From a virus (lineage: Duplodnaviria; Caudoviricetes), in IMG/VR virus record IMGVR_UViG_3300032239_001501, positions 64,001 through 128,000 of that record: a stretch of DNA of 64,000 nucleotides. The stretch is one strand, 5' to 3'. Of this stretch, positions 1-64,000 are shown one piece after another. Both the position numbers and the translations under genes were made by a program. The notes beneath the pieces were generated by a model, which saw only the letters and a list, made by a program, of their open reading frames with translations, made no database searches and was not told where the DNA came from. Each line of letters begins with the position of its first letter. The first letter of the stretch is position 1.

Positions 1-166
1 AAACAAAATCTTTTAATTCTTCGTCTCCAAAAATTATAAGATTATTATCAACTTCTAAAAGTTTCTCAAATTTATCTAAATAATGTTGGTATGGTCTTGA
101 CCATCCTTCAGATAATTCTCCTCTTCCAATATCCCAAATACCTGTTACTAATGTTATATTACTCAT
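1..166 (-). CDS. HtrL/WlaTC-like glycosyltransferase, partial (runs off the left edge; not in the ORF track)
   Basis: Manual translation from ATG at 166: MSNITLVTGIWDIGRGELSEGWSRPYQHYLDKFEKLLEVDNNLIIFGDEELKDFV. TLVTxxWDIGR...Y...F is typical of HtrL-family N-termini. Overlaps the stop of the upstream gene. Confidence 0.65.
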   Translation of the reverse strand, partial: MSNITLVTGIWDIGRGELSEGWSRPYQHYLDKFEKLLEVDNNLIIFGDEELKDFV

Positions 167-1040
167 AAATTCTATTAAATTCTTCTAATATTTTATAAAA
201 ACTTTTATTTTGTGTAAACATTTCATCTGATACTCCTGATGGAGAATTACCTTTATACCACCATATATCAAAATGTTTTCTTACAAATAATTCTCTATTA
301 TTTACATACATCATACTCATTATTTGTTCTTCATGAGGTAAACCTTTGTCTTCAGTTAATATTTTTTTAGTATAATCTTCAAACATATTAACTATATTAT
401 CCCATTTATCTCTATGACCCCCAAACATTCCTCCAATGATATGAATACTTCTATCATATTCTTTATACCATTTTGCATCAACAGTACCAGACCAATAATT
501 CCTATCATTTTCTTTACCTAATATTAAAAATTTATCTCCAGTATCTTCAATCAAATTCTTTAGAAATTCATTACTAAATAAACTACTTTCATAATATCTT
601 GCTTGAGGGTGTTCTCCAATCAAATATTTTGGTGGAATCAAACCACAATGAGACAATCCAGCATCAATCCAATAATAATAATCATATGATTTATCTTCAT
701 TCCACCACCAATGAAATTTTGAGTATTGTATTTCAATACATCTATCTCCTTGTTTAATTTGGTCTACATTTTTTCTTTTTTTAATTAAATCTTTTAATTT
801 GGTATCATTAATATCAAAAACTTGAAACTTTAATTTTTCTTCTGAAATTTTATTATCAACATAAAAAAATTCTTTTAAAGAATTTATTTCTCTATCAGAT
901 GTATAACAAATAAAATCTGCATCTGTCATCTTTAACAATGATAGTAAGCTATATCTGTAGTGACCATGTCTACCTGTTCTTCCTCCCAATTCAGTTCCAT
1001 GTAAATCACTATAAATTGATGTAATAAATTTAACTGACAT
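159..1040 (-). CDS. HtrL/WlaTC-like (GT-A) glycosyltransferase
   Basis: 293 aa; YSKF...YYYWIDAGL, IGGMFGG and EEQIM motifs resemble the HtrL family. Confidence 0.6.
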   Translation of the reverse strand: MSVKFITSIYSDLHGTELGGRTGRHGHYRYSLLSLLKMTDADFICYTSDREINSLKEFFYVDNKISEEKLKFQVFDINDTKLKDLIKKRKNVDQIKQGDRCIEIQYSKFHWWWNEDKSYDYYYWIDAGLSHCGLIPPKYLIGEHPQARYYESSLFSNEFLKNLIEDTGDKFLILGKENDRNYWSGTVDAKWYKEYDRSIHIIGGMFGGHRDKWDNIVNMFEDYTKKILTEDKGLPHEEQIMSMMYVNNRELFVRKHFDIWWYKGNSPSGVSDEMFTQNKSFYKILEEFNRIYE

Positions 1041-1773
1041 AATATTGAACGTGTATTTTTTCTTGTTTTATTTTTTCATTTCCTTCTTCACTTTTAAATT
1101 CGTTAGGAATTTTTTTGGGGGAATATAAATCCCAATTATATGTTTGGGTATAAAAGTTATTATACATACCATGAGACACATCAGAATATGAATTTCTTTG
1201 TGGCGCAATTGGTAATACGGGACAATAACTTTGAAATTTAGGATAAATAAATTTAACCAAATATCCGTCAATTGGAAAATAATAATCTCCTGATTCTGTA
1301 AATGCGGTTAAAGAAATATTAAACATTTCATCATATACAGATTTATCGTAAATCAAAATATTTGTTGCAAATGTTTCTGTATGATGTTCTTCTTTTGGAG
1401 GAATATTTGTAATGTCTAACAATAAATCATATTTGTTGCTAATATTAACTTTTCTATTCAATGTTGGAGTTATGTTAAAAACACCAAATTCAATTCCTTC
1501 AATTTGTTTTTCAATATCTTCCAATAATGATTTTGCATATGGCATAAAGACACAATCATCTTCAATAACCATAACACGATCATATCCTTTTTCTTTTGCT
1601 ATTTTAATGACTTCTAAATGAGATAACGTGCAACCCATATAACTGTTTCTATTAACAGCATTAAATTTTTCAAAATCCCATCCAATATAATCCATCTCTT
1701 TTTTTATTAGATTAAGATTATCAAGTCTGGTTTCTAAATTTACAACAAACTTTGGTATTTCACTAAATTTCAT
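1030..1773 (-). CDS. GT25-family glycosyltransferase
   Basis: VVNLETRLD, FNAV, GCTLSH and VIEDD motifs of GT25. Confidence 0.8.
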   Translation of the reverse strand: MKFSEIPKFVVNLETRLDNLNLIKKEMDYIGWDFEKFNAVNRNSYMGCTLSHLEVIKIAKEKGYDRVMVIEDDCVFMPYAKSLLEDIEKQIEGIEFGVFNITPTLNRKVNISNKYDLLLDITNIPPKEEHHTETFATNILIYDKSVYDEMFNISLTAFTESGDYYFPIDGYLVKFIYPKFQSYCPVLPIAPQRNSYSDVSHGMYNNFYTQTYNWDLYSPKKIPNEFKSEEGNEKIKQEKIHVQYYVS

Positions 1774-3038
1774 TAACTAACTATATTATGATTTAATTGA
1801 CCTGTAATTCTATCACACCATCCTTTTGATTCTGAGTGAGGCCAAACAACCCAATATTGAGGTAATTCATCGGTTTGGAATTCTCTCCATACTTTACAAT
1901 ATTTATCAGGATCTCTCATAAAACCTGCAATTTCATTTTTATCTGCATCTTTTCTAAATAAAGTTTTATCTTCTTTACCGTGAAAGGCAACTACCCAAAA
2001 ATCGTAATCAGTTTCAGTAACTTGAGAATATCCAATATCAATACAATGTTTAAACATCATACAAAAACTATCTTTCCATTCTTGTTCTGTTTCAAAATTA
2101 TAAGGGTTTGGAGGGTAATTTTTATCTAATGTGTATTTGTCAATTGCTCTTTTTTCAAATAAAAGACCTGAATATTTTTCATAATCAGTTAATGTTCTAA
2201 CAGTACCAAATCCATAAGGACCATCATGACCTTCTTGTTTTTCACCATCCATTCCAAATAATTTTCTATTTGTATGGTGAGAATGTTTGTTTTTATCTCC
2301 CCAAGTCTTGTCATCATCCCATTGTTTTGTTCTACCTTTACGAGTATACTCATGGTATACAACTGGAATATGAGGATGAAATAAATCATAACCCCAAGTA
2401 TAAGCTCTTGCCGCAATTGAAATTTCTTCTCCATGAAAATAATATTCAGGATTATGTTGAACTTCTACGGAGAATTCACCTAAAGTAAAACAAAAGTGAG
2501 CGGAGTAGAATCTTGCCGTAACTGGTTTTGTCATCTCTCTCCAACCTGGAATTGTTTCAGGTAAAAAGAATACAGCTCCTTCAGGAATGAATCTATCAAA
2601 TACCATTCTCCAAGCTTCTTGTGATCTTCCTGCAGGGTCATTTTCGGGGTCAAAAGATGGAACATAACCCGTAAGTAAAGGTTTGTTGTACCCATCCTTT
2701 TGTAGCCCCTTTATCATCTTGATTAAGATATCATCCCAATCTTTAACAAATCTCATGTGAGAATCTATTTGTAATGTATATGTTTCACCATCATAAAGTT
2801 GTTGAGTTAAATTTCTTGCCCAACAAACACCTTTGGCGTCTTGATAAGGAATATCCAAGATTTTAAATCTTTTGTCTTTTCTATATTCATCTAAATTATC
2901 AAAACCATCTGTTTCGTTGAATTGTCTTGCGATTGCAAATACGAGGTTTTTTGGTCTCTTTGCGTTGGCAATCATGTCTTTTATTGTTGGAACTAATTGT
3001 GGGTCTCTGTAGGACGCGCATTGAATAAAAATCTTCAT
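1773..3038 (-). CDS. GT60-like polypeptide N-acetylglucosaminyltransferase (Skp1-HyPro GlcNAc-T/Gnt1-like)
   Basis: IFIQCASYRD, KGVCWAR, LQIDSHMRF..DWD, FHGEE, YTWGYDLF and YHEY motifs. The start is probably the ATG at 3038, because the longer ORF start lies inside a terminator. Confidence 0.8.
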   Translation of the reverse strand: MKIFIQCASYRDPQLVPTIKDMIANAKRPKNLVFAIARQFNETDGFDNLDEYRKDKRFKILDIPYQDAKGVCWARNLTQQLYDGETYTLQIDSHMRFVKDWDDILIKMIKGLQKDGYNKPLLTGYVPSFDPENDPAGRSQEAWRMVFDRFIPEGAVFFLPETIPGWREMTKPVTARFYSAHFCFTLGEFSVEVQHNPEYYFHGEEISIAARAYTWGYDLFHPHIPVVYHEYTRKGRTKQWDDDKTWGDKNKHSHHTNRKLFGMDGEKQEGHDGPYGFGTVRTLTDYEKYSGLLFEKRAIDKYTLDKNYPPNPYNFETEQEWKDSFCMMFKHCIDIGYSQVTETDYDFWVVAFHGKEDKTLFRKDADKNEIAGFMRDPDKYCKVWREFQTDELPQYWVVWPHSESKGWCDRITGQLNHNIVS

Positions 3039-3062
3039 TAAGTTATATTTTGTAATAAACAT

Positions 3063-3092
3063 AAAAAAACCCCTCATAAAATGAAGGGTTTT
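3063..3092 (-). terminator. Rho-independent terminator after the Thr-Pro gene cluster
   Basis: Minus strand AAAACCCTTCAT-TTT-ATGAGGGGTTTTTT hairpin plus U-tract. Confidence 0.7.
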
Positions 3093-3112
3093 AAATATAT
3101 TATTTTTAAATA

Positions 3113-4279
3113 TTAAGTATGTGTTGGTGTTGGTGTAGAAGTTGGTGTTGATGTGACAGATGGGGTACCAGATTGTGTTGGTGTTACAGTTGGTGTGTTA
3201 GTTGGAGTATTAGTTGGTGTTGAAGTTGGTCCACATATTGAAGAATTTAATACGATACCCGCAGAATTTAATTCATAAACAATACCGTTATAAACATACC
3301 AACCAGCCAAATTTACTCCAGGACAGAATCCTGAACTACAACCATAAAAGAATGAGTTATCCTCAAATACTGGACTTTGACCAAATATAGTTGCGACGTT
3401 TGAAGTACTACAAGCGCTTATTGATGAAGTCTCATCATGTTTTGTAGCAAATGTGTATCTTGCTGGTTGAGGGTCTGTTGGTGATGGTGTTGGGGTATGT
3501 GTTGGAGTTTGAGTTGCAGTACTAGTTGGAGTTGCGGTATTTGTTGGTGTGCTTGTGATTGTTGGTGTTGGAGTTACTAAAAGTGAACAACCTGCAACAA
3601 CTTTTTGAGTAATTTCTCCAGATCCTCCTGATACTAAATACCAATCATTTCCGTCAGAATAATATCCATTACCAGCAACCAAACTTAATGATGCGTCGGC
3701 ATATAAATAATCACCAACACTAAGAGTTGGTCCTTGAGCTCTTGCAATGTAAAGGAATGTTTCTGTTGCTAAACAAGCAGCGTTTTGTGTATCCCCAGAA
3801 CCCAATAAGAAACTATAATTAAATGGTGTTGGTGTATGTGTCGGAGTTCCGGTATTAGTTGGAGTATTAGTTGGAGTATTAGCCGGAGTTCCAGTTGGAG
3901 TTCCAGTTGGAGTTCCAGTTTGAGTATTTGTTGGAGTATTTGTTGGTGTTTGAGTGTTAGTTGTAGTATTTGTTGGTGTTTGAGTGTTAGTTGTAGTATT
4001 TGTTGGAGTATTAGTTGGTGTATTAGTTGGAGTTGTTGTTGATGTTGGAGTAGCCGTTGGAGTTGGAGTTGGTCCTACTGGAGGAAAGGCTCCCAAATTA
4101 ACCAAAACAATACTGTTTGGAAAAGCACTTGAATATGTTGTGTTTAATAACCAAATATTTTTAGTTTGATTTGGATTTAATTCTACTTGATATTCCCACA
4201 TTGCGTCGTCACATCTTTGGTAACTGAAATTCACAATTGATGAACCAGTGTTTGTTAAAGTATATTTACTACATGCCAT
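3113..4279 (-). CDS. Mucin-like Thr-Pro repeat protein with two Cys-bounded small domains (probable virion surface protein)
   Basis: Three TPT(N/Q/S)TPT tracts separate ~70-aa domains that start with AC and end with C; no signal peptide; TATTTATA motif upstream. Confidence 0.75.
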   Translation of the reverse strand: MACSKYTLTNTGSSIVNFSYQRCDDAMWEYQVELNPNQTKNIWLLNTTYSSAFPNSIVLVNLGAFPPVGPTPTPTATPTSTTTPTNTPTNTPTNTTTNTQTPTNTTTNTQTPTNTPTNTQTGTPTGTPTGTPANTPTNTPTNTGTPTHTPTPFNYSFLLGSGDTQNAACLATETFLYIARAQGPTLSVGDYLYADASLSLVAGNGYYSDGNDWYLVSGGSGEITQKVVAGCSLLVTPTPTITSTPTNTATPTSTATQTPTHTPTPSPTDPQPARYTFATKHDETSSISACSTSNVATIFGQSPVFEDNSFFYGCSSGFCPGVNLAGWYVYNGIVYELNSAGIVLNSSICGPTSTPTNTPTNTPTVTPTQSGTPSVTSTPTSTPTPTHT

Positions 4280-4410
4280 TTTGTTCTGTTTAAATTATAA
4301 ATATTATGATTTTGAATAAAAAATTACTAACTATTCGTATTAATCTATTATAACAGATAAATAGTGAGAACTATAGTAATATAATTAATTAAAATAAAAA
4401 AAAGTTTTTC

Positions 4411-5673
4411 TTAAATACATGAGAAATATGATCCTAATTGAGTACCTCCACTATTCAATTCAGTTACAGTTAAATTAAAACTATAAAATCCTGTCATATT
4501 AATTGATACAGTTCCACGAATATTATTATAAAATTGTGTGTTACTGGTAAATGACGGAGAGTCTCCATATATTACTGCGTTATATAATTGAGAACAAGCG
4601 TCAGTATAATTAGTACCTGAAAACGCCAAAAATTGGAATCTTAAGTGTGTTGGAGTAGGAGTCGGAGTATTAGAAGATGTAACGGTAGGTGTTTGTGTTG
4701 GAGTTGGAGTTTCTGTATTAGTTGGAGTATTGGTAGGAGTTTCAGTTGGCGTTTCTGTATTAGTTGGAGTATTAGTTGGAGTATTAGTTGGAGTTTCTGT
4801 GTTAGTTGGTGTTGGAGTATTAGTTGGAGTTTCTGTATTAGTTGGAGTTTGTGTTGGAGTTGAAGTTTCTGTATTAGTTGGAGTTTGTGTTGGAGTAGGT
4901 GTTTCAGTATTAGTTGGCGTTGGGGTGTTTGTTGATGTTTGAGTTACTGTAGGTGTTGGAGTTGCCAAATTAAGACATGCAAAATTATCTTTGTAAATTA
5001 CTTCTCCTGCACCTCCAGAAACAATATATAATATTGTTCCATTAGAATAATATCCGTCAGGAGCTGGAGTTGTAACACCAGCATTTGTATATAATATTTC
5101 TGTAACTTCAATAGTTGGCCCACCAGATCTTGTACCATAGAATGCCGTTTCAGTTGCAGAACAAGCTTCATTTGGAAATGTTCCATAACCTAATTGAAAT
5201 TGATAATTTATTGATGTTGGCGTTTGAGTAGGTGTAGCTGTTGGTGTTGCCGTTGATGTTGGAGTTTGAGTATTGGTTGAAGTATTAGTTGGAGTTTGAG
5301 TATTGGTTGAAGTATTAGTTGGAGTTGAAGTTTCAGTATTAGTAGGAGTATTAGTTGGTGTTGAAGTATTAGTTGGTGTTGGTGTTGAAGTTTCGGTAGG
5401 AGTTGTAGTTTGTGTTATAAATGGAGTTTCGGTAGGAGTTGGTGTTGGAGTAGAACTTGGTGTCGCAGATGGGCAAGGAACGCTTAAAATATAATTGTAA
5501 GCATATGTTGGAACATAACAATCATAACTTCCATACCAATAATCGGTAACATATGTGAATGGAAATATTTGATCACCTAAATTAATTGTTCCACCAGAAC
5601 AAGGATAAAAGGTAACATTAGCGGTTAATCCGCTTAAATTATCACTAAAAATTGATACACCGCAGTCAGACAT
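4411..5673 (-). CDS. Mucin-like Thr-Pro repeat protein (paralogue of 3113-4279)
   Basis: Long TPTNTETPT tracts; domain LGYG...ACSATET...GPT...LY...GYYSNG...VSGGAGE...C closely matches the neighbouring gene. Confidence 0.75.
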   Translation of the reverse strand: MSDCGVSIFSDNLSGLTANVTFYPCSGGTINLGDQIFPFTYVTDYWYGSYDCYVPTYAYNYILSVPCPSATPSSTPTPTPTETPFITQTTTPTETSTPTPTNTSTPTNTPTNTETSTPTNTSTNTQTPTNTSTNTQTPTSTATPTATPTQTPTSINYQFQLGYGTFPNEACSATETAFYGTRSGGPTIEVTEILYTNAGVTTPAPDGYYSNGTILYIVSGGAGEVIYKDNFACLNLATPTPTVTQTSTNTPTPTNTETPTPTQTPTNTETSTPTQTPTNTETPTNTPTPTNTETPTNTPTNTPTNTETPTETPTNTPTNTETPTPTQTPTVTSSNTPTPTPTHLRFQFLAFSGTNYTDACSQLYNAVIYGDSPSFTSNTQFYNNIRGTVSINMTGFYSFNLTVTELNSGGTQLGSYFSCI

Positions 5674-5699
5674 AATTATAAATACTTTATTTTTTCATT

Positions 5700-6260
5700 T
5701 TAATTACACAATCCTGTATCTAATATTTGACCATTGTAAATGTCTATTTGTATAAATGTTGCACTATCTGAGATAATATTATTAGAATTTATTGGTGGAA
5801 TTGTTAAAGATGCATCACCATAAACATAATCTCCGGCAACTAAAGATGAAAAAGATTTTTGACAATAAATTGTAACGTTTGATGGATTAGGTATATTAAC
5901 TAAATTACAAGCATCTTCAAAATATCCTGCAGTCCATATGTTATACATTAAGACCATTGTTGGTGTAACTGTTGGAGTTACATGTGGTGTAGGTGTAGGA
6001 GTTTGAGTTATAGATGTTGGAGTAATAGTTGGTGTTTGAGTTGGTGTTGGTGTTGTTGATGGACATAATCCTGCAAAGGCAATTGTTAATGGTGCTCCGC
6101 AATCTTGACCATACAAATCTTTAGCACAAACATAATGAGATTGAAGAGGGTCAATTGGCGTTACACTAACTATACCAGTACATCCTGTCCAAGCATAATA
6201 CCCTTGTTGAACGGTGTTATAGTTTGTTATTTTAAAATAGTTACAATCTGTTGTATGCAT
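5700..6260 (-). CDS. Thr-Pro linker protein with Cys-containing N- and C-terminal domains
   Basis: C.YFKITN...Y.WTGC N-domain, TPT linker, AC...GDYVYGDASLT...GQI....C C-domain. Confidence 0.7.
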   Translation of the reverse strand: MHTTDCNYFKITNYNTVQQGYYAWTGCTGIVSVTPIDPLQSHYVCAKDLYGQDCGAPLTIAFAGLCPSTTPTPTQTPTITPTSITQTPTPTPHVTPTVTPTMVLMYNIWTAGYFEDACNLVNIPNPSNVTIYCQKSFSSLVAGDYVYGDASLTIPPINSNNIISDSATFIQIDIYNGQILDTGLCN

Positions 6261-6272
6261 TGTTTAATTATA

Positions 6273-8981
6273 TTAAATAAATCTTCCGTTATAATTTGTT
6301 AAATTATATTCTAAGCTTCTAACGTCTTGACCATCAATACAACTTGTGAATAAATTTAACGTAACCACTTGTCCTGTAGAAACTGCTCCATATGCGGCAG
6401 TAAATCCTTCATTAACAAACGTATACTCATCAGGAACCGCAACCATTGTACCCCCTTTATAGAGTTTTGCCTGGATATAAACAGGGTTAGTTCCGACATC
6501 TCCATACCAACCAGCATTTGCGTTAATTGTTATGATATTTTGACCAGGATAATCCAACTTAAATTGTATCAAATCAATTAATACAGATTCAAAACCTACT
6601 CCTGTATTATCTCCACCCCAAGTTAATATTGGATTACCTGATGTCGGCCATTGCTCAGAACAACACCATCCGATGTAGTCAGGAAGACTGTTTTGACCAA
6701 TATCAGGAATTGTAACTCTTGTTCTCGTATCTAAATCTGTTCCATCATTAAATGCGTAAGTTAATACAATATAATCAGCATCAAAAGTGAAATTACCAGG
6801 GATATATGGTATAGTTGTTGGAGTTGGTGTTGGAGTTGATGTTGGCGTTTGAGATACACCAATTGTTGGTGTATTTGTTGGTGATGGTGTTACTGTTGGT
6901 GTTGAAGTTTGGGTTGGTGTTATATTTTGAGTTGACCCAATTGTTGGGGTTGGTGTAGGTGTTTCAGAACTTGTTGGTGTTGGGGTTTCTGTATTAGTTG
7001 GTGTAATTGTTGGAGTTATACAATTATATAAATCATATCCTAAATCATTACAAGGTAGTGAAAGATATATCAAATCATTACAAGGTAACGGTAAATAATA
7101 TAAATCATTATTAGGTATTGTGATTCTACAATTTAAACAATTAGGATTTAATAAGTCATATCTATTTTGTAATATTCTAAAATTATGTGCAATTTGACCA
7201 GCATCCAATGGTTCAGTATACATTCTGAATGCACTAATATCTCCAATCATACTACCACCAAATATTTCTTCTAAATGGATATGAGTGGTTAATCCTGAAT
7301 AAATTGTATGGTCTAAATCATTAGTTGTTAAACATTCCGGATCTTGTTGATAAACTATATCATCTACAGTATCAGGACATCCTCCCGAAAAAGTTAAGTT
7401 ATCATGTAACCCTTGAGTTCCTCCACCCAATGAAATATTGTAACCAACACCAATTTGTTTTTCTTTTTCAAAATTTAAAAGTCTTGGTATTATTTCTTCA
7501 AAATTTTCTGCAACCATGAATAATTTACCGTTAACATAAATTTTCAAAGTTCCAACCCTAAATGGTTCTTCTAACAACCAATTATCATTAAAACTAACAA
7601 CTTCAGTAGTCGCTGGATCATAATCTTTTTCATGAGTTATTGGTGGTTGTATTAAACTTAAACTATTGTTGGCAGTTGTTGCGGTATATTGTTCGGACAC
7701 TATTAAACCAAGTCCTCCCTTATCCCATAAATTACATTCTCCAAACCACTCTCTTCTTCTAAATACAGCATCTATTTGAACCCAATGTTCAATATTAGCA
7801 TAAGTTGTACCTGAACAATCATCAAAAATTCCTCTTGTTGAACACCATTCATTTACTGATGTTCCTGTCACATATGTTTGACCTGTAAGACAAGTTCCTG
7901 TTGATTCACAATGACCTGTTATGGTATATGTTTTAATACATAATCTTGGACTACCTGTATCACCACTTAATCTTAAAGATAACGCATTTGAAACTTCATC
8001 ATATAATGGGTCTTTTTCAGGATATTCGGCATGTGTTGAACAACTACAAGGACATCCACAAGTACAAATTGTTGAAGTAACTCCTGACGGTTGATAAACA
8101 GGTAAACATCCATGAGATGCGGTAATGCCTGTTTGTTCACACTCACAAGTATACATACAAGTTAAACCTGAAGTAACTCTTGTATATCCAGTATCTTGTT
8201 TCGGATGACCATCTGCATAATGATAAAACTTATTTTCTGCTCTTGCTCCCATATAAAAGAACGTACCTTTATTGTTTGGGTATCTATTATTAAGACCTCC
8301 TGATGTATCTCCAGTCCATCTATATCTTAACATAAATTCTGCAGTCCAACCTAAATTAACTCTTTCAGGAAATATTTGGTAATCATAACCAGGCATTTTA
8401 TAAAATCCTTGAAAAAATCCACCGTTAAGTTTTGTAAAGTATCCTACTGGATTTCCATCAGTTGAATAAGATAGATTGTATGTATATGAATTATCATTCC
8501 ATAATCTATTTTCTATTGTTGTAAAACCAGTGATAGGGTGCATTTTCATTCTCCTATCATATTTGTATCTACTATATGTGTCAGCTGAAGTTGTATATAA
8601 ACCAGTTGTTAATTCAATTGTTTCACCTGACATTTTTTTAACAAGTCCATTATCAATTCCTGTAAGTCCGACATCACATAATTCCGTAACTATAGGACAA
8701 AAATTAGGGTCAATGTGGGTAGGGTTCCAATAATTTTCAGAAACAATTGTATCATAATCAAAAGAACAAGTTGATGTTTGGCAAACAGTTGTGGCAGAAT
8801 TATTGAAATCAAATTTAAATGGCATTCTATTTCCATCATCTTCTGCAATTAATAATGGTGAAAAAATTACTTCTTGGTCATAGTCTTTTTCATCAGATGC
8901 CAAGCAAATATCTGTTATTTCATTCACAGGGATAAGACCCAAACGCCTAAAATTATATTGATTAATGTTCTGATATGCCAT
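6273..8981 (-). CDS. Large virion-type protein with LamG/ConA-like region, Thr-Pro linker and C-terminal beta domain
   Basis: LKIYVNGKL and GDISAFRMYTEPL...QI..NF are LamG-like; Cys-rich segment; TPT tract; C-terminal DLDTRT..WGGDNTG.G.ES. Confidence 0.6.
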   Translation of the reverse strand: MAYQNINQYNFRRLGLIPVNEITDICLASDEKDYDQEVIFSPLLIAEDDGNRMPFKFDFNNSATTVCQTSTCSFDYDTIVSENYWNPTHIDPNFCPIVTELCDVGLTGIDNGLVKKMSGETIELTTGLYTTSADTYSRYKYDRRMKMHPITGFTTIENRLWNDNSYTYNLSYSTDGNPVGYFTKLNGGFFQGFYKMPGYDYQIFPERVNLGWTAEFMLRYRWTGDTSGGLNNRYPNNKGTFFYMGARAENKFYHYADGHPKQDTGYTRVTSGLTCMYTCECEQTGITASHGCLPVYQPSGVTSTICTCGCPCSCSTHAEYPEKDPLYDEVSNALSLRLSGDTGSPRLCIKTYTITGHCESTGTCLTGQTYVTGTSVNEWCSTRGIFDDCSGTTYANIEHWVQIDAVFRRREWFGECNLWDKGGLGLIVSEQYTATTANNSLSLIQPPITHEKDYDPATTEVVSFNDNWLLEEPFRVGTLKIYVNGKLFMVAENFEEIIPRLLNFEKEKQIGVGYNISLGGGTQGLHDNLTFSGGCPDTVDDIVYQQDPECLTTNDLDHTIYSGLTTHIHLEEIFGGSMIGDISAFRMYTEPLDAGQIAHNFRILQNRYDLLNPNCLNCRITIPNNDLYYLPLPCNDLIYLSLPCNDLGYDLYNCITPTITPTNTETPTPTSSETPTPTPTIGSTQNITPTQTSTPTVTPSPTNTPTIGVSQTPTSTPTPTPTTIPYIPGNFTFDADYIVLTYAFNDGTDLDTRTRVTIPDIGQNSLPDYIGWCCSEQWPTSGNPILTWGGDNTGVGFESVLIDLIQFKLDYPGQNIITINANAGWYGDVGTNPVYIQAKLYKGGTMVAVPDEYTFVNEGFTAAYGAVSTGQVVTLNLFTSCIDGQDVRSLEYNLTNYNGRFI

Positions 8982-8989
8982 ATGATATT

Positions 8990-9018
8990 GATAAATACCT
9001 TATTGCCGAGTATTTATA
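8990..9018. promoter_or_regulatory. Back-to-back putative late promoters (TATTTATC on -, TATTTATA on +)
   Basis: GATAAATA at 8990-8997 and TATTTATA at 9011-9018 lie between the divergent genes; the same motif precedes many structural genes. Confidence 0.6.
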
Positions 9019-9034
9019 AATTAAAAAGAAACAG

Positions 9035-9847
9035 ATGTTAACTGTAGACCAAGAATTTTATTCATCACCATATTATTTTTTCCTTAAAGATAAAGGAAAT
9101 GAGTATTCTTTATACTTATCTGCCGAGAAAACTATTACTGAAGCAAGAGATAAAGATATTATTATTAAAGTACCAAAATCAAAACTTGATGCGGTAAAAA
9201 AATATTTGGAAAAAGTTTTAAAAGGAAAAAAGAAAAAATCTACTAAAGAACTTAAAGGTGAGATTGAAGAATTAGTAAATCTTGATGGAGCATTGTCAAA
9301 TTCAAAAATTCCTATTTTGGATCCAAAACTTCACCCAAAAAAAACTATGGACCAAACCGTTGCTGCGGCAAGAATCACAAATGACCCAATTGCTCGTGGT
9401 TATAGAACATACTATGGTGAATCAATAGAAGAAGATGTAAATGAAGTGGACATGTCAGGAGCGTTTGGATATGAAGAAACTAAAGATATGGATGGTAAAG
9501 AAACATTTGATTATTTTGTAAAAAAATTGAATATGTCTCCTGAAGAAGCGGTGGAAAGAACAGAACAACAAGGTAAAGACCCTTCAGGTAAAAGAGATAA
9601 AACTAAGGAACCTGGTTCTGATATGAAACTTACTATTAGTGAAATTCAAAAACAAAAGGCAATCAAAATGGTTGAAGACCTTTTAATGAAAAATAAAAAT
9701 GGAGATAATTCTGAAGTAGGAAAAAAAGAAAAAGAAGATACTCAAGCATCTTCAATGATTAAAAGAAACATTAAATCCATTATTAAACAAGCAGAAAAAG
9801 AAGGGTTATCAAAGAAAGACATAATAAAATTGTTAGGAAGTGAATAA
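9035..9847 (+). CDS. Hypothetical protein (charged, probable head-associated)
   Basis: 270-aa ORF with the late motif upstream. Confidence 0.6.
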   Translation: MLTVDQEFYSSPYYFFLKDKGNEYSLYLSAEKTITEARDKDIIIKVPKSKLDAVKKYLEKVLKGKKKKSTKELKGEIEELVNLDGALSNSKIPILDPKLHPKKTMDQTVAAARITNDPIARGYRTYYGESIEEDVNEVDMSGAFGYEETKDMDGKETFDYFVKKLNMSPEEAVERTEQQGKDPSGKRDKTKEPGSDMKLTISEIQKQKAIKMVEDLLMKNKNGDNSEVGKKEKEDTQASSMIKRNIKSIIKQAEKEGLSKKDIIKLLGSE

Positions 9848-10316
9848 AGATTTATATAATAATCCAAAAGGGGAAATTGAATTCCCAAAAGATAGACAAG
9901 AACATATGAAGAAATGTTTTCATATGGTCAAAGGAGTTGACGAAAATACTGAAGGGTTTAAAAGAAATCAAGAACTTCAAACCAAAAACTTTATTGATTA
10001 TAAACAATTAAAAAGAATAAAAAATTTCTTTGATAATTTTAAAGGTAATCATAAAGAACCATCTTTTATATTAAATGGTGGAGTTGAAATGAAAAATTGG
10101 GTGGATAATATTTTAAGAAAAATGAGACAAGGATTGGATTTATCCAAAAGAAATAAGGCAGATGCTGGAATGCAAAACCAATACATAAAACCACATGAGA
10201 AAAAAGATTTTACAAATGTGAGAGCCTCTCAGAAACACCAATCAACCCTCAACAAGTATGATTCGGCAGTTACTGAATCTTTAAAAAGAATAAATGAAAT
10301 AATTTCTAAACTATAA
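9840..10316 (+). CDS. Hypothetical protein
   Basis: 158 aa, GTG start overlapping the upstream gene; C-terminal VTESLKRINEII motif. Confidence 0.6.
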   Translation: MNKDLYNNPKGEIEFPKDRQEHMKKCFHMVKGVDENTEGFKRNQELQTKNFIDYKQLKRIKNFFDNFKGNHKEPSFILNGGVEMKNWVDNILRKMRQGLDLSKRNKADAGMQNQYIKPHEKKDFTNVRASQKHQSTLNKYDSAVTESLKRINEIISKL

Positions 10317-10320
10317 AAAT

Positions 10321-10614
10321 ATGGCAAACGAAATAACCGTAGATTTAACACAAAATGAACCAAATGCATTAACAGCAATTGCAGATGTTGAAAGATCTAA
10401 ACTTATCCCAAAAAATGACTATAACCAAGTAGGTAATCCTTATTCATCAGTAAACCGTGATGCTGTTGCCGATGGAGATTCTATGGGAAGAGGTACAGGA
10501 GCTTTTTTAGATGTATATAATACAAATGCTGGCACAATCACAGATGTGATTGAAAGAAAAAGCGAAATAAAAATTAATAAATTTAATTCATCTAAACCTT
10601 ATCCTAACTTTTAA
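10321..10614 (+). CDS. Hypothetical protein
   Basis: 97-aa ORF in a tight operon (TAATG junction). Confidence 0.6.
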   Translation: MANEITVDLTQNEPNALTAIADVERSKLIPKNDYNQVGNPYSSVNRDAVADGDSMGRGTGAFLDVYNTNAGTITDVIERKSEIKINKFNSSKPYPNF

Positions 10615-11024
10615 TGAAACTTCAAGAATCACTTAAAGGAATAATTAATGAAATTGCATCTTTAGATAGTATTATAAATGCAATAAAAAACAGGCACAGA
10701 GTCATAATTTATTATGATGGAGATGAGCCAGGAGGTAGAGGTATAAGAGAAATTGAACCAGTTTGCTTAGGAATAAGTAAAGCAGGAAATAAAGTTTTAA
10801 GAGCATGGGATAATGAAGGTTCATCCCATACAGCCTATATTGGAGACCAACCATTACCAAGTTGGAGATTATTTAGATTAGATAAAATATTATCTAATAA
10901 ACCAACAGGTGAGGTTTACAATGAAATAAGACCAGGTTATAATTTAAATGGCGATAAAAGCATGGTAAGTGTAATAATAAACGCCAAATTTGGTAATGAA
11001 CCTACACAACAAAATTTAGCATAG
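10614..11024 (+). CDS. Stand-alone WYL-domain protein
   Basis: AIKNRHRVIIYY...REIEPVCLG...LRAW...WRLFRLDKI is the WYL pattern; no HTH. Confidence 0.75.
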   Translation: MKLQESLKGIINEIASLDSIINAIKNRHRVIIYYDGDEPGGRGIREIEPVCLGISKAGNKVLRAWDNEGSSHTAYIGDQPLPSWRLFRLDKILSNKPTGEVYNEIRPGYNLNGDKSMVSVIINAKFGNEPTQQNLA

Positions 11025-11025
11025 T

Positions 11026-11640
11026 ATGTCTGACTTAATGGAAAAATTAATAAAATCAAAAGCTATCATGGATAGAGCTGATACTATAAAAAATAGTAAT
11101 GCCATGAACGGAGGGTTACCTCCAACATCACTTCAACAATTTGATGTTCCAAATGCAAAATATAATATTCCTCAAGAATTCTTGCAAGAACAACCATCTC
11201 AACAAACTCAACCATACTTATCTCAAATGCCAAGAGAAAATACAAAGCCTGTTGGAATTCCAAGTGTAGATGCAATTAAAAATTCAAAATTACCTGATGA
11301 GATTAAAAAATTGATGATGGAGAACCCAATTGCACAACCATTACAACAAAATGTTACAATTTCAGATGACTTAATAGAAAGAGCCTCAAGATTAATGAAA
11401 GAACAAAGCGGATATGTTCCAGAATCCGCAAAACCAAAAACGGCTCAAACACAACCATCATCTACATCTCAAGTAGATTATAAGTTAATTAAAAAAATGA
11501 TTTCAGAAGCAATCAATGAAGCATTAACTGAAAATGGACTTATGGTTGAAAGTACTGAAAAATCTAATGAAATGTTTACGTTTAGAGTAGGTAAACATAT
11601 TTTTGAAGGAAAAGTAACTAAAATTAAAAAAGTTTCTTAA
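11026..11640 (+). CDS. Hypothetical protein
   Basis: 204 aa, Gln/Pro-rich; IKKMISEAINEALTE motif. Confidence 0.6.
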   Translation: MSDLMEKLIKSKAIMDRADTIKNSNAMNGGLPPTSLQQFDVPNAKYNIPQEFLQEQPSQQTQPYLSQMPRENTKPVGIPSVDAIKNSKLPDEIKKLMMENPIAQPLQQNVTISDDLIERASRLMKEQSGYVPESAKPKTAQTQPSSTSQVDYKLIKKMISEAINEALTENGLMVESTEKSNEMFTFRVGKHIFEGKVTKIKKVS

Positions 11641-11695
11641 CCGCTTTTCTTATTTGATATAAAGTATTATATTTTTGAAAAATATATTATAACTA

Positions 11696-12907
11696 ATGTC
11701 AAAAATTAAAGTACTTGTAATCCCATCCGATAGAACTGGAGTGGGTAAATTTAGGTCAGTTGACCCCCACATCTTTTTACAAAAATTATACCCAAACGAT
11801 TTTCATGTTGATATCATTTATGATGTCCCTATGACTGATATGAATTTTTGGAAAGAATACCAAATAGTGGCATTTCATAGAAGTATAAATCCTGATTTTG
11901 AATCCTCATATAGTTTAATTCAAAAACTTAATGAAATGGGTATCATAACAATAGATGATATTGATGACTATTGGTTACCAACAAAAGAACATCCAATATA
12001 TGATGTTATTAAATTTAATAAGATTAACGAAAAAATTACCAATAATCTTAGAGTTGCAAAATATGTAACAACAACTACAACATTATTTGCTGATGAAATA
12101 ATGAAATTAAATAAAAATGTTGTTATTTTTCCAAATGCAATTGATCCAAATGAATCTCAATTTAAAGAACCAACACTTGAATCAGATAGATTAAGAGTTG
12201 GATGGTTAGGTGGTTCTTCACATCTTCACGATTTACAATTATTAGACCAATCATTTAGTAAGTTAACTTCATTAAAAGATAAATTACAGTATGTTATATG
12301 TGGATTTGACACTAGAGGTTCTGTAACTGAAATAAATGCAGAAACTGGAGAACATAAAAAAAGAGATATTTTACCTCATGAAACTGTATGGGCTCAATAT
12401 GAAAAAATATTTACCCAAAACTATACTACAGTTACAGAAGATTATAAAAAATATTTGAATAGTTTTATAAATGAAAGTTATCCAAATGAAATGAATGAAC
12501 CATACCTAAGAGTATGGACAAGACCTGTTCAATCTTATGCCAAAAATTATTCAAAATTTGATATATCTTTAGCACCAATTAAAAATCATATCTTTAATAG
12601 AATGAAATCTCAGCTTAAAGTTATTGAAGCAGGGTTTTATAAAAAAGCAATTATTGCGTCTAATTTAGGACCTTATACTATTGATTTAAAACATTGTTTG
12701 GAACATGGTAACTTTGTTGATGGAAATGCATTATTAGTTGATGAAAATAGAAATCACTCCGATTGGGCTAAATTCATTGAAAAGTTAGTTAAGAATCCAA
12801 ACATGGTAAAAGATATGGGAGAAAGACTTTATGAAACAGTTAAAGACAAATATGACTTAAACGTAGTAACAAAAGCAAGAGCAGAATTTTATAAATCACT
12901 AGTATGA
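11696..12907 (+). CDS. GT4-like (GT-B) glycosyltransferase
   Basis: DIDDYW, VGWLGGSSH..DL, DISLAP...FNRMKSQLKVIEAG. Confidence 0.8.
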   Translation: MSKIKVLVIPSDRTGVGKFRSVDPHIFLQKLYPNDFHVDIIYDVPMTDMNFWKEYQIVAFHRSINPDFESSYSLIQKLNEMGIITIDDIDDYWLPTKEHPIYDVIKFNKINEKITNNLRVAKYVTTTTTLFADEIMKLNKNVVIFPNAIDPNESQFKEPTLESDRLRVGWLGGSSHLHDLQLLDQSFSKLTSLKDKLQYVICGFDTRGSVTEINAETGEHKKRDILPHETVWAQYEKIFTQNYTTVTEDYKKYLNSFINESYPNEMNEPYLRVWTRPVQSYAKNYSKFDISLAPIKNHIFNRMKSQLKVIEAGFYKKAIIASNLGPYTIDLKHCLEHGNFVDGNALLVDENRNHSDWAKFIEKLVKNPNMVKDMGERLYETVKDKYDLNVVTKARAEFYKSLV

Positions 12908-13605
12908 TAACAGTACCAATAACCAAAATACTTTTTTTAGATATTGAAACAGTTGGATGTGAATCTGATTGGGATTCTTTTAAAAAAAAGAAACCAGAAT
13001 TATCGTTTCAATTTGAACACATTCAAGACAACCTTAGAAAAAGATTTCCTGAGGAATCTGATACTCCTATTGATAAGTTATTTGTTAATAGAGCAGCATT
13101 AGTTCCTGAATTTTTAAAGATAGTTTGTGTTAGTGTTGCATTTGTTTTAGATGATGGAAGTGTTAAAATTCAATCTTTTCATAGTGAAGATGAATCAAAA
13201 TTACTTAAAGATGTTCAAAAATTGTTAAATCGTACTGGTGATTTAGGATTTTTCTTATGTGGTCATAATGTTAAAGGATTTGATATTCCTACATTGGCTA
13301 AACGTATGATGATACATGGATTGAAACCACCAAAACTATTACCAAGTTATGATACAAAGCCTTGGGAAATTAAAGCAATTGACACCAAAGATATTTGGCA
13401 ATATGGTGGATATGGTCAATTTGCATCTCTTGAGTTAATGTGTGTTTGTATGGGGGTTGAATCGTCTAAAAATACTGAAGTAACAGGAAATAGAGTGCAT
13501 GAAGCATATTGGACAGATAAAAATATTGATGGTATTGTAAAATACTGTGAAAAAGATGTTATAGTTTTAATAGATTTAATAAAAAAATTAATAAAATTAC
13601 AATGA
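12904..13605 (+). CDS. DEDD 3'-5' exonuclease (PolB-exo related)
   Basis: LDIETV, GHNVKGFDIP and YCEKDV correspond to ExoI-III. Confidence 0.85.
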   Translation: MITVPITKILFLDIETVGCESDWDSFKKKKPELSFQFEHIQDNLRKRFPEESDTPIDKLFVNRAALVPEFLKIVCVSVAFVLDDGSVKIQSFHSEDESKLLKDVQKLLNRTGDLGFFLCGHNVKGFDIPTLAKRMMIHGLKPPKLLPSYDTKPWEIKAIDTKDIWQYGGYGQFASLELMCVCMGVESSKNTEVTGNRVHEAYWTDKNIDGIVKYCEKDVIVLIDLIKKLIKLQ

Positions 13606-14222
13606 TAGAAGATATAGAAGGGATAGACCCAAAAATGATGCAAGAAATAATGGAACAGTTTGAAAAAATAAAAAAAGAAGCTGGAATAGAACCTGATGAC
13701 CAATCTAAAAAAGAAATGGAAGATATGTTAGGATTTACTATGGATGAACTTGATGAAGATATTATTTTAAAAGCAAAAACAAGAATTTTACAAGTAAAAA
13801 AAATTCATCCAGATGCCTATAGTCCAGTTTACAATTATAAGTCAGATTCAGGATTTGATTTACATTCAGTAGAAGAAGTTAATTTAGAACCTTTTGGTAG
13901 AGCAATAGTTCCTACAGGTTTAGTTCTTGGTATTCCAGAAGAATATGAAATTCAAGTTAGACCAAAAAGTGGGTTAGCATTAAAACAAGGATTGACTGTT
14001 TTGAATACACCAGGAACTGTAGATGCAGGATACGATGGAGAAATAAAAGTAATAATATTCAATACCACTAATAATCCAGTTACAATTAATAAAGGAATGA
14101 AAATAGGTCAAGCTGTATTATGCCCAGTTGTTTGTGGAAAATATGTTGGTATTGAACTTGTTGAAAATATTGAAAAAAGAGAACGTGGTAATAACGGATT
14201 TGGAAGTACTGGATTATTTTAA
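13602..14222 (+). CDS. dut: Trimeric dUTPase with acidic N-terminal extension
   Basis: SGFDL, RPKSG, GTVDAGYDGEI, IGQ, RGNNGFGSTG. Confidence 0.92.
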   Translation: MIEDIEGIDPKMMQEIMEQFEKIKKEAGIEPDDQSKKEMEDMLGFTMDELDEDIILKAKTRILQVKKIHPDAYSPVYNYKSDSGFDLHSVEEVNLEPFGRAIVPTGLVLGIPEEYEIQVRPKSGLALKQGLTVLNTPGTVDAGYDGEIKVIIFNTTNNPVTINKGMKIGQAVLCPVVCGKYVGIELVENIEKRERGNNGFGSTGLF

Positions 14223-14249
14223 AAAAAATAAGTAAAAAATAATTAAATA

Positions 14250-15878
14250 ATGTTAACAATAGCATATTCAACAAGAAAACCAAATCCTGAATTTACAGAA
14301 TATTTGAAAAAAAGTTCTGGATTTAAAAAAATTAATGTAATAGAAAAAGTTAATAATGGAGAGAAATCATTATCTCAAGTTTATAACGAAATTTTATCTG
14401 AATCAAAAACTGACATAATTGTATTTTGTCATGATGATATCTATTTTGATACGTCAGGATGGTACAACAAAATAATGAAACACTTTGATAAAAGTGATTT
14501 TGGTATTATTGGTATGGCAGGATCGACAAGTTTACCAAGTAGTGGACAATGGTGGGAAGATAGAAAGAAAATGATTGGTATTGTTAATCATGAACATGAA
14601 GGTAAAAAATGGGCGTCAAAATATTCTGAAGATTTAAATAAAAAAATTAAAGAAACCGTAATGGTTGATGGGTTATTTTTTGCCGTTAGTAAAACAAAAT
14701 TAAAAAGTAATTTTATTGAAGAGTTTAAAGGATTCCATTTTTATGATGTTGCATTTTGTTTTGAAAACTTCCTTAAAGGTGTTAAAGTTGGAGTCATTAC
14801 AGATATTAGAGTTACCCATAAATCTATAGGTCAAACTAATGAACAATGGGAAGAAAATAGAAAATTATTTGTTGAAAAATATTCAGAATCTTTACCAGCA
14901 AAAACAGATTTTGATAAAGATAAAAGATTAAAGGTTTTAATATCGTGTCTGTTTTTTAGAACCCTAACAGGTTCAGAATTGTATGTTTATGAACTTGCAA
15001 AAGAGTTAATTAAACTTAATTGTAGCGTTACAGTATTATCACAAATAGGTGGACCTTTAACCGATATGGCAAGAAAAATTGGTATTAAATGTCTTTCATT
15101 TGAAGAAGCACCAGGATTTAAACTTGGTGATGGAAAGTGGGGATTTAATACTGAAGAAGGGTTTAAACCTTCAATATTAAATAATTTATATAGAATTTCT
15201 GAAGTTAATTTTGACATAATACATATGCAACATAAACCAGTTGCTGAAAGAATGATTCAATTTTACCCTGAGATAGATAAAATATATTCAATACATTCTG
15301 AAGTTATTGATTTGGAAAATCCAATTAAACATGAATCTATCAAAAAATATATTGCAATTAGACCTGAAATTAAGGATTATATTGTTAATGAATTTGAAAT
15401 TCCTGAGAAAGATGTTGAGGTAATTTACAATCCTGTTGATAACTTAAAGTTTCAACCAAAGGATAAAAAAGATGATAATTATGTTTTATTTGTTGGTACA
15501 ATAGATTACTTAAGAAAAGAAACTATTTTAGATTTGATGGAAAAAACAAAAGAAGAAGGGAAAGAACTATGGTTAGTCGGTGAAGATAAATCAAATTATT
15601 TACAACAAGTATTATTTGAACAACATGTAAAACATTTCCCTCCTACGTGGAACATTGAAGGATTTATACATTCTTGTTCTGAAACAGCTGGAATCCAATT
15701 AGGAAGGACAACTATAGAAGGTTGGATGTGTGGAAAACCAAGTTGGATATATAATGTAAATTCAAATGGATTTATACAATCAAAAGAATTATATCAACCT
15801 CCAGTTGATATTGAAAAATACTTTACATCAAATGTTGCAAAACAAATAAAAGAAAAATATATTGAAATTCTGTCGTGA
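14250..15878 (+). CDS. Two-domain glycosyltransferase (GT2-like plus GT4-like)
   Basis: N-terminal VFCHDDI, VDGLF, FHFYD; C-terminal GSELYVYELAKEL, VIYNPVD, GRTTIEGWMCGKP. Confidence 0.8.
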   Translation: MLTIAYSTRKPNPEFTEYLKKSSGFKKINVIEKVNNGEKSLSQVYNEILSESKTDIIVFCHDDIYFDTSGWYNKIMKHFDKSDFGIIGMAGSTSLPSSGQWWEDRKKMIGIVNHEHEGKKWASKYSEDLNKKIKETVMVDGLFFAVSKTKLKSNFIEEFKGFHFYDVAFCFENFLKGVKVGVITDIRVTHKSIGQTNEQWEENRKLFVEKYSESLPAKTDFDKDKRLKVLISCLFFRTLTGSELYVYELAKELIKLNCSVTVLSQIGGPLTDMARKIGIKCLSFEEAPGFKLGDGKWGFNTEEGFKPSILNNLYRISEVNFDIIHMQHKPVAERMIQFYPEIDKIYSIHSEVIDLENPIKHESIKKYIAIRPEIKDYIVNEFEIPEKDVEVIYNPVDNLKFQPKDKKDDNYVLFVGTIDYLRKETILDLMEKTKEEGKELWLVGEDKSNYLQQVLFEQHVKHFPPTWNIEGFIHSCSETAGIQLGRTTIEGWMCGKPSWIYNVNSNGFIQSKELYQPPVDIEKYFTSNVAKQIKEKYIEILS

Positions 15879-16585
15879 TAATATTAACTACAACATATAA
15901 TTGTTCTTCGTATGTGGAAAAATCTTTGTTGAGTATTATGTCGCAAAGATTTAAAGATTTTACTTGTTATATTACAGATGACTTATCTACAGATAATACA
16001 AGAGAAGTTATCAAAAAAACTATTGAAGGAGACTCAAGATTCATCTTAATAGAAAATCACATTAAATTATATCAACCAGGTAATTACGACCAAATTATTA
16101 ATTGGAGATCAATACCTGGTGAAGAAATATGCGTAGAAGTAGATGGTGATGATTGGTTGCCTGATTCAAATGTTTTTACAAGAATTAATGATGTATACCA
16201 AGATACTAATGTTTGGATGACAAGTGGTTCATTTAAGTATCACGATGGTAGATCGGGGTTTGCAAGTCCCCCAAAACAATTTAATAATATTAGACATCAA
16301 GCCTTCACATTATCTCATCTTAGAACTTGGAAATCTTGGTTATGGAAAAAGATTAAAGAAGAAGATTTAAAAGATGAAAATGGTAATTATTGGAATGTTG
16401 CAGGAGATTTATCATTTATGTTTCCAATGTTTGAAATGTCAGGGGAAGAACATTATAGATTTTTGCCCGATATAAATTACATTTATAATGAGTCAAATCC
16501 GATTAATGACCACAAAGTTAACATGAATAATGTTATATCAACAGTAAATAAAATAAGAAATAAACCTGAATACAAAAAAATATGA
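15875..16585 (+). CDS. GT2 glycosyltransferase
   Basis: TTYN, DDLSTD, VDGDDWL. Confidence 0.85.
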   Translation: MIILTTTYNCSSYVEKSLLSIMSQRFKDFTCYITDDLSTDNTREVIKKTIEGDSRFILIENHIKLYQPGNYDQIINWRSIPGEEICVEVDGDDWLPDSNVFTRINDVYQDTNVWMTSGSFKYHDGRSGFASPPKQFNNIRHQAFTLSHLRTWKSWLWKKIKEEDLKDENGNYWNVAGDLSFMFPMFEMSGEEHYRFLPDINYIYNESNPINDHKVNMNNVISTVNKIRNKPEYKKI

Positions 16586-17199
16586 CACCAAACGAAAAAT
16601 GGAACGCAGATAGGGGTGATGATACATTAATCATTGATTACCCTTTAAATGAAAATTCACAAGTAATTGAATTAGGAGGATATCATGGATTATGGACTAA
16701 AAGAATATCAGAAAAATTTAATTGTAATATTTTAACAATTGAACCGATACCCGAATTTTATAATAACATGGTAAACGAATTTAATTATTATTTAAAAAAT
16801 AATAGAGATAAAATTAAAACTGAAAATTTTGGAATATCAACCGAAGAAAAAGAACTTTCATTTTCAGTTAATGGTGATGCAACTTCTGCACATCTACCAT
16901 CCTCAAACCAAACTACAATTACTTGTCACACTTTAGAATATTATTTACAAAAATATAATATTGATAAAGTTGATTTATTACAAGTTAATATTGAAGGTGA
17001 AGAATATCCTTTATTGGAAGAATGGACTAAATCAGGAATCATTAATAAAGTAAAATATTTACAAGTTCAGTTTCATAGATATGGTGAAAACTATGATTTG
17101 AGACATAAAACCATACAAGAAAATTTAAAAAACTTAGGATTTAAACTTAGGTTTGAATATGATTTTGTTTGGGAGGCGTGGGAAAATACAAATATCTAA
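16582..17199 (+). CDS. FkbM-family methyltransferase
   Basis: IELGGYHG, IEP, DLLQVNIEGEEY, LQVQFH. Confidence 0.8.
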   Translation: MTPNEKWNADRGDDTLIIDYPLNENSQVIELGGYHGLWTKRISEKFNCNILTIEPIPEFYNNMVNEFNYYLKNNRDKIKTENFGISTEEKELSFSVNGDATSAHLPSSNQTTITCHTLEYYLQKYNIDKVDLLQVNIEGEEYPLLEEWTKSGIINKVKYLQVQFHRYGENYDLRHKTIQENLKNLGFKLRFEYDFVWEAWENTNI

Positions 17200-17202
17200 T
17201 CT

Positions 17203-18021
17203 ATGGGTAATTTAATATCTTGTAATTTAATGGGAGGATTGGGAAATCAAATGTTCCAAGCAGGACATGCTTTGGCACAAGGGTGGAAACATAATAGAGA
17301 TTCTGTTTTTTTACCTAAGTCTTGGACTCCAATGCAAGGAAAAGATACTTCTCATTATAAAGAAAATGTTTTTAGAAATCTAACATTTGTTGATAATATT
17401 GACGGATTCACCAAAGTTCATGAAGGGCCTTGGGAATTTTCAGAAATAAATCCTGTTGAAGAAAACACTGTCTTTGAAGGTTATTTCCAAAGTGGAAAAA
17501 ACTTATTAGGATTTAATGATAAGATTAGAGTTATGTTTGGTCCAACAGAACAGTTTATAACTGAAATTACACAAAAATACCCACAACTTAATCAAGATAA
17601 TACCGTATCAATTCACATTAGATTTGGTGATTACAAACAAAATCCACATATACATCCAAGTGTTTCAAAAGAATACTTAGATAAAGCATTAGAGATGATT
17701 GGTTCATACAGTCATCTATTTTTATTTGGGGATGATAAAGAATGGTTATCAAATAACTTTACAGGTGACAAAATCACTTTAGTAAATGAAGACGATTATG
17801 TTGATATGTGGATGATGTCTCTTTGTAAAAATAACATAATACCAAACTCCACATTTTCTTGGTGGAGTGCGTTTCTTAATAAAAACATAAATAAAAAAGT
17901 AATTGCTCCGTCAATTTGGTTTGGTCCAAGTGGACCTCAAAAATACTACGATATGTACGAACCTGATTGGACTAAAATGGATGTCATTTACTCTGACGGA
18001 GAATTAAAACCAACAAATTAA
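17203..18021 (+). CDS. GT11 alpha-1,2-fucosyltransferase-like
   Basis: GGLGNQMFQ, GYFQS, HIRFGDY, NSTFSWWSA. Confidence 0.9.
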   Translation: MGNLISCNLMGGLGNQMFQAGHALAQGWKHNRDSVFLPKSWTPMQGKDTSHYKENVFRNLTFVDNIDGFTKVHEGPWEFSEINPVEENTVFEGYFQSGKNLLGFNDKIRVMFGPTEQFITEITQKYPQLNQDNTVSIHIRFGDYKQNPHIHPSVSKEYLDKALEMIGSYSHLFLFGDDKEWLSNNFTGDKITLVNEDDYVDMWMMSLCKNNIIPNSTFSWWSAFLNKNINKKVIAPSIWFGPSGPQKYYDMYEPDWTKMDVIYSDGELKPTN

Positions 18022-18022
18022 T

Positions 18023-18853
18023 ATGAACGACAAAATTAAAATTAGAAAAGTTTCTGATTATTGGGGACAATATGATTGTTCTTCAGCAAGAAACACTCCA
18101 AAAACATTACATTGGTTATCAAGAGATACTCAAGACCCATATGAGATAAGTGTCTATGTTGATAATTACATTAAAGATTTGGGATTTAATGATCCATCAA
18201 GAGAAAAAATTGGGTGGTTATTAGAATCCCCACAAATGAATGAAGGAACTATCAACTATCTTCTTAATAATTTAGATATGGTAAAAGAACACTATAAATA
18301 CATTTTTACTTGTATGGATAGTTTAATTGCTCTTGGTTCTCCATTTACATATACTATTTCAAACGCAGTGCCTTGGATATGGGAACAAAATAGAAAAATT
18401 CATGAAAAAACTAAATTAGTTAGTATGATTGCTTCTAATAAAGGATGGTTACGTGGTCATAAAAATAGATTAGATTGGGTTGAAAAATTAAAAGATAAAG
18501 TTGATTTATTTGGTACAGGAAGACCAAATCAATTGAATGATAAAGAGGACGGATTGAAAGATTATATGTTTTCTGTATCAATTGAAAATGATGATTCTGA
18601 TGGATATTTTACAGAAAAATTAACTGACAATTTTGTTACAGGAACAGTTCCAGTATATTGGGGATCTAGAAAAATTGTTGAAAAATATTTTGACCCAACA
18701 GGTGTAATCTTTTTAGAAGACGACCCGACACTATCAACTTTATCAGTTGAAAAGTATAAATCAATGATTCCTGCAATTGAAAGAAATTTCAAAGCGGCTC
18801 AAGAACTTCCTATTTCGGAAGATTATTTCTTTGAAAAATATTTAAAAAAATGA
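18023..18853 (+). CDS. GT10 alpha-1,3/4-fucosyltransferase-like
   Basis: FSVSIEN...GYFTEKL.D.F..GTVPVYWG, the GT10 motif. Confidence 0.85.
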   Translation: MNDKIKIRKVSDYWGQYDCSSARNTPKTLHWLSRDTQDPYEISVYVDNYIKDLGFNDPSREKIGWLLESPQMNEGTINYLLNNLDMVKEHYKYIFTCMDSLIALGSPFTYTISNAVPWIWEQNRKIHEKTKLVSMIASNKGWLRGHKNRLDWVEKLKDKVDLFGTGRPNQLNDKEDGLKDYMFSVSIENDDSDGYFTEKLTDNFVTGTVPVYWGSRKIVEKYFDPTGVIFLEDDPTLSTLSVEKYKSMIPAIERNFKAAQELPISEDYFFEKYLKK

Positions 18854-19680
18854 AATATCTAGTTTTAGGTTCGGAAGGCCAAATTGGCTTAGAACTTTGT
18901 AAATTTTTAAAAAAAGAAGGTCATGAAGTTTTAACTTTTGACATAGAAGAAAATTTTATGCAAGATTTAAGAATAAAAGGTATTGTTGATTCTCGTGTAA
19001 AAGAAGCTGACTTTGTAATGTTTTTAGCATTTGATGTTGGAGGTTCAAGATATTTAAAAAAATATCAAAATACATATGAGTTTATAGATAATAATGCAAG
19101 ACTTATGGTTAATACATTTGACGCATTAAAGTCATATAGAAAACCTTTTATTTTTGCATCATCTCAGATGTCTAATATGTCATATTCTCCTTATGGAGTT
19201 GCCAAAGCTTTAGGAGAATGTTATACAAAGGCTTTAGGAGGTATTACTGTTAAATTTTGGAATGTTTATGGGCCTGAACATAATTTAGAAAAATCTCATG
19301 TAATTACCGATTTTATTTTAAAGGCTAAAGATTATGGACATATTACAATGATGACTGATGGAACAGAAGAAAGACAATTCCTTCATGCTGAAGATTGTTC
19401 AAACGCTTTAATTATTTTATCTGAAAAGTATAATGAAATAGATAGAAACAAAGAATTACATATCACAAATTTTGAATGGAATACTATTTTAGAAGTTGCA
19501 GAAATAATTAAAGAACAAATTTATTGTAAAATAACCCCATCAAAAGAAATTGATACGGTACAACTTAATAAAAGAAATGAACCAGACCCATATATTTTAA
19601 ATTATTGGAAACCAAAAATTTCATTAAAAGAAGGGATTGGAAAAATTGTAAAACAAATTAATGATGGATCTATTTTCTGA
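18850..19680 (+). CDS. NAD-dependent epimerase/dehydratase (extended SDR)
   Basis: GSEGQIG, FASS, YGVAK, NVYGP, RQFLHAED. Confidence 0.85.
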   Translation: MKYLVLGSEGQIGLELCKFLKKEGHEVLTFDIEENFMQDLRIKGIVDSRVKEADFVMFLAFDVGGSRYLKKYQNTYEFIDNNARLMVNTFDALKSYRKPFIFASSQMSNMSYSPYGVAKALGECYTKALGGITVKFWNVYGPEHNLEKSHVITDFILKAKDYGHITMMTDGTEERQFLHAEDCSNALIILSEKYNEIDRNKELHITNFEWNTILEVAEIIKEQIYCKITPSKEIDTVQLNKRNEPDPYILNYWKPKISLKEGIGKIVKQINDGSIF

Positions 19681-20524
19681 TATATTAACATCACACCATT
19701 ATGAATTATATTCCAAAGAATCAAAAACTTATATTTCTAAAAAAGATTCAGGATTATATTCAATATTAGTTTGGATTGTTAGAAAAATAGCATTACTAGA
19801 ATTAAATGGATTTCCTGTAGAAAATTTAGAAATTCAATATCATAATGAAGAATTATACGGATTACTTTTTGAAAAAAAAGATATTCAACTTGATTTTTCA
19901 AATATATCAAATGAAGAAAAAATCTTTTTTAAAGAGGAATTGAACACTACAGGATTTGGATTAGGTAGTAATGTTAAATTATTAAATTTTAATATTACTA
20001 ATCAAATTATTAATAAATTTTTCACACCAAATAAAACAGTATTAAATTATTATGATAATCTAATTAAAAGAAATAATATTGATTTAGATAATACAATATT
20101 TGTATGGGCAAGAAGTACAGATAAATCTGGTGAATCAAGACTACCAGGAGTATTTGCATATCTTAGTGTAATACGATCAATTGACCTTTCAGGTAAAGAA
20201 GTTTTAGTACAGACAGATGATATTAGAGTTTTCAAGGAATTTAATAGTACTAAAATTAAAATTAAAACTATTCCTGAAATTCCAATATCAGACAAATTAA
20301 GAGGATTTCATAATGAAATGAATGAAATGAGTGATGATAAGTTTAAAACTTTATATAATATTACAAAACACGAATATTTTTTACAAATGTATTGTTTGTC
20401 TTTAATCGGAAAAAATGCTTACAAAACAATACTGTACCCCGGAAATCCAACAACATATATACCAATGTTAAAAGGTTCTTTTGATAATTGTTATTTATTT
20501 AAGGATGATAATCATCTATTTTAA
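19661..20524 (+). CDS. NodZ/GT23-like fucosyltransferase-fold protein
   Basis: VWARSTDK..E and LVQTDD resemble the (H)xRxTDK and xxTDD motifs of alpha-1,6-fucosyltransferases. Confidence 0.5.
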   Translation: MMDLFSDILTSHHYELYSKESKTYISKKDSGLYSILVWIVRKIALLELNGFPVENLEIQYHNEELYGLLFEKKDIQLDFSNISNEEKIFFKEELNTTGFGLGSNVKLLNFNITNQIINKFFTPNKTVLNYYDNLIKRNNIDLDNTIFVWARSTDKSGESRLPGVFAYLSVIRSIDLSGKEVLVQTDDIRVFKEFNSTKIKIKTIPEIPISDKLRGFHNEMNEMSDDKFKTLYNITKHEYFLQMYCLSLIGKNAYKTILYPGNPTTYIPMLKGSFDNCYLFKDDNHLF

Positions 20525-20536
20525 TAAAAAAAAACT

Positions 20537-21172
20537 ATGAAGTCATATTCTCAATGTGGACAAGATTTATTTGTCTATTATCTAAATGAAGGAACACCAG
20601 GTAAATTTTTAGACTTAGGATGTTCTTTACCTAAAAAAATTAATAATACCTATCTTTTAGAATTAAACGGATGGGATGGAATATCATTAGATATTCAAGA
20701 TTTTAATGAACAATGGAAAGAAAGAAAATCTAAGTTCATACAAGCAGATTGTCTTAACCAAGATTATAATGAACTACTTAAAGATTATTATGATAACACT
20801 GTAATTGATTACCTAACATTAGATATGGAAGGTTGTGGAGATAGGTACAGACTACTTCAAAAAATTATTGAAAGTGATTATACCTTTAAAATAATCACAA
20901 TAGAACACGACGCATATATTGGAAGTGAATTTGTAAACAAAGAACAAATACCTCAACGTAAATTGTTAGAATCAAAAGGTTATAAATTAGTTTGTTCAGA
21001 TGTATCTCATTCAAAAAGTCCTGAATTATTTTTTGAAGATTGGTGGGTTAATCCTCAATATTTTGAAGAATCAGATATCACGGCTTGGAGCGACAATAAA
21101 ATTAGTTGCGATAAAATTTTTGAAAAATTAAATATTGTATATGAAATTGCAGACGAATCCAAAGATAGGTAA
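20537..21172 (+). CDS. FkbM-like methyltransferase
   Basis: YSQCGQD, FLDLG, NNTYLLE..GWDG, IDYLTLDMEG, ITIEHD, EDWWV. Confidence 0.75.
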   Translation: MKSYSQCGQDLFVYYLNEGTPGKFLDLGCSLPKKINNTYLLELNGWDGISLDIQDFNEQWKERKSKFIQADCLNQDYNELLKDYYDNTVIDYLTLDMEGCGDRYRLLQKIIESDYTFKIITIEHDAYIGSEFVNKEQIPQRKLLESKGYKLVCSDVSHSKSPELFFEDWWVNPQYFEESDITAWSDNKISCDKIFEKLNIVYEIADESKDR

Positions 21173-22262
21173 AAAAATAGTTGTTCTCGGTGGAGGAGGC
21201 TTCATAGGTGGACACTTAGCAAAAAGATTAAAAGAAGAAGGTAATCACGTTAGAATTTGTGATATTAAAAAACATGAACATTTTTTTCATGAAGAAATAT
21301 GTCACGAGTTTATTTTAGGTGATTTAACTGACCCTAAGGTCGTTGATACGGTTATTGAAGAAGATGTTGATGAAGTATACCAATTGGCTGCAGATATGGG
21401 TGGTGCTCTTTATATCTTCACTGGTGAGAATGATGCAAACCTTATGCACAACTCAGCAACAATTAATTTAAACGTATCAAGAGAATGTGTTAAGAAAAAA
21501 GTTAAAAAAGTGTTCTATTCATCATCGGCTTGTATGTATCCTGAACACAATCAATTAGACCCATTAAATCCAAATTGTGAAGAAAGTTCAGCATATCCCG
21601 CAAACCCAGATTCAGAATATGGATGGGAAAAATTATTTTCAGAAAGAGTGTTTTTAGCATACCATAGAAACTATGGATTAAATGTTAGAATCGCAAGATT
21701 CCATAACATCTTTGGGCCACAAGGTACTTGGAAAGGTGGTAGGGAAAAATCACCAGCCGCAATGTGTAGAAAAGTTGCAGAGGCTAAAAATGAAGATATT
21801 ATTGAAGTGTGGGGTAATGGTCAACAAACAAGATCATTTCTTTATGTGGATGAATGCGTTGAAGCTGTATTACGATTAATGGAAAGTGATTTTACAGGAC
21901 CTGTTAATATCGGTAGCGAAGAAATGGTTACAATTAATCAATTAGCAGAATTGGTGATTCAAATTTCAAAAAAGAATTTATCCGTAAAAAATATTGACGG
22001 AGAGGAATTTGTTAAAAAATATGGATTTAAATGTCCTCTTGGAGTAAAAGGAAGAAACTCTGACAATAAACTTTACCGTGAAAAAATTGGATGGGAAGTT
22101 AGTCAACCGTTATCTGTTGGTATAACGAAAACTTTTATTTGGATAAAATCTCAGATAGATATTTTTGAAAAAGAAACCCCATGGATTTATGAAAGTCCTG
22201 ATAAAGGAGAAACAATATATAAAAGAGAACCATTTAATACAGAAAGAATTAAAATAAAATAA
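21141..22262 (+). CDS. GDP-mannose 3',5'-epimerase-like SDR
   Basis: GGGGFIGGH, LAADMGG, SSACMYPE, YGWEK, RFHNIFGP, GGREKSPAAMCRK; ATG at 21141. Confidence 0.85.
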   Translation: MKLQTNPKIGKKIVVLGGGGFIGGHLAKRLKEEGNHVRICDIKKHEHFFHEEICHEFILGDLTDPKVVDTVIEEDVDEVYQLAADMGGALYIFTGENDANLMHNSATINLNVSRECVKKKVKKVFYSSSACMYPEHNQLDPLNPNCEESSAYPANPDSEYGWEKLFSERVFLAYHRNYGLNVRIARFHNIFGPQGTWKGGREKSPAAMCRKVAEAKNEDIIEVWGNGQQTRSFLYVDECVEAVLRLMESDFTGPVNIGSEEMVTINQLAELVIQISKKNLSVKNIDGEEFVKKYGFKCPLGVKGRNSDNKLYREKIGWEVSQPLSVGITKTFIWIKSQIDIFEKETPWIYESPDKGETIYKREPFNTERIKIK

Positions 22263-22263
22263 T

Positions 22264-22644
22264 ATGATTACAATACCAGTAAGTGTTGGAGAATTAATTG
22301 ATAAATTATCAATCCTACACGTAAAACAATTAAAAATTTCTAACGAAGAAAAATTGGAGTATGTTAATAAAGAATTTGAACTATTATATAACTTATCATC
22401 ATATTATTTGAATAACCAAGAAGTTGAAAACTTATACCATCAATTAGTTGAAATTAATAAAAAATTATGGGACATAGAAGATAAACTTAGAGTTATTGAA
22501 TCTGAAAACAATTTTGACTTAGAATTTATAGATTTGGCAAGAAAAGTGTACTTTACAAATGATGAAAGATTTAGATTAAAAAATAAAATTAATTTAACTA
22601 CTTTATCTGAAATCAGAGAAATTAAAGACTATAAAAAGTATTAA
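22264..22644 (+). CDS. DUF6165-like protein
   Basis: IPVSVGELIDKLSIL...LWDIED...LARKVYFTNDERF.LK..IN. Confidence 0.7.
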   Translation: MITIPVSVGELIDKLSILHVKQLKISNEEKLEYVNKEFELLYNLSSYYLNNQEVENLYHQLVEINKKLWDIEDKLRVIESENNFDLEFIDLARKVYFTNDERFRLKNKINLTTLSEIREIKDYKKY

Positions 22645-22660
22645 AATTTAAAACCACTTA

Positions 22661-23398
22661 ATGGGAAAAATAACGAAAAGAACCAGTACATTTCAAATAC
22701 CAAATGAAGAAGGTAAAATTATAAAAACAAAAAAAGAACAAATTTGTTCAATAATAAAAAAGAAAACAAAACAAAAGTTTTTAACTGAAAGTCAAAAAGA
22801 ATACTACGAAAAATTAAATTCAAATCAAATTACAATATGTTCAGGGCCAGCAGGGGTGGGTAAAAGTTTTATTGCAATGAAATGTGCAATAGATTTATTA
22901 TCGGATCCTGAAAATTCATATGAAAAAATTATAATTGTAAGACCCGCAGTTGAAGCAGAAGAAAAACTTGGGTCTTTACCAGGTAATGTTGAAGAAAAAT
23001 TGGATCCTTATATTTTTCCATCATATTATTTATTAAATAAAATTATTGGAAAAGAAACAAGAGAAAAATTAAAAGAAATTGAAGCTGTTGAAATTTTTGC
23101 TTTGGCATACATGAGAGGTATGAATATTGATAATTCAATTCTTATATTTGAAGAAGCACAAAATTCAACTCCAAGTCAAATGAAATTATTATTAACAAGA
23201 ATTGGATTTAATTCCAAATTTTTCATTTCAGGTGACTTAGAACAATTTGATAGACACAAGGATAAAACACATACAGGACTTTGGGATGCTATGAAAAAAT
23301 TCAGAGATTTACAAAGTATTGGTGTTCATGAATTTGGAGAAAATGATATTGTTAGAAACCCTTTAATAACGCAAATTTTAAAAAGATACGAAGAATGA
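22661..23398 (+). CDS. phoH: PhoH-family ATPase
   Basis: GPAGVGKS, RPAVE, LGSLPG, YMRG, EEAQN, LLTRIG, GDLEQ, IVRNP. Confidence 0.92.
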   Translation: MGKITKRTSTFQIPNEEGKIIKTKKEQICSIIKKKTKQKFLTESQKEYYEKLNSNQITICSGPAGVGKSFIAMKCAIDLLSDPENSYEKIIIVRPAVEAEEKLGSLPGNVEEKLDPYIFPSYYLLNKIIGKETREKLKEIEAVEIFALAYMRGMNIDNSILIFEEAQNSTPSQMKLLLTRIGFNSKFFISGDLEQFDRHKDKTHTGLWDAMKKFRDLQSIGVHEFGENDIVRNPLITQILKRYEE

Positions 23399-24006
23399 GA
23401 ATCGGTATAGAAATTAATGGAGTTTTACGAGATACTTTAAAAAAAATCCAACAAGAATATGAGAAATGGTATCTAAATGAAAACTGGAAAGAAATGGAAT
23501 TTGTTGAAGATGAAAAAGATATTGAAAGAAAAGTAATATCGGATGTTACATCATTAGATTTAAAAAAACATTTAGAGTTTAAAAATGAAGATGAAATATA
23601 TGATTTTCTTTATGACGAACATACTATGGAAATTTTTGGTCATGCCGGTTCTGTTGAATATAGTGGAATGAATGATTTAAATGATTTTTATGTAGATATG
23701 AGGGATTTTCATGATATTATCATTGTTTCTGACGAAATAGGAAAATCAAAACCGGCATCATTATTTTTTTTAGCAAAGTTTGGATGTATGTTAGAACAAG
23801 TTAAATTTTATAGTGAAAGTACAATTAATTCTCTTTGGGACTCTGTAGACATTTTACTTACAGCGAATCCTAATCTATTATTAAATCATCCTGATAATAA
23901 AATTATTATAAAATATAATACAATTTATAATTCGGATATAAAAAGTGAGAATTCAATTTCTAAATTGAAAGAACTCAAAACTAAAATAGAAAATTTAAAT
24001 GATTAA
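23395..24006 (+). CDS. HAD-fold 5'(3')-nucleotidase-like protein with degenerate motif I
   Basis: MRIGIEINGVLRD versus canonical IGIDIDGVLxD. Confidence 0.55.
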   Translation: MRIGIEINGVLRDTLKKIQQEYEKWYLNENWKEMEFVEDEKDIERKVISDVTSLDLKKHLEFKNEDEIYDFLYDEHTMEIFGHAGSVEYSGMNDLNDFYVDMRDFHDIIIVSDEIGKSKPASLFFLAKFGCMLEQVKFYSESTINSLWDSVDILLTANPNLLLNHPDNKIIIKYNTIYNSDIKSENSISKLKELKTKIENLND

Positions 24007-24280
24007 CGTACTTGGAGAAAATTATTATGTTGACTTAGATGAAATTGAATCTTACATTGATATGACCGATGAACTACCTGTTGAACAAACAAGTGGGACT
24101 ACTGAAATGAGAATTAATATTATTAAATTTGAAATGGTTAAAATGTTAATGGAAGTAATCTTAAGTGAAAATGAAGAAATGGATGAAAAATTAGGAATAA
24201 AATCAGGTTCTAAAACAAGTATACCATTTAGAATAGCATTCAATAGTTTATTAAATAAAAAACTTATCAATCATTATTAA
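23999..24280 (+). CDS. Hypothetical protein
   Basis: 93-aa ORF in operon. Confidence 0.6.
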   Translation: MINVLGENYYVDLDEIESYIDMTDELPVEQTSGTTEMRINIIKFEMVKMLMEVILSENEEMDEKLGIKSGSKTSIPFRIAFNSLLNKKLINHY

Positions 24281-24281
24281 T

Positions 24282-25337
24282 ATGGGAAATTTAGCAGCAG
24301 AAAAAGTTAAAGAGTCAATTAAGACACTAAGGGATAAAAAATCAAGAATTTATTTATTCGCACAAGACACTAAAGGAAACGCAAAGGCATCTATAAAATA
24401 CATTTATGACATTGCACTAACTTTAAAAAGAAATGGGTTTAATCCAATAATTTTACACGAAAAAAATGATTACACTAGTGTAGAATCTTGGATGAGTAAA
24501 GAGTATATGGAAGAATTACCTCACAAATCAATTGAAGGACAAGATTTAGAAATCAGTCCTGAAGATTTTTTTATTTTACCTGAAATATTTGGATATATTA
24601 TGGAACAAATAAAACAATTACCATGTGCTAAAATTGTGTTAACACAATCTTACGCTTATATGTTAGAAACATTACAACCTGGTCAAACATGGGCACAATA
24701 TGGATTTTTTAAATGTATTACTACATCTAACAAACAAAAAGAGTATATTGAAAGAGTGATGAGACAATCTTCTTTTGATGTATTACCTCCATATATATCT
24801 GAAAATTATGTCCCAAGAAGTTTACCTGCAATGCCAATTGTTGCAATTCACACAAGAGAACAAAGTGACGCAATTAATTTAATTAAATCATTTTATCTTA
24901 AATTCCCTCAATATAGATGGTTTACATTTAGAGATATGAGAGGATTATCTGAAAAAGAATTTTCAAAAGCATTAAAAGAATGTTTTTTAAGTGTTTGGAT
25001 TGACGATAAAAGTGGATTTGGAACTTTTCCATTAGAATCAATGTCATGTAATGTACCGTGTTTAGGTAAAATACCTGATTTGTCACCAGAATGGATGAAT
25101 GAAGATAATGGTATTTGGGTAACTGATTTAACTATGATGGCAGACTATATTGCTGATTTCATACAAAATTGGTTGGAAGATAATATTAAACCAGATCTTT
25201 TTGAAAATATGAAGACTACCGCTAAACAATTTGGCAATAAACAAGAATTTGAATCAAAAGTAATCTCTTTATTTGAAGGATATTTAAATACTAGAGCCGA
25301 TTCATTTGAACAACAAATATCAAAAACAGAAGAATAA
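24282..25337 (+). CDS. GT-B glycosyltransferase-like protein
   Basis: ILPEI; SGFGTFPLESMSC resembles the GT4 E-x7-E region. Confidence 0.6.
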   Translation: MGNLAAEKVKESIKTLRDKKSRIYLFAQDTKGNAKASIKYIYDIALTLKRNGFNPIILHEKNDYTSVESWMSKEYMEELPHKSIEGQDLEISPEDFFILPEIFGYIMEQIKQLPCAKIVLTQSYAYMLETLQPGQTWAQYGFFKCITTSNKQKEYIERVMRQSSFDVLPPYISENYVPRSLPAMPIVAIHTREQSDAINLIKSFYLKFPQYRWFTFRDMRGLSEKEFSKALKECFLSVWIDDKSGFGTFPLESMSCNVPCLGKIPDLSPEWMNEDNGIWVTDLTMMADYIADFIQNWLEDNIKPDLFENMKTTAKQFGNKQEFESKVISLFEGYLNTRADSFEQQISKTEE

Positions 25338-25338
25338 T

Positions 25339-26145
25339 ATGAATAACAAATTATCAGTATCGGTTATTTTACCTTTAAAATCATCTAAAGCAAAAAATTT
25401 TGATGAGTATTTTGAAAAGGCAATTACGTCATTAAAAAATCAACAAATTCAAATTGAAGAACTTGTTATAGTTCATTCTCAAGAAGAAAGTTTGGTAACA
25501 TTATTATCGTCATATGACTTTGGTAATTTAAATGTTACTAAATTAATTTGGGATAAAGAACCAAATTATTCTGAACAGATTAATTACGGTATAAAAGAAT
25601 CTAAAGGAACTTGGATTTCTATTTTTGAATTTGATGATGAATACGCATCAATATGGTTTAAAAATGTTTTAACATATACCCAAGCATATCCTGATGTTCA
25701 AGTATTTCTACCAGTTGTTGTAGATACAGATGAAAAAGGAATTTTCGTAGGATTTACAAATGAAGCAACATTTGCAGCAAACTTCTCACAAGAAATGGGT
25801 TATTTAACTAATGAAACATTACAAAATTATCAAAATTTTCAAACATCAGGTTCTGTAATTAAAAAATCGGTTATTGAAGATTTTGGAGGATTTAAAGGTT
25901 CAATTAAACTTACATTTGTATATGAATTTTTATTAAGATTAACTTATAATTCAGTATCAATTATGACAATTCCAAGATTGGCATACAAACATACTAACTT
26001 AAGAGAAGGGTCAATATTTTGGAATTATAAAAATAGTGAACCAAAAATGTTAGAAGATGAAGTTAAATTTTGGGTAGCGACTGCAAAAAAAGAATATTTT
26101 TTTACTGACGATAGAGTCATAAAATACCAATCAGAAAATGTATAA
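25339..26145 (+). CDS. GT2 glycosyltransferase
   Basis: SVILP, SLKNQ, INYGI, FEFDDEY; start probably the ATG at 25339. Confidence 0.75.
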   Translation: MNNKLSVSVILPLKSSKAKNFDEYFEKAITSLKNQQIQIEELVIVHSQEESLVTLLSSYDFGNLNVTKLIWDKEPNYSEQINYGIKESKGTWISIFEFDDEYASIWFKNVLTYTQAYPDVQVFLPVVVDTDEKGIFVGFTNEATFAANFSQEMGYLTNETLQNYQNFQTSGSVIKKSVIEDFGGFKGSIKLTFVYEFLLRLTYNSVSIMTIPRLAYKHTNLREGSIFWNYKNSEPKMLEDEVKFWVATAKKEYFFTDDRVIKYQSENV

Positions 26146-26912
26146 TGATAGAAACACTATCTGCAGTCACAGAAGTACTGTCTGCTGCGACAGAAGATGT
26201 TTCTTCAAAAAAAAGAGGAAGAAAGGCTGTTAAAGAAAATTATTTTGATGTTAGAGAAGAAAATGCTGTAAGAAAATTTTTATTAGCAGAATCTTCCTAC
26301 GACAAGAATAAAATTTATAATGAGTTTTTAAAAGATCCTCTTGATAAGATGATTTCATCAATTATTAGACGGTATAAATTATATCGTAAAGATATGGATT
26401 TTAATGAAATTCATACTGATACTCATTCATTTTTAATGACTAAGGTTGATAAATTTAAACCGGATAAAAATAAAAAAGCGTACTCTTATTTTGGAACTAT
26501 TTGTAAAAATTATTTAATGGGTCAAATTATTAAAGACCAAAAAGAAACAAATAGAAAAATATCATATGAAGATATATCATCAAGTTTAGAACAAAGACCT
26601 GATATGAGTTATAGAATTGATGAAGATGTTATTGAAAGTGATGCAGTAATTATAAAATATTTACAAGAATTAAAAGATTTTATTGATTTTGAAAATCTTA
26701 ATGAAAATGAAAAAAAATTAGGGTATGCATTAATTGATTTATTTGATAATTATCAGACCATATTTTCAGGTGCTGATAATAACAAGTTTAACAAAAATGT
26801 TATTTTGTTATCTCTTAGAGAAATGACTAATTTAAGTACTAAAGAAATTAGAAGTTCAATTAAAAGATTTAAAAAATTATATATTATAATTCAAACTAGG
26901 ATGAAAAATTAA
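26145..26912 (+). CDS. gp55-like phage sigma factor for late transcription
   Basis: NYF...KFKPDKNKKAYSYFGTICKNYL...KDQKE resembles the T4-like gp55 region F(D)PEK.K..(F)AY(F)T....A(F)...KE.K. Confidence 0.7.
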   Translation: MIETLSAVTEVLSAATEDVSSKKRGRKAVKENYFDVREENAVRKFLLAESSYDKNKIYNEFLKDPLDKMISSIIRRYKLYRKDMDFNEIHTDTHSFLMTKVDKFKPDKNKKAYSYFGTICKNYLMGQIIKDQKETNRKISYEDISSSLEQRPDMSYRIDEDVIESDAVIIKYLQELKDFIDFENLNENEKKLGYALIDLFDNYQTIFSGADNNKFNKNVILLSLREMTNLSTKEIRSSIKRFKKLYIIIQTRMKN

Positions 26913-26931
26913 TAAAAAAGTATTTATCAAT

Positions 26932-27297
26932 ATGCCTAGACCACAAAGAAAAGAAATTAATTTTAGTAAAGAGTCCATATTATCACTCATGCAAGAAATC
27001 TATAATGAGTTAGTGGAACAAAGAAATACCGCAATAAGGATTCAAAATAAAATGTTATCTATGTTGAAAGACCCTGAAGACATGACAACAATTGGTCCTG
27101 TAATTGAAAAACAACAAAAAATTGTTAACGATTGTGTTGAAAAAAAATTAAGTCTTTCTAAGCTACAATCTGGAATTTGGGAAAAATCCAACACCAATAC
27201 TGAATCATTTTCACTTGCAGATTTAGATGATGATTTAATTCAAAATCTTATTGATAAAGATGTCTCTAAAGAAGAAGAGAATTATAAATTAAAGTAA
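26932..27297 (+). CDS. Hypothetical coiled-coil protein
   Basis: 121 aa; TATTTATC motif 3 nt upstream of the ATG. Confidence 0.6.
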   Translation: MPRPQRKEINFSKESILSLMQEIYNELVEQRNTAIRIQNKMLSMLKDPEDMTTIGPVIEKQQKIVNDCVEKKLSLSKLQSGIWEKSNTNTESFSLADLDDDLIQNLIDKDVSKEEENYKLK

Positions 27298-27298
27298 A

Positions 27299-29389
27299 AT
27301 GGCATCACCAGATATTTCTCAAGGATTCAAGGATGTCGCTAATCAATTGGATGCTATTAAAGATTATAATACATCCTCTCAAGCAGAAAAACTTATATTA
27401 AATAAAGCTGCGGATTCTTCATCCCAAGCTGCATCTAAAATTTCAAAAGGATTAAATAATATTGCAGATAAACAAAAAAGATTTGAAAGAGATGTTCCAA
27501 CATCTATGGATGAACTTTTAAATTTATTTGGTAAAACTAATGGTCAAGGTCCAGAGTCTTTTAGATATTTAAGAAAAAAATTTTTGGAAGCTTCGGTTAA
27601 AATTGAACCTGAAATAAAAAATATTATTTCAAAAAACACATTAAAAGCATTAGGTTGTTCTCAACAACAAACTTTTAAAGGATTTAGTAAATTGCAGTAT
27701 GACCAAATTGGGTCAATGCAACAACTTCCTGTTCAACAAGGAATTTATATACCAGTTCAAAGTTTAGATCTTTTTGGTAATTTAAAAAATTCTCCTACTT
27801 CTTCCGTTGGAAAAGCCTATTATGAAGCCTCTACTCCATCAACAAGTACAAATTACAAATCTTATGGTGGAGGTATTCCGTTTCCAATGAATAAAGAATT
27901 GTACCAAAGAATGGATTCCACAAATGTTAATAGATCTTTTAAACAAGAATATGGACAAGTTTATAATGGAAGCTCAGGTCAACCATTATTTGATATGGAA
28001 TACACAAAAACAAATGAATTTGGAGTCTCAGGAGATTATTATAGAGTAATATTGCTGGATAGAGAAGATGGGACAAACGCTCCTGTAAATAAAGTTGGAC
28101 CTTTTTTAAACGATTATTTTTCAACAATTAAGTTAGTTGATTCATCCGATATTACATTACAAATTGTTAATTTACTTTCAGGTGCTTTAAGTACACAATC
28201 AAAACTTGGTCCTGCAGATATTGGAAATCAGTCATCTTTTGCTTTAATAGCCCAAAGAATTTTAGGTCTTTGTTTTGATTTTAGAAGACAAATTGATGTG
28301 AGCGGAGTTGCTAAAGTAGCTGAATTAGATGGTGTTGATGATGCCTTTTTTAAACCTACCGAATCTGATTTAAGAAACATAGATATTGTTATTAATAATG
28401 TTCAAAATGGTGTAATGGAATTTGAAGATTGTGACAATGTTAAATTACCTGTAGATTATGAATCATTAACAAAACAATTAGGTAATTTTAATTTAGAACA
28501 ATCAGGATTGACTTCAGAACAAAAAGTAACCGCAATGGAAAATATTATTGATAGTATTTCCCAAAATCCTTCTTGGAAATTGTATGTTCCGGCAAACTTT
28601 AATGTGAATGTCGCAATTAATACTAATGTATTAAAAAAACTTCCATTAGCAGTGGCCGCAGGAGTATTAACACCAAAAACGTTATTACCTATATTCACCA
28701 TGTTATCTGTTTTACAAACAAGTGCAAAAAATAGTCTTAATCAAGCAATAACATCTGCCAATACAAATATTGCATCAGGTAATACACTTGGTAATCAAAC
28801 AAATAATGTTATTAATAATGGAGTTGATTTTTTAAGTAAATTTAGAACATTTAATATTAATGTTATATCGGAAATAGGTGCGATTTATTTAAAAACTCTT
28901 TTTGAGATTTTAAAAAAAGATATAATTAATTTATTATCAATAATCATTGGTGATATTCTTAAAAACAAGATATCAACAAGATATGCGATAATTCAAAGGT
29001 TAGTTCAATTAGCGATAACAATTGTACAATTAATTAAAGATTTTAGGGAATGTAAATCTTTATTAAATGATATTCAAGCTCTTTTAACTTTAATTAATGG
29101 ATTACCAATTAAGAGACCAAAAATTCCAATGTTTTTAATGCCATTTACTGATTTTTTACCAGGTACTGATCCGTCTAGATCAAGTGTAAATACAATTCAA
29201 TTTTTACAAAAATTAGGTGTTCCAACAGGAACGCTACCGGATGGTTCTCCAAATTTAATGAATTTTTATATGAAGGCGATTCATAAAGGTGCTCATAAAG
29301 AACAAACTGAAAATGGGGCTTCTGATACAACATTAATTCCTAGTCCGATACCACCATATATACCCAAATTATATACTAAAAGTTATTAA
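27299..29389 (+). CDS. Large hypothetical (probable structural) protein
   Basis: 696-aa ORF in a putative late operon. Confidence 0.55.
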   Translation: MASPDISQGFKDVANQLDAIKDYNTSSQAEKLILNKAADSSSQAASKISKGLNNIADKQKRFERDVPTSMDELLNLFGKTNGQGPESFRYLRKKFLEASVKIEPEIKNIISKNTLKALGCSQQQTFKGFSKLQYDQIGSMQQLPVQQGIYIPVQSLDLFGNLKNSPTSSVGKAYYEASTPSTSTNYKSYGGGIPFPMNKELYQRMDSTNVNRSFKQEYGQVYNGSSGQPLFDMEYTKTNEFGVSGDYYRVILLDREDGTNAPVNKVGPFLNDYFSTIKLVDSSDITLQIVNLLSGALSTQSKLGPADIGNQSSFALIAQRILGLCFDFRRQIDVSGVAKVAELDGVDDAFFKPTESDLRNIDIVINNVQNGVMEFEDCDNVKLPVDYESLTKQLGNFNLEQSGLTSEQKVTAMENIIDSISQNPSWKLYVPANFNVNVAINTNVLKKLPLAVAAGVLTPKTLLPIFTMLSVLQTSAKNSLNQAITSANTNIASGNTLGNQTNNVINNGVDFLSKFRTFNINVISEIGAIYLKTLFEILKKDIINLLSIIIGDILKNKISTRYAIIQRLVQLAITIVQLIKDFRECKSLLNDIQALLTLINGLPIKRPKIPMFLMPFTDFLPGTDPSRSSVNTIQFLQKLGVPTGTLPDGSPNLMNFYMKAIHKGAHKEQTENGASDTTLIPSPIPPYIPKLYTKSY

Positions 29390-29399
29390 AATATGTGAT

Positions 29400-29603
29400 A
29401 TGACTAAGGAAGAATTTAATAAAATAATTGAAGAACAAAAAAATTTAAAAAACTTACCTAATAATAATTTAATTATAATGATGGATTTATTATCATTAGA
29501 ATTTGAGGAAGTTAAAAAAAATATTATTTCAATGACATATCATTTAGATAAAATAGAAGAATTATATGATAATTCGTTAAAAGAATACCAAAGAAGAACT
29601 TAA
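29400..29603 (+). CDS. Hypothetical protein
   Basis: 67 aa; TAATG coupling to the next gene. Confidence 0.55.
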   Translation: MTKEEFNKIIEEQKNLKNLPNNNLIIMMDLLSLEFEEVKKNIISMTYHLDKIEELYDNSLKEYQRRT

Positions 29604-31171
29604 TGAGCAGACCAATATTTTTTCAATGTTTAGTTTTAGATAATAATGATCCTCTTATGCTAGGAAGAATTAGAGGAACTTTAATAACGGATAACTATAC
29701 TGATATCATAAGAAGTTTTGATGATCCACCTTGGAATGAGACAAAAGATGCGTGGACAGAAAGAGACCCTTTTATTTTTAACCCATTATTACCATATTTT
29801 ATTTATCAAGTTCCAAAAGTAAAAGAACTAGTACAGATAATGTATTTAAATAGAGATTTTAAATATCAAAATCAATATTATGTACAAAACAGTTTTTATT
29901 CTCCAACATCATCTTATTTCACTTATCAAGAAGGGGCTAATAAATTTACTGGTACGGGTATGCAAATTGAAAACCCAAAACCATTAAAAAACACATTAGG
30001 GTCTACAGTAGTAGGAGGTGCAACAACAGCAAGTAATTCAGGTGGTATATATACTGAAAAAGGACTACATCAAGGAGTTTTTCCTGAGCCAGGAGATAAC
30101 GCAATTTTAGGAAGAGGAAGTGCAGATTTAATTGTAAAAGAAAATGAAGTATTATTAAGAGCAGGTAAATTTGAAGGAGAACAATTACAACCAAATGTAA
30201 TTCCTGTTGCAAATACAAAAAGAGGATTTTTACAACTTTCAAGATTTCCAAGTGTTAAAATTCCATTAGAACCAAAAACTTATTTAGAGATTGAAGAAAA
30301 AGTTTTAATTGTAAGATATCTTGTAGAATGGTCAATAGATAATCCAGAAAATACTTATGACTTATTTACAGGCGCAGTTTATTTATATCAACTTAAACCT
30401 GATTTATCAACAAATACACAAAATGTTACAGTTAATTCGGTTATCAACGAGAATTTAAAAACTTTAGTTACTTTTCAAGAATTTATTGGTTTAAATAGAA
30501 CAGACACAATTAATTATATTAATAATTTTATTAGATCATGCAATAGTGATTTTATTACAAAACAAGGTAATCAATTATTTCCATCAACTTTAACTGATAG
30601 ATATCCAATTTATTATAGACCCAATAATAGAACTTATTCATATATATCACCATCAAATCCTACAACACAAAATATTGAATTTAATAATGTTTCAAACATA
30701 TTTTCTCAAATAAGATTATTTGCACCATTAAAACAATCAGGATATGGATTAATTTATAAAAAAGATACTGTTGGCACCCCAATGGATACGAAAACAATTA
30801 TTGTCCCGCAATCAAAATATTACGGAACTCCACAAACATATTCGGCTCTTGGTGGAGATAAATTATTTTTATTATCTCATCAAAGTGCAATACCAGGAAA
30901 GAAAAAAATTAATTTTGACGATACTTTATATGGGATATCTAATGATAAATTTTCTGATGATATAATGCCTAATACGTCAAGTACTGTTAGAGGAGAAGAG
31001 TTATTGGAATTGTTAAATTTAATCACAAGATTTTTATTAACACATACACACGCATTTCCTGGATTACCTCCAGTTCCTATAACTCAAGATGGAACATCCT
31101 CAACTCAAATACTTACAGAGCTACAAAACGCGGTTACAAAAATTTTAAATGAGAATATTCGTATTAATTGA
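29603..31171 (+). CDS. Baseplate hub/central spike (gp5/gpV-like) protein
   Basis: N-terminal V.DNNDPLMLGRIR OB-fold-like motif; C-terminal GEEL...THTH (HxH spike-tip-like motif). Confidence 0.55.
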   Translation: MSRPIFFQCLVLDNNDPLMLGRIRGTLITDNYTDIIRSFDDPPWNETKDAWTERDPFIFNPLLPYFIYQVPKVKELVQIMYLNRDFKYQNQYYVQNSFYSPTSSYFTYQEGANKFTGTGMQIENPKPLKNTLGSTVVGGATTASNSGGIYTEKGLHQGVFPEPGDNAILGRGSADLIVKENEVLLRAGKFEGEQLQPNVIPVANTKRGFLQLSRFPSVKIPLEPKTYLEIEEKVLIVRYLVEWSIDNPENTYDLFTGAVYLYQLKPDLSTNTQNVTVNSVINENLKTLVTFQEFIGLNRTDTINYINNFIRSCNSDFITKQGNQLFPSTLTDRYPIYYRPNNRTYSYISPSNPTTQNIEFNNVSNIFSQIRLFAPLKQSGYGLIYKKDTVGTPMDTKTIIVPQSKYYGTPQTYSALGGDKLFLLSHQSAIPGKKKINFDDTLYGISNDKFSDDIMPNTSSTVRGEELLELLNLITRFLLTHTHAFPGLPPVPITQDGTSSTQILTELQNAVTKILNENIRIN

Positions 31172-31191
31172 TATTTATTGAAAAAGATTAA

Positions 31192-32691
31192 ATGTCAATT
31201 TTAAGGTCATACATAGATAAAAATAATACCATCACATCAAATTCATATGTTAACACAGCAAGGAACCCTATTGTTGAGTTAAATTTTGGAGCATCGGATT
31301 ATATTGTCCCAAACTATGGGTATACAAGATACATCTTTAATTTAGATTTGGAATTGTTAAGAGAAGATATTATAACAGGAGTTATATCAACAGGTTGTAC
31401 TTCAGCAATGACTCACACCCTTCAAATGACAAATACATCGTCATTTGATAATGAATTACTTAATACATTCATGTCAAATGAAAGAAGAAGAGCATCATCA
31501 TTTGATTTAATATTATTTAGAATACCAAAAACATCAGGAGATACTGGAAATCCACAATATTGGGATGAAGGTGTTGGATTTGATTATAACGATTTTAATA
31601 TTAACCACAATAGCGCCATAGGAGGATCTACCCCACTTACTTATGTAGATAGTAGATCATTCTCAACAAGACCTTCAAATTGGTACCAAACAACAACAAT
31701 AGATGATTGGTCTCAACCAGGAATTTATAATAATAAAAATCAAGGATTAGTTAATTACGATGATTTAACAATTGTTGCAAGACAACATTTTGAATTAGGT
31801 AATGAAGATATTAATATGGATATGACTTCAGAAATTCAAGGTATCTTAGACGGGTCTATTACAGGAGTTACAGGGTGGGGATTGGCTTATTTACCACAAA
31901 TAGAAAATATCACTGGATTAACCGACAGTTATAGTGTTGCATTCTTTTCCAAATATACCCAAACTTTTTACCAACCATTTTTATTAACAAATTACGATGA
32001 CTTAATTAAAGATGATAGAAATATTTTTTTGAAAAACCAAGTAAATAAACTATATCTATATGTTTATCAAAATGGTGATTTAGTTAATTTAGATTCTGAC
32101 CCATTTGTAAGAATTGAAAATACTAATGGTGATGCAGTTTCAGGTATGACTTCATTGTCAACCTGTTTAAGAACTAAAGGTGTTTATGAAGTTGTGGTAC
32201 CAAATGGATTTACAGGAGCAACACCTTGTATGTATTACGATATATGGTCAGGTTTAACAATTAATGGACAATGTATACCTAACGTACAAAATCAATTTAT
32301 TTTACAACAGTATAGTGCTGGTATCCAAATTGGAACTATGTCTCAAGATCCTAAAAAATTTGGATTCAGTTTTTATGGTATTTTACAAAATGAACAAATT
32401 CTTAATTCTGATATCCGTAAAGTTGGGGTAACAATTAAAAAAGCATATACAGGACAAGTTCCATTAGAAAACATTTCAGCATTTTATAGAGTATACGTTA
32501 AAGAAGGAACTACTGAAGTTCAAGTTCAAGATTGGACTCCTATTAACAGAACACCAAATGAATATTATTTTATATTTGACATGAGAGATAAAATTCCAAA
32601 TCAATATTATGTTGATATTCAAGTGAATACTTCAGGAGAAAAAGATACTTATAAGAAACAATTAACCTTTAATATTGTAAATAAAAAATAA
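31192..32691 (+). CDS. Probable virion structural protein
   Basis: 499 aa, beta-rich composition; late motif at 31172-31179. Confidence 0.5.
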   Translation: MSILRSYIDKNNTITSNSYVNTARNPIVELNFGASDYIVPNYGYTRYIFNLDLELLREDIITGVISTGCTSAMTHTLQMTNTSSFDNELLNTFMSNERRRASSFDLILFRIPKTSGDTGNPQYWDEGVGFDYNDFNINHNSAIGGSTPLTYVDSRSFSTRPSNWYQTTTIDDWSQPGIYNNKNQGLVNYDDLTIVARQHFELGNEDINMDMTSEIQGILDGSITGVTGWGLAYLPQIENITGLTDSYSVAFFSKYTQTFYQPFLLTNYDDLIKDDRNIFLKNQVNKLYLYVYQNGDLVNLDSDPFVRIENTNGDAVSGMTSLSTCLRTKGVYEVVVPNGFTGATPCMYYDIWSGLTINGQCIPNVQNQFILQQYSAGIQIGTMSQDPKKFGFSFYGILQNEQILNSDIRKVGVTIKKAYTGQVPLENISAFYRVYVKEGTTEVQVQDWTPINRTPNEYYFIFDMRDKIPNQYYVDIQVNTSGEKDTYKKQLTFNIVNKK

Positions 32692-32696
32692 TTAAA

Positions 32697-33161
32697 ATGA
32701 ATAAAGTAATTAAATTAACAGAAAGAGATTTAAACATTCTTGTAAAGAAAGTTTTACAAGAACAAGAAGAAGTAAACTATATGTTTTTTAGCAACTTAGA
32801 ACAAATCAAAAGACAATGTGAAATGATGCTTGAGATGGACCCTAATAAAATTGATGAATTAATTCAAAACGGTCATGATTGGGCTGATGATCATATATCC
32901 GAAGCCAAAACTAATATTGACCAAGTTTTTGATTTCTTCAAAAATGAAATGAGTAAAAAATCTGAATATATTGATTATGAAGATATTCATGAAGGTAGAA
33001 AAAAAACAGGTACTAAACTGTGTGCGAGAGGAAAAGCTGCGGCTAAAGCAAAATTTAAAATTTACCCCTCAGCTTATGGAAATGGGTACGCAGTACAAGT
33101 ATGTAAAGGAAAGATTAAAGGATTAGACGGTAAAAAACATTGTTCAGGATCATATTGTTAA
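32697..33161 (+). CDS. Probable internal head protein with a basic Cys-containing C-terminal domain
   Basis: N-terminal KVIKLTERDLNILVKKVLQE; C-terminal CARGKAAAKAKF.IYPSAY.NGYAVQVC. Confidence 0.55.
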   Translation: MNKVIKLTERDLNILVKKVLQEQEEVNYMFFSNLEQIKRQCEMMLEMDPNKIDELIQNGHDWADDHISEAKTNIDQVFDFFKNEMSKKSEYIDYEDIHEGRKKTGTKLCARGKAAAKAKFKIYPSAYGNGYAVQVCKGKIKGLDGKKHCSGSYC

Positions 33162-33185
33162 TTTAAAAAAAACATTTTATATTTG
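33154..33185 (+). promoter_or_regulatory. Bacteroidota-type housekeeping promoter
   Basis: ATTG (33154-33157), N20, TATATTTG (33178-33185), just before ATG 33190. Confidence 0.55.
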
Positions 33186-33189
33186 TGGT

Positions 33190-33591
33190 ATGACTACAAA
33201 CGAAAATTCAGGAATTTTATTTAGAATATTTTTATATTTAAAAAATAAATTTGACCCAAAACCTGATGTACCTGAAGAAGTTGATACTTGTGTTAACATA
33301 GTATTAAAAGTACTTGAATATGAAGACACTGAATTAGTTTTTGCTCCAGTATCCAACAAAAGATTTATTATTAATGATAAGAGAGGTATGGCAATTACTA
33401 TAGAAGATAGAGTTGTTCATATTATCAATCATGTATATAGTTACAGCGTATACATGGAAAGTAATGAACATTACGGTAAAATAATAAAAAAATTTAATGA
33501 AATTTCTGAAAAGAATAAAATTGAATTAGAACATAAAATTGTTAATAATATTAAACATTCATTAACAAAAATATTAGAGGGACTCCCTTAA
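33190..33591 (+). CDS. Hypothetical protein
   Basis: 133-aa ORF with its own host-type promoter. Confidence 0.6.
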   Translation: MTTNENSGILFRIFLYLKNKFDPKPDVPEEVDTCVNIVLKVLEYEDTELVFAPVSNKRFIINDKRGMAITIEDRVVHIINHVYSYSVYMESNEHYGKIIKKFNEISEKNKIELEHKIVNNIKHSLTKILEGLP

Positions 33592-34257
33592 AATTTTTTT
33601 AATTAAATCTTTAAGGGATTCATTTTTAGGTTCATAATGAGTCATTTTAGGTTTGTTACCCGTACCTGATTTTGAATGTGTTTTTTCAGCCTTTCTTTTT
33701 TGTTGACATGCTGATTTTTTTTGAGAGTCACTCATTTTACTTGCAACTCCGGCCGCTCTACATTTTGGATATCCTTTATCACTTGCCTCAGGTCTTCCAC
33801 AAGGAGGGTGTTTACCATTCTTATCTTTACGACATATATTAACCCAAGGCCCTGAAGGTTGTTTACTTCCTTTTGGTTTTTTCTTTGTTCCAAACCAAAC
33901 AGCTAAATCTTCTTTAAGGGGACCAACTGATTGTTTAATAAGTTTTTCAGGTGGTTCAATATCGGCAATATTACTACCCTCATCGTCATTTTGACCTGTA
34001 TAAAAATTTTTTAAATATTGGTCTAATGCTCCAATTTTTTTTGTTTTCTTTTCAATTTGAGATCTTTTCTCAGGTGATTCTTTAAATTCTCCGGATGCCT
34101 CTTCATACGCTAATTCTGCGTTTGTATATCTATATACAGGTAAAATATATGGGCCTAATTGGTCTTCAGTCCAAATTTCTGGTGCAAGAACGATAGGTAC
34201 TTTAAATTTACCTGATCCACTTGAACCTGTGGCTTCATTTATTCTATTTTTTTTCAT
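33574..34257 (-). CDS. Probable internal head protein with a basic Cys-containing domain
   Basis: LKEDLAVWF...WVNI...PCGR....YPKCR; C-terminal ESLKDLIKKILRE; late motif at 34271-34278. Confidence 0.55.
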   Translation of the reverse strand: MKKNRINEATGSSGSGKFKVPIVLAPEIWTEDQLGPYILPVYRYTNAELAYEEASGEFKESPEKRSQIEKKTKKIGALDQYLKNFYTGQNDDEGSNIADIEPPEKLIKQSVGPLKEDLAVWFGTKKKPKGSKQPSGPWVNICRKDKNGKHPPCGRPEASDKGYPKCRAAGVASKMSDSQKKSACQQKRKAEKTHSKSGTGNKPKMTHYEPKNESLKDLIKKILRESL

Positions 34258-34288
34258 ATACTTAATCTATAATAAATATCTCTTAATT

Positions 34289-34504
34289 ATGAATATGGAA
34301 GAACAAGGAGAATTCTTATTTGAATCAATAAGATATAAGTCCCCTGAAGATGTTGAAAAATTTATTGAATCTATGGATTCAGTTCAATCATTTTATGTTT
34401 TAACTAAAGCAATAGAAATGGCTTACTCCAGAGGGGTATATTCTCTTCAAGAATCGGAGATATTATCTAAATCAATAAGAATACTCACAAAGAATTTAAA
34501 GTGA
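34289..34504 (+). CDS. Small hypothetical protein
   Basis: ATG at 34289 (MNMEEQGEFLFES...); the longer GTG start overlaps the opposite gene. Confidence 0.55.
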   Translation: MNMEEQGEFLFESIRYKSPEDVEKFIESMDSVQSFYVLTKAIEMAYSRGVYSLQESEILSKSIRILTKNLK

Positions 34505-34541
34505 TAAAATGGACTTAATATTAGTCTATTCCACTAAAGAA

Positions 34542-34569
34542 AAAAAGGGACAATTTCTTGTCCCTTTTT
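34542..34569. terminator. Bidirectional terminator after the major capsid gene
   Basis: AAAAAGGGACAA-TTTC-TTGTCCCTTTTT perfect hairpin between convergent genes. Confidence 0.85.
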
Positions 34570-34590
34570 AGTGTATTTGTTTAAAATTGA

Positions 34591-36411
34591 TTATCTCAAT
34601 TCTTTTAAATCAAATGTTCTAACACCATCAACTGTAATACGTCCGTAAAATCTGTTGTTCACCATTTTCTTAGCGTATCTAGTCATGATACCTTTGATTG
34701 GTGTAAAGTTAAACGGATTGTACATTGTTGGAGTTAATTGTAGTGGTACATACGGTGCGTAGATGTAACCAGTGTCTAACAAAGAAGTTCCTTTGTGACC
34801 CATCAAAACTTGGTTTGCTGGGAAGTAAGGGTCTCTGTAAACTTGGTAACGACCTGCTAATGTTCCAACTCTTTCAATACCCATGTTGTACTGATCTTGT
34901 TCTGGTGCTGCATTTGATACGTGGAAATATTCCAAATCATCAAAAATTGCACTGATTTCAGAAGAAACAACGATCCAGTTAGCACCACCTCTCAAAGTAG
35001 ATTTGTGGATTTGAGCTGAAATTTGGTTGATTGCTGTAATCAAAGTTTGGTTCCAATCTTTTTGAGTGTAAGGAACTGCACTTGATCCAAGTCTTTTCCA
35101 ACCGTTGTAATCCCATCTTAGGTTCCAAGCTGCGCCTTTTCTCAAATCTCTCAAGATTTCTCTATCAATTTCTGCTGCAACTTGCTCAGACAATAATGCT
35201 GTTAATTCAGCTTCAGCGTCAATGTTGTGGAAAGCCGCAACGTCTTGAGCCATTTCAGGAGACCATTGTGCTCTTAATTTTCTTTCAGTTACAGAAACTG
35301 TTACTGACATTAAGTCAAATGAAACCTCACCGATTCTATCTTCAAATTCCAAGTTCTTATAGATTCTATAAGTAGGAACGAAAGCGTTGTTATTTGCTGT
35401 TGAAGAAGAGAAAGTAGAACCTGTGTAACCGTCCATAGAACCGCCACAAGTAATACATACTGGTACTTGCAAATCAACCTCTAAGTAAATGAAACCTTGA
35501 GCGTCACAAATGTTGTCGTATTGACCACCACCTGTTTTACTGTTAGGGAATGTAAGTGTTTCATTGTTATTACCGTATTGAACGATACCTTTACCATATC
35601 TTTGAGTTACAACTCTGAATAAGTAAGGACCTGATCCACCACCTTGACCTGTGCCTGAAGTAGTTGTGTTAGTACCGATACCCCAAATAGTCAAATCAGA
35701 CAAGAATGATTCGTTGTCGATCGGGTTACCATCTGGTCCGATTAATTTACCTGCAGCATCAGATGCGAAACCTGACATAATAACTAATACTTTTCTGTAA
35801 TCAGTTAAAGCGTAAGCAGCTGGTTCTAAGTTTAATGTTGTGTTATTCCAAAGTGCAGTTACTGCAGTACCTGTTACAGCTGAGAACTCACCTTTAGAGT
35901 AGTCAAATAAACCTGGAGGATCTAATGCTGGTTCATTACCTTCATAAAATCTATCATAAAGATCTTTACCTACATTATAATCGTAACCTGCGTTAGGACT
36001 ATCTGGACCATTTGGTGCTCCATAAGGTGCATAGTGTGTTCCACCATTACCATATTCTGCTCCACCTGTTTCATACTGTTGAATGTTAGGTACAAAATAG
36101 AACAATTTACCGATTGGTAAGTTCATAGCTTGTACTGAAACGATATCGTTTGCTAATAATTTAGAGAATACACGTCTAACGATTGGGAAAACCACTGTTT
36201 CAAATGCTCCTGTATCAGAAGTAGATGATGCTTCATTGATTAAAAATGATGCTTGGTTTTCGTATAATTGTGCTACGTTTTCTCTCATGTGACCTTTAAG
36301 ACCTTCTAAAAAGCCTAATTTGTCCCATTTGTTGATTGTATCTTCTTTGATAACTTTAAGGTGCTTAAGACCGATGTTACCAACAAGACCTGATTCTAAT
36401 AATGCTCCCAT
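34591..36411 (-). CDS. Major capsid protein (T4 gp23-like)
   Basis: FPIVRRVF, VSVQAMNLPIG, RKLRAQWSPEMAQD, IDAEAELT, EIDREI, YAPYVPL, PIKGIMTRY. Confidence 0.96.
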   Translation of the reverse strand: MGALLESGLVGNIGLKHLKVIKEDTINKWDKLGFLEGLKGHMRENVAQLYENQASFLINEASSTSDTGAFETVVFPIVRRVFSKLLANDIVSVQAMNLPIGKLFYFVPNIQQYETGGAEYGNGGTHYAPYGAPNGPDSPNAGYDYNVGKDLYDRFYEGNEPALDPPGLFDYSKGEFSAVTGTAVTALWNNTTLNLEPAAYALTDYRKVLVIMSGFASDAAGKLIGPDGNPIDNESFLSDLTIWGIGTNTTTSGTGQGGGSGPYLFRVVTQRYGKGIVQYGNNNETLTFPNSKTGGGQYDNICDAQGFIYLEVDLQVPVCITCGGSMDGYTGSTFSSSTANNNAFVPTYRIYKNLEFEDRIGEVSFDLMSVTVSVTERKLRAQWSPEMAQDVAAFHNIDAEAELTALLSEQVAAEIDREILRDLRKGAAWNLRWDYNGWKRLGSSAVPYTQKDWNQTLITAINQISAQIHKSTLRGGANWIVVSSEISAIFDDLEYFHVSNAAPEQDQYNMGIERVGTLAGRYQVYRDPYFPANQVLMGHKGTSLLDTGYIYAPYVPLQLTPTMYNPFNFTPIKGIMTRYAKKMVNNRFYGRITVDGVRTFDLKELR

Positions 36412-36447
36412 TTTTTTAAAATTTTGTTTTTTTAATTTATTTTTTAA

Positions 36448-38115
36448 TTAACCTAATTTAGACATTAAATCTTTCATTCTTAAGAACTGAGGATTTTCAT
36501 ATGTCTTAGATTCAATTAGATTAGCTGATGAACCTGTAGAAACTTGTTTGTTTAATTTTGTTTCAACTGATTCAGTAATTGGTTGTGTGTCTCCTTTAGT
36601 TAATTCGTCTTTGATTGACTTATAAAGATTTTTTGATTCTTTTAAAGTTTCAACTCCGTCAAATCTTCTAAGGATGTTTATTTTTTCTTTTTTAGTTGTT
36701 GAATGTTCTGTGAACAATCTTGTAGCGTAAGCTAAGTTTGAATTGAAGATTGCAACTTCATTAAGTTTTTCTCTGAAAACATTCAATGCTTTTCTATATT
36801 CATCGTTCTTTTCTCTCAACATACTAACTTCTGCATTAACTGATTCGTTTTTAATTGCTGTGTTGAATTTAGAGTGTGCTCTTGGTTTAGGAAGACCACC
36901 TTTTCTAAAATCAGAACCCATACCTAAAGTTCTTGCTGCTTCCTTAGTTTCTCCTTTTTCAAAACCAGCGTCATCTCTACGAGCTTTAGTAGATTTAAGA
37001 TCTTTTGAAGCAATTTTACCGTGCTTCATAGACAATCTTTCATCTTCTTTATCTTTGTATCCTTGACCTTCTTTAGTTTCTGCTTTAACAACTTTAGATT
37101 TACCTTCCATGTTACCACCTTTCTTGTATTCAAATTTTGCTTTACCAGTACCTACTGATTTAGGACCTTGTTTTTTGTCCTCTTTAAATCCACCTGCAGA
37201 TTTCTTGTAAGTGAATTTAGGTCCTGAGCCAATTCCAACACCTTTAGGTTTAACGGTTGATTTACCTTCTTTAATGTAAGATTCATCCATGTCAGATTCT
37301 TCTTCATCATCGTCGTATTCTTCTTCATCATCGTCGTATTCTTCATCCATTTGCATGTCCGAGTCTTCATCTAATTCTTCATCTAATTCTTCATCCATGT
37401 CAGATTCTTCTTCATCATTGTCTTCTTCATCCATTTGGTAAGATTCATCTTCTTCATCAGAATCTTCATCTAAATGAATTTCGTAAACGACTTCTTCATC
37501 CATTTCCATATCTGAATCATCATCAGATTCTACATCATCCATATCAACTTCTGATGTGTCTCCGTTTTTAGAGAAAATAGCATCAATAACGTCTTGTACT
37601 GATTCGTCTGTTTCTTGGTTCATAATTTCATCCATTTCATTCATGTTTATTTCTTCGTCTTCTTCAGACTCACCAAGCTTAACAAGATATTCTGTATCAG
37701 CGTCATCATCTGTTAGGTGAATATTGTTACCATCTTTTTTAACGATGATTCCATCTTCTTCACCCATAGCTTTGAACACTTTCAGAATTTCTTCATCAGA
37801 TGCGTCAGTTAAATCTATAGGACTTTCTTCTGAATCCATGTCCATGTCTGTATCTACATCCATATCCATTTCATCGTTATCTACATTCATGTCAACATCA
37901 GTATCTACGTCAGTATCTACATCTGTGTCGTCCATGTCTGTATCTAGACCAATCTCTTCTTCATCATCTTGTTCTGAGAGAGATTCTTTTACTAATTGAT
38001 TGATTTCTTCTTTCATTGTAGAATGAAGTATTCCTTTTGCATTTTCGGCAATAGCTTCTTCAACTTGTTTCATTTGAATAAGAGCCTCTTGTACTAAATT
38101 TTTATTTTCTTGCAT
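36448..38115 (-). CDS. Prohead core/scaffold protein (gp22-like position)
   Basis: Very acidic N-half and coiled-coil C-terminus (LNEVAIFNSNLAY); many L/I-x-E sites; directly upstream of the capsid gene. Confidence 0.75.
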   Translation of the reverse strand: MQENKNLVQEALIQMKQVEEAIAENAKGILHSTMKEEINQLVKESLSEQDDEEEIGLDTDMDDTDVDTDVDTDVDMNVDNDEMDMDVDTDMDMDSEESPIDLTDASDEEILKVFKAMGEEDGIIVKKDGNNIHLTDDDADTEYLVKLGESEEDEEINMNEMDEIMNQETDESVQDVIDAIFSKNGDTSEVDMDDVESDDDSDMEMDEEVVYEIHLDEDSDEEDESYQMDEEDNDEEESDMDEELDEELDEDSDMQMDEEYDDDEEEYDDDEEESDMDESYIKEGKSTVKPKGVGIGSGPKFTYKKSAGGFKEDKKQGPKSVGTGKAKFEYKKGGNMEGKSKVVKAETKEGQGYKDKEDERLSMKHGKIASKDLKSTKARRDDAGFEKGETKEAARTLGMGSDFRKGGLPKPRAHSKFNTAIKNESVNAEVSMLREKNDEYRKALNVFREKLNEVAIFNSNLAYATRLFTEHSTTKKEKINILRRFDGVETLKESKNLYKSIKDELTKGDTQPITESVETKLNKQVSTGSSANLIESKTYENPQFLRMKDLMSKLG

Positions 38116-38243
38116 GAAAAATTATTTATTTAACTTATAAATAGTGTCAACTTGAAAAAAGTTTATGTTATACGATAACAAAGAGACTTATTTTGCAATA
38201 AGACACTTAAATTATTTATTTATAATAAATATTTCCATAAAAC

Positions 38244-38268
38244 AAAAAAAGTGGTCATGGACCACTTT
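38244..38268 (-). terminator. Rho-independent terminator
   Basis: AAAGTGGTC-ATG-GACCACTTT hairpin with an A-run on + (U-tract on -). Confidence 0.75.
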
Positions 38269-38287
38269 ATTCATTAATTAATTGATT

Positions 38288-38497
38288 TTACTCAATTACT
38301 TCATCAATTTTACTTTCAGACACTGAAGTTATTCTCCAATCATGTGTGAACCCTTCATACTTCTTTGTAACCTTTGCTTCAACATCGGTAACAGAATAAC
38401 CTCTAACAAGTTTTTCTTCTCTAATTTTTTTAATTTTTCCTGAATTCTCATCAGGTAAGTCATACTGAATTTTTGCTACAAAATATTTTTCTTCCAT
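38288..38497 (-). CDS. Small protein, DUF4494-like
   Basis: YFVAKIQY...KKIREEKLV.GYSVTDVEAKV resembles the Bacteroidota DUF4494 half-domain. Confidence 0.5.
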   Translation of the reverse strand: MEEKYFVAKIQYDLPDENSGKIKKIREEKLVRGYSVTDVEAKVTKKYEGFTHDWRITSVSESKIDEVIE

Positions 38498-38503
38498 TTT
38501 TAA

Positions 38504-39220
38504 TTATTTTCCTAAAAAATCGTTTAATTTTTTCATTAAGTCAACAGACTTGTCTACAAATTGATTTGAATCTTTACGATTTTTTTCTTCGTCTAAATTT
38601 TCTTCATATTTATTTCTATCTTCAGGGTTTACAAAAAGATATGCTCCAGGTGTTGATGGTGATGATACTAAGTCAAAACAAATTAATTCAAAATCATCTT
38701 GAACCTCATTTCTTTCTCCAACTTTTTTTAATGACCCAACTCCTCTTGAGGAAACTCCCATAGTAACTCCTTGTCTCATTAAGTTAGCCGCAATATCTCC
38801 TTTAGTTGATACCACACCTGTTTCATGAAAACCTGGAGAAGTTAAAAGTTTTATTTTTCCCATCAATATATTTCCTTCCCACCAAATATCTGTGATGAGA
38901 TGTGATACTCTATCTAAATCAATTAGTGATGATTCAGGGTGATTTAATTCTGATGTTGATAAACCTTTAGCGATTGCCTTTTTATAATTTTCTGCTTCTC
39001 TTTTAAGGATTTTTTCAGGATAGAATCTACCATTCCTATTTGGTGTATTATATTTTTGTAATACCGCATAAAATTCAAATGGATTTCTATAATCCAAATT
39101 AGCGGCTTCTTTTAAAATGTCAGCATTAAGTTTATCTTTTGGAGATATGTAACCTGCATCCATTTCAACTAAGATTCCATGCCCAAGTTCGTTTGCTTCT
39201 AATATTCTTAATTTTTTCAT
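38504..39220 (-). CDS. Prohead core protease (T4 gp21-like)
   Basis: NRNGRFYP, ELNHP, RVSH, GVSSRGVGSL, FDLVSSPS. Confidence 0.93.
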   Translation of the reverse strand: MKKLRILEANELGHGILVEMDAGYISPKDKLNADILKEAANLDYRNPFEFYAVLQKYNTPNRNGRFYPEKILKREAENYKKAIAKGLSTSELNHPESSLIDLDRVSHLITDIWWEGNILMGKIKLLTSPGFHETGVVSTKGDIAANLMRQGVTMGVSSRGVGSLKKVGERNEVQDDFELICFDLVSSPSTPGAYLFVNPEDRNKYEENLDEEKNRKDSNQFVDKSVDLMKKLNDFLGK

Positions 39221-39268
39221 CAATTGTTTTAAAATAAATATCTAATAATAGATAGTTTATTGATTACT

Positions 39269-39697
39269 TTATTTTTTTGATGTTGAAAAATCAAAATACT
39301 TATTTTCAATAATATTATTATTAAAGATATTTTTAATAATTTTTTTAATTGAATCTTTAATTTCTTGGGATTTAAAATCCACATCAATTATTGTGTAGAG
39401 ATTGACTTCCAAATTAAAAAATGATTTTTTTCCGTGTGATATTCCACTTGTTCGTAGGTCTAAATCAACAATACTTTTTTCTTTAAAGAGTTCTAATGGA
39501 ATTGAATTAAAAACTGAATGTTTTATTTCTCTATTTAAATTCCCTACTATTCGGGTCCAATTATCTTGTTCAAATTTTGGTGTAACCCATGATTGTATGT
39601 TTATGTATACTGATTTTAAATTTTTGGAATCTACAGTTCCATAAGTGGATTTAATAGGATGGTACAAATTTATTTTAACACTTTTCCCTTTTTTCAT
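39269..39697 (-). CDS. Hypothetical protein
   Basis: 142-aa ORF; TATATTTG on the - strand at 39739-39746. Confidence 0.6.
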   Translation of the reverse strand: MKKGKSVKINLYHPIKSTYGTVDSKNLKSVYINIQSWVTPKFEQDNWTRIVGNLNREIKHSVFNSIPLELFKEKSIVDLDLRTSGISHGKKSFFNLEVNLYTIIDVDFKSQEIKDSIKKIIKNIFNNNIIENKYFDFSTSKK

Positions 39698-39792
39698 TAA
39701 TTTTCATATTATTATGCGTTTATTTGTTAAAAAAATAACAAATATAAACTCAATAGTCAAAATTTTTATAAAAAATTAGATATTTTTAATAT

Positions 39793-39975
39793 ATGATAAT
39801 CATTGAAATAAAAAATAACGAAAATATTGATAGGGCTCTTAAATTATTAAAATCTAAAGTAATTAAGACAAAACAGAATCAAATTTTATTTGAAAGAAAA
39901 GAGTACAAAAAGAAATCGGTTCTAAGAAGAACCGAACTTTTAAAGGCGAAATATATTCAGAGTAAAAAGAATTAA
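39793..39975 (+). CDS. rpsU: Ribosomal protein bS21 (Bacteroidota type)
   Basis: MIII.IK..ENIDRALK..K.K...RKEYKKKSV.RR....KAKYIQ; 60 aa, basic. Confidence 0.88.
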   Translation: MIIIEIKNNENIDRALKLLKSKVIKTKQNQILFERKEYKKKSVLRRTELLKAKYIQSKKN

Positions 39976-40667
39976 ATAGATCCTTCTAAATTTTTTAATT
40001 TTAAGAAATTTAATTGGTCAAATTTTTCATTTTTAATTCTATCTATTGTTTCTGAAATTTTAGTTTTAACTTCAAACTCTTCTTCTTTTTCTAAAATAAC
40101 ATTTAATTTAACTATAGTACTTTCTCTAAGTGTTTCAAATTTAGTTTCTAAAGTTTTAGTATCTTCAGAAATTAATTGTAAAAATTCTTTTTTATCATGT
40201 TCACTTAAATTTTCAATATAACTTCTAAGAGTTTGATTGGCAATACTAACCATTGATTTAATTGGAATATTAATACTTTCTTTTAATGTTTTCTTTTCTG
40301 AGATTAAAACATTAATAATTTTTTTCTTTGAACTAACTCTTTCGGATAAATTAATTTTATTTATATAAACCAATGTATCAATATCAGAATATTCATTTTT
40401 TGATTCGGAAATTGTTTTAGGTAATTTAATGTCTTTTAATAATTTTTGGATAATATTAATACCTTCTTCTAAGAATTCTTTGGCATCTGATTCAGATAAT
40501 CCTTGTGGAGTAGTTAATTGGTCATATAATGAATAGACCTTTGACATAGGTTTATTACTCAATACATTATGTTTGAATTCTCTTAAAGATTTTTTAAAAT
40601 CCGACTCATTCTTGTAGGATTCTATTAAACTTGTTTCAATTATGGATTTTACTTGTCCGAAAGTCAT
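39972..40667 (-). CDS. Hypothetical head-module protein
   Basis: 231 aa; several L/I-x-E sites; late motif at 40683-40690. Confidence 0.6.
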   Translation of the reverse strand: MTFGQVKSIIETSLIESYKNESDFKKSLREFKHNVLSNKPMSKVYSLYDQLTTPQGLSESDAKEFLEEGINIIQKLLKDIKLPKTISESKNEYSDIDTLVYINKINLSERVSSKKKIINVLISEKKTLKESINIPIKSMVSIANQTLRSYIENLSEHDKKEFLQLISEDTKTLETKFETLRESTIVKLNVILEKEEEFEVKTKISETIDRIKNEKFDQLNFLKLKNLEGSI

Positions 40668-40690
40668 TATTAATAGTTTTCATATAAATA

Positions 40691-42523
40691 TTATGAATTT
40701 AGTAACTTATCCAATTCTTTTGACATTTCTCCTAAAGAATCTTGACCTTGACCTAAATCCAAGAATTGTGTACCCTCAATTAAATTAGTTTCAACTAAAA
40801 TATTAAGATTATCCAGTCTTGATTCTGGTGTTACAGCACCTTCGGTTGGAGGTGTTTCAGTTCCTTCTGGTGCTGGTGGCGGTGGAGCGCCTCCTCCTAA
40901 ATCACCTCCTCCTAAATCTCCACCAGGTGGAGCAGGTTCAGTTGGTGTAGAAGTTGCTGATGTAGTTCCTCCTGAAGATGAGCCATATAATTTATCAATG
41001 TTATCAAATATCCCTGTTTTAGTAATAACTGTTGGAGTTGCTTTAAGTTCTTCTCCTACAGCTCTTTCAATTCTTTGTTGTTGTAAATCCAATCTAATCT
41101 CTTCATCAGACCATCCAAAAATATGTTTTTTAGCCCATGTTGATGAAGTTGCTTGAATACCATTTCCTGGATCCGCAACAAGGTCTTTGTAAAGTAAAAC
41201 TTTTTCTTTCCATACATCAATCTTCAATAAGTCTGCTTGTGTTGATGGATTACTAAGTCCTAAAGTAAAGTTTGAAAGTTCATCTTCAAATCCTAATAAA
41301 AATAAATGTACAATTGCAATTTTGTTTAATTCTTGCAACATACTTTTTTGAATTCTATTAATTGTTCTAGCAAAACGAATGTCCATTAATGCTAAATTCT
41401 TACCATCACCAACAACTTCTTCAAATCCTAAAAATGCTTTTGGAACACGAAGAGCTGTTAATAATTTCTTTTGAATATATTCAATATCGGCAATTTCAGA
41501 TAAGTTAGTCGCACCTGGTAAAGTTGTAATTGGATCAGGTGCTGCAGGGTCTCTAACAGGAATGAAATAATCTTGGTCAACAGCCATTTGATTAAATCTC
41601 ATATCCACGTTACCTGTATTCTTATCAACAATTTGTTCTCTTTTAAATTTATTGGCAACACGTTGAACATACGCTTCCACATCATCATCATTCATATTTC
41701 CCACAAATACTTTGAACATTCTTCTTTCAGGAGCTCTTGATGTACGATAAATTAACATTGCATCTTCAGACAATAATAATTGTTTCCAAATTCTTCTTGC
41801 CTTTTCTAACATAGAAGTACCATACGGAAGTTTTCTATCATCACCCAATAATCTAAAATGTGCGATTTCCCATGATTGGAAAGTCATGTTCTTATTTTTC
41901 CAAGTAAATTCTAATGCTTTTGGTTTTTCAGGCTTTTCAATATTAACTGTTATTTTTGCACCTGCACCTGCTTCATGTCTTTCAATTTCAATTGTTGGAA
42001 GTTGTTGAACTCCAACAATACCTTTTTCAGGGTCAAGTTTTAAATAAACAAAGTTATCACCATACTTACAAGTATTTCTTGTCCACATTGGTAAGTTGGT
42101 GTTAATATCCAAAGAGTTATTGAATAAATCAGCTAATACAGATTTGATACGTTTTGATTCAGAATAAATTTGTAAAATAAATCCGTCTTCATTTGTTGTA
42201 GTTGATTCTTCGGCGTAGATATCTAATGCGGCTGAAATCTCAGGAGTATACTCCATTGATTCATAATCATACTGAGCAGAAAGTCTTGTTGGCTCATAGT
42301 ACATTGCTTGAGAATACATATTATTCTCAACTTTTGCCCATTGATTTGATAAATAAAATGTTTGTTGCGCTTGTAATTTTTCCTTTTCGTATTCATCACG
42401 ATTAGTAGTACGTAATAATTCTTTTTTATCAAACTTAAACGTTGGATAATCTTGATTCAACAAAGAATTTGGCCCAAAAGTTTTGGACAAACGTTGCCAA
42501 ACGGTTAGATTTTGATCGCTCAT
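40691..42523 (-). CDS. Portal protein (T4 gp20-like)
   Basis: PEISAALDIYAEE, EDAMLIYR.SRAPERR.F, QDYFIP.R, ITTLPG, DIEY.QKKL..AL.VP. Confidence 0.95.
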   Translation of the reverse strand: MSDQNLTVWQRLSKTFGPNSLLNQDYPTFKFDKKELLRTTNRDEYEKEKLQAQQTFYLSNQWAKVENNMYSQAMYYEPTRLSAQYDYESMEYTPEISAALDIYAEESTTTNEDGFILQIYSESKRIKSVLADLFNNSLDINTNLPMWTRNTCKYGDNFVYLKLDPEKGIVGVQQLPTIEIERHEAGAGAKITVNIEKPEKPKALEFTWKNKNMTFQSWEIAHFRLLGDDRKLPYGTSMLEKARRIWKQLLLSEDAMLIYRTSRAPERRMFKVFVGNMNDDDVEAYVQRVANKFKREQIVDKNTGNVDMRFNQMAVDQDYFIPVRDPAAPDPITTLPGATNLSEIADIEYIQKKLLTALRVPKAFLGFEEVVGDGKNLALMDIRFARTINRIQKSMLQELNKIAIVHLFLLGFEDELSNFTLGLSNPSTQADLLKIDVWKEKVLLYKDLVADPGNGIQATSSTWAKKHIFGWSDEEIRLDLQQQRIERAVGEELKATPTVITKTGIFDNIDKLYGSSSGGTTSATSTPTEPAPPGGDLGGGDLGGGAPPPPAPEGTETPPTEGAVTPESRLDNLNILVETNLIEGTQFLDLGQGQDSLGEMSKELDKLLNS

Positions 42524-42561
42524 ATTGTAATTTTAAGTTGTTACTTTAATAATATAAATAG

Positions 42562-44322
42562 TTATTTAACACCAAATAACCATCCATATGTTTCATAGTC
42601 TTTTTTTGTTGGACCAGAATTATATTGTCTACTATCTCGTCCCATTTGTGGAACCATTGGATTAAAAAATTCTGAAGAATTTTTATTTTCATTAACCACT
42701 GTAGACCAAGAATTTAACATAGCTTTTGTATGATTAACAACTTTTGTGAGAGATTGAAAAGATTTTTCTGCAACATAAATTGCCATAGATATTGCCATAA
42801 TACAGTCATCATGATGACCTTTTTGATGGTCAGGTCTCCCATTTACATAGATAAAAGTATTCATTTCATTATATAATCTATGTGAATAAACTTTAAATTC
42901 ATGTCTAACCGCTTCTTCAAGGGAAGCAATAATTTGAACCCTTTTATTATTGAAATTTATACCAGGAATTTTTTCATTTAATTTTGGATCATATTTCCAT
43001 TTATTACTTGTATCAATATTATCAACATACATTCCACCAGCATATTGTAATTCTTGCATTTTTCTTGCTGTCGCAACTCCCATTCCACCAGTTAAATCTA
43101 CAACACAATAAGCATTATACATTGTCCCCCACTTATATGCAATCTCAGCAGTTACATCTGGTGGTACTTTTCCGACATATTCAAGGACTTGTTCTCTTGT
43201 ATCAAAGTCAATTATCTCAATACAGCTAAAGTCCTCAGAATCCCCTCTGGATACATCCACACCCATAACGTACTTATGTCCGTTTTCAGGTTCTTTAAAT
43301 ATCCAAAGATTTCCTCCCATCATTTTGGCTTGTGGTTCTCTTACTTGATTTTTGGAAATATTTTGCATTAAATCAGAATCAAATACATTATCACCTGAAC
43401 CTAAAAAGTTACATTCCAACTCTTGAGCAACTCTTCTTCTATCAAACTTTAATTTTTTAACCATACCTTCAAACCAAGTTGAACATGGTTTGTATCCTTG
43501 ATCTATATAGTCTTTAACAACTTGTAGGTCTCTTTCATAAGGATTTTCATTATGTAAACTAACAATAGTATCTTTAGGGTACTCTTCTCTGTTTAATAAA
43601 AAATGAACTAAATCAGGAGTTTTAACCATATACAAATCTTTTGTATATCTTGGGTCTTTATACCAATACATTTCAGAGATTTTGAAATCATTCATTCCTC
43701 TTAATGATTGGTCATAAATTTCATAATAAATTGGATCATATCCATTTGGTGTAGATACAACAATAACCTTACCACCCGTAGATAGTGAGGCCATACAGGC
43801 AGACCAGAAATCACTATCTGCTTCAATGTATGCTGCTTCATCAAATATCAGTATGGTTGGGGTATAACCACGAAGGGCATCTTTTGATGTCGCAACAGCT
43901 TTAACCTCACAATCATTATTGAGTTTGAAATGTCTTTGTGAATTTTTTTCTTGTGAGAATCCAATGCCTACCCAAGCAGGCCATTGTTCTGTAAAACCTC
44001 TAACTTTATTTGCCATTTCAACGGCAGTATCCAATTTATTGGCAATAATTAGAATTTTTTCTGGTTTACTTTTTTTGGCGAATGCAACTTTTTTTGATGC
44101 CCATGCTGCGGTAACAGTAGATACACCTGCTTGTCTATACTTTAATGCTACATTTTCATTGTAAGCATCATAATCTTCAATTAGTTTGATTTGATCTGGA
44201 AATAAATCTAATGGAACGTATTTGGATACGGTATTATCAAATGTCTGTAAATAAGTACGAAGTGCGTAAGGTGTGTTCCTCATGCACTTCGTAACTTCTA
44301 TAATTAATTGTTCTTTAGTCAC
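42562..44322 (-). CDS. Terminase large subunit (T4 gp17-like)
   Basis: KYRQAGVST (deviant Walker A), LIFDEAA, STPNG, QELEC.F.G, GVDVSRG..EDFS, HDDCIMA. Confidence 0.95.
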   Translation of the reverse strand: MTKEQLIIEVTKCMRNTPYALRTYLQTFDNTVSKYVPLDLFPDQIKLIEDYDAYNENVALKYRQAGVSTVTAAWASKKVAFAKKSKPEKILIIANKLDTAVEMANKVRGFTEQWPAWVGIGFSQEKNSQRHFKLNNDCEVKAVATSKDALRGYTPTILIFDEAAYIEADSDFWSACMASLSTGGKVIVVSTPNGYDPIYYEIYDQSLRGMNDFKISEMYWYKDPRYTKDLYMVKTPDLVHFLLNREEYPKDTIVSLHNENPYERDLQVVKDYIDQGYKPCSTWFEGMVKKLKFDRRRVAQELECNFLGSGDNVFDSDLMQNISKNQVREPQAKMMGGNLWIFKEPENGHKYVMGVDVSRGDSEDFSCIEIIDFDTREQVLEYVGKVPPDVTAEIAYKWGTMYNAYCVVDLTGGMGVATARKMQELQYAGGMYVDNIDTSNKWKYDPKLNEKIPGINFNNKRVQIIASLEEAVRHEFKVYSHRLYNEMNTFIYVNGRPDHQKGHHDDCIMAISMAIYVAEKSFQSLTKVVNHTKAMLNSWSTVVNENKNSSEFFNPMVPQMGRDSRQYNSGPTKKDYETYGWLFGVK

Positions 44323-44328
44323 AAAATT

Positions 44329-45633
44329 TTATTTGGGTCTTGATATTCCCAAACTACCTAAGAAATCATCTAATCCGTCTTCATCTTCATCATCATTTTC
44401 GTCAGAATCAATATCTTTTTCTTCTTTATATTCCTCAAATTCATCTTTCATATTTTGAGCTTCTTTCATAATTTCTTCAAATTTTGAAGTTGCTTTTCTT
44501 ACTTTAGAGTCATCTTCAGATATGGCGTTTCCTATAATTGCCAAAAATTCTTGAGCAGGTATTTGGTATAACAAGATATGGAACCAGTTTATTAGACCTT
44601 TGTTTGATTCGTCAAACATTCTGTCGGGTAATGCAAATCTAAGTTTTTCTACAATTTCAGGTCCTATTCTCAATTGCATTGGTTCGTTAGATAATACATC
44701 AACAGCACCTCTAACTTTTTCACGAATATCGGGATTTTTAGAATGTCCATGTCTTCCTTTCGCTTCTTCTAACCCTTTGATTATTTCATGACATAATATT
44801 GGGAAAATCATTCCTGTTGCAGTAATTTTTGTGTCAGGACTTTCTTCTCCACCTTCACCACCTTCATCTTCATCATCTGAATCACCTAATTCTACTTTAC
44901 CAGCAATACCTTGTCCTGTTTCACTCATCATCTCAATCATTTGTTCCATAGTAAAATACAGGAAATCATTGATTGCCATAATTCCTAAATAATCTCTATA
45001 TAATGAAGGGTCAATAGCGTCTAATCTTGCTTTTACTGATGGCTTTTGAAAAAGATAATGACCTTTTTTTGCAGCTCCTTGAATAATAGCATTTATGATA
45101 TTTCTCTTATGTTTTTCTAATTCTAATTCTTCTTCATCAGTTAAATCTTCAATATCAAATGATGGGATTTGAGGGTTTTCATTTTCCTCTTCATCATCTT
45201 CTTCATCTTCAGGTTCTTCAGGATTAAATCTAAAATTAGAAGTATCTGGCATACCCAATTTAGCATCAATCTGATACCAATCTTCAGGTACTTCACCTTC
45301 TTCTAAAGATGCGTCAACTGCTAATTGTTCAAGTTCTTCTTTATGAGCACTTTCAATTCTCATGATATTAGGAAGTTTTCTCATCATTTCTTGATAAATC
45401 ATTCCTTGAACTTGTTTAGAATCAATATTTTGATTACCTGTAACTTCTTTAAGTTTGTCGGCAACTTTACCAAATCTTTGGCTTATTAATCTTTGAACAT
45501 CTTGAGTCCCTTTTTTCATTGCAGGATTTTTTGCATATAAACTTTCAGGGTCTCCTAATTTTCTTTCCAAATTAGGATCCATTCTTTCACGCCTATTTCC
45601 GTAATCTATTTGTTCTTTTAATTTCTTTGCCAT
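44329..45633 (-). CDS. Acidic hypothetical protein
   Basis: 434 aa; KRNIINAIIQGAAKKGHY, FPILCHEIIKG. Confidence 0.6.
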   Translation of the reverse strand: MAKKLKEQIDYGNRRERMDPNLERKLGDPESLYAKNPAMKKGTQDVQRLISQRFGKVADKLKEVTGNQNIDSKQVQGMIYQEMMRKLPNIMRIESAHKEELEQLAVDASLEEGEVPEDWYQIDAKLGMPDTSNFRFNPEEPEDEEDDEEENENPQIPSFDIEDLTDEEELELEKHKRNIINAIIQGAAKKGHYLFQKPSVKARLDAIDPSLYRDYLGIMAINDFLYFTMEQMIEMMSETGQGIAGKVELGDSDDEDEGGEGGEESPDTKITATGMIFPILCHEIIKGLEEAKGRHGHSKNPDIREKVRGAVDVLSNEPMQLRIGPEIVEKLRFALPDRMFDESNKGLINWFHILLYQIPAQEFLAIIGNAISEDDSKVRKATSKFEEIMKEAQNMKDEFEEYKEEKDIDSDENDDEDEDGLDDFLGSLGISRPK

Positions 45634-45637
45634 TTTT

Positions 45638-46522
45638 TTATTTTTCTAACATTTTAATAATAACATCAATTATTTCATTTTTAGCCTTTTCGGGTGAAGT
45701 TTTGTTTGCTTTTGGAGATTCTTTTTCACCAGGGTTTGGATTTTTTCCAGGATGACTTGGTCTTGGTTTTGGTGGCGTTTTAGTTCCAGGTTTAGTTGGA
45801 GCTGGTTTTGTTGTTGGATCCGTAGATGGATTTTGTTCATCAACTTCTTTCTTAACTTTTGTAGATGATTTTTTACCAAATGATTGGATATGTTTTGTTG
45901 CAAAATTTTCTTCTTCATTGAGATGTTTAATTAGATCTCCTTTAGTAATTCTTGGTAAAATATTTCTTTCAACAATTTTCATAATTTCGTTTTCTAAAAA
46001 CAAAGATACAGGATTTTTTCCTTCTCCCAATTGTTTTTTTACTTCTTTAACGCATCTTTCCCACTTTCTTGATTTTTTTGGTCCTACCTGAGAATGGCAA
46101 ATAGCCCAGGGATTTGGTTTGTTTTCTTTATTTTTAGCTTCTGCCATACCCATCATTTTTCTATTATTATCTGAGTCATCATCCATTCCATCTTTATTCA
46201 TATCATTTTCATCGTGTGGATTGTCTTGCCCTGTAACATTTTGTAATGCATCAGTAGCCAATGCGTCAGAATCAGTTAAATCGTCGGTTTCATCTTCCTC
46301 AATTTCAGTCATTGAAACATTAACACCTTGAGCATTCAAGTTTTTTGCTATTTGAGGTGCTTGTGGATTTTTACTACTTATGGTTGTAACACCTTTTCCT
46401 GATACTTGTTCACCAAGTAATTTTGAATATAAAATATTAATTTGAGATTCAGTTAATTTAGAAACAGTTTTGGCTGTCATTCCTTTTTCAATTAATTCAA
46501 GGGCTTTTATGTTAGTTTTCAT
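45638..46522 (-). CDS. Probable internal head protein
   Basis: ATG at 46522; KLTESQI, NPWAIC...ERCVKEVK, Pro/Lys-rich tail. Confidence 0.55.
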   Translation of the reverse strand: MKTNIKALELIEKGMTAKTVSKLTESQINILYSKLLGEQVSGKGVTTISSKNPQAPQIAKNLNAQGVNVSMTEIEEDETDDLTDSDALATDALQNVTGQDNPHDENDMNKDGMDDDSDNNRKMMGMAEAKNKENKPNPWAICHSQVGPKKSRKWERCVKEVKKQLGEGKNPVSLFLENEIMKIVERNILPRITKGDLIKHLNEEENFATKHIQSFGKKSSTKVKKEVDEQNPSTDPTTKPAPTKPGTKTPPKPRPSHPGKNPNPGEKESPKANKTSPEKAKNEIIDVIIKMLEK

Positions 46523-46907
46523 ACACGACTTTCTTTTCAAATTCTAGAATCAAATCTCTTTCATAGAGTTTGTCTTTTATTTTTTGTTCTGTTTCTCCAA
46601 ATCTAAATACCAATCTTTTTTGTCCTTCAGATTCTTCGGTTTCCCAGGCTAATGCAACAACATCATCCATTGCATCTATCATACAAAAAAAATCGGAGTT
46701 CTGAATCAATTCTAATTTTATATCAGTATTTCTCAGTACTCCTACTTTTTTAATATATTTTAATTCAGGTGGAGTTGGATAACCATTAGATGGTTTACTT
46801 TCCCAATATTCTCCCCATACATCTAAATCATCAGAAAAAATAAACTCGTAAAGATTGTCTCCCTTATAATTAGGCCCCAAACCGTTTACGTAGATTAAAT
46901 TACTCAT
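46512..46907 (-). CDS. Hypothetical protein
   Basis: 131-aa ORF in operon. Confidence 0.6.
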   Translation of the reverse strand: MSNLIYVNGLGPNYKGDNLYEFIFSDDLDVWGEYWESKPSNGYPTPPELKYIKKVGVLRNTDIKLELIQNSDFFCMIDAMDDVVALAWETEESEGQKRLVFRFGETEQKIKDKLYERDLILEFEKKVVYEN

Positions 46908-48145
46908 ATAATATTTCCTTCTGTTGAAATTTTCTTTTGTCTGCCGTTATTTTCAAAAACTAAATTTTTCTTATTAGTAATTCCAATAAAGTTATAGTTA
47001 GAATTTTTTTCTAAAAATTTCTTAGCTGCCAATTCTTGTTCAATAGTTTCTGTTAATTTAATAACAGAATCCATTTTCTTTTTAATGTCAGATTTAATTT
47101 TAATCTGTTTTTGAGCATTTTTATTTGCAGATTCTCTAATTTCTTTTTTTGTTACTTCAAAATATTTTGAAATTACTTTATCAACTTTAGATTCTTTAAA
47201 AATACTATCCATGATTGCTCCGTTACCATATTCTGCCATTTCAGAACCTGTTTGTTCAACAGGCACATCCATATCTGCTTGAATATCTTCAACTTCAGTA
47301 TCATCAGTCATATCTTCACCTCCCATATCATCTCCACCTTCTTCTCTTTCCTCAGCCTCATCAAATTTTGACATAATATCATCTTTATCTTCTTCACTTA
47401 ACGATTTTAAATCTAAAGACGATAAAACCATATTAATAACATATTTGATATTTTCAGAAGTCATTCCTTCTTCATTATCTAATGTTCTAATTTTTTGTGT
47501 TAATTTACCAGTAAGTTTTTGAATTGTTTTAAATGTAACTTGTTCTTCTGCATCTTCTGATCCTGCGTCAACTCCCATATCATCATTCATATCAACATTA
47601 ACATCTTCTCCTCCCATATCTGCATTCATATCAACATTAACATCTTCTCCTCCCATATCTGCACCCATATCGGTACTCATATCAGGTGATGGAGGTAATT
47701 CTGGTGATGGAACTGCTGGAGGTTCTGCTGGTGGAGCTGCATCAACTTCAGGTGCCGGAGCAGGTGCCGGTAATTTTAAAGTAAACTTTTTTTGTTCACC
47801 AAATAAAGAAGTTCCTTCTTCATTTTCAGTAAGTCTATTAACTTCTTTAGTTAATAAATTTAATCTTTTTAAAGCTTGTGAATATGAAGAATAATATTTT
47901 CTATTTTTCATTGGTTCAATATAATCGGCTTCAGATTCATTAATATTTTTCTTAATAATATAACCTTGTCTTTCTTTTACGATTTCATATTTATTACCAT
48001 CGGCAAGGGAGATATTATATTCTGAATTTGAAGTTTCATTAATTTTAGATGGAATTACTTCATTAAAACGAGCAATTTCCATTATTCTATTCAATTTATT
48101 TTGGCCTGTAAGCTTTTCACTTCCTATTGCTTTTAAATCTGACAT
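46904..48145 (-). CDS. Probable internal head protein (acidic, Pro-rich linker)
   Basis: 413 aa; many L/I-x-E sites; internal duplicated DMGGEDVNVDMN. Confidence 0.55.
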   Translation of the reverse strand: MSDLKAIGSEKLTGQNKLNRIMEIARFNEVIPSKINETSNSEYNISLADGNKYEIVKERQGYIIKKNINESEADYIEPMKNRKYYSSYSQALKRLNLLTKEVNRLTENEEGTSLFGEQKKFTLKLPAPAPAPEVDAAPPAEPPAVPSPELPPSPDMSTDMGADMGGEDVNVDMNADMGGEDVNVDMNDDMGVDAGSEDAEEQVTFKTIQKLTGKLTQKIRTLDNEEGMTSENIKYVINMVLSSLDLKSLSEEDKDDIMSKFDEAEEREEGGDDMGGEDMTDDTEVEDIQADMDVPVEQTGSEMAEYGNGAIMDSIFKESKVDKVISKYFEVTKKEIRESANKNAQKQIKIKSDIKKKMDSVIKLTETIEQELAAKKFLEKNSNYNFIGITNKKNLVFENNGRQKKISTEGNII

Positions 48146-48165
48146 ATTTTGTATTTTTAATTTTT

Positions 48166-48999
48166 TTAATTATTTAATCCGTTAAATCCTCCAAGAGATA
48201 TTGCGTTTAATTGAATTACCTCTTCAGTACCATTACTATTACTATATGCAGCATATGGTACTATACCATAAGATGCTTGCCAAGTTCCTCCAGTAAGAGA
48301 ACCAAACATATCATTAGTATACTGATATACAGCATTTACTGAAATACCTGTAAAAAATGGTGTATGAGTTGGTGTTGGTGTATGAGTTGGAGTTACCGCA
48401 GGTGTTCCTGTTTGTGTTGGTGTTGGTGTTTTTGTTGGAGTATTAGTCGGAGTCTGTGTTAGTGTTGATGTATTGGTTGGTGTCACCGCAGGTGTCCCTG
48501 TTTGTGTTGTAGTCACACTTGGTGTTGGTGTTTTTGTTGTAGTCACACTTGGTGTATTAGTTGGTGTATTTGTTAATGTATTTGTAGGTGTCTGTGTTTG
48601 TGTTAGTGTATTTGTTGGAGTTTGTGTTGGTGTTGACGTTTTAGTTGTAGTTACACTTGGCGTTGGTGTATGAGTAGTAGTTACACTTGGCGTTGGTGTA
48701 TGAGTTGGAGTAACTGAAGGTGTTGGAGTTACCGTTTGAGTTGTCGTAACAGTCGGTGTTGGTGTAACAACCGCTAAACAAGTTGCACAATCTCCATAAT
48801 CAACAGATAATGTTAAAACTTTATCAATACCAGTTGCTGGTTCTGCGTTATCAATAATATCATAACATCCCGCAGTTGTTCCACCTGTAAATGTTAAATA
48901 GTAATTACCATTAACCGAAGGCAATGATGAACTATCAAAATCAACTAATATTGCAGGACCACCACCACAATAACCTATGAGATATGTAACTAATGCCAT
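48166..48999 (-). CDS. Mucin-like Thr-Pro repeat protein
   Basis: Cys-containing N-domain (YGDCATC) followed by about 140 residues of TPT repeats; late motif at 49013-49020. Confidence 0.75.
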   Translation of the reverse strand: MALVTYLIGYCGGGPAILVDFDSSSLPSVNGNYYLTFTGGTTAGCYDIIDNAEPATGIDKVLTLSVDYGDCATCLAVVTPTPTVTTTQTVTPTPSVTPTHTPTPSVTTTHTPTPSVTTTKTSTPTQTPTNTLTQTQTPTNTLTNTPTNTPSVTTTKTPTPSVTTTQTGTPAVTPTNTSTLTQTPTNTPTKTPTPTQTGTPAVTPTHTPTPTHTPFFTGISVNAVYQYTNDMFGSLTGGTWQASYGIVPYAAYSNSNGTEEVIQLNAISLGGFNGLNN

Positions 49000-49035
49000 T
49001 TAATTTTTTCTTTATAAATATATGATTTATACTAA

Positions 49036-49788
49036 TTATTTACGGATTTCTTGAATTTGTGTTTCTACAGACAACTCTTTATCCTTAATTTTATTTTTTT
49101 CATCAAAAAGTTTACCAATATGACCAGATCTTCTTAGGTATTTAAAGACTAAATTCTCATAAGAAAACTCACCATCTTTATTTAATCCTGACTGTCTATA
49201 ATCTTTTAGTTTATCTTTTAACCCCTTTAAAGTTTCAGCATTTCCTTCAGATTTTGCATCTTCAATTGCGTCATCAATTTTATCTGTCCAATTTTTTATT
49301 TTGGTTTTTAAAACAGACATGTCTAAATTTTTATGTGTTTTTTTAGGCTTATGAATCCATTCGTTATTCATGACAGAATAAACACCATCACTATGAGATT
49401 CATCTGAAATACCTTGAGCATAAACTTCAACATCATATCCAAAAATTTTAATATCATGTTTGTCGTTAAAAAGTTTCTTTTTTAAATCAAAAAGTTCTTT
49501 ATAAAGGTCTTCTTGTTTTCCATATCTTTCAAAATCAACAATAACGTGTAAATCAAAATCAGAATATTCTGACCAATTAAAATTAGCTAATGAACCCATA
49601 AGATAAATGTCTTCAACAAATACATCATCACCTAAATCTTCAATAAATTCTTCTGCGATTCGCATAAGAGATTTTCTAACTTTAGGTTTCATGATTGCTT
49701 TTTCAGCACTTTCAAAATCTTCCCATACTTTTGGGTTAAGGGTTTCTTTAACTGAAAAACTATTAAGTATTTTTTGGGCATTACTCAT
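49036..49788 (-). CDS. Pol-beta superfamily nucleotidyltransferase
   Basis: GSLANFNWSEYSDFDLH (GS...DxD) and DVEVYAQ third acidic residue. Confidence 0.8.
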   Translation of the reverse strand: MSNAQKILNSFSVKETLNPKVWEDFESAEKAIMKPKVRKSLMRIAEEFIEDLGDDVFVEDIYLMGSLANFNWSEYSDFDLHVIVDFERYGKQEDLYKELFDLKKKLFNDKHDIKIFGYDVEVYAQGISDESHSDGVYSVMNNEWIHKPKKTHKNLDMSVLKTKIKNWTDKIDDAIEDAKSEGNAETLKGLKDKLKDYRQSGLNKDGEFSYENLVFKYLRRSGHIGKLFDEKNKIKDKELSVETQIQEIRK

Positions 49789-49809
49789 TACATATAAATA
49801 CTCAACAAT

Positions 49810-50052
49810 TTATAGTTTTTTATATTTAAATTTTTTTGAAATGTTTGTAATGAAAAATTGCCCTTGAGATTGGGCCTTTCTGAAGGCAGTATATACCTGA
49901 TGAGGTACATTATCGTATTCATATTTAAAACCATTATTGAATTCTGTTATCAATTTTTTGGTTTCTGTGTCGTATTCTGTTTTCTTAATATTAGACGATT
50001 TTATTTCGTTAATAATCTTCGTCCCCTTGATTTCTTCTTTCGTTATTGCCAT
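49810..50052 (-). CDS. KTSC-domain protein
   Basis: SSNI....YD.....L..EFNNG..YEY.NVP..VY..F..A.SQGQFF..NI. Confidence 0.85.
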   Translation of the reverse strand: MAITKEEIKGTKIINEIKSSNIKKTEYDTETKKLITEFNNGFKYEYDNVPHQVYTAFRKAQSQGQFFITNISKKFKYKKL

Positions 50053-50344
50053 TTTCTTTAAGTGGTGTTAATTCATCAATTTTAGATAATAATTTTGAGG
50101 CATAATCAGTAAAATTATTCCAGTTTATATCAAAACCATAATCTTTTACTTGTTGAAATAAAGCCTTTTGTGTGTCACCAAATTTATGAAATAACGACAT
50201 CATTTTATTAGTATATTTTGGTGGGTTTTCTAAATCTTTTTCACTAAACCCAAGTTCTTGAAAATGTTGTCTTAATTCAAGATAAATGTCTAACAATTCT
50301 CTTAATGATGTACTATGTTCTAAAAATTTTTCAAATGGTTTCAT
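50009..50344 (-). CDS. Hypothetical protein
   Basis: ATG at 50344; late motif at 50349-50356. Confidence 0.55.
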   Translation of the reverse strand: MKPFEKFLEHSTSLRELLDIYLELRQHFQELGFSEKDLENPPKYTNKMMSLFHKFGDTQKALFQQVKDYGFDINWNNFTDYASKLLSKIDELTPLKENGNNERRNQGDEDY

Positions 50345-50355
50345 CAAATATAAAT

Positions 50356-50387
50356 ATAAACCCCCATCAAAAATGATGAGGGTTTAT
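50356..50387 (-). terminator. Terminator after hsp20
   Basis: ATAAACCCCCATCA-AAAA-TGATGAGGGTTTAT imperfect hairpin. Confidence 0.6.
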
Positions 50388-50397
50388 TTGTGAATGA

Positions 50398-50793
50398 TTA
50401 GAGGATACTTATTCTTTTCTTTTCTTGTTTTTTGTAATTAGGTACGAATACCGTTAAAAGTCCATCCTCAATAGTTGCTTCAATGGAAGCTGGGTCATAT
50501 CCTTCTCCAACTGTAAATTGTTTTGAAATTGACTTGGATTTTTCTTCACCATTCAATTTATAAACTCTTTTTCCTTCAATGTGAATAACACCATTTTCCA
50601 TTTCAACTTTTAAGTTTGATTTGTTAAAGCCAGCGACTTCTAAGAAAAGATAGGCACCATCATTTGTGTTGTTTATTTCATATTTTTCCTCACTGGTATT
50701 TTTGGGTGATGAACTTGAATAATACCTGTAAGATGGAGTTGAGTTAAAAAAATTCTCCATAATGTTTCCGAAATCTGAATTTAAATAAACCAT
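50398..50793 (-). CDS. Small heat shock protein (Hsp20/alpha-crystallin)
   Basis: LEVAGFNKSNLKVE..NGVIHIEG, IEATIEDGLLTVFVP. Confidence 0.88.
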   Translation of the reverse strand: MVYLNSDFGNIMENFFNSTPSYRYYSSSSPKNTSEEKYEINNTNDGAYLFLEVAGFNKSNLKVEMENGVIHIEGKRVYKLNGEEKSKSISKQFTVGEGYDPASIEATIEDGLLTVFVPNYKKQEKKRISIL

Positions 50794-50837
50794 AATTTTG
50801 TTTTTTTGTTTTAAATTTATTATTTATATTTGTAATA

Positions 50838-50977
50838 ATCAAGTTCAATGCCACATGACAATTCCTGTCAATTTGTAAGTTCTTTCTAATTTAATATGTC
50901 ATAATGACATACAATAAAAAAATAAAACGACAATTTGTCAAATAATTTGGCAATGTCCCAAATTTGATACATCTTTG
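50838..50977. promoter_or_regulatory. Divergent hsp20/clpC control region with palindromic TGACA/TGTCA sites
   Basis: TGACA-N5-TGTCA at 50856-50870; TATGTCAT-A-ATGACATA at 50895-50911; GACAA-T-TTGTC at 50929-50939; sigma54-like TGGCATTGAACTTGAT on - at 50838-50853. Confidence 0.5.
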
Positions 50978-50993
50978 TAAAAATTAATTAACT

Positions 50994-53009
50994 ATGAACG
51001 ATATTATGGATGATGACGACAAAATAATGAGTAAAAAACAAAAACAAAATTCAGACAGTAATACACCTGTCTTGGATAATTTCAGTAGAGATTTAAATAA
51101 ATTGGCGGAAGCCGGTAAGTTAGATCCTGTTATTGGACGTGATAGAGAGATTTTAAGAATCGCTCAAATCTTATCTCGCAGAAAGAAAAACAATCCTATT
51201 ATTATAGGAGAACCTGGTTGTGGTAAAACCGCAATTGTTGAAGGTTTGGCAATGAAGATTGTAAGTGGTGAATGTCCCAAAAATCTTATTGATAAACGAG
51301 TCGTAAATCTTGATTTAACTTCAGTTGTTGCTGGCACAAAATATCGTGGTCAGTTTGAAGAAAGAATGAAAGTCATTATTGAAGAACTTCAAGCAAACCC
51401 AAACATCATTATCTTTATTGATGAGATACATACACTTGTTGGGTCTGGTAATTCTGCAGGTTCAATGGATGGTTCCAATATTTTCAAACCCGCATTATCT
51501 CGTGGTGAATTGCAATGTATCGGAGCAACAACTCTTGATGAATTCCGCAAAAATATTGAAAAGGATGGAGCATTAGAACGTAGATTCCAAAAAGTAATTG
51601 TTGAACCATCTACAGTTGTGGAAACAATCCAAATTCTTAAAAATGTTCGTGAAAAATACGAAACATTCCATAAGGTAACTTATTCCGATGATGTTATTGA
51701 GGCTTGTGTTAAATTGGCTGATAGGTATATTACCGATCGTGAATTCCCTGATAAAGCGTTTGATATCTTAGATGAAGTTGGAGCTCGTATGCAAACCGAC
51801 ATAAAAATTCCTGAAGTAATAGAAGAATTAAAAAGGAAGGCATCAGAACTTAGACAATTGAAAATAGATGTTGTTAAAAAACAAAATTATGAACAAGCAG
51901 CAGAATTACGAGATAAGGAAAAGAAATTGTTAACCAAACTTGAAATTGAAAAAACCAAGTTTGAAGAAAATCAATCAAAAGATAAAAAAATAATTTCACT
52001 TGAAAACGTATATGATGTTGTATCTAATATGGTAAAAATTCCTGTGAATAAAATGAGTGTTGATGATAAAAAATCATTAATTAATTTGGATAAAGAATTA
52101 ATAGGTAAAGTTATCGGTCAAAACGCCGCAGTTATCAAGATTGCAAAATCAATCAAAAGAAATAGACTGGGAATTAAAGACCCAAATCGTCCAATCGGTT
52201 CATTTGTATTTTTGGGTTCAACGGGTGTCGGTAAAACACACTTGGCAAAACAATTGGCAAAAGAAATGTTTGGTTCCGAAGATTCATTAATCCGTGTGGA
52301 TATGAGTGAATATCAAGAAAAGCATACAATATCTAAATTGGTAGGGGCTCCTCCAGGATATGTTGGATATGAAGAAGGTGGACAATTAACTGAAAAGGTT
52401 AAAAACAAACCATATTCAGTAATCCTATTTGATGAAGTGGAAAAAGCACATAAAGATGTTTTTACCATCTTACTTCAAATTTTAGATGATGGACACGTAA
52501 CTGATAGTCTTGGTAGAAAGATTAATTTTAAAAATACATTAATTATTTTAACCTCAAACTTGGGAGTTAAAAAATTACAAGACTTTGGTACAGGGATTGG
52601 ATTTTCAAGTAACGCATACTCAAATGAAGAGGCTAAAAAACAAGTATTGATGAAAGAGATGAAGAATTTCTTTTCACCTGAATTTTTGAACCGTATTGAT
52701 GATACAATTGTATTCAATTCATTAAGTCCTGATGATATTAAGAAAATTACTGATATTGAACTTAAAAAATTAGTAGACCGTCTTAAAGAAATGAAATATA
52801 CAATCACTTATGATGATACCTTAATTGATTATCTTGCAAAAGTTGGGTTTGATGAATCTTATGGTGCAAGACCTCTTAAAAGAGCAATTCAAGATAAAAT
52901 TGAAGACCTATTATCTGAAGAAGTATTAACAGGTAAAATGATTGAAAATAAATCCTACCATATTAAAGTGGATGGTGAAGAAATCAAGATACAGAAAAAA
53001 GGTAGATAA
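50994..53009 (+). CDS. clpC: ClpC-like AAA+ unfoldase lacking the N-terminal Clp repeat domain
   Basis: [18 protein letters not shown] coil ([11 protein letters not shown]), [19 protein letters not shown] ClpP-docking loop. Confidence 0.9.
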
Positions 53010-53019
53010 CCTTAAAACA

Positions 53020-53048
53020 AAACCCTCACAGAAATGTGGGGGTTTATT
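53020..53048 (+). terminator. Terminator after clpC
   Basis: AAACCCTCACA-GAAA-TGTGGGGGTTT followed by ATT. Confidence 0.75.
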
Positions 53049-53084
53049 ATATCTATAATAAATGAAAACTTTAACAAATAAAAA

Positions 53085-53123
53085 ATCGGGTGAGGAATAT
53101 ATTGATATTTCCAACCACCCGAT
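53085..53123 (-). terminator. Hairpin/terminator after the peptidase gene
   Basis: ATCGGGTG...CACCCGAT stem preceded by an A-run on +. Confidence 0.55.
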
Positions 53124-53158
53124 AATAAAAAGGTATTTATATAAATTAGAAAGTTTTA

Positions 53159-54001
53159 TTAAAAAACACTTCTACTTCTCCAATCATATTGTTTTGCTTC
53201 CTTATAATGTAATTTATATCCAAGATTTTCAATCATTTTACGTCCCATATTAATTCCATTAAACACATCCTCAACAACTACATACTCACTGGGAGTATGA
53301 TAATTATAATATCCTATTGAAAAATTAATACAAGAAAAATTAAACTTACCTCTTAACGCATAAACATCTGTATATGGATGAACCATGTATTGCATATCTT
53401 CATTAATCATTCCTTCGGTTAATACTTTATCACACGCCTTAAAAAAATCAGAATCTCTATCAAATAATACCTGTCCAAAACATTTTTCAGTAATCATCCA
53501 ATTTTCAGGAGCATCAAATTGAATCCCATATCCAACATTTGTGAAAAATTCTTCTTTTGCCTTCATGGAACCATGACAACCTGTTTCTTCAGATACAAAA
53601 AATGCAGCCTTTAAATAAGGTAATTCTTTTAATAGAGTTAAACATGCGAATACACCACATTTATCATCTCCACCAATACCTGTAGGATTATCTTTGTTAT
53701 TATATGCTTTATAAGATAATTTAAGTTCTCCTTGAGTATTTGGTAACATCTCTTCGTGAACATTAATTGTATCAATGTTATGAACTGTATCTGTATGAGC
53801 TATCACACAAGGGAAATAGAAATCTTCCGATAATTCAGAACTTTCTTGTTTTGTGGCATAAACATTTTTATGTTCATCAACAAAATGTTCAATATTGTTT
53901 TCTGTTAACCAATTAACCAAGAACTGAACCATTAGGTCTTCTTGATATGTTTTTGTGGGGACGCTTAAAACTTCTTTAAGCAATTGTAAATCTTGTGTCA
54001 T
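53159..54001 (-). CDS. M20/M28-clan zinc peptidase-like protein
   Basis: AHTDTVH, GGDDKCG, EETGC, D, YHT metal ligands. Confidence 0.8.
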   Translation of the reverse strand: MTQDLQLLKEVLSVPTKTYQEDLMVQFLVNWLTENNIEHFVDEHKNVYATKQESSELSEDFYFPCVIAHTDTVHNIDTINVHEEMLPNTQGELKLSYKAYNNKDNPTGIGGDDKCGVFACLTLLKELPYLKAAFFVSEETGCHGSMKAKEEFFTNVGYGIQFDAPENWMITEKCFGQVLFDRDSDFFKACDKVLTEGMINEDMQYMVHPYTDVYALRGKFNFSCINFSIGYYNYHTPSEYVVVEDVFNGINMGRKMIENLGYKLHYKEAKQYDWRSRSVF

Positions 54002-54005
54002 AAGA

Positions 54006-54037
54006 CAAAGATAAGAAAAAATTATATCTCTTCCAAA
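54006..54037 (-). promoter_or_regulatory. Canonical Bacteroidota promoter
   Basis: Minus strand TTTG (54037-54034), N20, TATCTTTG (54013-54006), 4 nt before the ATG. Confidence 0.7.
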
Positions 54038-55068
54038 TTAAATAATGTTGGCTGATAAAGTAGATTATAAAAATTCTCTTCAGTTAGTTTTAATGTTGTT
54101 TGCTTCATTCCTTTTGAAAGTTTAACAACAATTTTATTTGGATTCATTTCAAAAGTTTCAATTTTAAATCTGACATCTTTATTTTTAGGTAAATTATACA
54201 TTTTATCAAGCTCAAACTTTTTACTAATTCTATCTACCATATCAACATAATCTTGCATTTTAAATTCACCATCAGATAATGAACCGTCTTCAATTTTTTC
54301 AATTATTTTATCTAAATTACGTTCAACGTAATTATTAAATGACACACTATCAAATTTTTCAGCATCTTGGTATTCGTAAGTATCCTCTTGCCATCCTCCT
54401 ATATTAATTTTATTTGCTGCAAAAATTTTAGGTAGTAATTCATAAATTGGAAGTTGTAATGAATTTTCCCTGATATACCACATAACCAAATTTCCAACAG
54501 TTGTTTTAAATTCGTCATCAGATACATAGGTAAATCCGGCTTTATTAAAATAATTATTTAATTCCTTTTCAATATAATCTTGAGCAACTTGAGTCATTTC
54601 TGAATTTTTTTCGGACATATAATCAGAAAGGATATCATCTATTTCAACTCTAAATGTTTTTATTAGTTTATTCGCAAAATCTGATCTAAATTGCTCGTTT
54701 TCCAAATCAAACTTTTTAGGATAAATTAATCTTGATATTCGTTTTAGTTTTTCAATATTATCTTCGTTTAATTCTCCAAAAATAGTATATCCACTTACAA
54801 AATCATCTTTCACCGAGTACCAATCCATAAACTCATAACCTGAATAGTTTGAATTAATCATTTTCATAAACCAAATATCATCATCATGTAATCCTATTGC
54901 TTTCCAAAATTTATCATCATTAAATCCTATCATAACAACGCTTAATCCACGATTAGAATTGTCCACACTAACATGATAAATGTCTGGATCAGAATCCTCT
55001 AATTCATATCTAGAAATTTTACCTTTAACAAAATCCCTCAAAGCCATAAATGTGTCAAATGATGCCAT
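54022..55068 (-). CDS. Hypothetical protein
   Basis: Start reassigned to ATG 55068 (MASFDTF...) because the late motif lies at 55075-55082 and the longer ORF overlaps the tmRNA. Confidence 0.6.
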   Translation of the reverse strand: MASFDTFMALRDFVKGKISRYELEDSDPDIYHVSVDNSNRGLSVVMIGFNDDKFWKAIGLHDDDIWFMKMINSNYSGYEFMDWYSVKDDFVSGYTIFGELNEDNIEKLKRISRLIYPKKFDLENEQFRSDFANKLIKTFRVEIDDILSDYMSEKNSEMTQVAQDYIEKELNNYFNKAGFTYVSDDEFKTTVGNLVMWYIRENSLQLPIYELLPKIFAANKINIGGWQEDTYEYQDAEKFDSVSFNNYVERNLDKIIEKIEDGSLSDGEFKMQDYVDMVDRISKKFELDKMYNLPKNKDVRFKIETFEMNPNKIVVKLSKGMKQTTLKLTEENFYNLLYQPTLFNLEEI

Positions 55069-55091
55069 ATTGTTTATAAATACTAGTTTTA

Positions 55092-55136
55092 ATTGTAATT
55101 TACAATATTTATACTTACCTTTGAATAAGTTCTTTA
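55092..55136 (+). promoter_or_regulatory. tmRNA promoter region (host-type plus late-type, boxA-like leader)
   Basis: ATTG (55092-55095), N20, TACCTTTG (55116-55123); TATTTATA at 55106-55113; AAGTTCTTT leader. Confidence 0.6.
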
Positions 55137-55142
55137 AAATAT

Positions 55143-55550
55143 GGGGGTGACAGGCTTTGATTTCAGGTATCAAGGATAAGTTGCAAGTAGTCGGATATCA
55201 TCTACGACTTTAATTATTGGTGGTAAACATAACAGACGCAACTTTTGCGAAAATGGCTACTCTTGGTTTAACTAGAGAAGCTGTTGTTGTTGGTGCTTAA
55301 TCTCACAGAACAACTACGGGGTTTCCCATACGTACCTTGGAACAGAAATGGTCAAGGTGTAATACCACCCGAAGATGTATTAAGAGTCTCGTTCAGGAGT
55401 CTACTCTAACACAAGTGAATCCGACACAGTTATTGGTTACGATGTCAAAATAGGAACCATTTATTTGTTTGTTATGAATAACAGAATAAACTTGTAGTAA
55501 CGTATTGTTGAACCGGAAAGACCCGGTTTCAATTACCGGCACCTCCACCA
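55143..55550 (+). ncRNA. ssrA: tmRNA (transfer-messenger RNA)
   Basis: Acceptor stem GGGGGTG/CACCTCC-A-CCA with G3:U70 Ala determinant; T-arm CCGGT-TTCAATT-ACCGG; pk1-like AGTCG/CGACT; tag frame 55235-55300 after ATAACA. Confidence 0.93.
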
Positions 55551-55574
55551 CAATTCTCATCATATCCATGATGT

Positions 55575-55609
55575 AATAAAAAAGGTTCTAATTAAGAACC
55601 TTTTTTATT
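55575..55609. terminator. Bidirectional terminator between tmRNA and HNH gene
   Basis: AATAAAAAAGGTTCT-AATTA-AGAACCTTTTTTATT perfect 15-bp stem. Confidence 0.85.
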
Positions 55610-56140
55610 TTTAACTATTAAGTCAATTAATTCATTAACCATATCATCTGACATAGTATTTTTCATCCAATTAATTGACCTTGAAACCCACCTAATATTT
55701 CCTTTAATATATCCTTTAGAACTATCTATTCTATCTAAAGAAGCGGCATATATTGGGTTTTTATCTATTTTTTTATAAGATGATAGTATAAGATTTATTC
55801 CACTAAATTCACAAATACCATTTTGTTTTTCCCATTGTTCTTTCAAATCATCAATAGTAACATCAATAATATGAATATGATTTCTTTTTTTTATATTTCT
55901 AAAATGATATCTAAATTTTGTATACTCATCATTATATCTATCATACCCTAAAGTAGTTAAATCAAATCGTTTATCTCCAAAATTTTTAACATTGTTTTTT
56001 CCGACGCAAGTTCTTGTACAAAAATTAGGTCTGTTTAATTTTTCATTTCTTCTTATTTCAGTTAATGGTTTTTCAAATTCTACGCCACAATTTTTACAAA
56101 CACATTTGCCCATTTTATATTTTATTTTCTTTTTATCCAT
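55592..56140 (-). CDS. HNH-like (homing-type) endonuclease with N-terminal Cys finger
   Basis: CKNCG...FCTRTC; QNGICEFSG; SLDRIDSSKGYIKGNIRWVS..INWMK. Confidence 0.8.
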   Translation of the reverse strand: MDKKKIKYKMGKCVCKNCGVEFEKPLTEIRRNEKLNRPNFCTRTCVGKNNVKNFGDKRFDLTTLGYDRYNDEYTKFRYHFRNIKKRNHIHIIDVTIDDLKEQWEKQNGICEFSGINLILSSYKKIDKNPIYAASLDRIDSSKGYIKGNIRWVSRSINWMKNTMSDDMVNELIDLIVKNKKGS

Positions 56141-56224
56141 ATAAATAAATATATGGAAATGTGGTAAAAAACTATGGAGATGGTTGTTTTTTTAATTTAT
56201 TATTTTTATTATTATTATTTAATT

Positions 56225-56638
56225 ATGGGAACAGATTGTAATATATGTAGTAATAAATGTTTTGGAATACCAGATCATCACGGTAGTTGTTGTACGATTG
56301 ATGTAAGAGATTACATTATGGGTGCACATCCTGATGCTGATGAATTCATTACTAATTTATCTAAAAAATTTGGTAGAGAAATTAAAAGAGAAGAAGTATT
56401 TGTTGAATATGAAGAAGGTAAAGATATGTTCTCGTATGAAAAAAATGGAATAACTGGTAAATCTATTTGGAAAAGAGAAGAATCTTATCCTGCATTAAGA
56501 GTAGATTTAAATAATCCATCACTACCTTGTATTTTTTATAATACTCATATGAGAGCTTGTAGTGTTTATGATATTAGACCTAAAATTTGTAGAGAATATG
56601 AATGTGATTATCTAACTAAAAACACTTCAAAACAATAA
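56225..56638 (+). CDS. YkgJ-family cysteine cluster protein
   Basis: CxxC...CC, CIFY, CSVYDIRPKICREYEC; start probably ATG 56225. Confidence 0.8.
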   Translation: MGTDCNICSNKCFGIPDHHGSCCTIDVRDYIMGAHPDADEFITNLSKKFGREIKREEVFVEYEEGKDMFSYEKNGITGKSIWKREESYPALRVDLNNPSLPCIFYNTHMRACSVYDIRPKICREYECDYLTKNTSKQ

Positions 56639-56692
56639 AAAATAAAATCTATATATTACGCCCTCACCTAAAAATGTTAGGGGTTTTCATAT

Positions 56693-56731
56693 TTAACAAT
56701 CAGTTAACGTATTATTAGCATTCACATAATA
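56693..56731 (+). promoter_or_regulatory. Four 11-bp-periodic TTAACA-like repeats (Pho-box/OmpR-family-like site)
   Basis: TTAACA at 56693, TTAACG at 56704, TTAGCA at 56715, ATAATA at 56726. Confidence 0.55.
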
Positions 56732-56790
56732 TTAAAATTTTACTATCCAATTTAAATTGTCTAATTATTAGTATCTAAAAACAAGATACC

Positions 56791-59700
56791 ATGATTAAAA
56801 AATTAATTCTATTTTTATTTCTTCCGATTTTTTCGTTTTCACAAATTACGACATCGGAACTTAATGGAAGAGTAAAAGAAAAGACAGGGAATATTGTCCC
56901 TCACACATCAATTCAAATAATTTATGTTCCAACAGGAACCAAGTATTCATCTTCTGCAGATGATAAGGGAATTTATCATTTTTACAATGCTAGTGTTGGT
57001 GGTCCATATATTATTAAAGCAACTTCTGTAGGTTTTAAACCATTTCAAAAAGAAGATGTATTTTTAACTCTTGGGCAAAATAATGATTTAAACATTGTTT
57101 TGGAAGAGGAAAATAAACAACTTAAAGAAGTTATTGTTACTACAACAAAATCACTAAAAAATTCTTCAGGGATGTTTATTTCTGAAGATAGGGTTAAAAG
57201 TGTCCCTATTCTTTCCAGATCAATTACAGATATTACTAAGTTAGTTCCACAATCAGTAAATAATTCATTTGCTGGAACAAACTTTAGATATAATAATGTT
57301 ACAATTGACGGAACAATTAATAATGATGTAATTGGATTTTCTCCGTCTCTAGGAGGACAGGGTAATACTTCAGGTATGCCAGGTTCATCAACAAGGACTT
57401 CACCAATTTCTATTGATGCAATAAAAGATATTCAAGTTTATATTGCACCTTTTGATGTTAAGGTTGGTAATTTCTTGGGTGGTTCAATCAATGCAATTAC
57501 AAGAAGTGGTACAAATAAAGTAGAGGGATCAGTTTATACTTTTGGAAAAAATTCATCATTGGCTGGTTTTGATAACACAAAAGGTTTTCAAGATGGACAA
57601 TATGGTTTTAGAGTAGGTTTACCTTTAATAAAAAATAAATTGTTTTTCTTTACAAACGAAGAAGTTACAGATAGAACGGAACCAGTTCAATATAATGCAA
57701 ATGGACGTGGTTTAATATCAGATTCATTGGCAAATGTTATTTCTACATTTGTAAAAACTAAATATGGTTTTAATGTTGGTAATTATGATGATTATACAAT
57801 TTATTCTCGTTCAAAAAAATATTTTAACAGATTAGATTGGAATATTAATAACCATAACCAATTAACTTTAAGAAATAATACAACAACTTCTGAAGCAACA
57901 AACTTAGAAAGAGATTTAACTAATTTTCGTTTCTCTTCTATGGATTTCAAACAAAATAACACTCAGTCATCAACTGTAATGGAATTACGTTCTCATTATG
58001 GAAAAAAATCTAATTCATTAATTTTGGGTTATACTGATATCCATGATTATAGAACACCATTAAGTGGTAATTTTGCGTTCCCACAAACTGAAATTGCTTA
58101 TAATGGTGGAACCATATTTTTAGGTAATGAAAGAGAAGCGACTGTTTTTAATTTAAAACAAAAAACAAAAGAATTAACGGATAATTTTAATTTTACATTG
58201 GGTAAACATTCTTTATTAATTGGAACTCATAATGAATTCTATGATATTGATTATGGTTTTGTTAATAGTTGGAATGGTAGAGTATCATACAAATCAGTTG
58301 CAGATTTCTTATCATCAAATGTTAATAGAGTTAGAGGTTTCTATTCAACAATTAATAACGATAGAGATTACATATTCAACAATCCATATGCACAATTTAA
58401 AGTTAATTTATTAAGTGGATATGTTCAGGATGAAATCAACTTTGGTAAATTAAAAATAACTCCGGGTATTAGATATGATTACGCACAATTACCAAATAAA
58501 CCATCTTTATCTTCACAAGCAGCTGCAGGATACACCAATGATTACTTAAATAATGGTGTTATTTCACCAAGATTAGGATTCAATTATGATGTGAATGGAG
58601 ATAAGAGTTTAATTGTAAGAGGTGGTAGTGGTGTATTTGTAGGTAGAATTCCTTTCGCTTGGATAGGATACGCTTTCTATAATGATGGTATAGGATTTGG
58701 GTCTTTTGACGTAAATAATGTTGCAGGTAAAAATGTTGGTGATGTATTAACAACACCAGCAAAACAATTTGCATTTAATAACGGACAATCCAATTTAGTT
58801 CAAACAGATTTAATTGCAAACGGCTTTAAAATGCCGAAAGTATGGAGAAGTAATTTGGCAATTGATAAAACAATCTCAGGATATAAATTAACATTAGAAG
58901 GTTTATATACACAAGTTATAACTGATTTGATGTTCCAACAAATTAACTTTAAAACTGATGAAGCAAATTATGGTTTTTTTAGTTACGATACAAAACATCA
59001 AATGCCGATTTATAACGGTGTAAAAATAAATTCTAAATTATCAAATGCTTACGCATTATCTAATACCGATAAAGGTTATAGATATCAAGGCACAATATCT
59101 CTTACTAAGAAATATAAATTTGGTTTAGATGTATACGGAGCATACACTTATGGTATATCTAAAGATATTACAAATGGTATAAGAAACTCAATGGAAAGTA
59201 ATTGGCAGTTAAATCAATCTTTAACACCAAATAATCCCCAATTGGCATATTCTAACTTTGATATCAGACATAGAATAATATCACAAATTACTAAAAAGAT
59301 TAAATCAACATCAGTTTCATTCGTATTAAATTCTCAAAGTGGGATTCCTTTCACTTGGGGATTAGTGAACTCAACTATTGCAGGAACTCCTCAATCAGCT
59401 GGTTTAGCTTATATCTTCAAAGATTTGACGGAAGCAACAAAATACATTCCAACAGCAGGACAAGCACAATCTTTTATGGATTATGTAAATAGCAATTCTT
59501 ATTTGTCTTCAAGAAAAGGAAACTTTACTGAAAGAAATGGTGGTAGAACTCCTTGGAGTACAACTATTGATACAAGATTAACTCAAAATGTTGGAAAACA
59601 TTTACAATTAACAGCGGATATTTTTAATTTAACAAACCTAATTAATAATGAATGGGGTAATATCTATTTTGTTTCAAATACATTTAATTCAACTTCATCA

Positions 59701-59853
59701 GTTGGTTTATCTAAAACATCAGGGTCATTTTCATCGGCAGGTGTTTTAACAGATGCTAAATTTTCATATAGTAAACCTACACAATTACCTTATTCAATTG
59801 ATGGAATTAACTCTAAATGGCAAATTCAATTAGGACTTAGATATAATTTTTAA
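56791..59853 (+). CDS. TonB-dependent outer-membrane receptor (Oar-like, N-terminal carboxypeptidase-regulatory-like domain)
   Basis: Signal peptide MIKKLILFLFLPIFSFSQ; LKEVIVT; plug motif PISIDAI...GGSINAITRSGTN; ISPRLGFNYD; C-terminal QLGLRYNF. Confidence 0.92.
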   Translation: MIKKLILFLFLPIFSFSQITTSELNGRVKEKTGNIVPHTSIQIIYVPTGTKYSSSADDKGIYHFYNASVGGPYIIKATSVGFKPFQKEDVFLTLGQNNDLNIVLEEENKQLKEVIVTTTKSLKNSSGMFISEDRVKSVPILSRSITDITKLVPQSVNNSFAGTNFRYNNVTIDGTINNDVIGFSPSLGGQGNTSGMPGSSTRTSPISIDAIKDIQVYIAPFDVKVGNFLGGSINAITRSGTNKVEGSVYTFGKNSSLAGFDNTKGFQDGQYGFRVGLPLIKNKLFFFTNEEVTDRTEPVQYNANGRGLISDSLANVISTFVKTKYGFNVGNYDDYTIYSRSKKYFNRLDWNINNHNQLTLRNNTTTSEATNLERDLTNFRFSSMDFKQNNTQSSTVMELRSHYGKKSNSLILGYTDIHDYRTPLSGNFAFPQTEIAYNGGTIFLGNEREATVFNLKQKTKELTDNFNFTLGKHSLLIGTHNEFYDIDYGFVNSWNGRVSYKSVADFLSSNVNRVRGFYSTINNDRDYIFNNPYAQFKVNLLSGYVQDEINFGKLKITPGIRYDYAQLPNKPSLSSQAAAGYTNDYLNNGVISPRLGFNYDVNGDKSLIVRGGSGVFVGRIPFAWIGYAFYNDGIGFGSFDVNNVAGKNVGDVLTTPAKQFAFNNGQSNLVQTDLIANGFKMPKVWRSNLAIDKTISGYKLTLEGLYTQVITDLMFQQINFKTDEANYGFFSYDTKHQMPIYNGVKINSKLSNAYALSNTDKGYRYQGTISLTKKYKFGLDVYGAYTYGISKDITNGIRNSMESNWQLNQSLTPNNPQLAYSNFDIRHRIISQITKKIKSTSVSFVLNSQSGIPFTWGLVNSTIAGTPQSAGLAYIFKDLTEATKYIPTAGQAQSFMDYVNSNSYLSSRKGNFTERNGGRTPWSTTIDTRLTQNVGKHLQLTADIFNLTNLINNEWGNIYFVSNTFNSTSSVGLSKTSGSFSSAGVLTDAKFSYSKPTQLPYSIDGINSKWQIQLGLRYNF

Positions 59854-59878
59854 TTAAAATAATACAATGTATTTTTCC

Positions 59879-59905
59879 CCCCTCCTAAGACGAGGGGTTT
59901 TTTAT
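59879..59905 (+). terminator. Terminator after the TonB receptor gene
   Basis: CCCCTC-CTAAGAC-GAGGGG followed by a T-tract. Confidence 0.75.
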
Positions 59906-59931
59906 TTCATTTATTTTATTATCATTACAAA

Positions 59932-60282
59932 ATGAATAAGATATTATCAATATTATTTATCTTATTTGTTTATTTAGTGTCTCAAGTTTTCACATATTAC
60001 CAATTACAAGGACATCTCTTTAACAAATGGATAAAAGATCACCCAATGATTATGGTCATATTAGGGATTCCTATAGGGTATTACGTCGTTATTGCAAGTA
60101 GAACGATGGTTGACCTATGGGACGGCCAAACATGGCCAAATCGTCTAATAGGGTTTAGTTTTGGTGTTATAGTTTTTACCATAATGTCTTGGTTATTACT
60201 TAAAGAACCTTTAACATTAAAAACAATGGTTTGTTTATTTTTGTGTTTGATTATTTTATTAATACAATTCCTTTGGAAGTAA
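59932..60282 (+). CDS. Small 4-TM membrane protein (DMT/EamA-like half)
   Basis: Four hydrophobic segments; LLKEPLTLK motif before the last helix. Confidence 0.6.
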   Translation: MNKILSILFILFVYLVSQVFTYYQLQGHLFNKWIKDHPMIMVILGIPIGYYVVIASRTMVDLWDGQTWPNRLIGFSFGVIVFTIMSWLLLKEPLTLKTMVCLFLCLIILLIQFLWK

Positions 60283-60303
60283 GTTATTGATATATTTATT
60301 TGT

Positions 60304-61788
60304 ATGAAATTAATATCAATCCTTGTTAAAGAAGGTAGAAAAGAAGATTTAAGGAAAAAATATTTAGATAAGTTTGGTACTGATATATTAGATTTTGTGT
60401 TGGGTATTTCCGATTTACAAGATTTTAATCACAAATACACTGACTTTATTTTAAAGGCGTTAGACCCAAATTCAGATATTGATATGAATGTTGAGATTGC
60501 TGTTGGGTTAGTAAAAGATTTTGACAAATACCAATCTCAATTAAAAAAGAAAGACATTAATCAATACAATAGTTTTACTGAATTAGAAACCGCATTAAAA
60601 CCTTTCATAGAAAAAGAGAAAGAAAAAGAATTAGAAAAACAAGCCAACAAAATTTACGAAGATAATAAGTTTTTAGTTATAAAACCAGAAACTGAAGAAG
60701 CTTCCTGTAAGTATGGTTCCAACACAAAATGGTGTGTCACTTCAAAAGGTTCAGGACATTTTGGAAGATATACTCAAGGTAGACAAGCCCTTTATTTTAT
60801 CATTAATAAAGCAAATTCCACAAATCAAAACTATTCCAAAGTTGCCGTCCATTTTGACAATTCTGGTAATAAAAGATATTGGGATACCCAAGATTCTCCT
60901 TTAAGTCCAAGAGAAACTGATATTCTTGAATATGCCTTTCCCGATATTATTGATGCAATTAAAAAAGATTATGAAAAAGTTAGAATAACCGCTGATAAAA
61001 TATTAGCAGAAACTTTTAATTCAATGGGAGAATCCTCCGCAACAAATAAAGATTATTTAAATTCAATTTATGATTTAGAAACATTCGTAACAGGATTTGA
61101 AAATAATTCTGATATAGGTTTTGGACATTCTGAAGGGTTTTTAACAATATCATTACACTCAGTTAAAGAAAGTAAATTAATTGATGAATATCAAGTTTTT
61201 ATCACATACAAATCTGTAGATGATAGAACATTTACAGCAAGTATAGGATTTATGGCAAACTATGAATCATCAAGTGATGATTTTGAAGACCTTGGACTTG
61301 AGGGGTGGGGAATTGATTCAACATATGTTTTAAGTAATAGTCCTGCAGAAACTGCTGAAGATGTTAGAGAACACATAGCCCATAGAGTATTAGACCATAT
61401 TAAAAATAATCCAAAACTTCTTCAAAAAGTTGTTGGGTCAAAAACGGTTTGGAAATCAAGATATGGTTATACTTTTGGTAAAAATAAAGGAATGATTAAA
61501 AAATTAGTTGATTATTTAGATGCCGGATATGATAATGGAACAAAATTAGATTTTTTAGAATATATTGGTACTTTTAAATCAAGAGTAGTTGATGGTAAAA
61601 AAGAATATGCTAGATCAGGAACGAATGAATTTTTAAATCCAAATAGGTGGAAAGGTCAATATGCATCATTCTTTTCTGCTGCTGTTTTATCAGGTATTAT
61701 TCAATATCAAAAAGATGGAAGACGTTTTATTATAAAACCTGGTCCAAATTTTGAGGCATTTAAAAAAGGTGAATTAAAAGCTCTTTAA
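60304..61788 (+). CDS. PcfJ-like domain protein (probably virion-packaged)
   Basis: KIYED..FLVIKP...ASCKYG.NTKWCV...F..Y....LYFII motif; N-terminal MKLISILVKE; late motif at 60293-60300. Confidence 0.6.
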   Translation: MKLISILVKEGRKEDLRKKYLDKFGTDILDFVLGISDLQDFNHKYTDFILKALDPNSDIDMNVEIAVGLVKDFDKYQSQLKKKDINQYNSFTELETALKPFIEKEKEKELEKQANKIYEDNKFLVIKPETEEASCKYGSNTKWCVTSKGSGHFGRYTQGRQALYFIINKANSTNQNYSKVAVHFDNSGNKRYWDTQDSPLSPRETDILEYAFPDIIDAIKKDYEKVRITADKILAETFNSMGESSATNKDYLNSIYDLETFVTGFENNSDIGFGHSEGFLTISLHSVKESKLIDEYQVFITYKSVDDRTFTASIGFMANYESSSDDFEDLGLEGWGIDSTYVLSNSPAETAEDVREHIAHRVLDHIKNNPKLLQKVVGSKTVWKSRYGYTFGKNKGMIKKLVDYLDAGYDNGTKLDFLEYIGTFKSRVVDGKKEYARSGTNEFLNPNRWKGQYASFFSAAVLSGIIQYQKDGRRFIIKPGPNFEAFKKGELKAL

Positions 61789-62012
61789 TTTCTTTTAGAT
61801 AATCTGCGAAAGTAGATATACAATCCAAAGAAAACCGCCGCAATACAATACAAGACGAAGTTCGCTTTCCATAAACTTCCTGTCAGTAATATTAGGGAAT
61901 ATTGAACGGCATCGAACCCAAAAGGATTGAAGAATAGTGCTAACATTAAAAATATTTGTGAAAGATTGTCTTGAAATGAACTTCTCCACGTTTTTCTGTT
62001 TATCTCCATCAT
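61785..62012 (-). CDS. Small two-TM membrane protein
   Basis: Two hydrophobic helices and a basic C-tail (RRLSKRN); late motif at 62063-62070. Confidence 0.5.
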   Translation of the reverse strand: MMEINRKTWRSSFQDNLSQIFLMLALFFNPFGFDAVQYSLILLTGSLWKANFVLYCIAAVFFGLYIYFRRLSKRN

Positions 62013-62085
62013 TCATATTCCCTCATTTAAAATTTATGTCAAAAATTGACTTTGTATTTTAATATAAATATCTTATCTTTATATT

Positions 62086-62679
62086 ATGGCAAAATGTGAT
62101 AGACATATTTGGGATACACAAGATAAAGAATGGTGTTGGAAATGTGATGAACTTACTGATAAAGAACGTATGCAAAATACAAAAAAAATTAAAGTAATAT
62201 TTTTAGATATAGACGGTGTATTGGCGACTAATAAAGAGTATTCAACAAACAGAACCAAATTTAGAGAAAAATATTCTTGGGCTAAAGAGTTGAGAGTTCC
62301 TTATGGGTGGAATAAAGGTTGTGTTGAAGTCTTTAATGAGATATTAGACGCAACAAATGCTGATATTGTAATTAGTTCAGATTGGAGATTTCATTGGGAT
62401 TTAGATGAGTTAGATAAAATATTTAAAGCAAATGGAGTTAAAAAATCACCAATATTTGGTACTATTAAGAATAAAAGAAAAATGAGTTCTGATTTAGAGG
62501 ATGATAGAGTTTACCAAATTAGTGAATGGGTTAAGTTTAATAAACCTGAAAAATGGGTGGCAATTGATGATATGAATTTGAATAGTTTGGGTCCTAATTT
62601 TTTTAGAACAAAAGATTCTGAAGGTTTAAAACAAACAGGATTAAAAAATAAAATCATAAACACATTAAATGATGTCTAA
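62086..62679 (+). CDS. HAD-family phosphatase (Swiss-Army-Knife RNA-repair HAD-like)
   Basis: IFLDIDGVL, IVISSDWR, WVAIDD. Confidence 0.8.
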   Translation: MAKCDRHIWDTQDKEWCWKCDELTDKERMQNTKKIKVIFLDIDGVLATNKEYSTNRTKFREKYSWAKELRVPYGWNKGCVEVFNEILDATNADIVISSDWRFHWDLDELDKIFKANGVKKSPIFGTIKNKRKMSSDLEDDRVYQISEWVKFNKPEKWVAIDDMNLNSLGPNFFRTKDSEGLKQTGLKNKIINTLNDV

Positions 62680-62863
62680 CATAAAAATATGTGATATAGT
62701 TAAAAATAGATACTCAGGAGTTGCTCCTGAAGGATTTGTTTTACTTCTTGATAAAACAATTGAAGATTTACAAGATTTTGAAATTTGGAAAGAATGGAAA
62801 AATAAAATTATTGAATTAGATTTAAAAAACAGAGTTGAAATGGAAGAAAATAAAAAATCTTAA
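62669..62863 (+). CDS. Small hypothetical protein
   Basis: 64-aa ORF; LQDFEIWKEWKN. Confidence 0.5.
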   Translation: MMSNIKICDIVKNRYSGVAPEGFVLLLDKTIEDLQDFEIWKEWKNKIIELDLKNRVEMEENKKS

Positions 62864-62872
62864 GTTTCAAAA

Positions 62873-62951
62873 TGGTCAAACTGGTGGTAATCGCCTGCAG
62901 CGGTGAAAGGAAGTGCACTCCGAGGTATAACATCCCGCCAGTCCCTGACCA
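62873..62951 (+). ncRNA. Unclassified structured RNA candidate
   Basis: 44/79 GC in AT-rich context; closing stems TGGTCA/TGACCA and ACTGGTGG/CCGCCAGT enclose three small hairpins. Confidence 0.55.
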
Positions 62952-62982
62952 CATAATTCAAATTTTAAGATAATTATTCAAT

Positions 62983-63357
62983 ATGAGTTATAAAGTATTC
63001 ACCAAAAAACCCGTTAAGAGGCATTTAATAAAAACAATAAGTTATAGTATTATTACCATATGTATTGGATTATTTTCAATGTGGTACATTACAGGTAATA
63101 TAATAATAGGTATTTCATTTGGTTTTGCAGAAATAATATTAAAACCTATAATATATTATTTTCATGAAAAAATATGGTATAATTGGTTTAAATTTGGATT
63201 AATTGAAGAAAAAATTCATAAAGTAAAAAAAGTTCAATTAAATGAAGTTGAAACTAAAGTAATAAACGAAATTCAATTAGAAACATTTACTAAAAAACCG
63301 ACAAATTTAGTTCAACCCACAGGAAAAAAAGTATTGAATTATTCATCAAATAGATAA
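62983..63357 (+). CDS. DUF2061-like membrane protein
   Basis: RHLIKTISY...ITGN...G....E...K...YYFHEKIW. Confidence 0.75.
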   Translation: MSYKVFTKKPVKRHLIKTISYSIITICIGLFSMWYITGNIIIGISFGFAEIILKPIIYYFHEKIWYNWFKFGLIEEKIHKVKKVQLNEVETKVINEIQLETFTKKPTNLVQPTGKKVLNYSSNR

Positions 63358-63380
63358 ACCGAGGAAACTCGGTTTTTTTT
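63356..63380 (+). terminator. Rho-independent terminator
   Basis: AAACCGAG-GAAA-CTCGGTTT followed by a T-tract. Confidence 0.88.
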
Positions 63381-63405
63381 ATTTTAATTTAAGATATTTA
63401 TTAAC

Positions 63406-64000
63406 ATGAGTGAAATAAAAAAAATTAATGAAACTTACGATATACTCTCAGATTTAAAAAGAGATTTTATTAAAGATTTTGTATCGGAAGCTGTTTTTTC
63501 CAATCCTGTTCCTATCCCTTCGGGATTTAAAGGTAATTTTGGAGAAAAAAGACAAAATGAAGTTCATCCTGGAACTGATATACCTGTTCCAAGTGGAACA
63601 GAGATTAAAGCTCCTGCGGACGGTGTTATTGTTGGTGCAATTGCAAATCAACACCCATGTGGAGGAACATTAGATATTGATTACGGAAATGGATTTTGGA
63701 GTAGATTTTGTCACGTAAAAAGAATTGATGTGAAAAATGGGGATAAAGTATCTCAAGGTCAAGTGGTTGGATTAACAGGGGGTGGATTAAATGATTTTGG
63801 TAGAGGTAATTCACAAGGTCCCCATTTACATTTTACTTTAAAAAAAGATGGTCAAACAGTAGACCCTATCCAATATATGGGTAAGTTTGATTTAGGAAAT
63901 CAAAAACTATCAGATATTAAACCATCAACTGATAATGCGACTGATGATACAACAACTAGTGGTACAACAACTAGTTCCCCTGAAGATGATATTGAATTTA
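63406..64000 (+). CDS. M23-family peptidoglycan endopeptidase, partial (runs off the right edge; not in the ORF track)
   Basis: Manual translation: MSEIKKINE...HPGTDI...APADG...FCH...V..GDKVSQGQ...GPHLHF (HxxxD and HxH); late motif at 63395-63402. Confidence 0.88.
   Translation, partial: MSEIKKINETYDILSDLKRDFIKDFVSEAVFSNPVPIPSGFKGNFGEKRQNEVHPGTDIPVPSGTEIKAPADGVIVGAIANQHPCGGTLDIDYGNGFWSRFCHVKRIDVKNGDKVSQGQVVGLTGGGLNDFGRGNSQGPHLHFTLKKDGQTVDPIQYMGKFDLGNQKLSDIKPSTDNATDDTTTSGTTTSSPEDDIEF

Follow-up and report, generated by a model that had tools for sequence, protein, structure and literature searches.

Chlorovirus PBCV-1 and the giant viruses glycosylate their own structural proteins without the secretory pathway. 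The GT25 and HtrL families of sugar enzymes are classically associated with the lipopolysaccharide (LPS) core. All characterised GT60 glycosyltransferases (GTs) are polypeptide GlcNAc-transferases, with Thr-rich mucin-like tracts or the hydroxyproline of Skp1 as acceptors (PMC8724618, PMC3769586). The characterised Golgi-type enzymes prefer the Thr-rich tracts (PMC3769586), the Skp1 enzyme is soluble and cytoplasmic, with Gal and Fuc then extending its GlcNAc (PMC8724618, PMC3769586), and no non-protein acceptor of the family is known (PMC8724618). Virions of Xanthomonas phage XacN1 carry at least two Schiff-positive protein bands, not assigned to proteins, and its authors suggested that phage glycosyltransferases produce virion glycoproteins (PMC5852040). 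Here, we describe a phage locus that holds a mucin-type gene set by content and adjacency, namely, a candidate initiating GT, Ser/Thr/Pro-rich tandem-repeat proteins, and candidate extending enzymes. We consider it a candidate, and on balance a probable one, for a phage-encoded cytoplasmic mucin-type O-glycosylation system.

The window (the whole stretch of DNA that was analysed, 64,000 nucleotides) comes from an abundant freshwater T4-like jumbo phage, of which 165 kb of genome were examined and whose complete relatives are ~320 kb. On profile and motif evidence, the product of the minus-strand gene at 1773 to 3077 is a true GT60-family member, matching PF11397 (E value, 1.4e-64; 219.3 bits against a cut-off of 21; profile positions 2 to 44 and 95 to 351 of 352) and phrog_24687 (E value, 1.2e-164). 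It carries the motifs IQCASYRD, LQIDSHMRF, and FHGEE plus a later His, and the DxH (DSH), HGEE, and WHEY-type residues were invariant in an 18-sequence alignment (36 to 47% identity). No ricin or other Pfam domain was found in the C-terminal ~110 aa, and sequence and profile searches returned no relatives in the PDB. The gap between this gene and the last of the TPT genes described below holds a terminator-like hairpin (3092 to 3066, minus strand) followed by a T run. Three alternative starts (3077, 3062, and 3038) give a product of 421 to 434 aa, the start at 3038 or 3062 being more likely because the hairpin overlaps the first ATG of the longest frame. The protein is a candidate initiating polypeptide O-GlcNAc/HexNAc transferase.

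Directly upstream, four minus-strand genes in succession (3113 to 8981) encode proteins of 388 (3113 to 4279), 420 (4411 to 5673), 186 (5700 to 6260), and 902 (6273 to 8981) aa, each with globular segments of 8 to 30 Cys and Thr-Pro tracts between them (159, 183, 35, and 51 tract residues, respectively). The residue following TPT was N (71), P (32), Q (16), V (8), S (7), or E (7), and the tract DNA is made of imperfect tandem repeats (period, 12 to 42). The 388-aa protein has three small globular domains, four tracts, and a TPT-rich C-terminal tail; the 420-aa protein has three globular domains and two ~90-residue tracts. The 186-aa protein is retained in relatives (23 homologues aligned); in it, a 35-residue Thr-Pro linker joins two small beta domains, modelled by AF2 with pLDDT of ~80 and ~70 and with a disordered linker (70 to 101). 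A PDB search with this protein gave no convincing match, and structure models yielded no identity for any TPT protein. The 902-aa protein consists of an N-terminal region of ~645 aa, Thr-Pro tracts (656 to 728), and a C-terminal domain (733 to 902); among relatives, its N-terminal region is 75 to 98% conserved, whereas the C terminus is hypervariable and full length varies between 651 and 1517 aa. The C-terminal domain matched phrog_24956 (E value, 6e-20), with homologues in XacN1 ORF372, in an S-SSM7 gene adjoining gp9, and in a crAssphage "tail protein," and further phages also carry it within their tail and baseplate modules.

A fifth TPT protein of the window (277 aa; 48166 to 48999, minus strand; 139-residue tract) is encoded in the head-gene region, next to portal, terminase, and prohead protease genes. 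The motif TATTTAT lies 17 nt upstream of the 388-aa start and 14 nt upstream of the 277-aa start; it is found on TPT genes and on several head genes and is absent from the GT genes. The TPT proteins would most likely be exposed fibre or decoration proteins of the virion.

Downstream of GT60 and on the same strand, a 247-aa protein (1030 to 1773), a candidate extending enzyme, matched GT25 profile PF01755 (E value, 2.9e-10; 40.8 bits against a cut-off of 24) and has the acidic motif VIEDDCVF; we treat its membership as tentative because the match covers only positions 68 to 117 of 199. Next to it, a 293-aa protein (159 to 1040, minus strand) had no Pfam or NCBIfam match; BLASTP aligned it with the 556-aa protein described next at a matching position (E value, 7e-4), and among named ESM-Atlas clusters those closest to it are HtrL_YibB (score, 0.97), so that it is probably a glycan-building enzyme for which "HtrL-like" is a lead rather than a membership. 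The 556-aa protein fuses HtrL_YibB to a GT-A-like region; only the first 166 bases of its gene lie in the window (1 to 166, minus strand; whole gene, G000:C1 62496 to 64166, minus strand). It matched PF09612 over residues 3 to 252 (E value, 3.3e-21; 76.5 bits against 24.1) but scored 79.7 bits against an NCBIfam equivalog cut-off of 264.9 (TIGR02192), placing it in the HtrL_YibB family and not as the equivalent of Escherichia coli YibB. On the opposite strand, a glycan island (11696 to 26145, plus strand) has Pfam matches to GT1/4-like, GT2_5-GT4 fusion, GT2, GT11 and GT10 fucosyltransferase, GT1-like, and a further GT2 enzyme, together with an FkbM methyltransferase, a GDP-fucose synthase-like epimerase, and a GDP-mannose 4,6-dehydratase; exonuclease, dUTPase, and PhoH genes are interspersed. 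Neither signal peptides nor membrane segments were predicted in the cassette GT enzymes or the TPT proteins.

The gene content given by the original prediction was borne out: the four TPT genes with Cys-bearing domains agreed with the open reading frame list, the GT60-like gene was confirmed with its motifs, the GT25 gene exceeded its cut-off with partial coverage, the proteins lacked signal peptides as proposed, and the terminator-like hairpin is real. Of the two genes called HtrL-like, the fusion held up and the 293-aa protein lacked a profile match.

The same prediction had named co-occurrence of GT60 and TPT proteins as a check, and the outcome was positive both ways. TPTxTPT tracts occurred in 10 of 11 GT60-bearing phage genomes (the window's own, XacN1, Xoo-sp13, CM1, G001, G002, G003, G004, G005, and G007), which share ancestry and count as only ~3 to 6 lineages, against 0 of 9 T4-like or jumbo phages that lack GT60 (2.66 Mb of sequence). 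Conversely, of 39 arbitrary viral contigs (≥40 kb) with TPT tracts, 15 carried GT60, compared with 4 of 50,697 cultured phage records. TPT genes lay directly upstream of GT60 in 77 of 80 close relatives, the other three loci having <130 bases available upstream. At 80 more distant loci (38 to 70% identity), a TPTxTPT tract lay within 10 kb of GT60 in 32 (several within 1 kb) and in none of the other 48. Direct adjacency was seen in at least three GT60 lineages, and metagenome contigs L095 and L098 encode a tail fibre (Peptidase_S74), a T/S-P-tract protein, and two GT60 genes in that order. Across lineages, the tracts are attached to numerous globular domains with no relation to one another, so it is the tract, not the domain, that accompanies GT60. 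The link is nonetheless not obligatory: one GT60 genome (G006; 95% complete) had no TPT tract, and of eight complete viral genomes with TPT tracts, five lacked GT60, so that tracts can also be plain linkers or use other enzymes. On contig L096, GT60 genes flank PqqD-like and ScmC-like genes, a layout that suggests further peptide acceptors for the family.

The pairing of GT60 with TPT tracts recurs in phages that are only distantly related, so production of mucin-like glycoproteins by this phage itself is probable. We infer that the soluble GT60 would start glycans on Thr of the Thr-Pro tracts (hydroxylated Pro being a less likely attachment site), which connect small globular domains in a set of hypervariable phage proteins. 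GT25, both HtrL-type enzymes, and the island would then lengthen the glycans, the island contributing GT2, GT4, GT10, GT11, FkbM methyltransferase, and GDP-fucose synthesis. The predicted end products are stiff, glycan-coated, protease-resistant spacers on fibre or decoration proteins. The O-glycosylation interpretation of the original prediction is supported in part, by GT60 family membership, the co-occurrence, the Schiff-positive XacN1 virions, and the TATTTAT motif on TPT genes; the bottle-brush coat that it proposed is hypothetical.

The GTs could instead build glycan on a host non-protein acceptor (LPS core, O-antigen, or capsule), for example, in superinfection exclusion or in preventing progeny from adsorbing to lysed cells, with the tracts as unglycosylated flexible linkers nearby by chance. 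GT25 and HtrL_YibB enzymes are familiar from LPS-core gene clusters, GT10, GT11, and GDP-fucose genes also occur in O-antigen pathways, a jumbo phage review takes such GT clusters as modifying host surface polysaccharide (PMC7824862), and the five TPT-bearing genomes free of GT60 also fit. We nevertheless think this unlikely: GT60 has no known non-protein acceptor (PMC8724618), none of the enzymes has a membrane segment, and the 165 kb examined yielded neither a lipid-carrier transferase, flippase, or polymerase nor any Wzx, Wzy, or GtrA-like protein. The two-way GT60-TPT enrichment and the Schiff-positive XacN1 proteins would also be left unexplained.

That enrichment, with direct adjacency in at least three lineages, also counts against a quite improbable variant, in which GT60 and its partners glycosylate other proteins (either capsid or tail tube subunits, the mycobacteriophage case, or proteins of the host at takeover) and the tracts independently serve as linkers in hypervariable fibre proteins. 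Mycobacteriophage glycans do sit at the C termini of capsid and tail tube subunits in the summary given by PMC12619734, the tract is missing from one GT60 genome and from within 10 kb at most diverse GT60 loci, and L096 hints at other peptide acceptors; Golgi-type GT60 enzymes, however, favour Thr-rich mucin-like tracts (PMC3769586). Hypermodification of phage DNA with glycosylated hydroxymethyl-pyrimidines, the T-even pattern, seems very improbable, even though the cassette adjoins PolB here, in XacN1, and in Xoo-sp13, a carbamoyltransferase stands beside that of XacN1, and dUTPase/dCTP-deaminase-like and exonuclease genes lie within the island. This explanation does not account for the GT60-TPT association, a narrow sample of the DNA-glycosylation literature held no mention of GT60, and no hydroxymethylase was noticed short of a systematic search.

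More speculatively, it is possible that widespread aquatic and soil jumbo phages build mucin-like glycoproteins with a protist-type GT60 in the bacterial cytoplasm, bearing dense fucosylated, methylated O-glycans on the hypervariable Thr-Pro tracts of their virion fibres. Such brushes might serve adsorption (e.g., as bait for glycan-capturing SusC/D-type uptake in Bacteroidota hosts) or act as a shield. If true, GT60 mucin-type initiation would exist in the prokaryotic virosphere, which bears on the origin of the eukaryotic GT60/GT27 pathway.

The protist enzymes (Dictyostelium Gnt1 on Skp1, Dictyostelium Golgi pp-alphaGlcNAcT, and Trypanosoma cruzi TcOGNT-2) share with the phage GT60 its Pfam/CAZy family and the DxH and HGEE motifs. 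The phage GT60 resembles the Skp1 enzyme in being soluble, without a signal anchor; repetitive Thr-rich, Pro-containing candidate acceptors adjoin it, and fucosyl- and GT2-type enzymes are encoded nearby, which recalls the Skp1 GlcNAc-Gal-Fuc pathway. It differs as a phage gene with predicted expression in the bacterial cytoplasm, in its conserved ~110-aa C-terminal extension, and in its partners (GT25, HtrL-type, GT10, and GT11). XacN1 has GT60 (46% identity), HtrL-like (ORF332; 30%), and HtrL-GT fusion (ORF330; 42.5%, homologous over its full length) proteins in one cassette (ORF330 to ORF334) near PolB, as well as several large proteins with long TPT(V/R/I) tracts. Unlike our locus, XacN1 has an extra carbamoyltransferase, no detectable GT25 homologue, and TPT proteins that are not immediately upstream of GT60; its description names neither the GT family, the tracts, nor the glycosylated proteins (PMC5852040). 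In mycobacteriophages, GTs that the phage itself encodes act on its structural proteins within the host cytoplasm, and the virion thereby gains a glycan shield (Freeman et al. 2023, as summarised in PMC12619734), a route predicted here from genes; the acceptors in that summary are capsid and tail tube C termini, in contrast to the mucin-like Thr-Pro repeats here. PBCV-1 and the giant viruses likewise encode GDP-mannose dehydratase, a GDP-fucose synthase-type enzyme, and several glycosyltransferases and methyltransferases, but those viruses are eukaryotic, and their major capsid protein bears atypical N-linked glycans, whereas the system predicted here is O-linked, of mucin type, and carried by a tailed phage.

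Comparative genomics supports a candidate phage system in which a GT60 enzyme would initiate mucin-type glycosylation on repeat tracts, a reading that we hold with slightly better than even confidence. The phage is represented by a linear, 165.5-kb IMG/VR contig (GC content, ~29%; 55% complete by CheckV), of which the window is bases 64001 to 128000; its complete relatives are 309 to 321 kb long. It encodes a T4-type major capsid protein, portal, large terminase, and prohead protease, and the capsid's closest cultured relatives are Microcystis and Flavobacterium myoviruses. The 606-aa major capsid protein (34591 to 36411, minus strand) has its Gp23 domain at residues 354 to 591 only, preceded by a long N-terminal region without a Pfam match. 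On the plus strand are genes for a two-ring, ClpB-like AAA+ chaperone (50994 to 53009) and a full-length SusC-like TonB-dependent receptor (CarboxypepD_reg plus outer-membrane barrel; 56791 to 59853), and the receptor gene hints at, and is compatible with, a Bacteroidota host.

Four consecutive minus-strand genes, running from position 8981 down to 3113 and encoding proteins of 902, 186, 420, and 388 aa, carry Thr-Pro (TPT) tracts of 35 to 183 residues each between small Cys-containing globular domains, as originally noted. TPTN is their most frequent tract word, and at the DNA level the tracts are imperfect tandem repeats. A terminator-like hairpin (3092 to 3066, minus strand), also noted, lies 3' of the 388-aa gene and 5' of the GT60 gene (1773 to 3077); past it follow, in order, GT60, GT25, a 293-aa protein, and a 556-aa protein (start codon at window base 166), and then, outside the window, a 144-aa protein and a family-B DNA polymerase (PolB). 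The proposed GT60 identity held, with membership unambiguous by profile search (PF11397; E, 1.4e-64) and the DxH and HGEE motifs invariant in homologues of 36 to 47% identity; a PDB sequence search with the protein and an 18-sequence profile found no relative. The expected GT25 and two HtrL-like genes were recovered in part: the match that took GT25 past its Pfam threshold was short, and HtrL_YibB forms the N-terminal half of the 556-aa fusion protein, while evidence that the 293-aa protein is HtrL-like was weak. No membrane segment or signal peptide was found in any enzyme or TPT protein, in agreement with the prediction for the latter, and no flippase- or polymerase-like protein was found across the 165-kb contig; a 116-aa four-helix membrane protein (59932 to 60282), lacking a Pfam match, was considered as a GtrA-like flippase and rejected. 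In another GT60 phage (L185:9741 to 11348), a homologue of the 144-aa protein (G000:C1 62099 to 62533) forms one fusion protein with Thr-Pro tracts and a C-terminal domain.

Further TPT proteins are a 277-aa protein amid the head genes (48166 to 48999) and a 709-aa protein (contig position 1056 to 3185). The 186-aa protein keeps 52 to 77% identity among relatives, with four invariant Cys residues in its N-terminal domain and two in its C-terminal domain, one close to either end. Its AF2 model was usable and shows a pair of small beta domains plus a disordered tract; Foldseek returned nothing for it at E values up to 0.001, and VIA's top match (Ena1C; Z, 5.4) was within that tool's noise range. 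The 902-aa family comprises at least 2,598 metagenomic clusters at 90% identity. Its first ~645 residues are 75 to 98% conserved in relatives, and the remainder ranges from nothing to >800 residues of tracts and modules (total lengths, 651 to 1,517 aa), which makes this family a hot spot of diversification. Because none of the 2,598 homologues falls below 75% identity, AF2 gave no usable fold for the N-terminal region (mean pLDDT, 29.5). Virion-anchored fibre or decoration proteins typically combine a conserved N terminus with a variable C terminus. The C-terminal domain of the 902-aa protein is shared with XacN1 ORF372, a crAssphage "tail protein," and a cyanophage gene adjoining gp9, which connects the baseplate and tail fibre.

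The motif TATTTAT lies 9 to 17 nt upstream of the 902-, 388-, 277-, and 709-aa genes, and for the 420-aa gene this distance is 4 nt; the motif also precedes the portal and protease genes and PolB, and not GT60. It is rarer than expected across the contig (122 copies versus ~210 expected), precedes 45 of the 162 genes by no more than 70 nt, often 13 to 17 nt from the start codon, and is probably a promoter element. The late expression originally predicted for the TPT proteins gains a little from the motif's presence before TPT and several head genes, but carries little weight, as PolB has it as well. With that reservation, a virion location of the TPT proteins is likely from the motif, the 902-aa layout, and the tail-module C-terminal domain.

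GT60 homologues are numerous, with 4,399 cluster representatives in a 50%-identity library (E value of 0.001 or better), many of the clusters phage-sized and many proteins ~420 aa with full-length matches. Among 50,697 cultured phage records, 4 carry GT60: Xanthomonas phages XacN1 and Xoo-sp13 and Stenotrophomonas phages CM1 and RAS14. In these, GT60 heads a cassette with a homologue of the 293-aa protein (30% identity), the HtrL-GT fusion (42.5%, full length), and a carbamoyltransferase, near the DNA polymerase as in the window's phage. The GT60-HtrL link recurs in a TARA contig ordered as two GT60 genes, FkbM, a sulfotransferase, and a 568-aa HtrL fusion. The GT60 homologue of XacN1, ORF334, is one of two glycosyltransferases named for that phage (PMC5852040), whose virion proteins include at least two Schiff-positive bands of unassigned proteins, with phage enzymes suggested as the makers (PMC5852040). 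Two other loci stand apart. Contig L179 (IMGVR_UViG_GVMAG-M-3300014493-9_000001), which was placed in a giant-virus MAG, has a 56% identical GT60 and 10 TPTxTPT matches 2.9 kb away, and is either a mis-binned phage contig or a case of GT60 plus TPT in a giant virus. On a metagenome contig of 46% GC (L096:1 to 3117), GT60 genes flank PqqD-like (peptide-recognition) and ScmC-like genes, which may specify a bacterial GT60-dependent glycosylated peptide natural product.

Co-occurrence was assessed with a DNA pattern for TPTxTPT, using the pattern read backwards as the control (0 to 2 hits per strand in every genome). GT60-positive genomes gave 74 and 59 hits (two complete relatives), 51 (XacN1), 51 (Xoo-sp13), and 22 (CM1), and the window's own genome has seven open reading frames with at least three TPT words each; nine GT60-free T4-like or jumbo phages (2.66 Mb in total), including the capsid's closest cultured relatives and Xanthomonas jumbo phage XaC1, gave none. 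TPT genes lay directly upstream of GT60 in 77 of 80 close-relative IMG/VR loci (the other 3 have <130 bases upstream), an adjacency that is due to shared descent and is no independent evidence. At distant loci (38 to 70% identity), TPTxTPT occurred within 10 kb of GT60 in 32 of 80, several within 1 kb, with at least three copies in 22. In five near-complete genomes with GT60, the surroundings of the gene were free of tracts; tracts turned up at other positions in four of these (51, 4, 15, and 10 hits), and the fifth lacks them. On two Logan metagenome contigs, whose GT60 is 43 to 48% identical, a Peptidase_S74 tail fibre is followed by a long T/S-P-tract protein and then by two GT60 genes. Many unrelated globular domains carry Thr-Pro tracts. 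In reverse, of 39 viral contigs with TPTxTPTxTPT, drawn arbitrarily and at least 40 kb long, 15 had GT60; of the 8 complete ones, 5 lacked it. GT60 is thus nearly always accompanied by tracts, and TPT-bearing contigs are enriched for GT60 by orders of magnitude, though tracts also exist without it; the genomes compared are phylogenetically non-independent (~3 to 6 lineages by rough count).

Under the proposed glycosylation of the tracts, soluble GT60 would add HexNAc (alpha-GlcNAc by family precedent) to tract Thr in the infected cytoplasm, and GT25, HtrL-type, and glycan island enzymes would lengthen the glycan, probably by hexose and by fucose, either plain or methylated, supplied through the phage-encoded GDP-fucose genes; the result would be extended, protease-resistant spacers. 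The island (11696 to 26145, plus strand) encodes GT1/4-like and several GT2/GT4 enzymes, GT10 and GT11 fucosyltransferases, an FkbM methyltransferase, a GDP-mannose 4,6-dehydratase, and a GDP-fucose-synthase-like epimerase, with exonuclease, dUTPase, and PhoH genes scattered among them. This genome could support a hydroxyproline route, given a 2OG-Fe(II) oxygenase gene (PF13640, a family that includes prolyl hydroxylases; G000:C1 147236 to 147832, minus strand, outside the window) with TATTTAT upstream. The oxygenase has three copies in one complete relative (G001); it is absent from the other (G002) and from XacN1, and is therefore no constant partner. Were the cassette instead to modify host surface glycans (PMC7824862) or other protein acceptors, both the GT60-TPT co-occurrence and the Schiff staining of XacN1 would be explained less well; glycosylation of DNA shares that weakness, has no GT60-family precedent, and ranks low.

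In the literature searched, GT60 was linked to phages only by a bare listing among viral auxiliary genes, and no mention of phage Thr-Pro tracts was found. Judged by the 902-aa and GT60 cluster numbers, the system is apparently very common in nature. It would connect phages with an enzyme family considered protist-typical, a link relevant to the origin of eukaryotic mucin-type initiation, and may be a source of soluble enzymes for producing mucin-like glycopeptides in bacteria; XacN1, Xoo-sp13, CM1, and RAS14 make the reading testable now. Giant viruses glycosylate their own capsids, and the gene content of chloroviruses is similar to that of the island. Virion glycosylation of tailed phages by phage enzymes is documented in only a few cases, in the literature searched for mycobacteriophages only, where glycans shield the particle from anti-phage responses (summarized in PMC12619734); it was suspected for XacN1 by that phage's authors (PMC5852040). 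If true, the present system would be a second one, GT60-initiated, mucin-type, and directed at repeat tracts, differing in mechanism from that of mycobacteriophages, and its proposed route would be similar to the cytoplasmic Skp1 pathway of protists, in which GlcNAc is followed by Gal and then Fuc (PMC8724618).

What the first reader, a model, noticed from the sequence alone, without database searches (positions are those of the whole stretch)
62873..62951. Unrecognised GC-rich four-way-junction RNA with potential TGCA/TGCA kissing loops upstream of DUF2061
Seen: a 79-nt intergenic island, 44/79 GC. Stems are TGGTCA/TGACCA and ACTGGTGG/CCGCCAGT; hairpins are ATCGC-CTGCA-GCGGT, GGA-AGTGCAC-TCC and a weak GAGGT-ATA-ACATC. 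Two loops carry the self-complementary TGCA. G-U pairs favour the + strand, there is no U-tract, and the element ends 31 nt before the DUF2061 start. I cannot match it to a tRNA, SRP RNA, riboswitch or ribozyme consensus that I know. Inference: a novel cis-regulatory RNA, ribozyme or small RNA.
Basis: partly seen in the sequence, partly recalled or inferred. Interest (0 to 1): 0.7.

Follow-up and report, generated by a model that had tools for sequence, protein, structure and literature searches.

The report
Conserved self-pairing cloverleaf RNA, jumbo phages
The GC-rich island is a real, strongly conserved ~80-nt folded RNA of an uncultured lineage of freshwater giant phages; it matches no catalogued RNA family, is not tied to the DUF2061 gene, and one loop changes in a way that suggests two copies of the RNA pair with each other.

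Summary

I collected 59 distinct homologues from more than 100 viral and metagenomic contigs. All lie in one syntenic module: p494, HAD_SAK_2, a 61-64 aa ORF, the RNA, then optionally tRNA-Gly, PspC and p128, then DUF2061 and an M23 peptidase.

Covariation is decisive. 97% of cells are paired, 15 of 26 pairs show double changes, and slid controls give 29-47%. All G-U pairs fall on the + strand.

There is no match in Rfam 15, ARAGORN finds no tRNA, and no bacterial genome gave a credible hit. Each phage genome checked has one copy.

- **DUF2061 link:** incidental. The downstream gene is usually PspC, and in one clade tRNA-Gly follows after 6 nt.
- **P3-P4 kissing:** not conserved.
- **P4 loop centre:** it switches between UGCA, CUAG, UCGA and UCGG, all self-complementary. 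Its two adjacent middle bases carry the highest mutual information in the alignment. The same signature was used to infer symmetric intermolecular kissing loops in GOLLD and OLE.

Best reading: a new small, probably self-associating, trans-acting phage RNA in the tmRNA/tRNA region. Its function is unknown.

The parts
62874..62878 (+). P1 5' strand GGUCA (U62873 can add a sixth pair with A62951)
   Evidence: Pairs with 62946-62950. 59 of 59 sequences paired. Compensatory variants are GUGAACA/UGUUCAC (L185) and GAUCA/UGAUC (L192).
62879..62879 (+). Single bulged nucleotide (A; U or C in other clades) opposite the CCC bulge
   Evidence: Alignment A2.
62880..62886 (+). P2 5' strand ACUGGUG (7 bp here, 6 bp in many relatives)
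   Evidence: 100% paired in 59 sequences; 6 of 7 pairs show changes on both sides.
62887..62889 (+). Junction J2/3, GUA, invariant
   Evidence: Invariant in all 59 sequences although neighbouring helices covary.
62890..62904 (+). P3 hairpin AUCGC-CUGCA-GCGGU. The loop plus G62900 gives the 6-nt palindrome CUGCAG.
   Evidence: 3 of 5 pairs covary. Loop CUGCA was invariant in two scans that did not require it: 8 of 8 hits and the 21 of 22 hits that are family loci (the other, L198, is a chance hit in GC-rich DNA). The closing pair 62894-62900 is U-G, C-G or broken while G62900 never changes.
62905..62908 (+). Junction J3/4, GAAA (GAAC in other clades)
   Evidence: G, A, A invariant. The 4th base co-varies non-canonically with the first base of J4/5 (A with G, C with U).
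62909..62921 (+). P4 hairpin GGA-A-G[UGCA]C-UCC. The 6-nt palindrome GUGCAC lies at 62913-62918.
   Evidence: Stem is 100% paired with G-U in 20 sequences. The loop centre is UGCA (23), CUAG (22), UCGA (13) or UCGG (1), all self-complementary. The adjacent middle bases have the highest mutual information in the alignment. At least 6 state changes occur on a tree built without these columns.
62922..62923 (+). Junction J4/5 (GA; A62923 invariant)
62924..62935 (+). P5 hairpin GG-UAUAACAU-CC, with variable loop and length
   Evidence: 2-5 bp in all 59 sequences. Compensatory AG...CU occurs in L002 and L034; the stem reaches 5 bp in L190.
62936..62942 (+). P2 3' strand CGCCAGU
   Evidence: See P2 5' strand.
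62943..62945 (+). 3-nt bulge CCC (C/U-N-C in the family)
62946..62950 (+). P1 3' strand UGACC
   Evidence: See P1 5' strand.
62669..62863 (+). Upstream 64-aa ORF (no Pfam or PHROG family); its stop codon lies 10 nt before P1
   Evidence: A homologue lies upstream of the RNA in nearly all loci with enough flank (tblastn).
62983..63357 (+). DUF2061 membrane-protein gene, adjacent only because PspC and p128 are missing here
   Evidence: Pfam PF09834. In relatives it lies 390-700 nt further downstream.
63356..63385 (+). Intrinsic terminator closing the unit after DUF2061
   Evidence: 8-bp stem plus a T-run.

Best explanation
This is a gene-like module for a small (about 75-85 nt) structured RNA that belongs to a lineage of uncultured, AT-rich, mostly freshwater jumbo phages. 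Shown: the RNA is read from the + strand. It folds into a closing helix P1, an asymmetric internal loop, helix P2, and a four-way junction carrying three hairpins (P3, P4, P5). It is present once per genome, at a fixed syntenic place between the phage tmRNA and tRNA islands. It is much better conserved than the proteins around it. Inferred: it is co-transcribed with the upstream small ORF. It is then released or ended either by processing (in one clade it abuts tRNA-Gly at the spacing seen between tRNAs) or by its own P1-plus-U-tract end (in other clades). It then acts in trans, not as a switch for DUF2061. Inferred mechanism: P4, and probably P3, each present a 7-nt loop made of one free base plus a 6-nt palindrome. 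Through these loops two or more copies of the RNA pair by symmetric kissing contacts, so the working form is a homodimer or small homo-oligomer. The variable P4 palindrome would set which RNAs can pair with each other. What the assembly then binds or does is unknown.
For: 1. Structure and strand. MAFFT alignment A1 (46 sequences) and CM alignment A2 (59) both give 97.1% paired cells. 11 and 15 pairs respectively show double changes, 0 of 500 shuffles reach these values, and slid controls give 29-47%. RNAalifold independently finds P1-P4. All G-U pairs would be A-C mismatches on the other strand. 2. Family size and specificity. 59 distinct variants were found. There is one copy in the window's own 165-kb record and in five other records, including a 317-kb record rated 100% complete. 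Scanning 185,579 species' genomes gave only chance-level matches. There is no Rfam family. 3. Not a DUF2061 leader. The downstream neighbour is PspC, p128, DUF2061 or tRNA-Gly. 4. Stable-RNA context. The tmRNA lies 7.3 kb upstream and tRNAs lie 4.4-7.5 kb downstream in the same genome. In clade B, tRNA-Gly starts 6 nt after P1, and tRNA-tRNA spacers in these phages are 3-6 nt. 5. Own 3' end. 14 of 59 variants have a 7-8 bp P1 followed at once by U4-U9. 6. Intermolecular pairing. The P4 loop centre takes four states, all self-complementary, one of them through G-U. Columns 46-47, which are adjacent bases, pair in 100% of sequences and have the top mutual information of any column pair. A tree that omits these columns needs at least 6 changes of state. 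No second copy of the matching hexamer co-varies within +/-6 kb. Kretsch et al. 2025 (PMC12286853, read) use the same argument, palindrome-to-palindrome switching of adjacent loop bases, for the symmetric kissing loops seen by cryo-EM in OLE and GOLLD. The same paper states that ROOL and GOLLD are phage-encoded, often near tRNA islands. 7. Energetics. The hexamer self-duplexes are worth -6.3 to -8.2 kcal/mol, and cofold dimers are 12.6-15.5 kcal/mol below two monomers.
Against: A discrete RNA, its ends and any dimer are therefore all unobserved. The family is phylogenetically narrow, and several search patterns fixed parts of the sequence. Hence the invariance of GGAAG and of most of P1 is partly by construction. 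The P3 loop never varies, so its self-pairing has no covariation support; it could equally be a protein or tertiary contact. Perfect palindromes can also arise by template-switch ('quasipalindrome') mutation without selection for pairing. In the window and its clade no terminator or processing site marks the RNA's 3' end, and the next gene starts 31 nt later, which also fits a cis role. Cofold energies favour dimers for any hairpin with a palindromic tip.
Confidence: 0.5

Rival explanations
1. Structured 3' end, terminator or processing-and-stability element of the upstream small-ORF transcript. P1 plus a U-tract would stop transcription or block 3' exonucleases. In the clades with a 34-aa micro-ORF ending 5-9 nt before P1, a terminating ribosome could melt P1 and allow read-through into PspC, which would be translation-coupled attenuation.
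For: A stop codon always lies 5-12 nt upstream of P1. 14 of 59 variants have an extended P1 followed at once by U4-U9. The conserved micro-ORF C-terminus W-x-x-F/H-G/S-D-N-I-x-F-stop lies directly upstream in several clades. The element sits inside an operon.
Against: 45 of 59 variants, including the window, have no U-tract. A terminator or stabiliser needs only a hairpin. It does not explain the invariant GUA and GAA junctions, the invariant P3 loop, the covarying palindromic P4 loop, or the maintenance of four helices. In clade B a tRNA follows after 6 nt.
Confidence: 0.2
2. Cis-acting riboswitch or leader that senses a ligand or factor and controls the small membrane-protein genes that follow (PspC, DUF2061).
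For: It has a compact multi-helix junction with invariant junction bases, typical of aptamers. It lies 9-31 nt upstream of a start codon in most loci, most often that of PspC. P1 followed by a U-tract in some members could act as a ligand-stabilised terminator.
Against: The downstream gene is not conserved: PspC, p128 (a HAD phosphatase), DUF2061, or tRNA-Gly at 6 nt. No alternative pairing or expression platform is visible in the AU-rich 9-31 nt spacer. No known riboswitch model matches. A palindromic covarying loop is not explained.
Confidence: 0.12
3. tRNA-shaped decoy or substrate mimic. Here the cloverleaf is recognised by a tRNA-handling or RNA-repair enzyme, of host or phage origin, rather than acting through self-association.
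For: It has cloverleaf topology with a 6-7 bp P2 and a U-A dinucleotide where tRNA has positions 8-9. It stands in tandem with tRNA-Gly at tRNA-like spacing. It is flanked by two HAD phosphatases of RNA-repair type: HAD_SAK_2 (Pfam) and p128, which matches PHROG polynucleotide-kinase families. It lies between the tmRNA and tRNA islands.
Against: It was found neither by ARAGORN nor by the Rfam tRNA model. It has no T-loop or D-loop consensus, no 7-nt anticodon loop with U33, and no free NCCA end, because P1 closes the 'acceptor'. The loop that would mimic an anticodon varies. No Ro/TROVE or RtcB is present in the held part of the genome.
Confidence: 0.08
4. Self-cleaving ribozyme of an undescribed class.
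For: It is small, has a multi-helix junction, is phage-borne and lies next to a tRNA in one clade. Some known ribozyme classes occur in such places (my own knowledge).
Against: No Rfam ribozyme model matches at E<=10. I see no hammerhead, twister, HDV-like or hatchet core on inspection. Conserved unpaired bases are few.
Confidence: 0.04
5. DNA-level feature: palindromic protein-binding sites or a recombination site, rather than an RNA.
For: Three 6-bp palindromes (CTGCAG, GTGCAC, and in relatives GAATTC and the like) sit in a GC island.
Against: There are dozens of G-U pairs that would be A-C on the other strand, an asymmetric bulged A kept in all 59 P4 stems, long-range helices P1 and P2 with compensatory changes, and the UCGG variant that is self-complementary only with wobble pairs.
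Confidence: 0.02

Closest known systems
ROOL and GOLLD RNAs (and OLE): phage or prophage ornate RNAs that form RNA-only homo-oligomers (Kretsch et al. 2025, PMC12286853)
   Same: They are phage-encoded, often near tRNA islands, of unknown function and with no known protein partner. [quoted passage not shown] Here UGCA, CUAG, UCGA and UCGG show the same signature.
   Different: Those RNAs are about 500-800+ nt with many pseudoknots; this one is about 80 nt with a simple cloverleaf. There is no match to their Rfam models. Oligomerisation is only inferred here, not seen.
Retroviral dimerisation-initiation hairpins (HIV-1 DIS; loop palindromes GCGCGC or GUGCAC; my own knowledge; general review PMC7357161 listed, not read)
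   Same: A hairpin loop carries a 6-nt palindrome flanked by an unpaired purine. Alternative palindromes in different lineages would restrict pairing to like with like. GUGCAC is the very hexamer in the window's P4.
   Different: The DIS is part of a 9-kb genomic RNA and serves genome packaging. Here the hairpin is one arm of a small independent fold in a dsDNA phage.
phi29-family pRNA (packaging RNA; my own knowledge, cited in PMC12286853)
   Same: It is a small phage-encoded RNA that works as a ring built by intermolecular loop-loop pairing.
   Different: pRNA uses two different, mutually complementary loops. It is 117-174 nt, sits at the genome end of small podoviruses and binds the portal. 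There is no sequence or structure similarity, and the window holds no evidence of a packaging role.
tRNA
   Same: It has a four-way junction cloverleaf with a 6-7 bp helix in the acceptor position and U-A at the 8-9 position. It is tandem with tRNA-Gly at tRNA-array spacing.
   Different: It fails every tRNA detector and lacks the D-loop and T-loop signatures, U33 and a free 3' end.
T4 stable RNAs 'species 1 and 2' (rnaC, rnaD), co-transcribed with the T4 tRNA cluster (my own knowledge, not checked here)
   Same: They are small stable phage RNAs of unknown function embedded in a tRNA region.
   Different: They are larger (about 120-140 nt), with no similarity known or tested.

Membership tests
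Any Rfam 15 family (4227 models, including riboswitches, ribozymes, SRP, 6S, Y RNA/YrlA, GOLLD, ROOL, freshwater and phage motifs) | Covariance-model score at or near the family's gathering threshold | tested here: not met
   No hit on the element at gathering score or at E<=10 in the window, nor at E<=5 in seven homologous loci. The flanking tRNAs in those loci were found at 64-67 bits.
tRNA | Detected by ARAGORN or Rfam RF00005; 7-nt anticodon loop with U33; T-loop and D-loop consensus; single-stranded NCCA end | tested here: not met
   ARAGORN finds 0 genes in the window and RF00005 is silent on the element. The loops are CUGCA, a palindromic tetramer or hexamer, and a variable loop. The 3' end is paired in P1.
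Riboswitch / cis-regulatory leader | Consistent association with one class of downstream gene | tested here: not met
   Downstream is PspC, p128, DUF2061 or tRNA-Gly(UCC).
Riboswitch / cis-regulatory leader | Expression platform (alternative terminator/antiterminator or start-site sequestration) and ligand-dependent folding | tested here: inconclusive
   14 of 59 variants have P1 followed by a U-tract and 45 of 59 do not. I saw no competing helix in the flanks on inspection of the sequences. Ligand binding is not testable here.
Intrinsic terminator | Stable stem directly followed by a U-run | tested here: inconclusive
   Not met in the window. Met in 14 of 59 variants through an extended P1.
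Self-cleaving ribozymes (hammerhead, twister, twister-sister, pistol, hatchet, HDV-like, hairpin) | Match to the class consensus core; site-specific cleavage | tested here: not met
   No Rfam ribozyme model scores at E<=10. Cleavage itself is not testable with these tools.
Homo-oligomeric phage RNAs (functional kind of ROOL and GOLLD) | Covariation that keeps a loop self-complementary, including adjacent bases that cannot pair within one chain | tested here: met
   Columns 45-48 and 46-47 are 100% complementary across 4 loop states, with the top mutual information, and at least 6 changes on the tree.
Homo-oligomeric phage RNAs (functional kind of ROOL and GOLLD) | Observed multimer (cryo-EM, native gel) | not testable with these tools
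   Only cofold energies are available: dimers lie 12.6-15.5 kcal/mol below two monomers.
Homo-oligomeric phage RNAs (functional kind of ROOL and GOLLD) | Phage-encoded, near tRNA islands | tested here: met
   All loci are viral or metagenomic jumbo-phage contigs. tRNAs lie within 6 nt to about 7 kb and the tmRNA 7.3 kb upstream.
Bacterial Y RNA / YrlA | Conserved Ro-binding helix and a Ro (TROVE) gene nearby | tested here: not met
   The P1 sequence is not fixed (GUGAACA/UGUUCAC, GAUCA/UGAUC). No TROVE or RtcB occurs in the 165-kb record, which is about 55% complete.
Protein-coding micro-ORF | Conserved reading frame | tested here: not met
   The ATG at 62872 (its TG begins the element) exists only in the window's clade. 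Indels of 1-4 nt occur in P2 and P5, and substitutions follow base pairs rather than codons.

The most novel reading that the evidence does not exclude
This would be the smallest natural self-assembling RNA yet seen in a virus. An ~80-nt cloverleaf would use two palindromic 7-nt loops (an invariant CUGCAG and a lineage-variable GNNNNC) to build symmetric dimers or closed rings. The variable palindrome would act as an address that keeps assemblies lineage-specific among co-infecting jumbo phages. The assembly would work in trans on the tRNA, tmRNA or RNA-repair machinery encoded around it.
Probability: 0.3. Interest if true: 0.8.

Novelty: new variant of a known kind. Interest (0 to 1): 0.62.

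Why it matters
Phage-encoded structured RNAs of unknown function near tRNA islands (GOLLD, ROOL) were recently shown to be RNA-only homo-oligomers, but they are huge and hard to handle. If this ~80-nt RNA self-associates through one or two palindromic loops, it would be a minimal system that can be made synthetically. It could be used to ask why phages make self-assembling RNAs, and each step could be tested with simple loop mutants. It also adds a well-supported new RNA family, with 59 variants and 15 covarying pairs, to a large uncultured jumbo-phage lineage. Finally, it corrects the gene association: the element belongs to the stable-RNA and RNA-repair region, not to DUF2061.

Tried and rejected
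- **Rfam.** Gathering and permissive scans of the window and of seven homologous loci gave nothing on the element.
- **ARAGORN.** No tRNA or tmRNA call at the element.
- **GenBank phages.** blastn of the locus found no match. tblastn with p494 found only about 24% identity to PA5oct-like Pseudomonas jumbo phages, so no cultured relative is known.
- **The search for related loci** with the DUF2061 protein alone found nothing.
- **Bacterial and archaeal genomes.** The pattern scan gave 49 hits. The best CM score among them was 16 bits, so they are chance matches.
- **CM search of a Bacteroidota sample.** Not run, because the centre genome needed a handle.
- **Intramolecular P3-P4 kissing.** Rejected, because P4 becomes CUAG or UCGA while P3 stays CUGCA.
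- **A second, co-varying target site for the P4 palindrome within +/-6 kb.** None found.
- **Ro/Y-RNA idea.** No TROVE and no RtcB, and P1 is not sequence-fixed.
- **Coding reading.** Rejected on indels and a non-conserved start.
- **Restriction-site avoidance.** CTGCAG is over-represented in the window (15 against 3.2 expected) and GTGCAC is at expectation, so this gave no useful signal.
- **Sigma-70 promoter scan.** At chance level.
- **Shine-Dalgarno mimicry by GAAAGGAAGUG.** Considered on inspection and dropped, because the GAAC-type clades lose the match.
- **orf64 as an RNA-binding partner.** No Pfam, PHROG or Atlas lead.

Full report
**1.

Window 62873-62951 is 79 nt with 44 G+C. It forms a GC island of 0.54 in DNA that is otherwise 0.2-0.3 locally and 0.296 over the whole window. 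The next ATG, at 62983, starts a gene that Pfam confirms as DUF2061.

A single-sequence fold gives -27.3 kcal/mol, which is only z = -1.9 against shuffles. The other strand does no better. On its own the sequence is therefore suggestive, not compelling.

**2. Source and context**

The window is part of a 165.5-kb IMG/VR virus record that is about 55% complete, so the phage is a jumbo phage. Rfam finds a tmRNA at 55143-55550. ARAGORN finds five tRNAs 4.4-7.5 kb beyond the element on the other strand. No cultured relative exists in GenBank phages.

**3. Homologues**

I collected homologues in three ways:
- exact and degenerate DNA patterns against IMG/VR and JGI metagenomes;
- look-ups of contigs that encode DUF2061 homologues;
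- a covariance model, R1.

Together these gave 59 distinct variants of the element on more than 100 contigs. Labelled samples are mostly freshwater.

All loci share one gene order: p494, HAD_SAK_2, a 61-64 aa ORF, in some clades a 34-aa micro-ORF, the element, in one clade tRNA-Gly, usually PspC, usually p128 (a HAD protein that matches polynucleotide-kinase PHROGs), DUF2061, and an M23 peptidase. Everything lies on the same strand.

Flanking proteins fall to 30-50% identity in the distant members. Even in those members the RNA still scores 79 bits or more against model R1, and mean column identity in the 46-sequence alignment A1 is 80%.

There is one copy per genome. This holds in the window's own record and in five others, one of which is a complete 317-kb genome.

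A pattern scan of one genome for each of 185,579 prokaryote species returned 49 hits. None scores above 16 bits with the model, so they are noise.

**4. Structure**

RNAalifold on a plain MAFFT alignment recovers P1-P4. I counted pairs on two alignments, with these results:

| Measure | MAFFT alignment A1 (46 sequences) | Model-fitted alignment A2 (59 sequences) |
|---|---|---|
| Cells paired | 97.1% | 97.1% |
| Pairs changed on both sides | 11 | 15 of 26 |
| Shuffles reaching the observed covariation score | 0 of 500 | 0 of 500 |
| Cells paired after sliding partners by 1-3 columns | 30-46% | 29-47% |

- **P2** is paired in every sequence, and six of its seven pairs covary. Examples are ACUGGUG/CGCCAGU, GUUGGU/ACCAAC, ACAAGU/ACUUGU and ACUAAU/AUUAGU.
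- **P1** is mostly GGUCA/UGACC, but becomes GUGAACA/UGUUCAC in L185 and GAUCA/UGAUC in L192.
- **P3** covaries at three pairs.
- **P5** is a 2-5 bp GG...CC hairpin with a free loop. The AG...CU variant in L002 and L034, and a per-sequence parse, favour a unified model. In it P2 is 6-7 bp, the junction GUA is invariant and unpaired, and P5 closes directly onto P2.
- **Strand.** All wobble pairs are G-U on the + strand, with U-G at 25-31 in 50 sequences and G-U at 40-52 in 20. The RNA is therefore the + strand transcript, in the sense of the surrounding genes.
- **Not coding.** The start codon exists only in one clade, and indels are not multiples of three.

**5. What it is not**

- It matches no Rfam 15 family, at gathering or permissive thresholds, in the window or in seven relatives.
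- It is not a tRNA.
- It is not a Y RNA. P1 is not sequence-fixed, and there is no Ro or RtcB in the held genome.
- It is not a DUF2061 leader. The window and its closest relatives have simply lost PspC and p128, which brings DUF2061 next to the element. Elsewhere the next gene is PspC in most loci, and p128 in a few.
- In clade B tRNA-Gly(UCC) starts 6 nt after P1. That equals the 3-6 nt spacers between tRNAs in these phages' arrays.

**6. The loops**

The P3 loop CUGCA was invariant in two scans that did not require it. One returned 8 loci, all with this loop. The other returned 22, of which 21 are family loci and one (L198) is a chance hit in GC-rich DNA.

Its 3' neighbour G never changes, although the base opposite it is U, C, G or A. 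The effective loop is therefore one free base plus the palindrome CUGCAG.

P4 has the same format: GGA/UCY, a free A, then G-NNNN-C. The NNNN centre is UGCA (23 variants), CUAG (22), UCGA (13) or UCGG (1). All four are self-complementary, the last one only through G-U, which points to RNA rather than DNA.

The two middle bases are adjacent, so they cannot pair within one chain. Even so, they are complementary in 59 of 59 sequences and have the highest mutual information of any column pair (1.55 bits). A tree built without these columns needs at least six changes of loop state.

No second co-varying copy of the hexamer lies within 6 kb. The simplest partner is the same loop on another copy of the RNA.

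Kretsch et al. (PMC12286853) use this reasoning for the symmetric kissing loops they saw in OLE and GOLLD. The same paper notes that ROOL and GOLLD are phage RNAs that often lie near tRNA islands.

The hexamer self-duplexes are worth -6.3 to -8.2 kcal/mol. Cofold places dimers 12.6-15.5 kcal/mol below two monomers. This shows plausibility only.

**7. Ends and transcription (inferred)**

A stop codon always lies 5-12 nt upstream, so the RNA is co-transcribed with the preceding ORF. In 14 of 59 variants an extended 7-8 bp P1 is followed at once by U4-U9, which looks like a terminator-type 3' end. In clade B the 3' side is set by the tRNA. In the window's clade neither is present, and the unit ends at the terminator after DUF2061. 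I could get no expression data.

**8. Verdict**

The element is a new, well-supported structured RNA family of a jumbo-phage lineage. My best reading, at about 0.5, is a small trans-acting RNA that self-associates through its palindromic P4 loop and perhaps its P3 loop, embedded in the stable-RNA and RNA-repair region.

The rivals are:
- a structured 3'-end, attenuator or stability element (0.2);
- a riboswitch-like leader for the membrane-protein genes (0.12);
- a tRNA-shaped decoy (0.08);
- a ribozyme (0.04);
- a DNA-level site (0.02).

The function is unknown.

The same stretch was also noted in an overlapping read of this genome by this scan (e1-5689339). I found no note of the element on other DNA.

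Noticed in passing
window 55143-55550 (+): Phage-encoded tmRNA found by Rfam (77 bits, E 3e-28) but missed by ARAGORN in this window. ARAGORN does call tmRNAs in relatives L016 and L034, with tags AEEAPVVA and ...REAVVVAA.
   Followed up: partly
L029 1600-1700, L015, L183-L197 (just upstream of the element): A conserved micro-ORF of about 34 aa has a lysine-rich start and the C-terminus D-E-S-W-E-x-F-[SG]-D-N-I-S-F-stop. It ends 5-9 nt before the extended P1. It is absent from the window's clade. It could be a leader peptide or a partner of the RNA.
   Followed up: partly
L022 4540-4610 (-), L074, L098, L099, L100 (65 nt directly 5' of the element): In clade C a second conserved hairpin-like structure precedes the element. 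It has 24 predicted pairs, 5 of them with compensatory changes among 5 sequences. The RNA may be a two-domain molecule there.
   Followed up: partly
window 62864-62982 versus L008 1344-2011: The window and its closest relatives (L002, L043, L116) lack the PspC and p128 genes found after the element in most relatives. p128 is a HAD protein that matches PHROG polynucleotide-kinase families. Their absence is why DUF2061 looks adjacent.
   Followed up: yes
window, whole: CTGCAG occurs 15 times against 3.2 expected from shuffles. GTGCAC occurs 2 times against 3.1 expected. The excess of CTGCAG is unexplained and may reflect codon usage.
   Followed up: no
window 62714-62730 (+): A perfect 7-bp hairpin (TCAGGAG-TTG-CTCCTGA) lies inside the 64-aa ORF and was flagged as terminator-like. 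In L002 one arm base differs (TCAGGAG-TTG-CCCCTGA), which breaks one pair.
   Followed up: no
alignment A2 columns 39/53 and 73/76: Two non-helical co-variations appear. J3/4 position 4 tracks J4/5 position 1 (A with G, C with U). The middle base of the CNC bulge tracks the P2 pair next to it. These may be tertiary contacts or only clade structure.
   Followed up: no
L199 3360-6457 (own genome, 3.4-6.5 kb past the window end): A tRNA island (Trp, Asn, Cys, Glu, Thr) lies on the opposite strand. The element therefore lies between the tmRNA and the tRNA island.
   Followed up: yes
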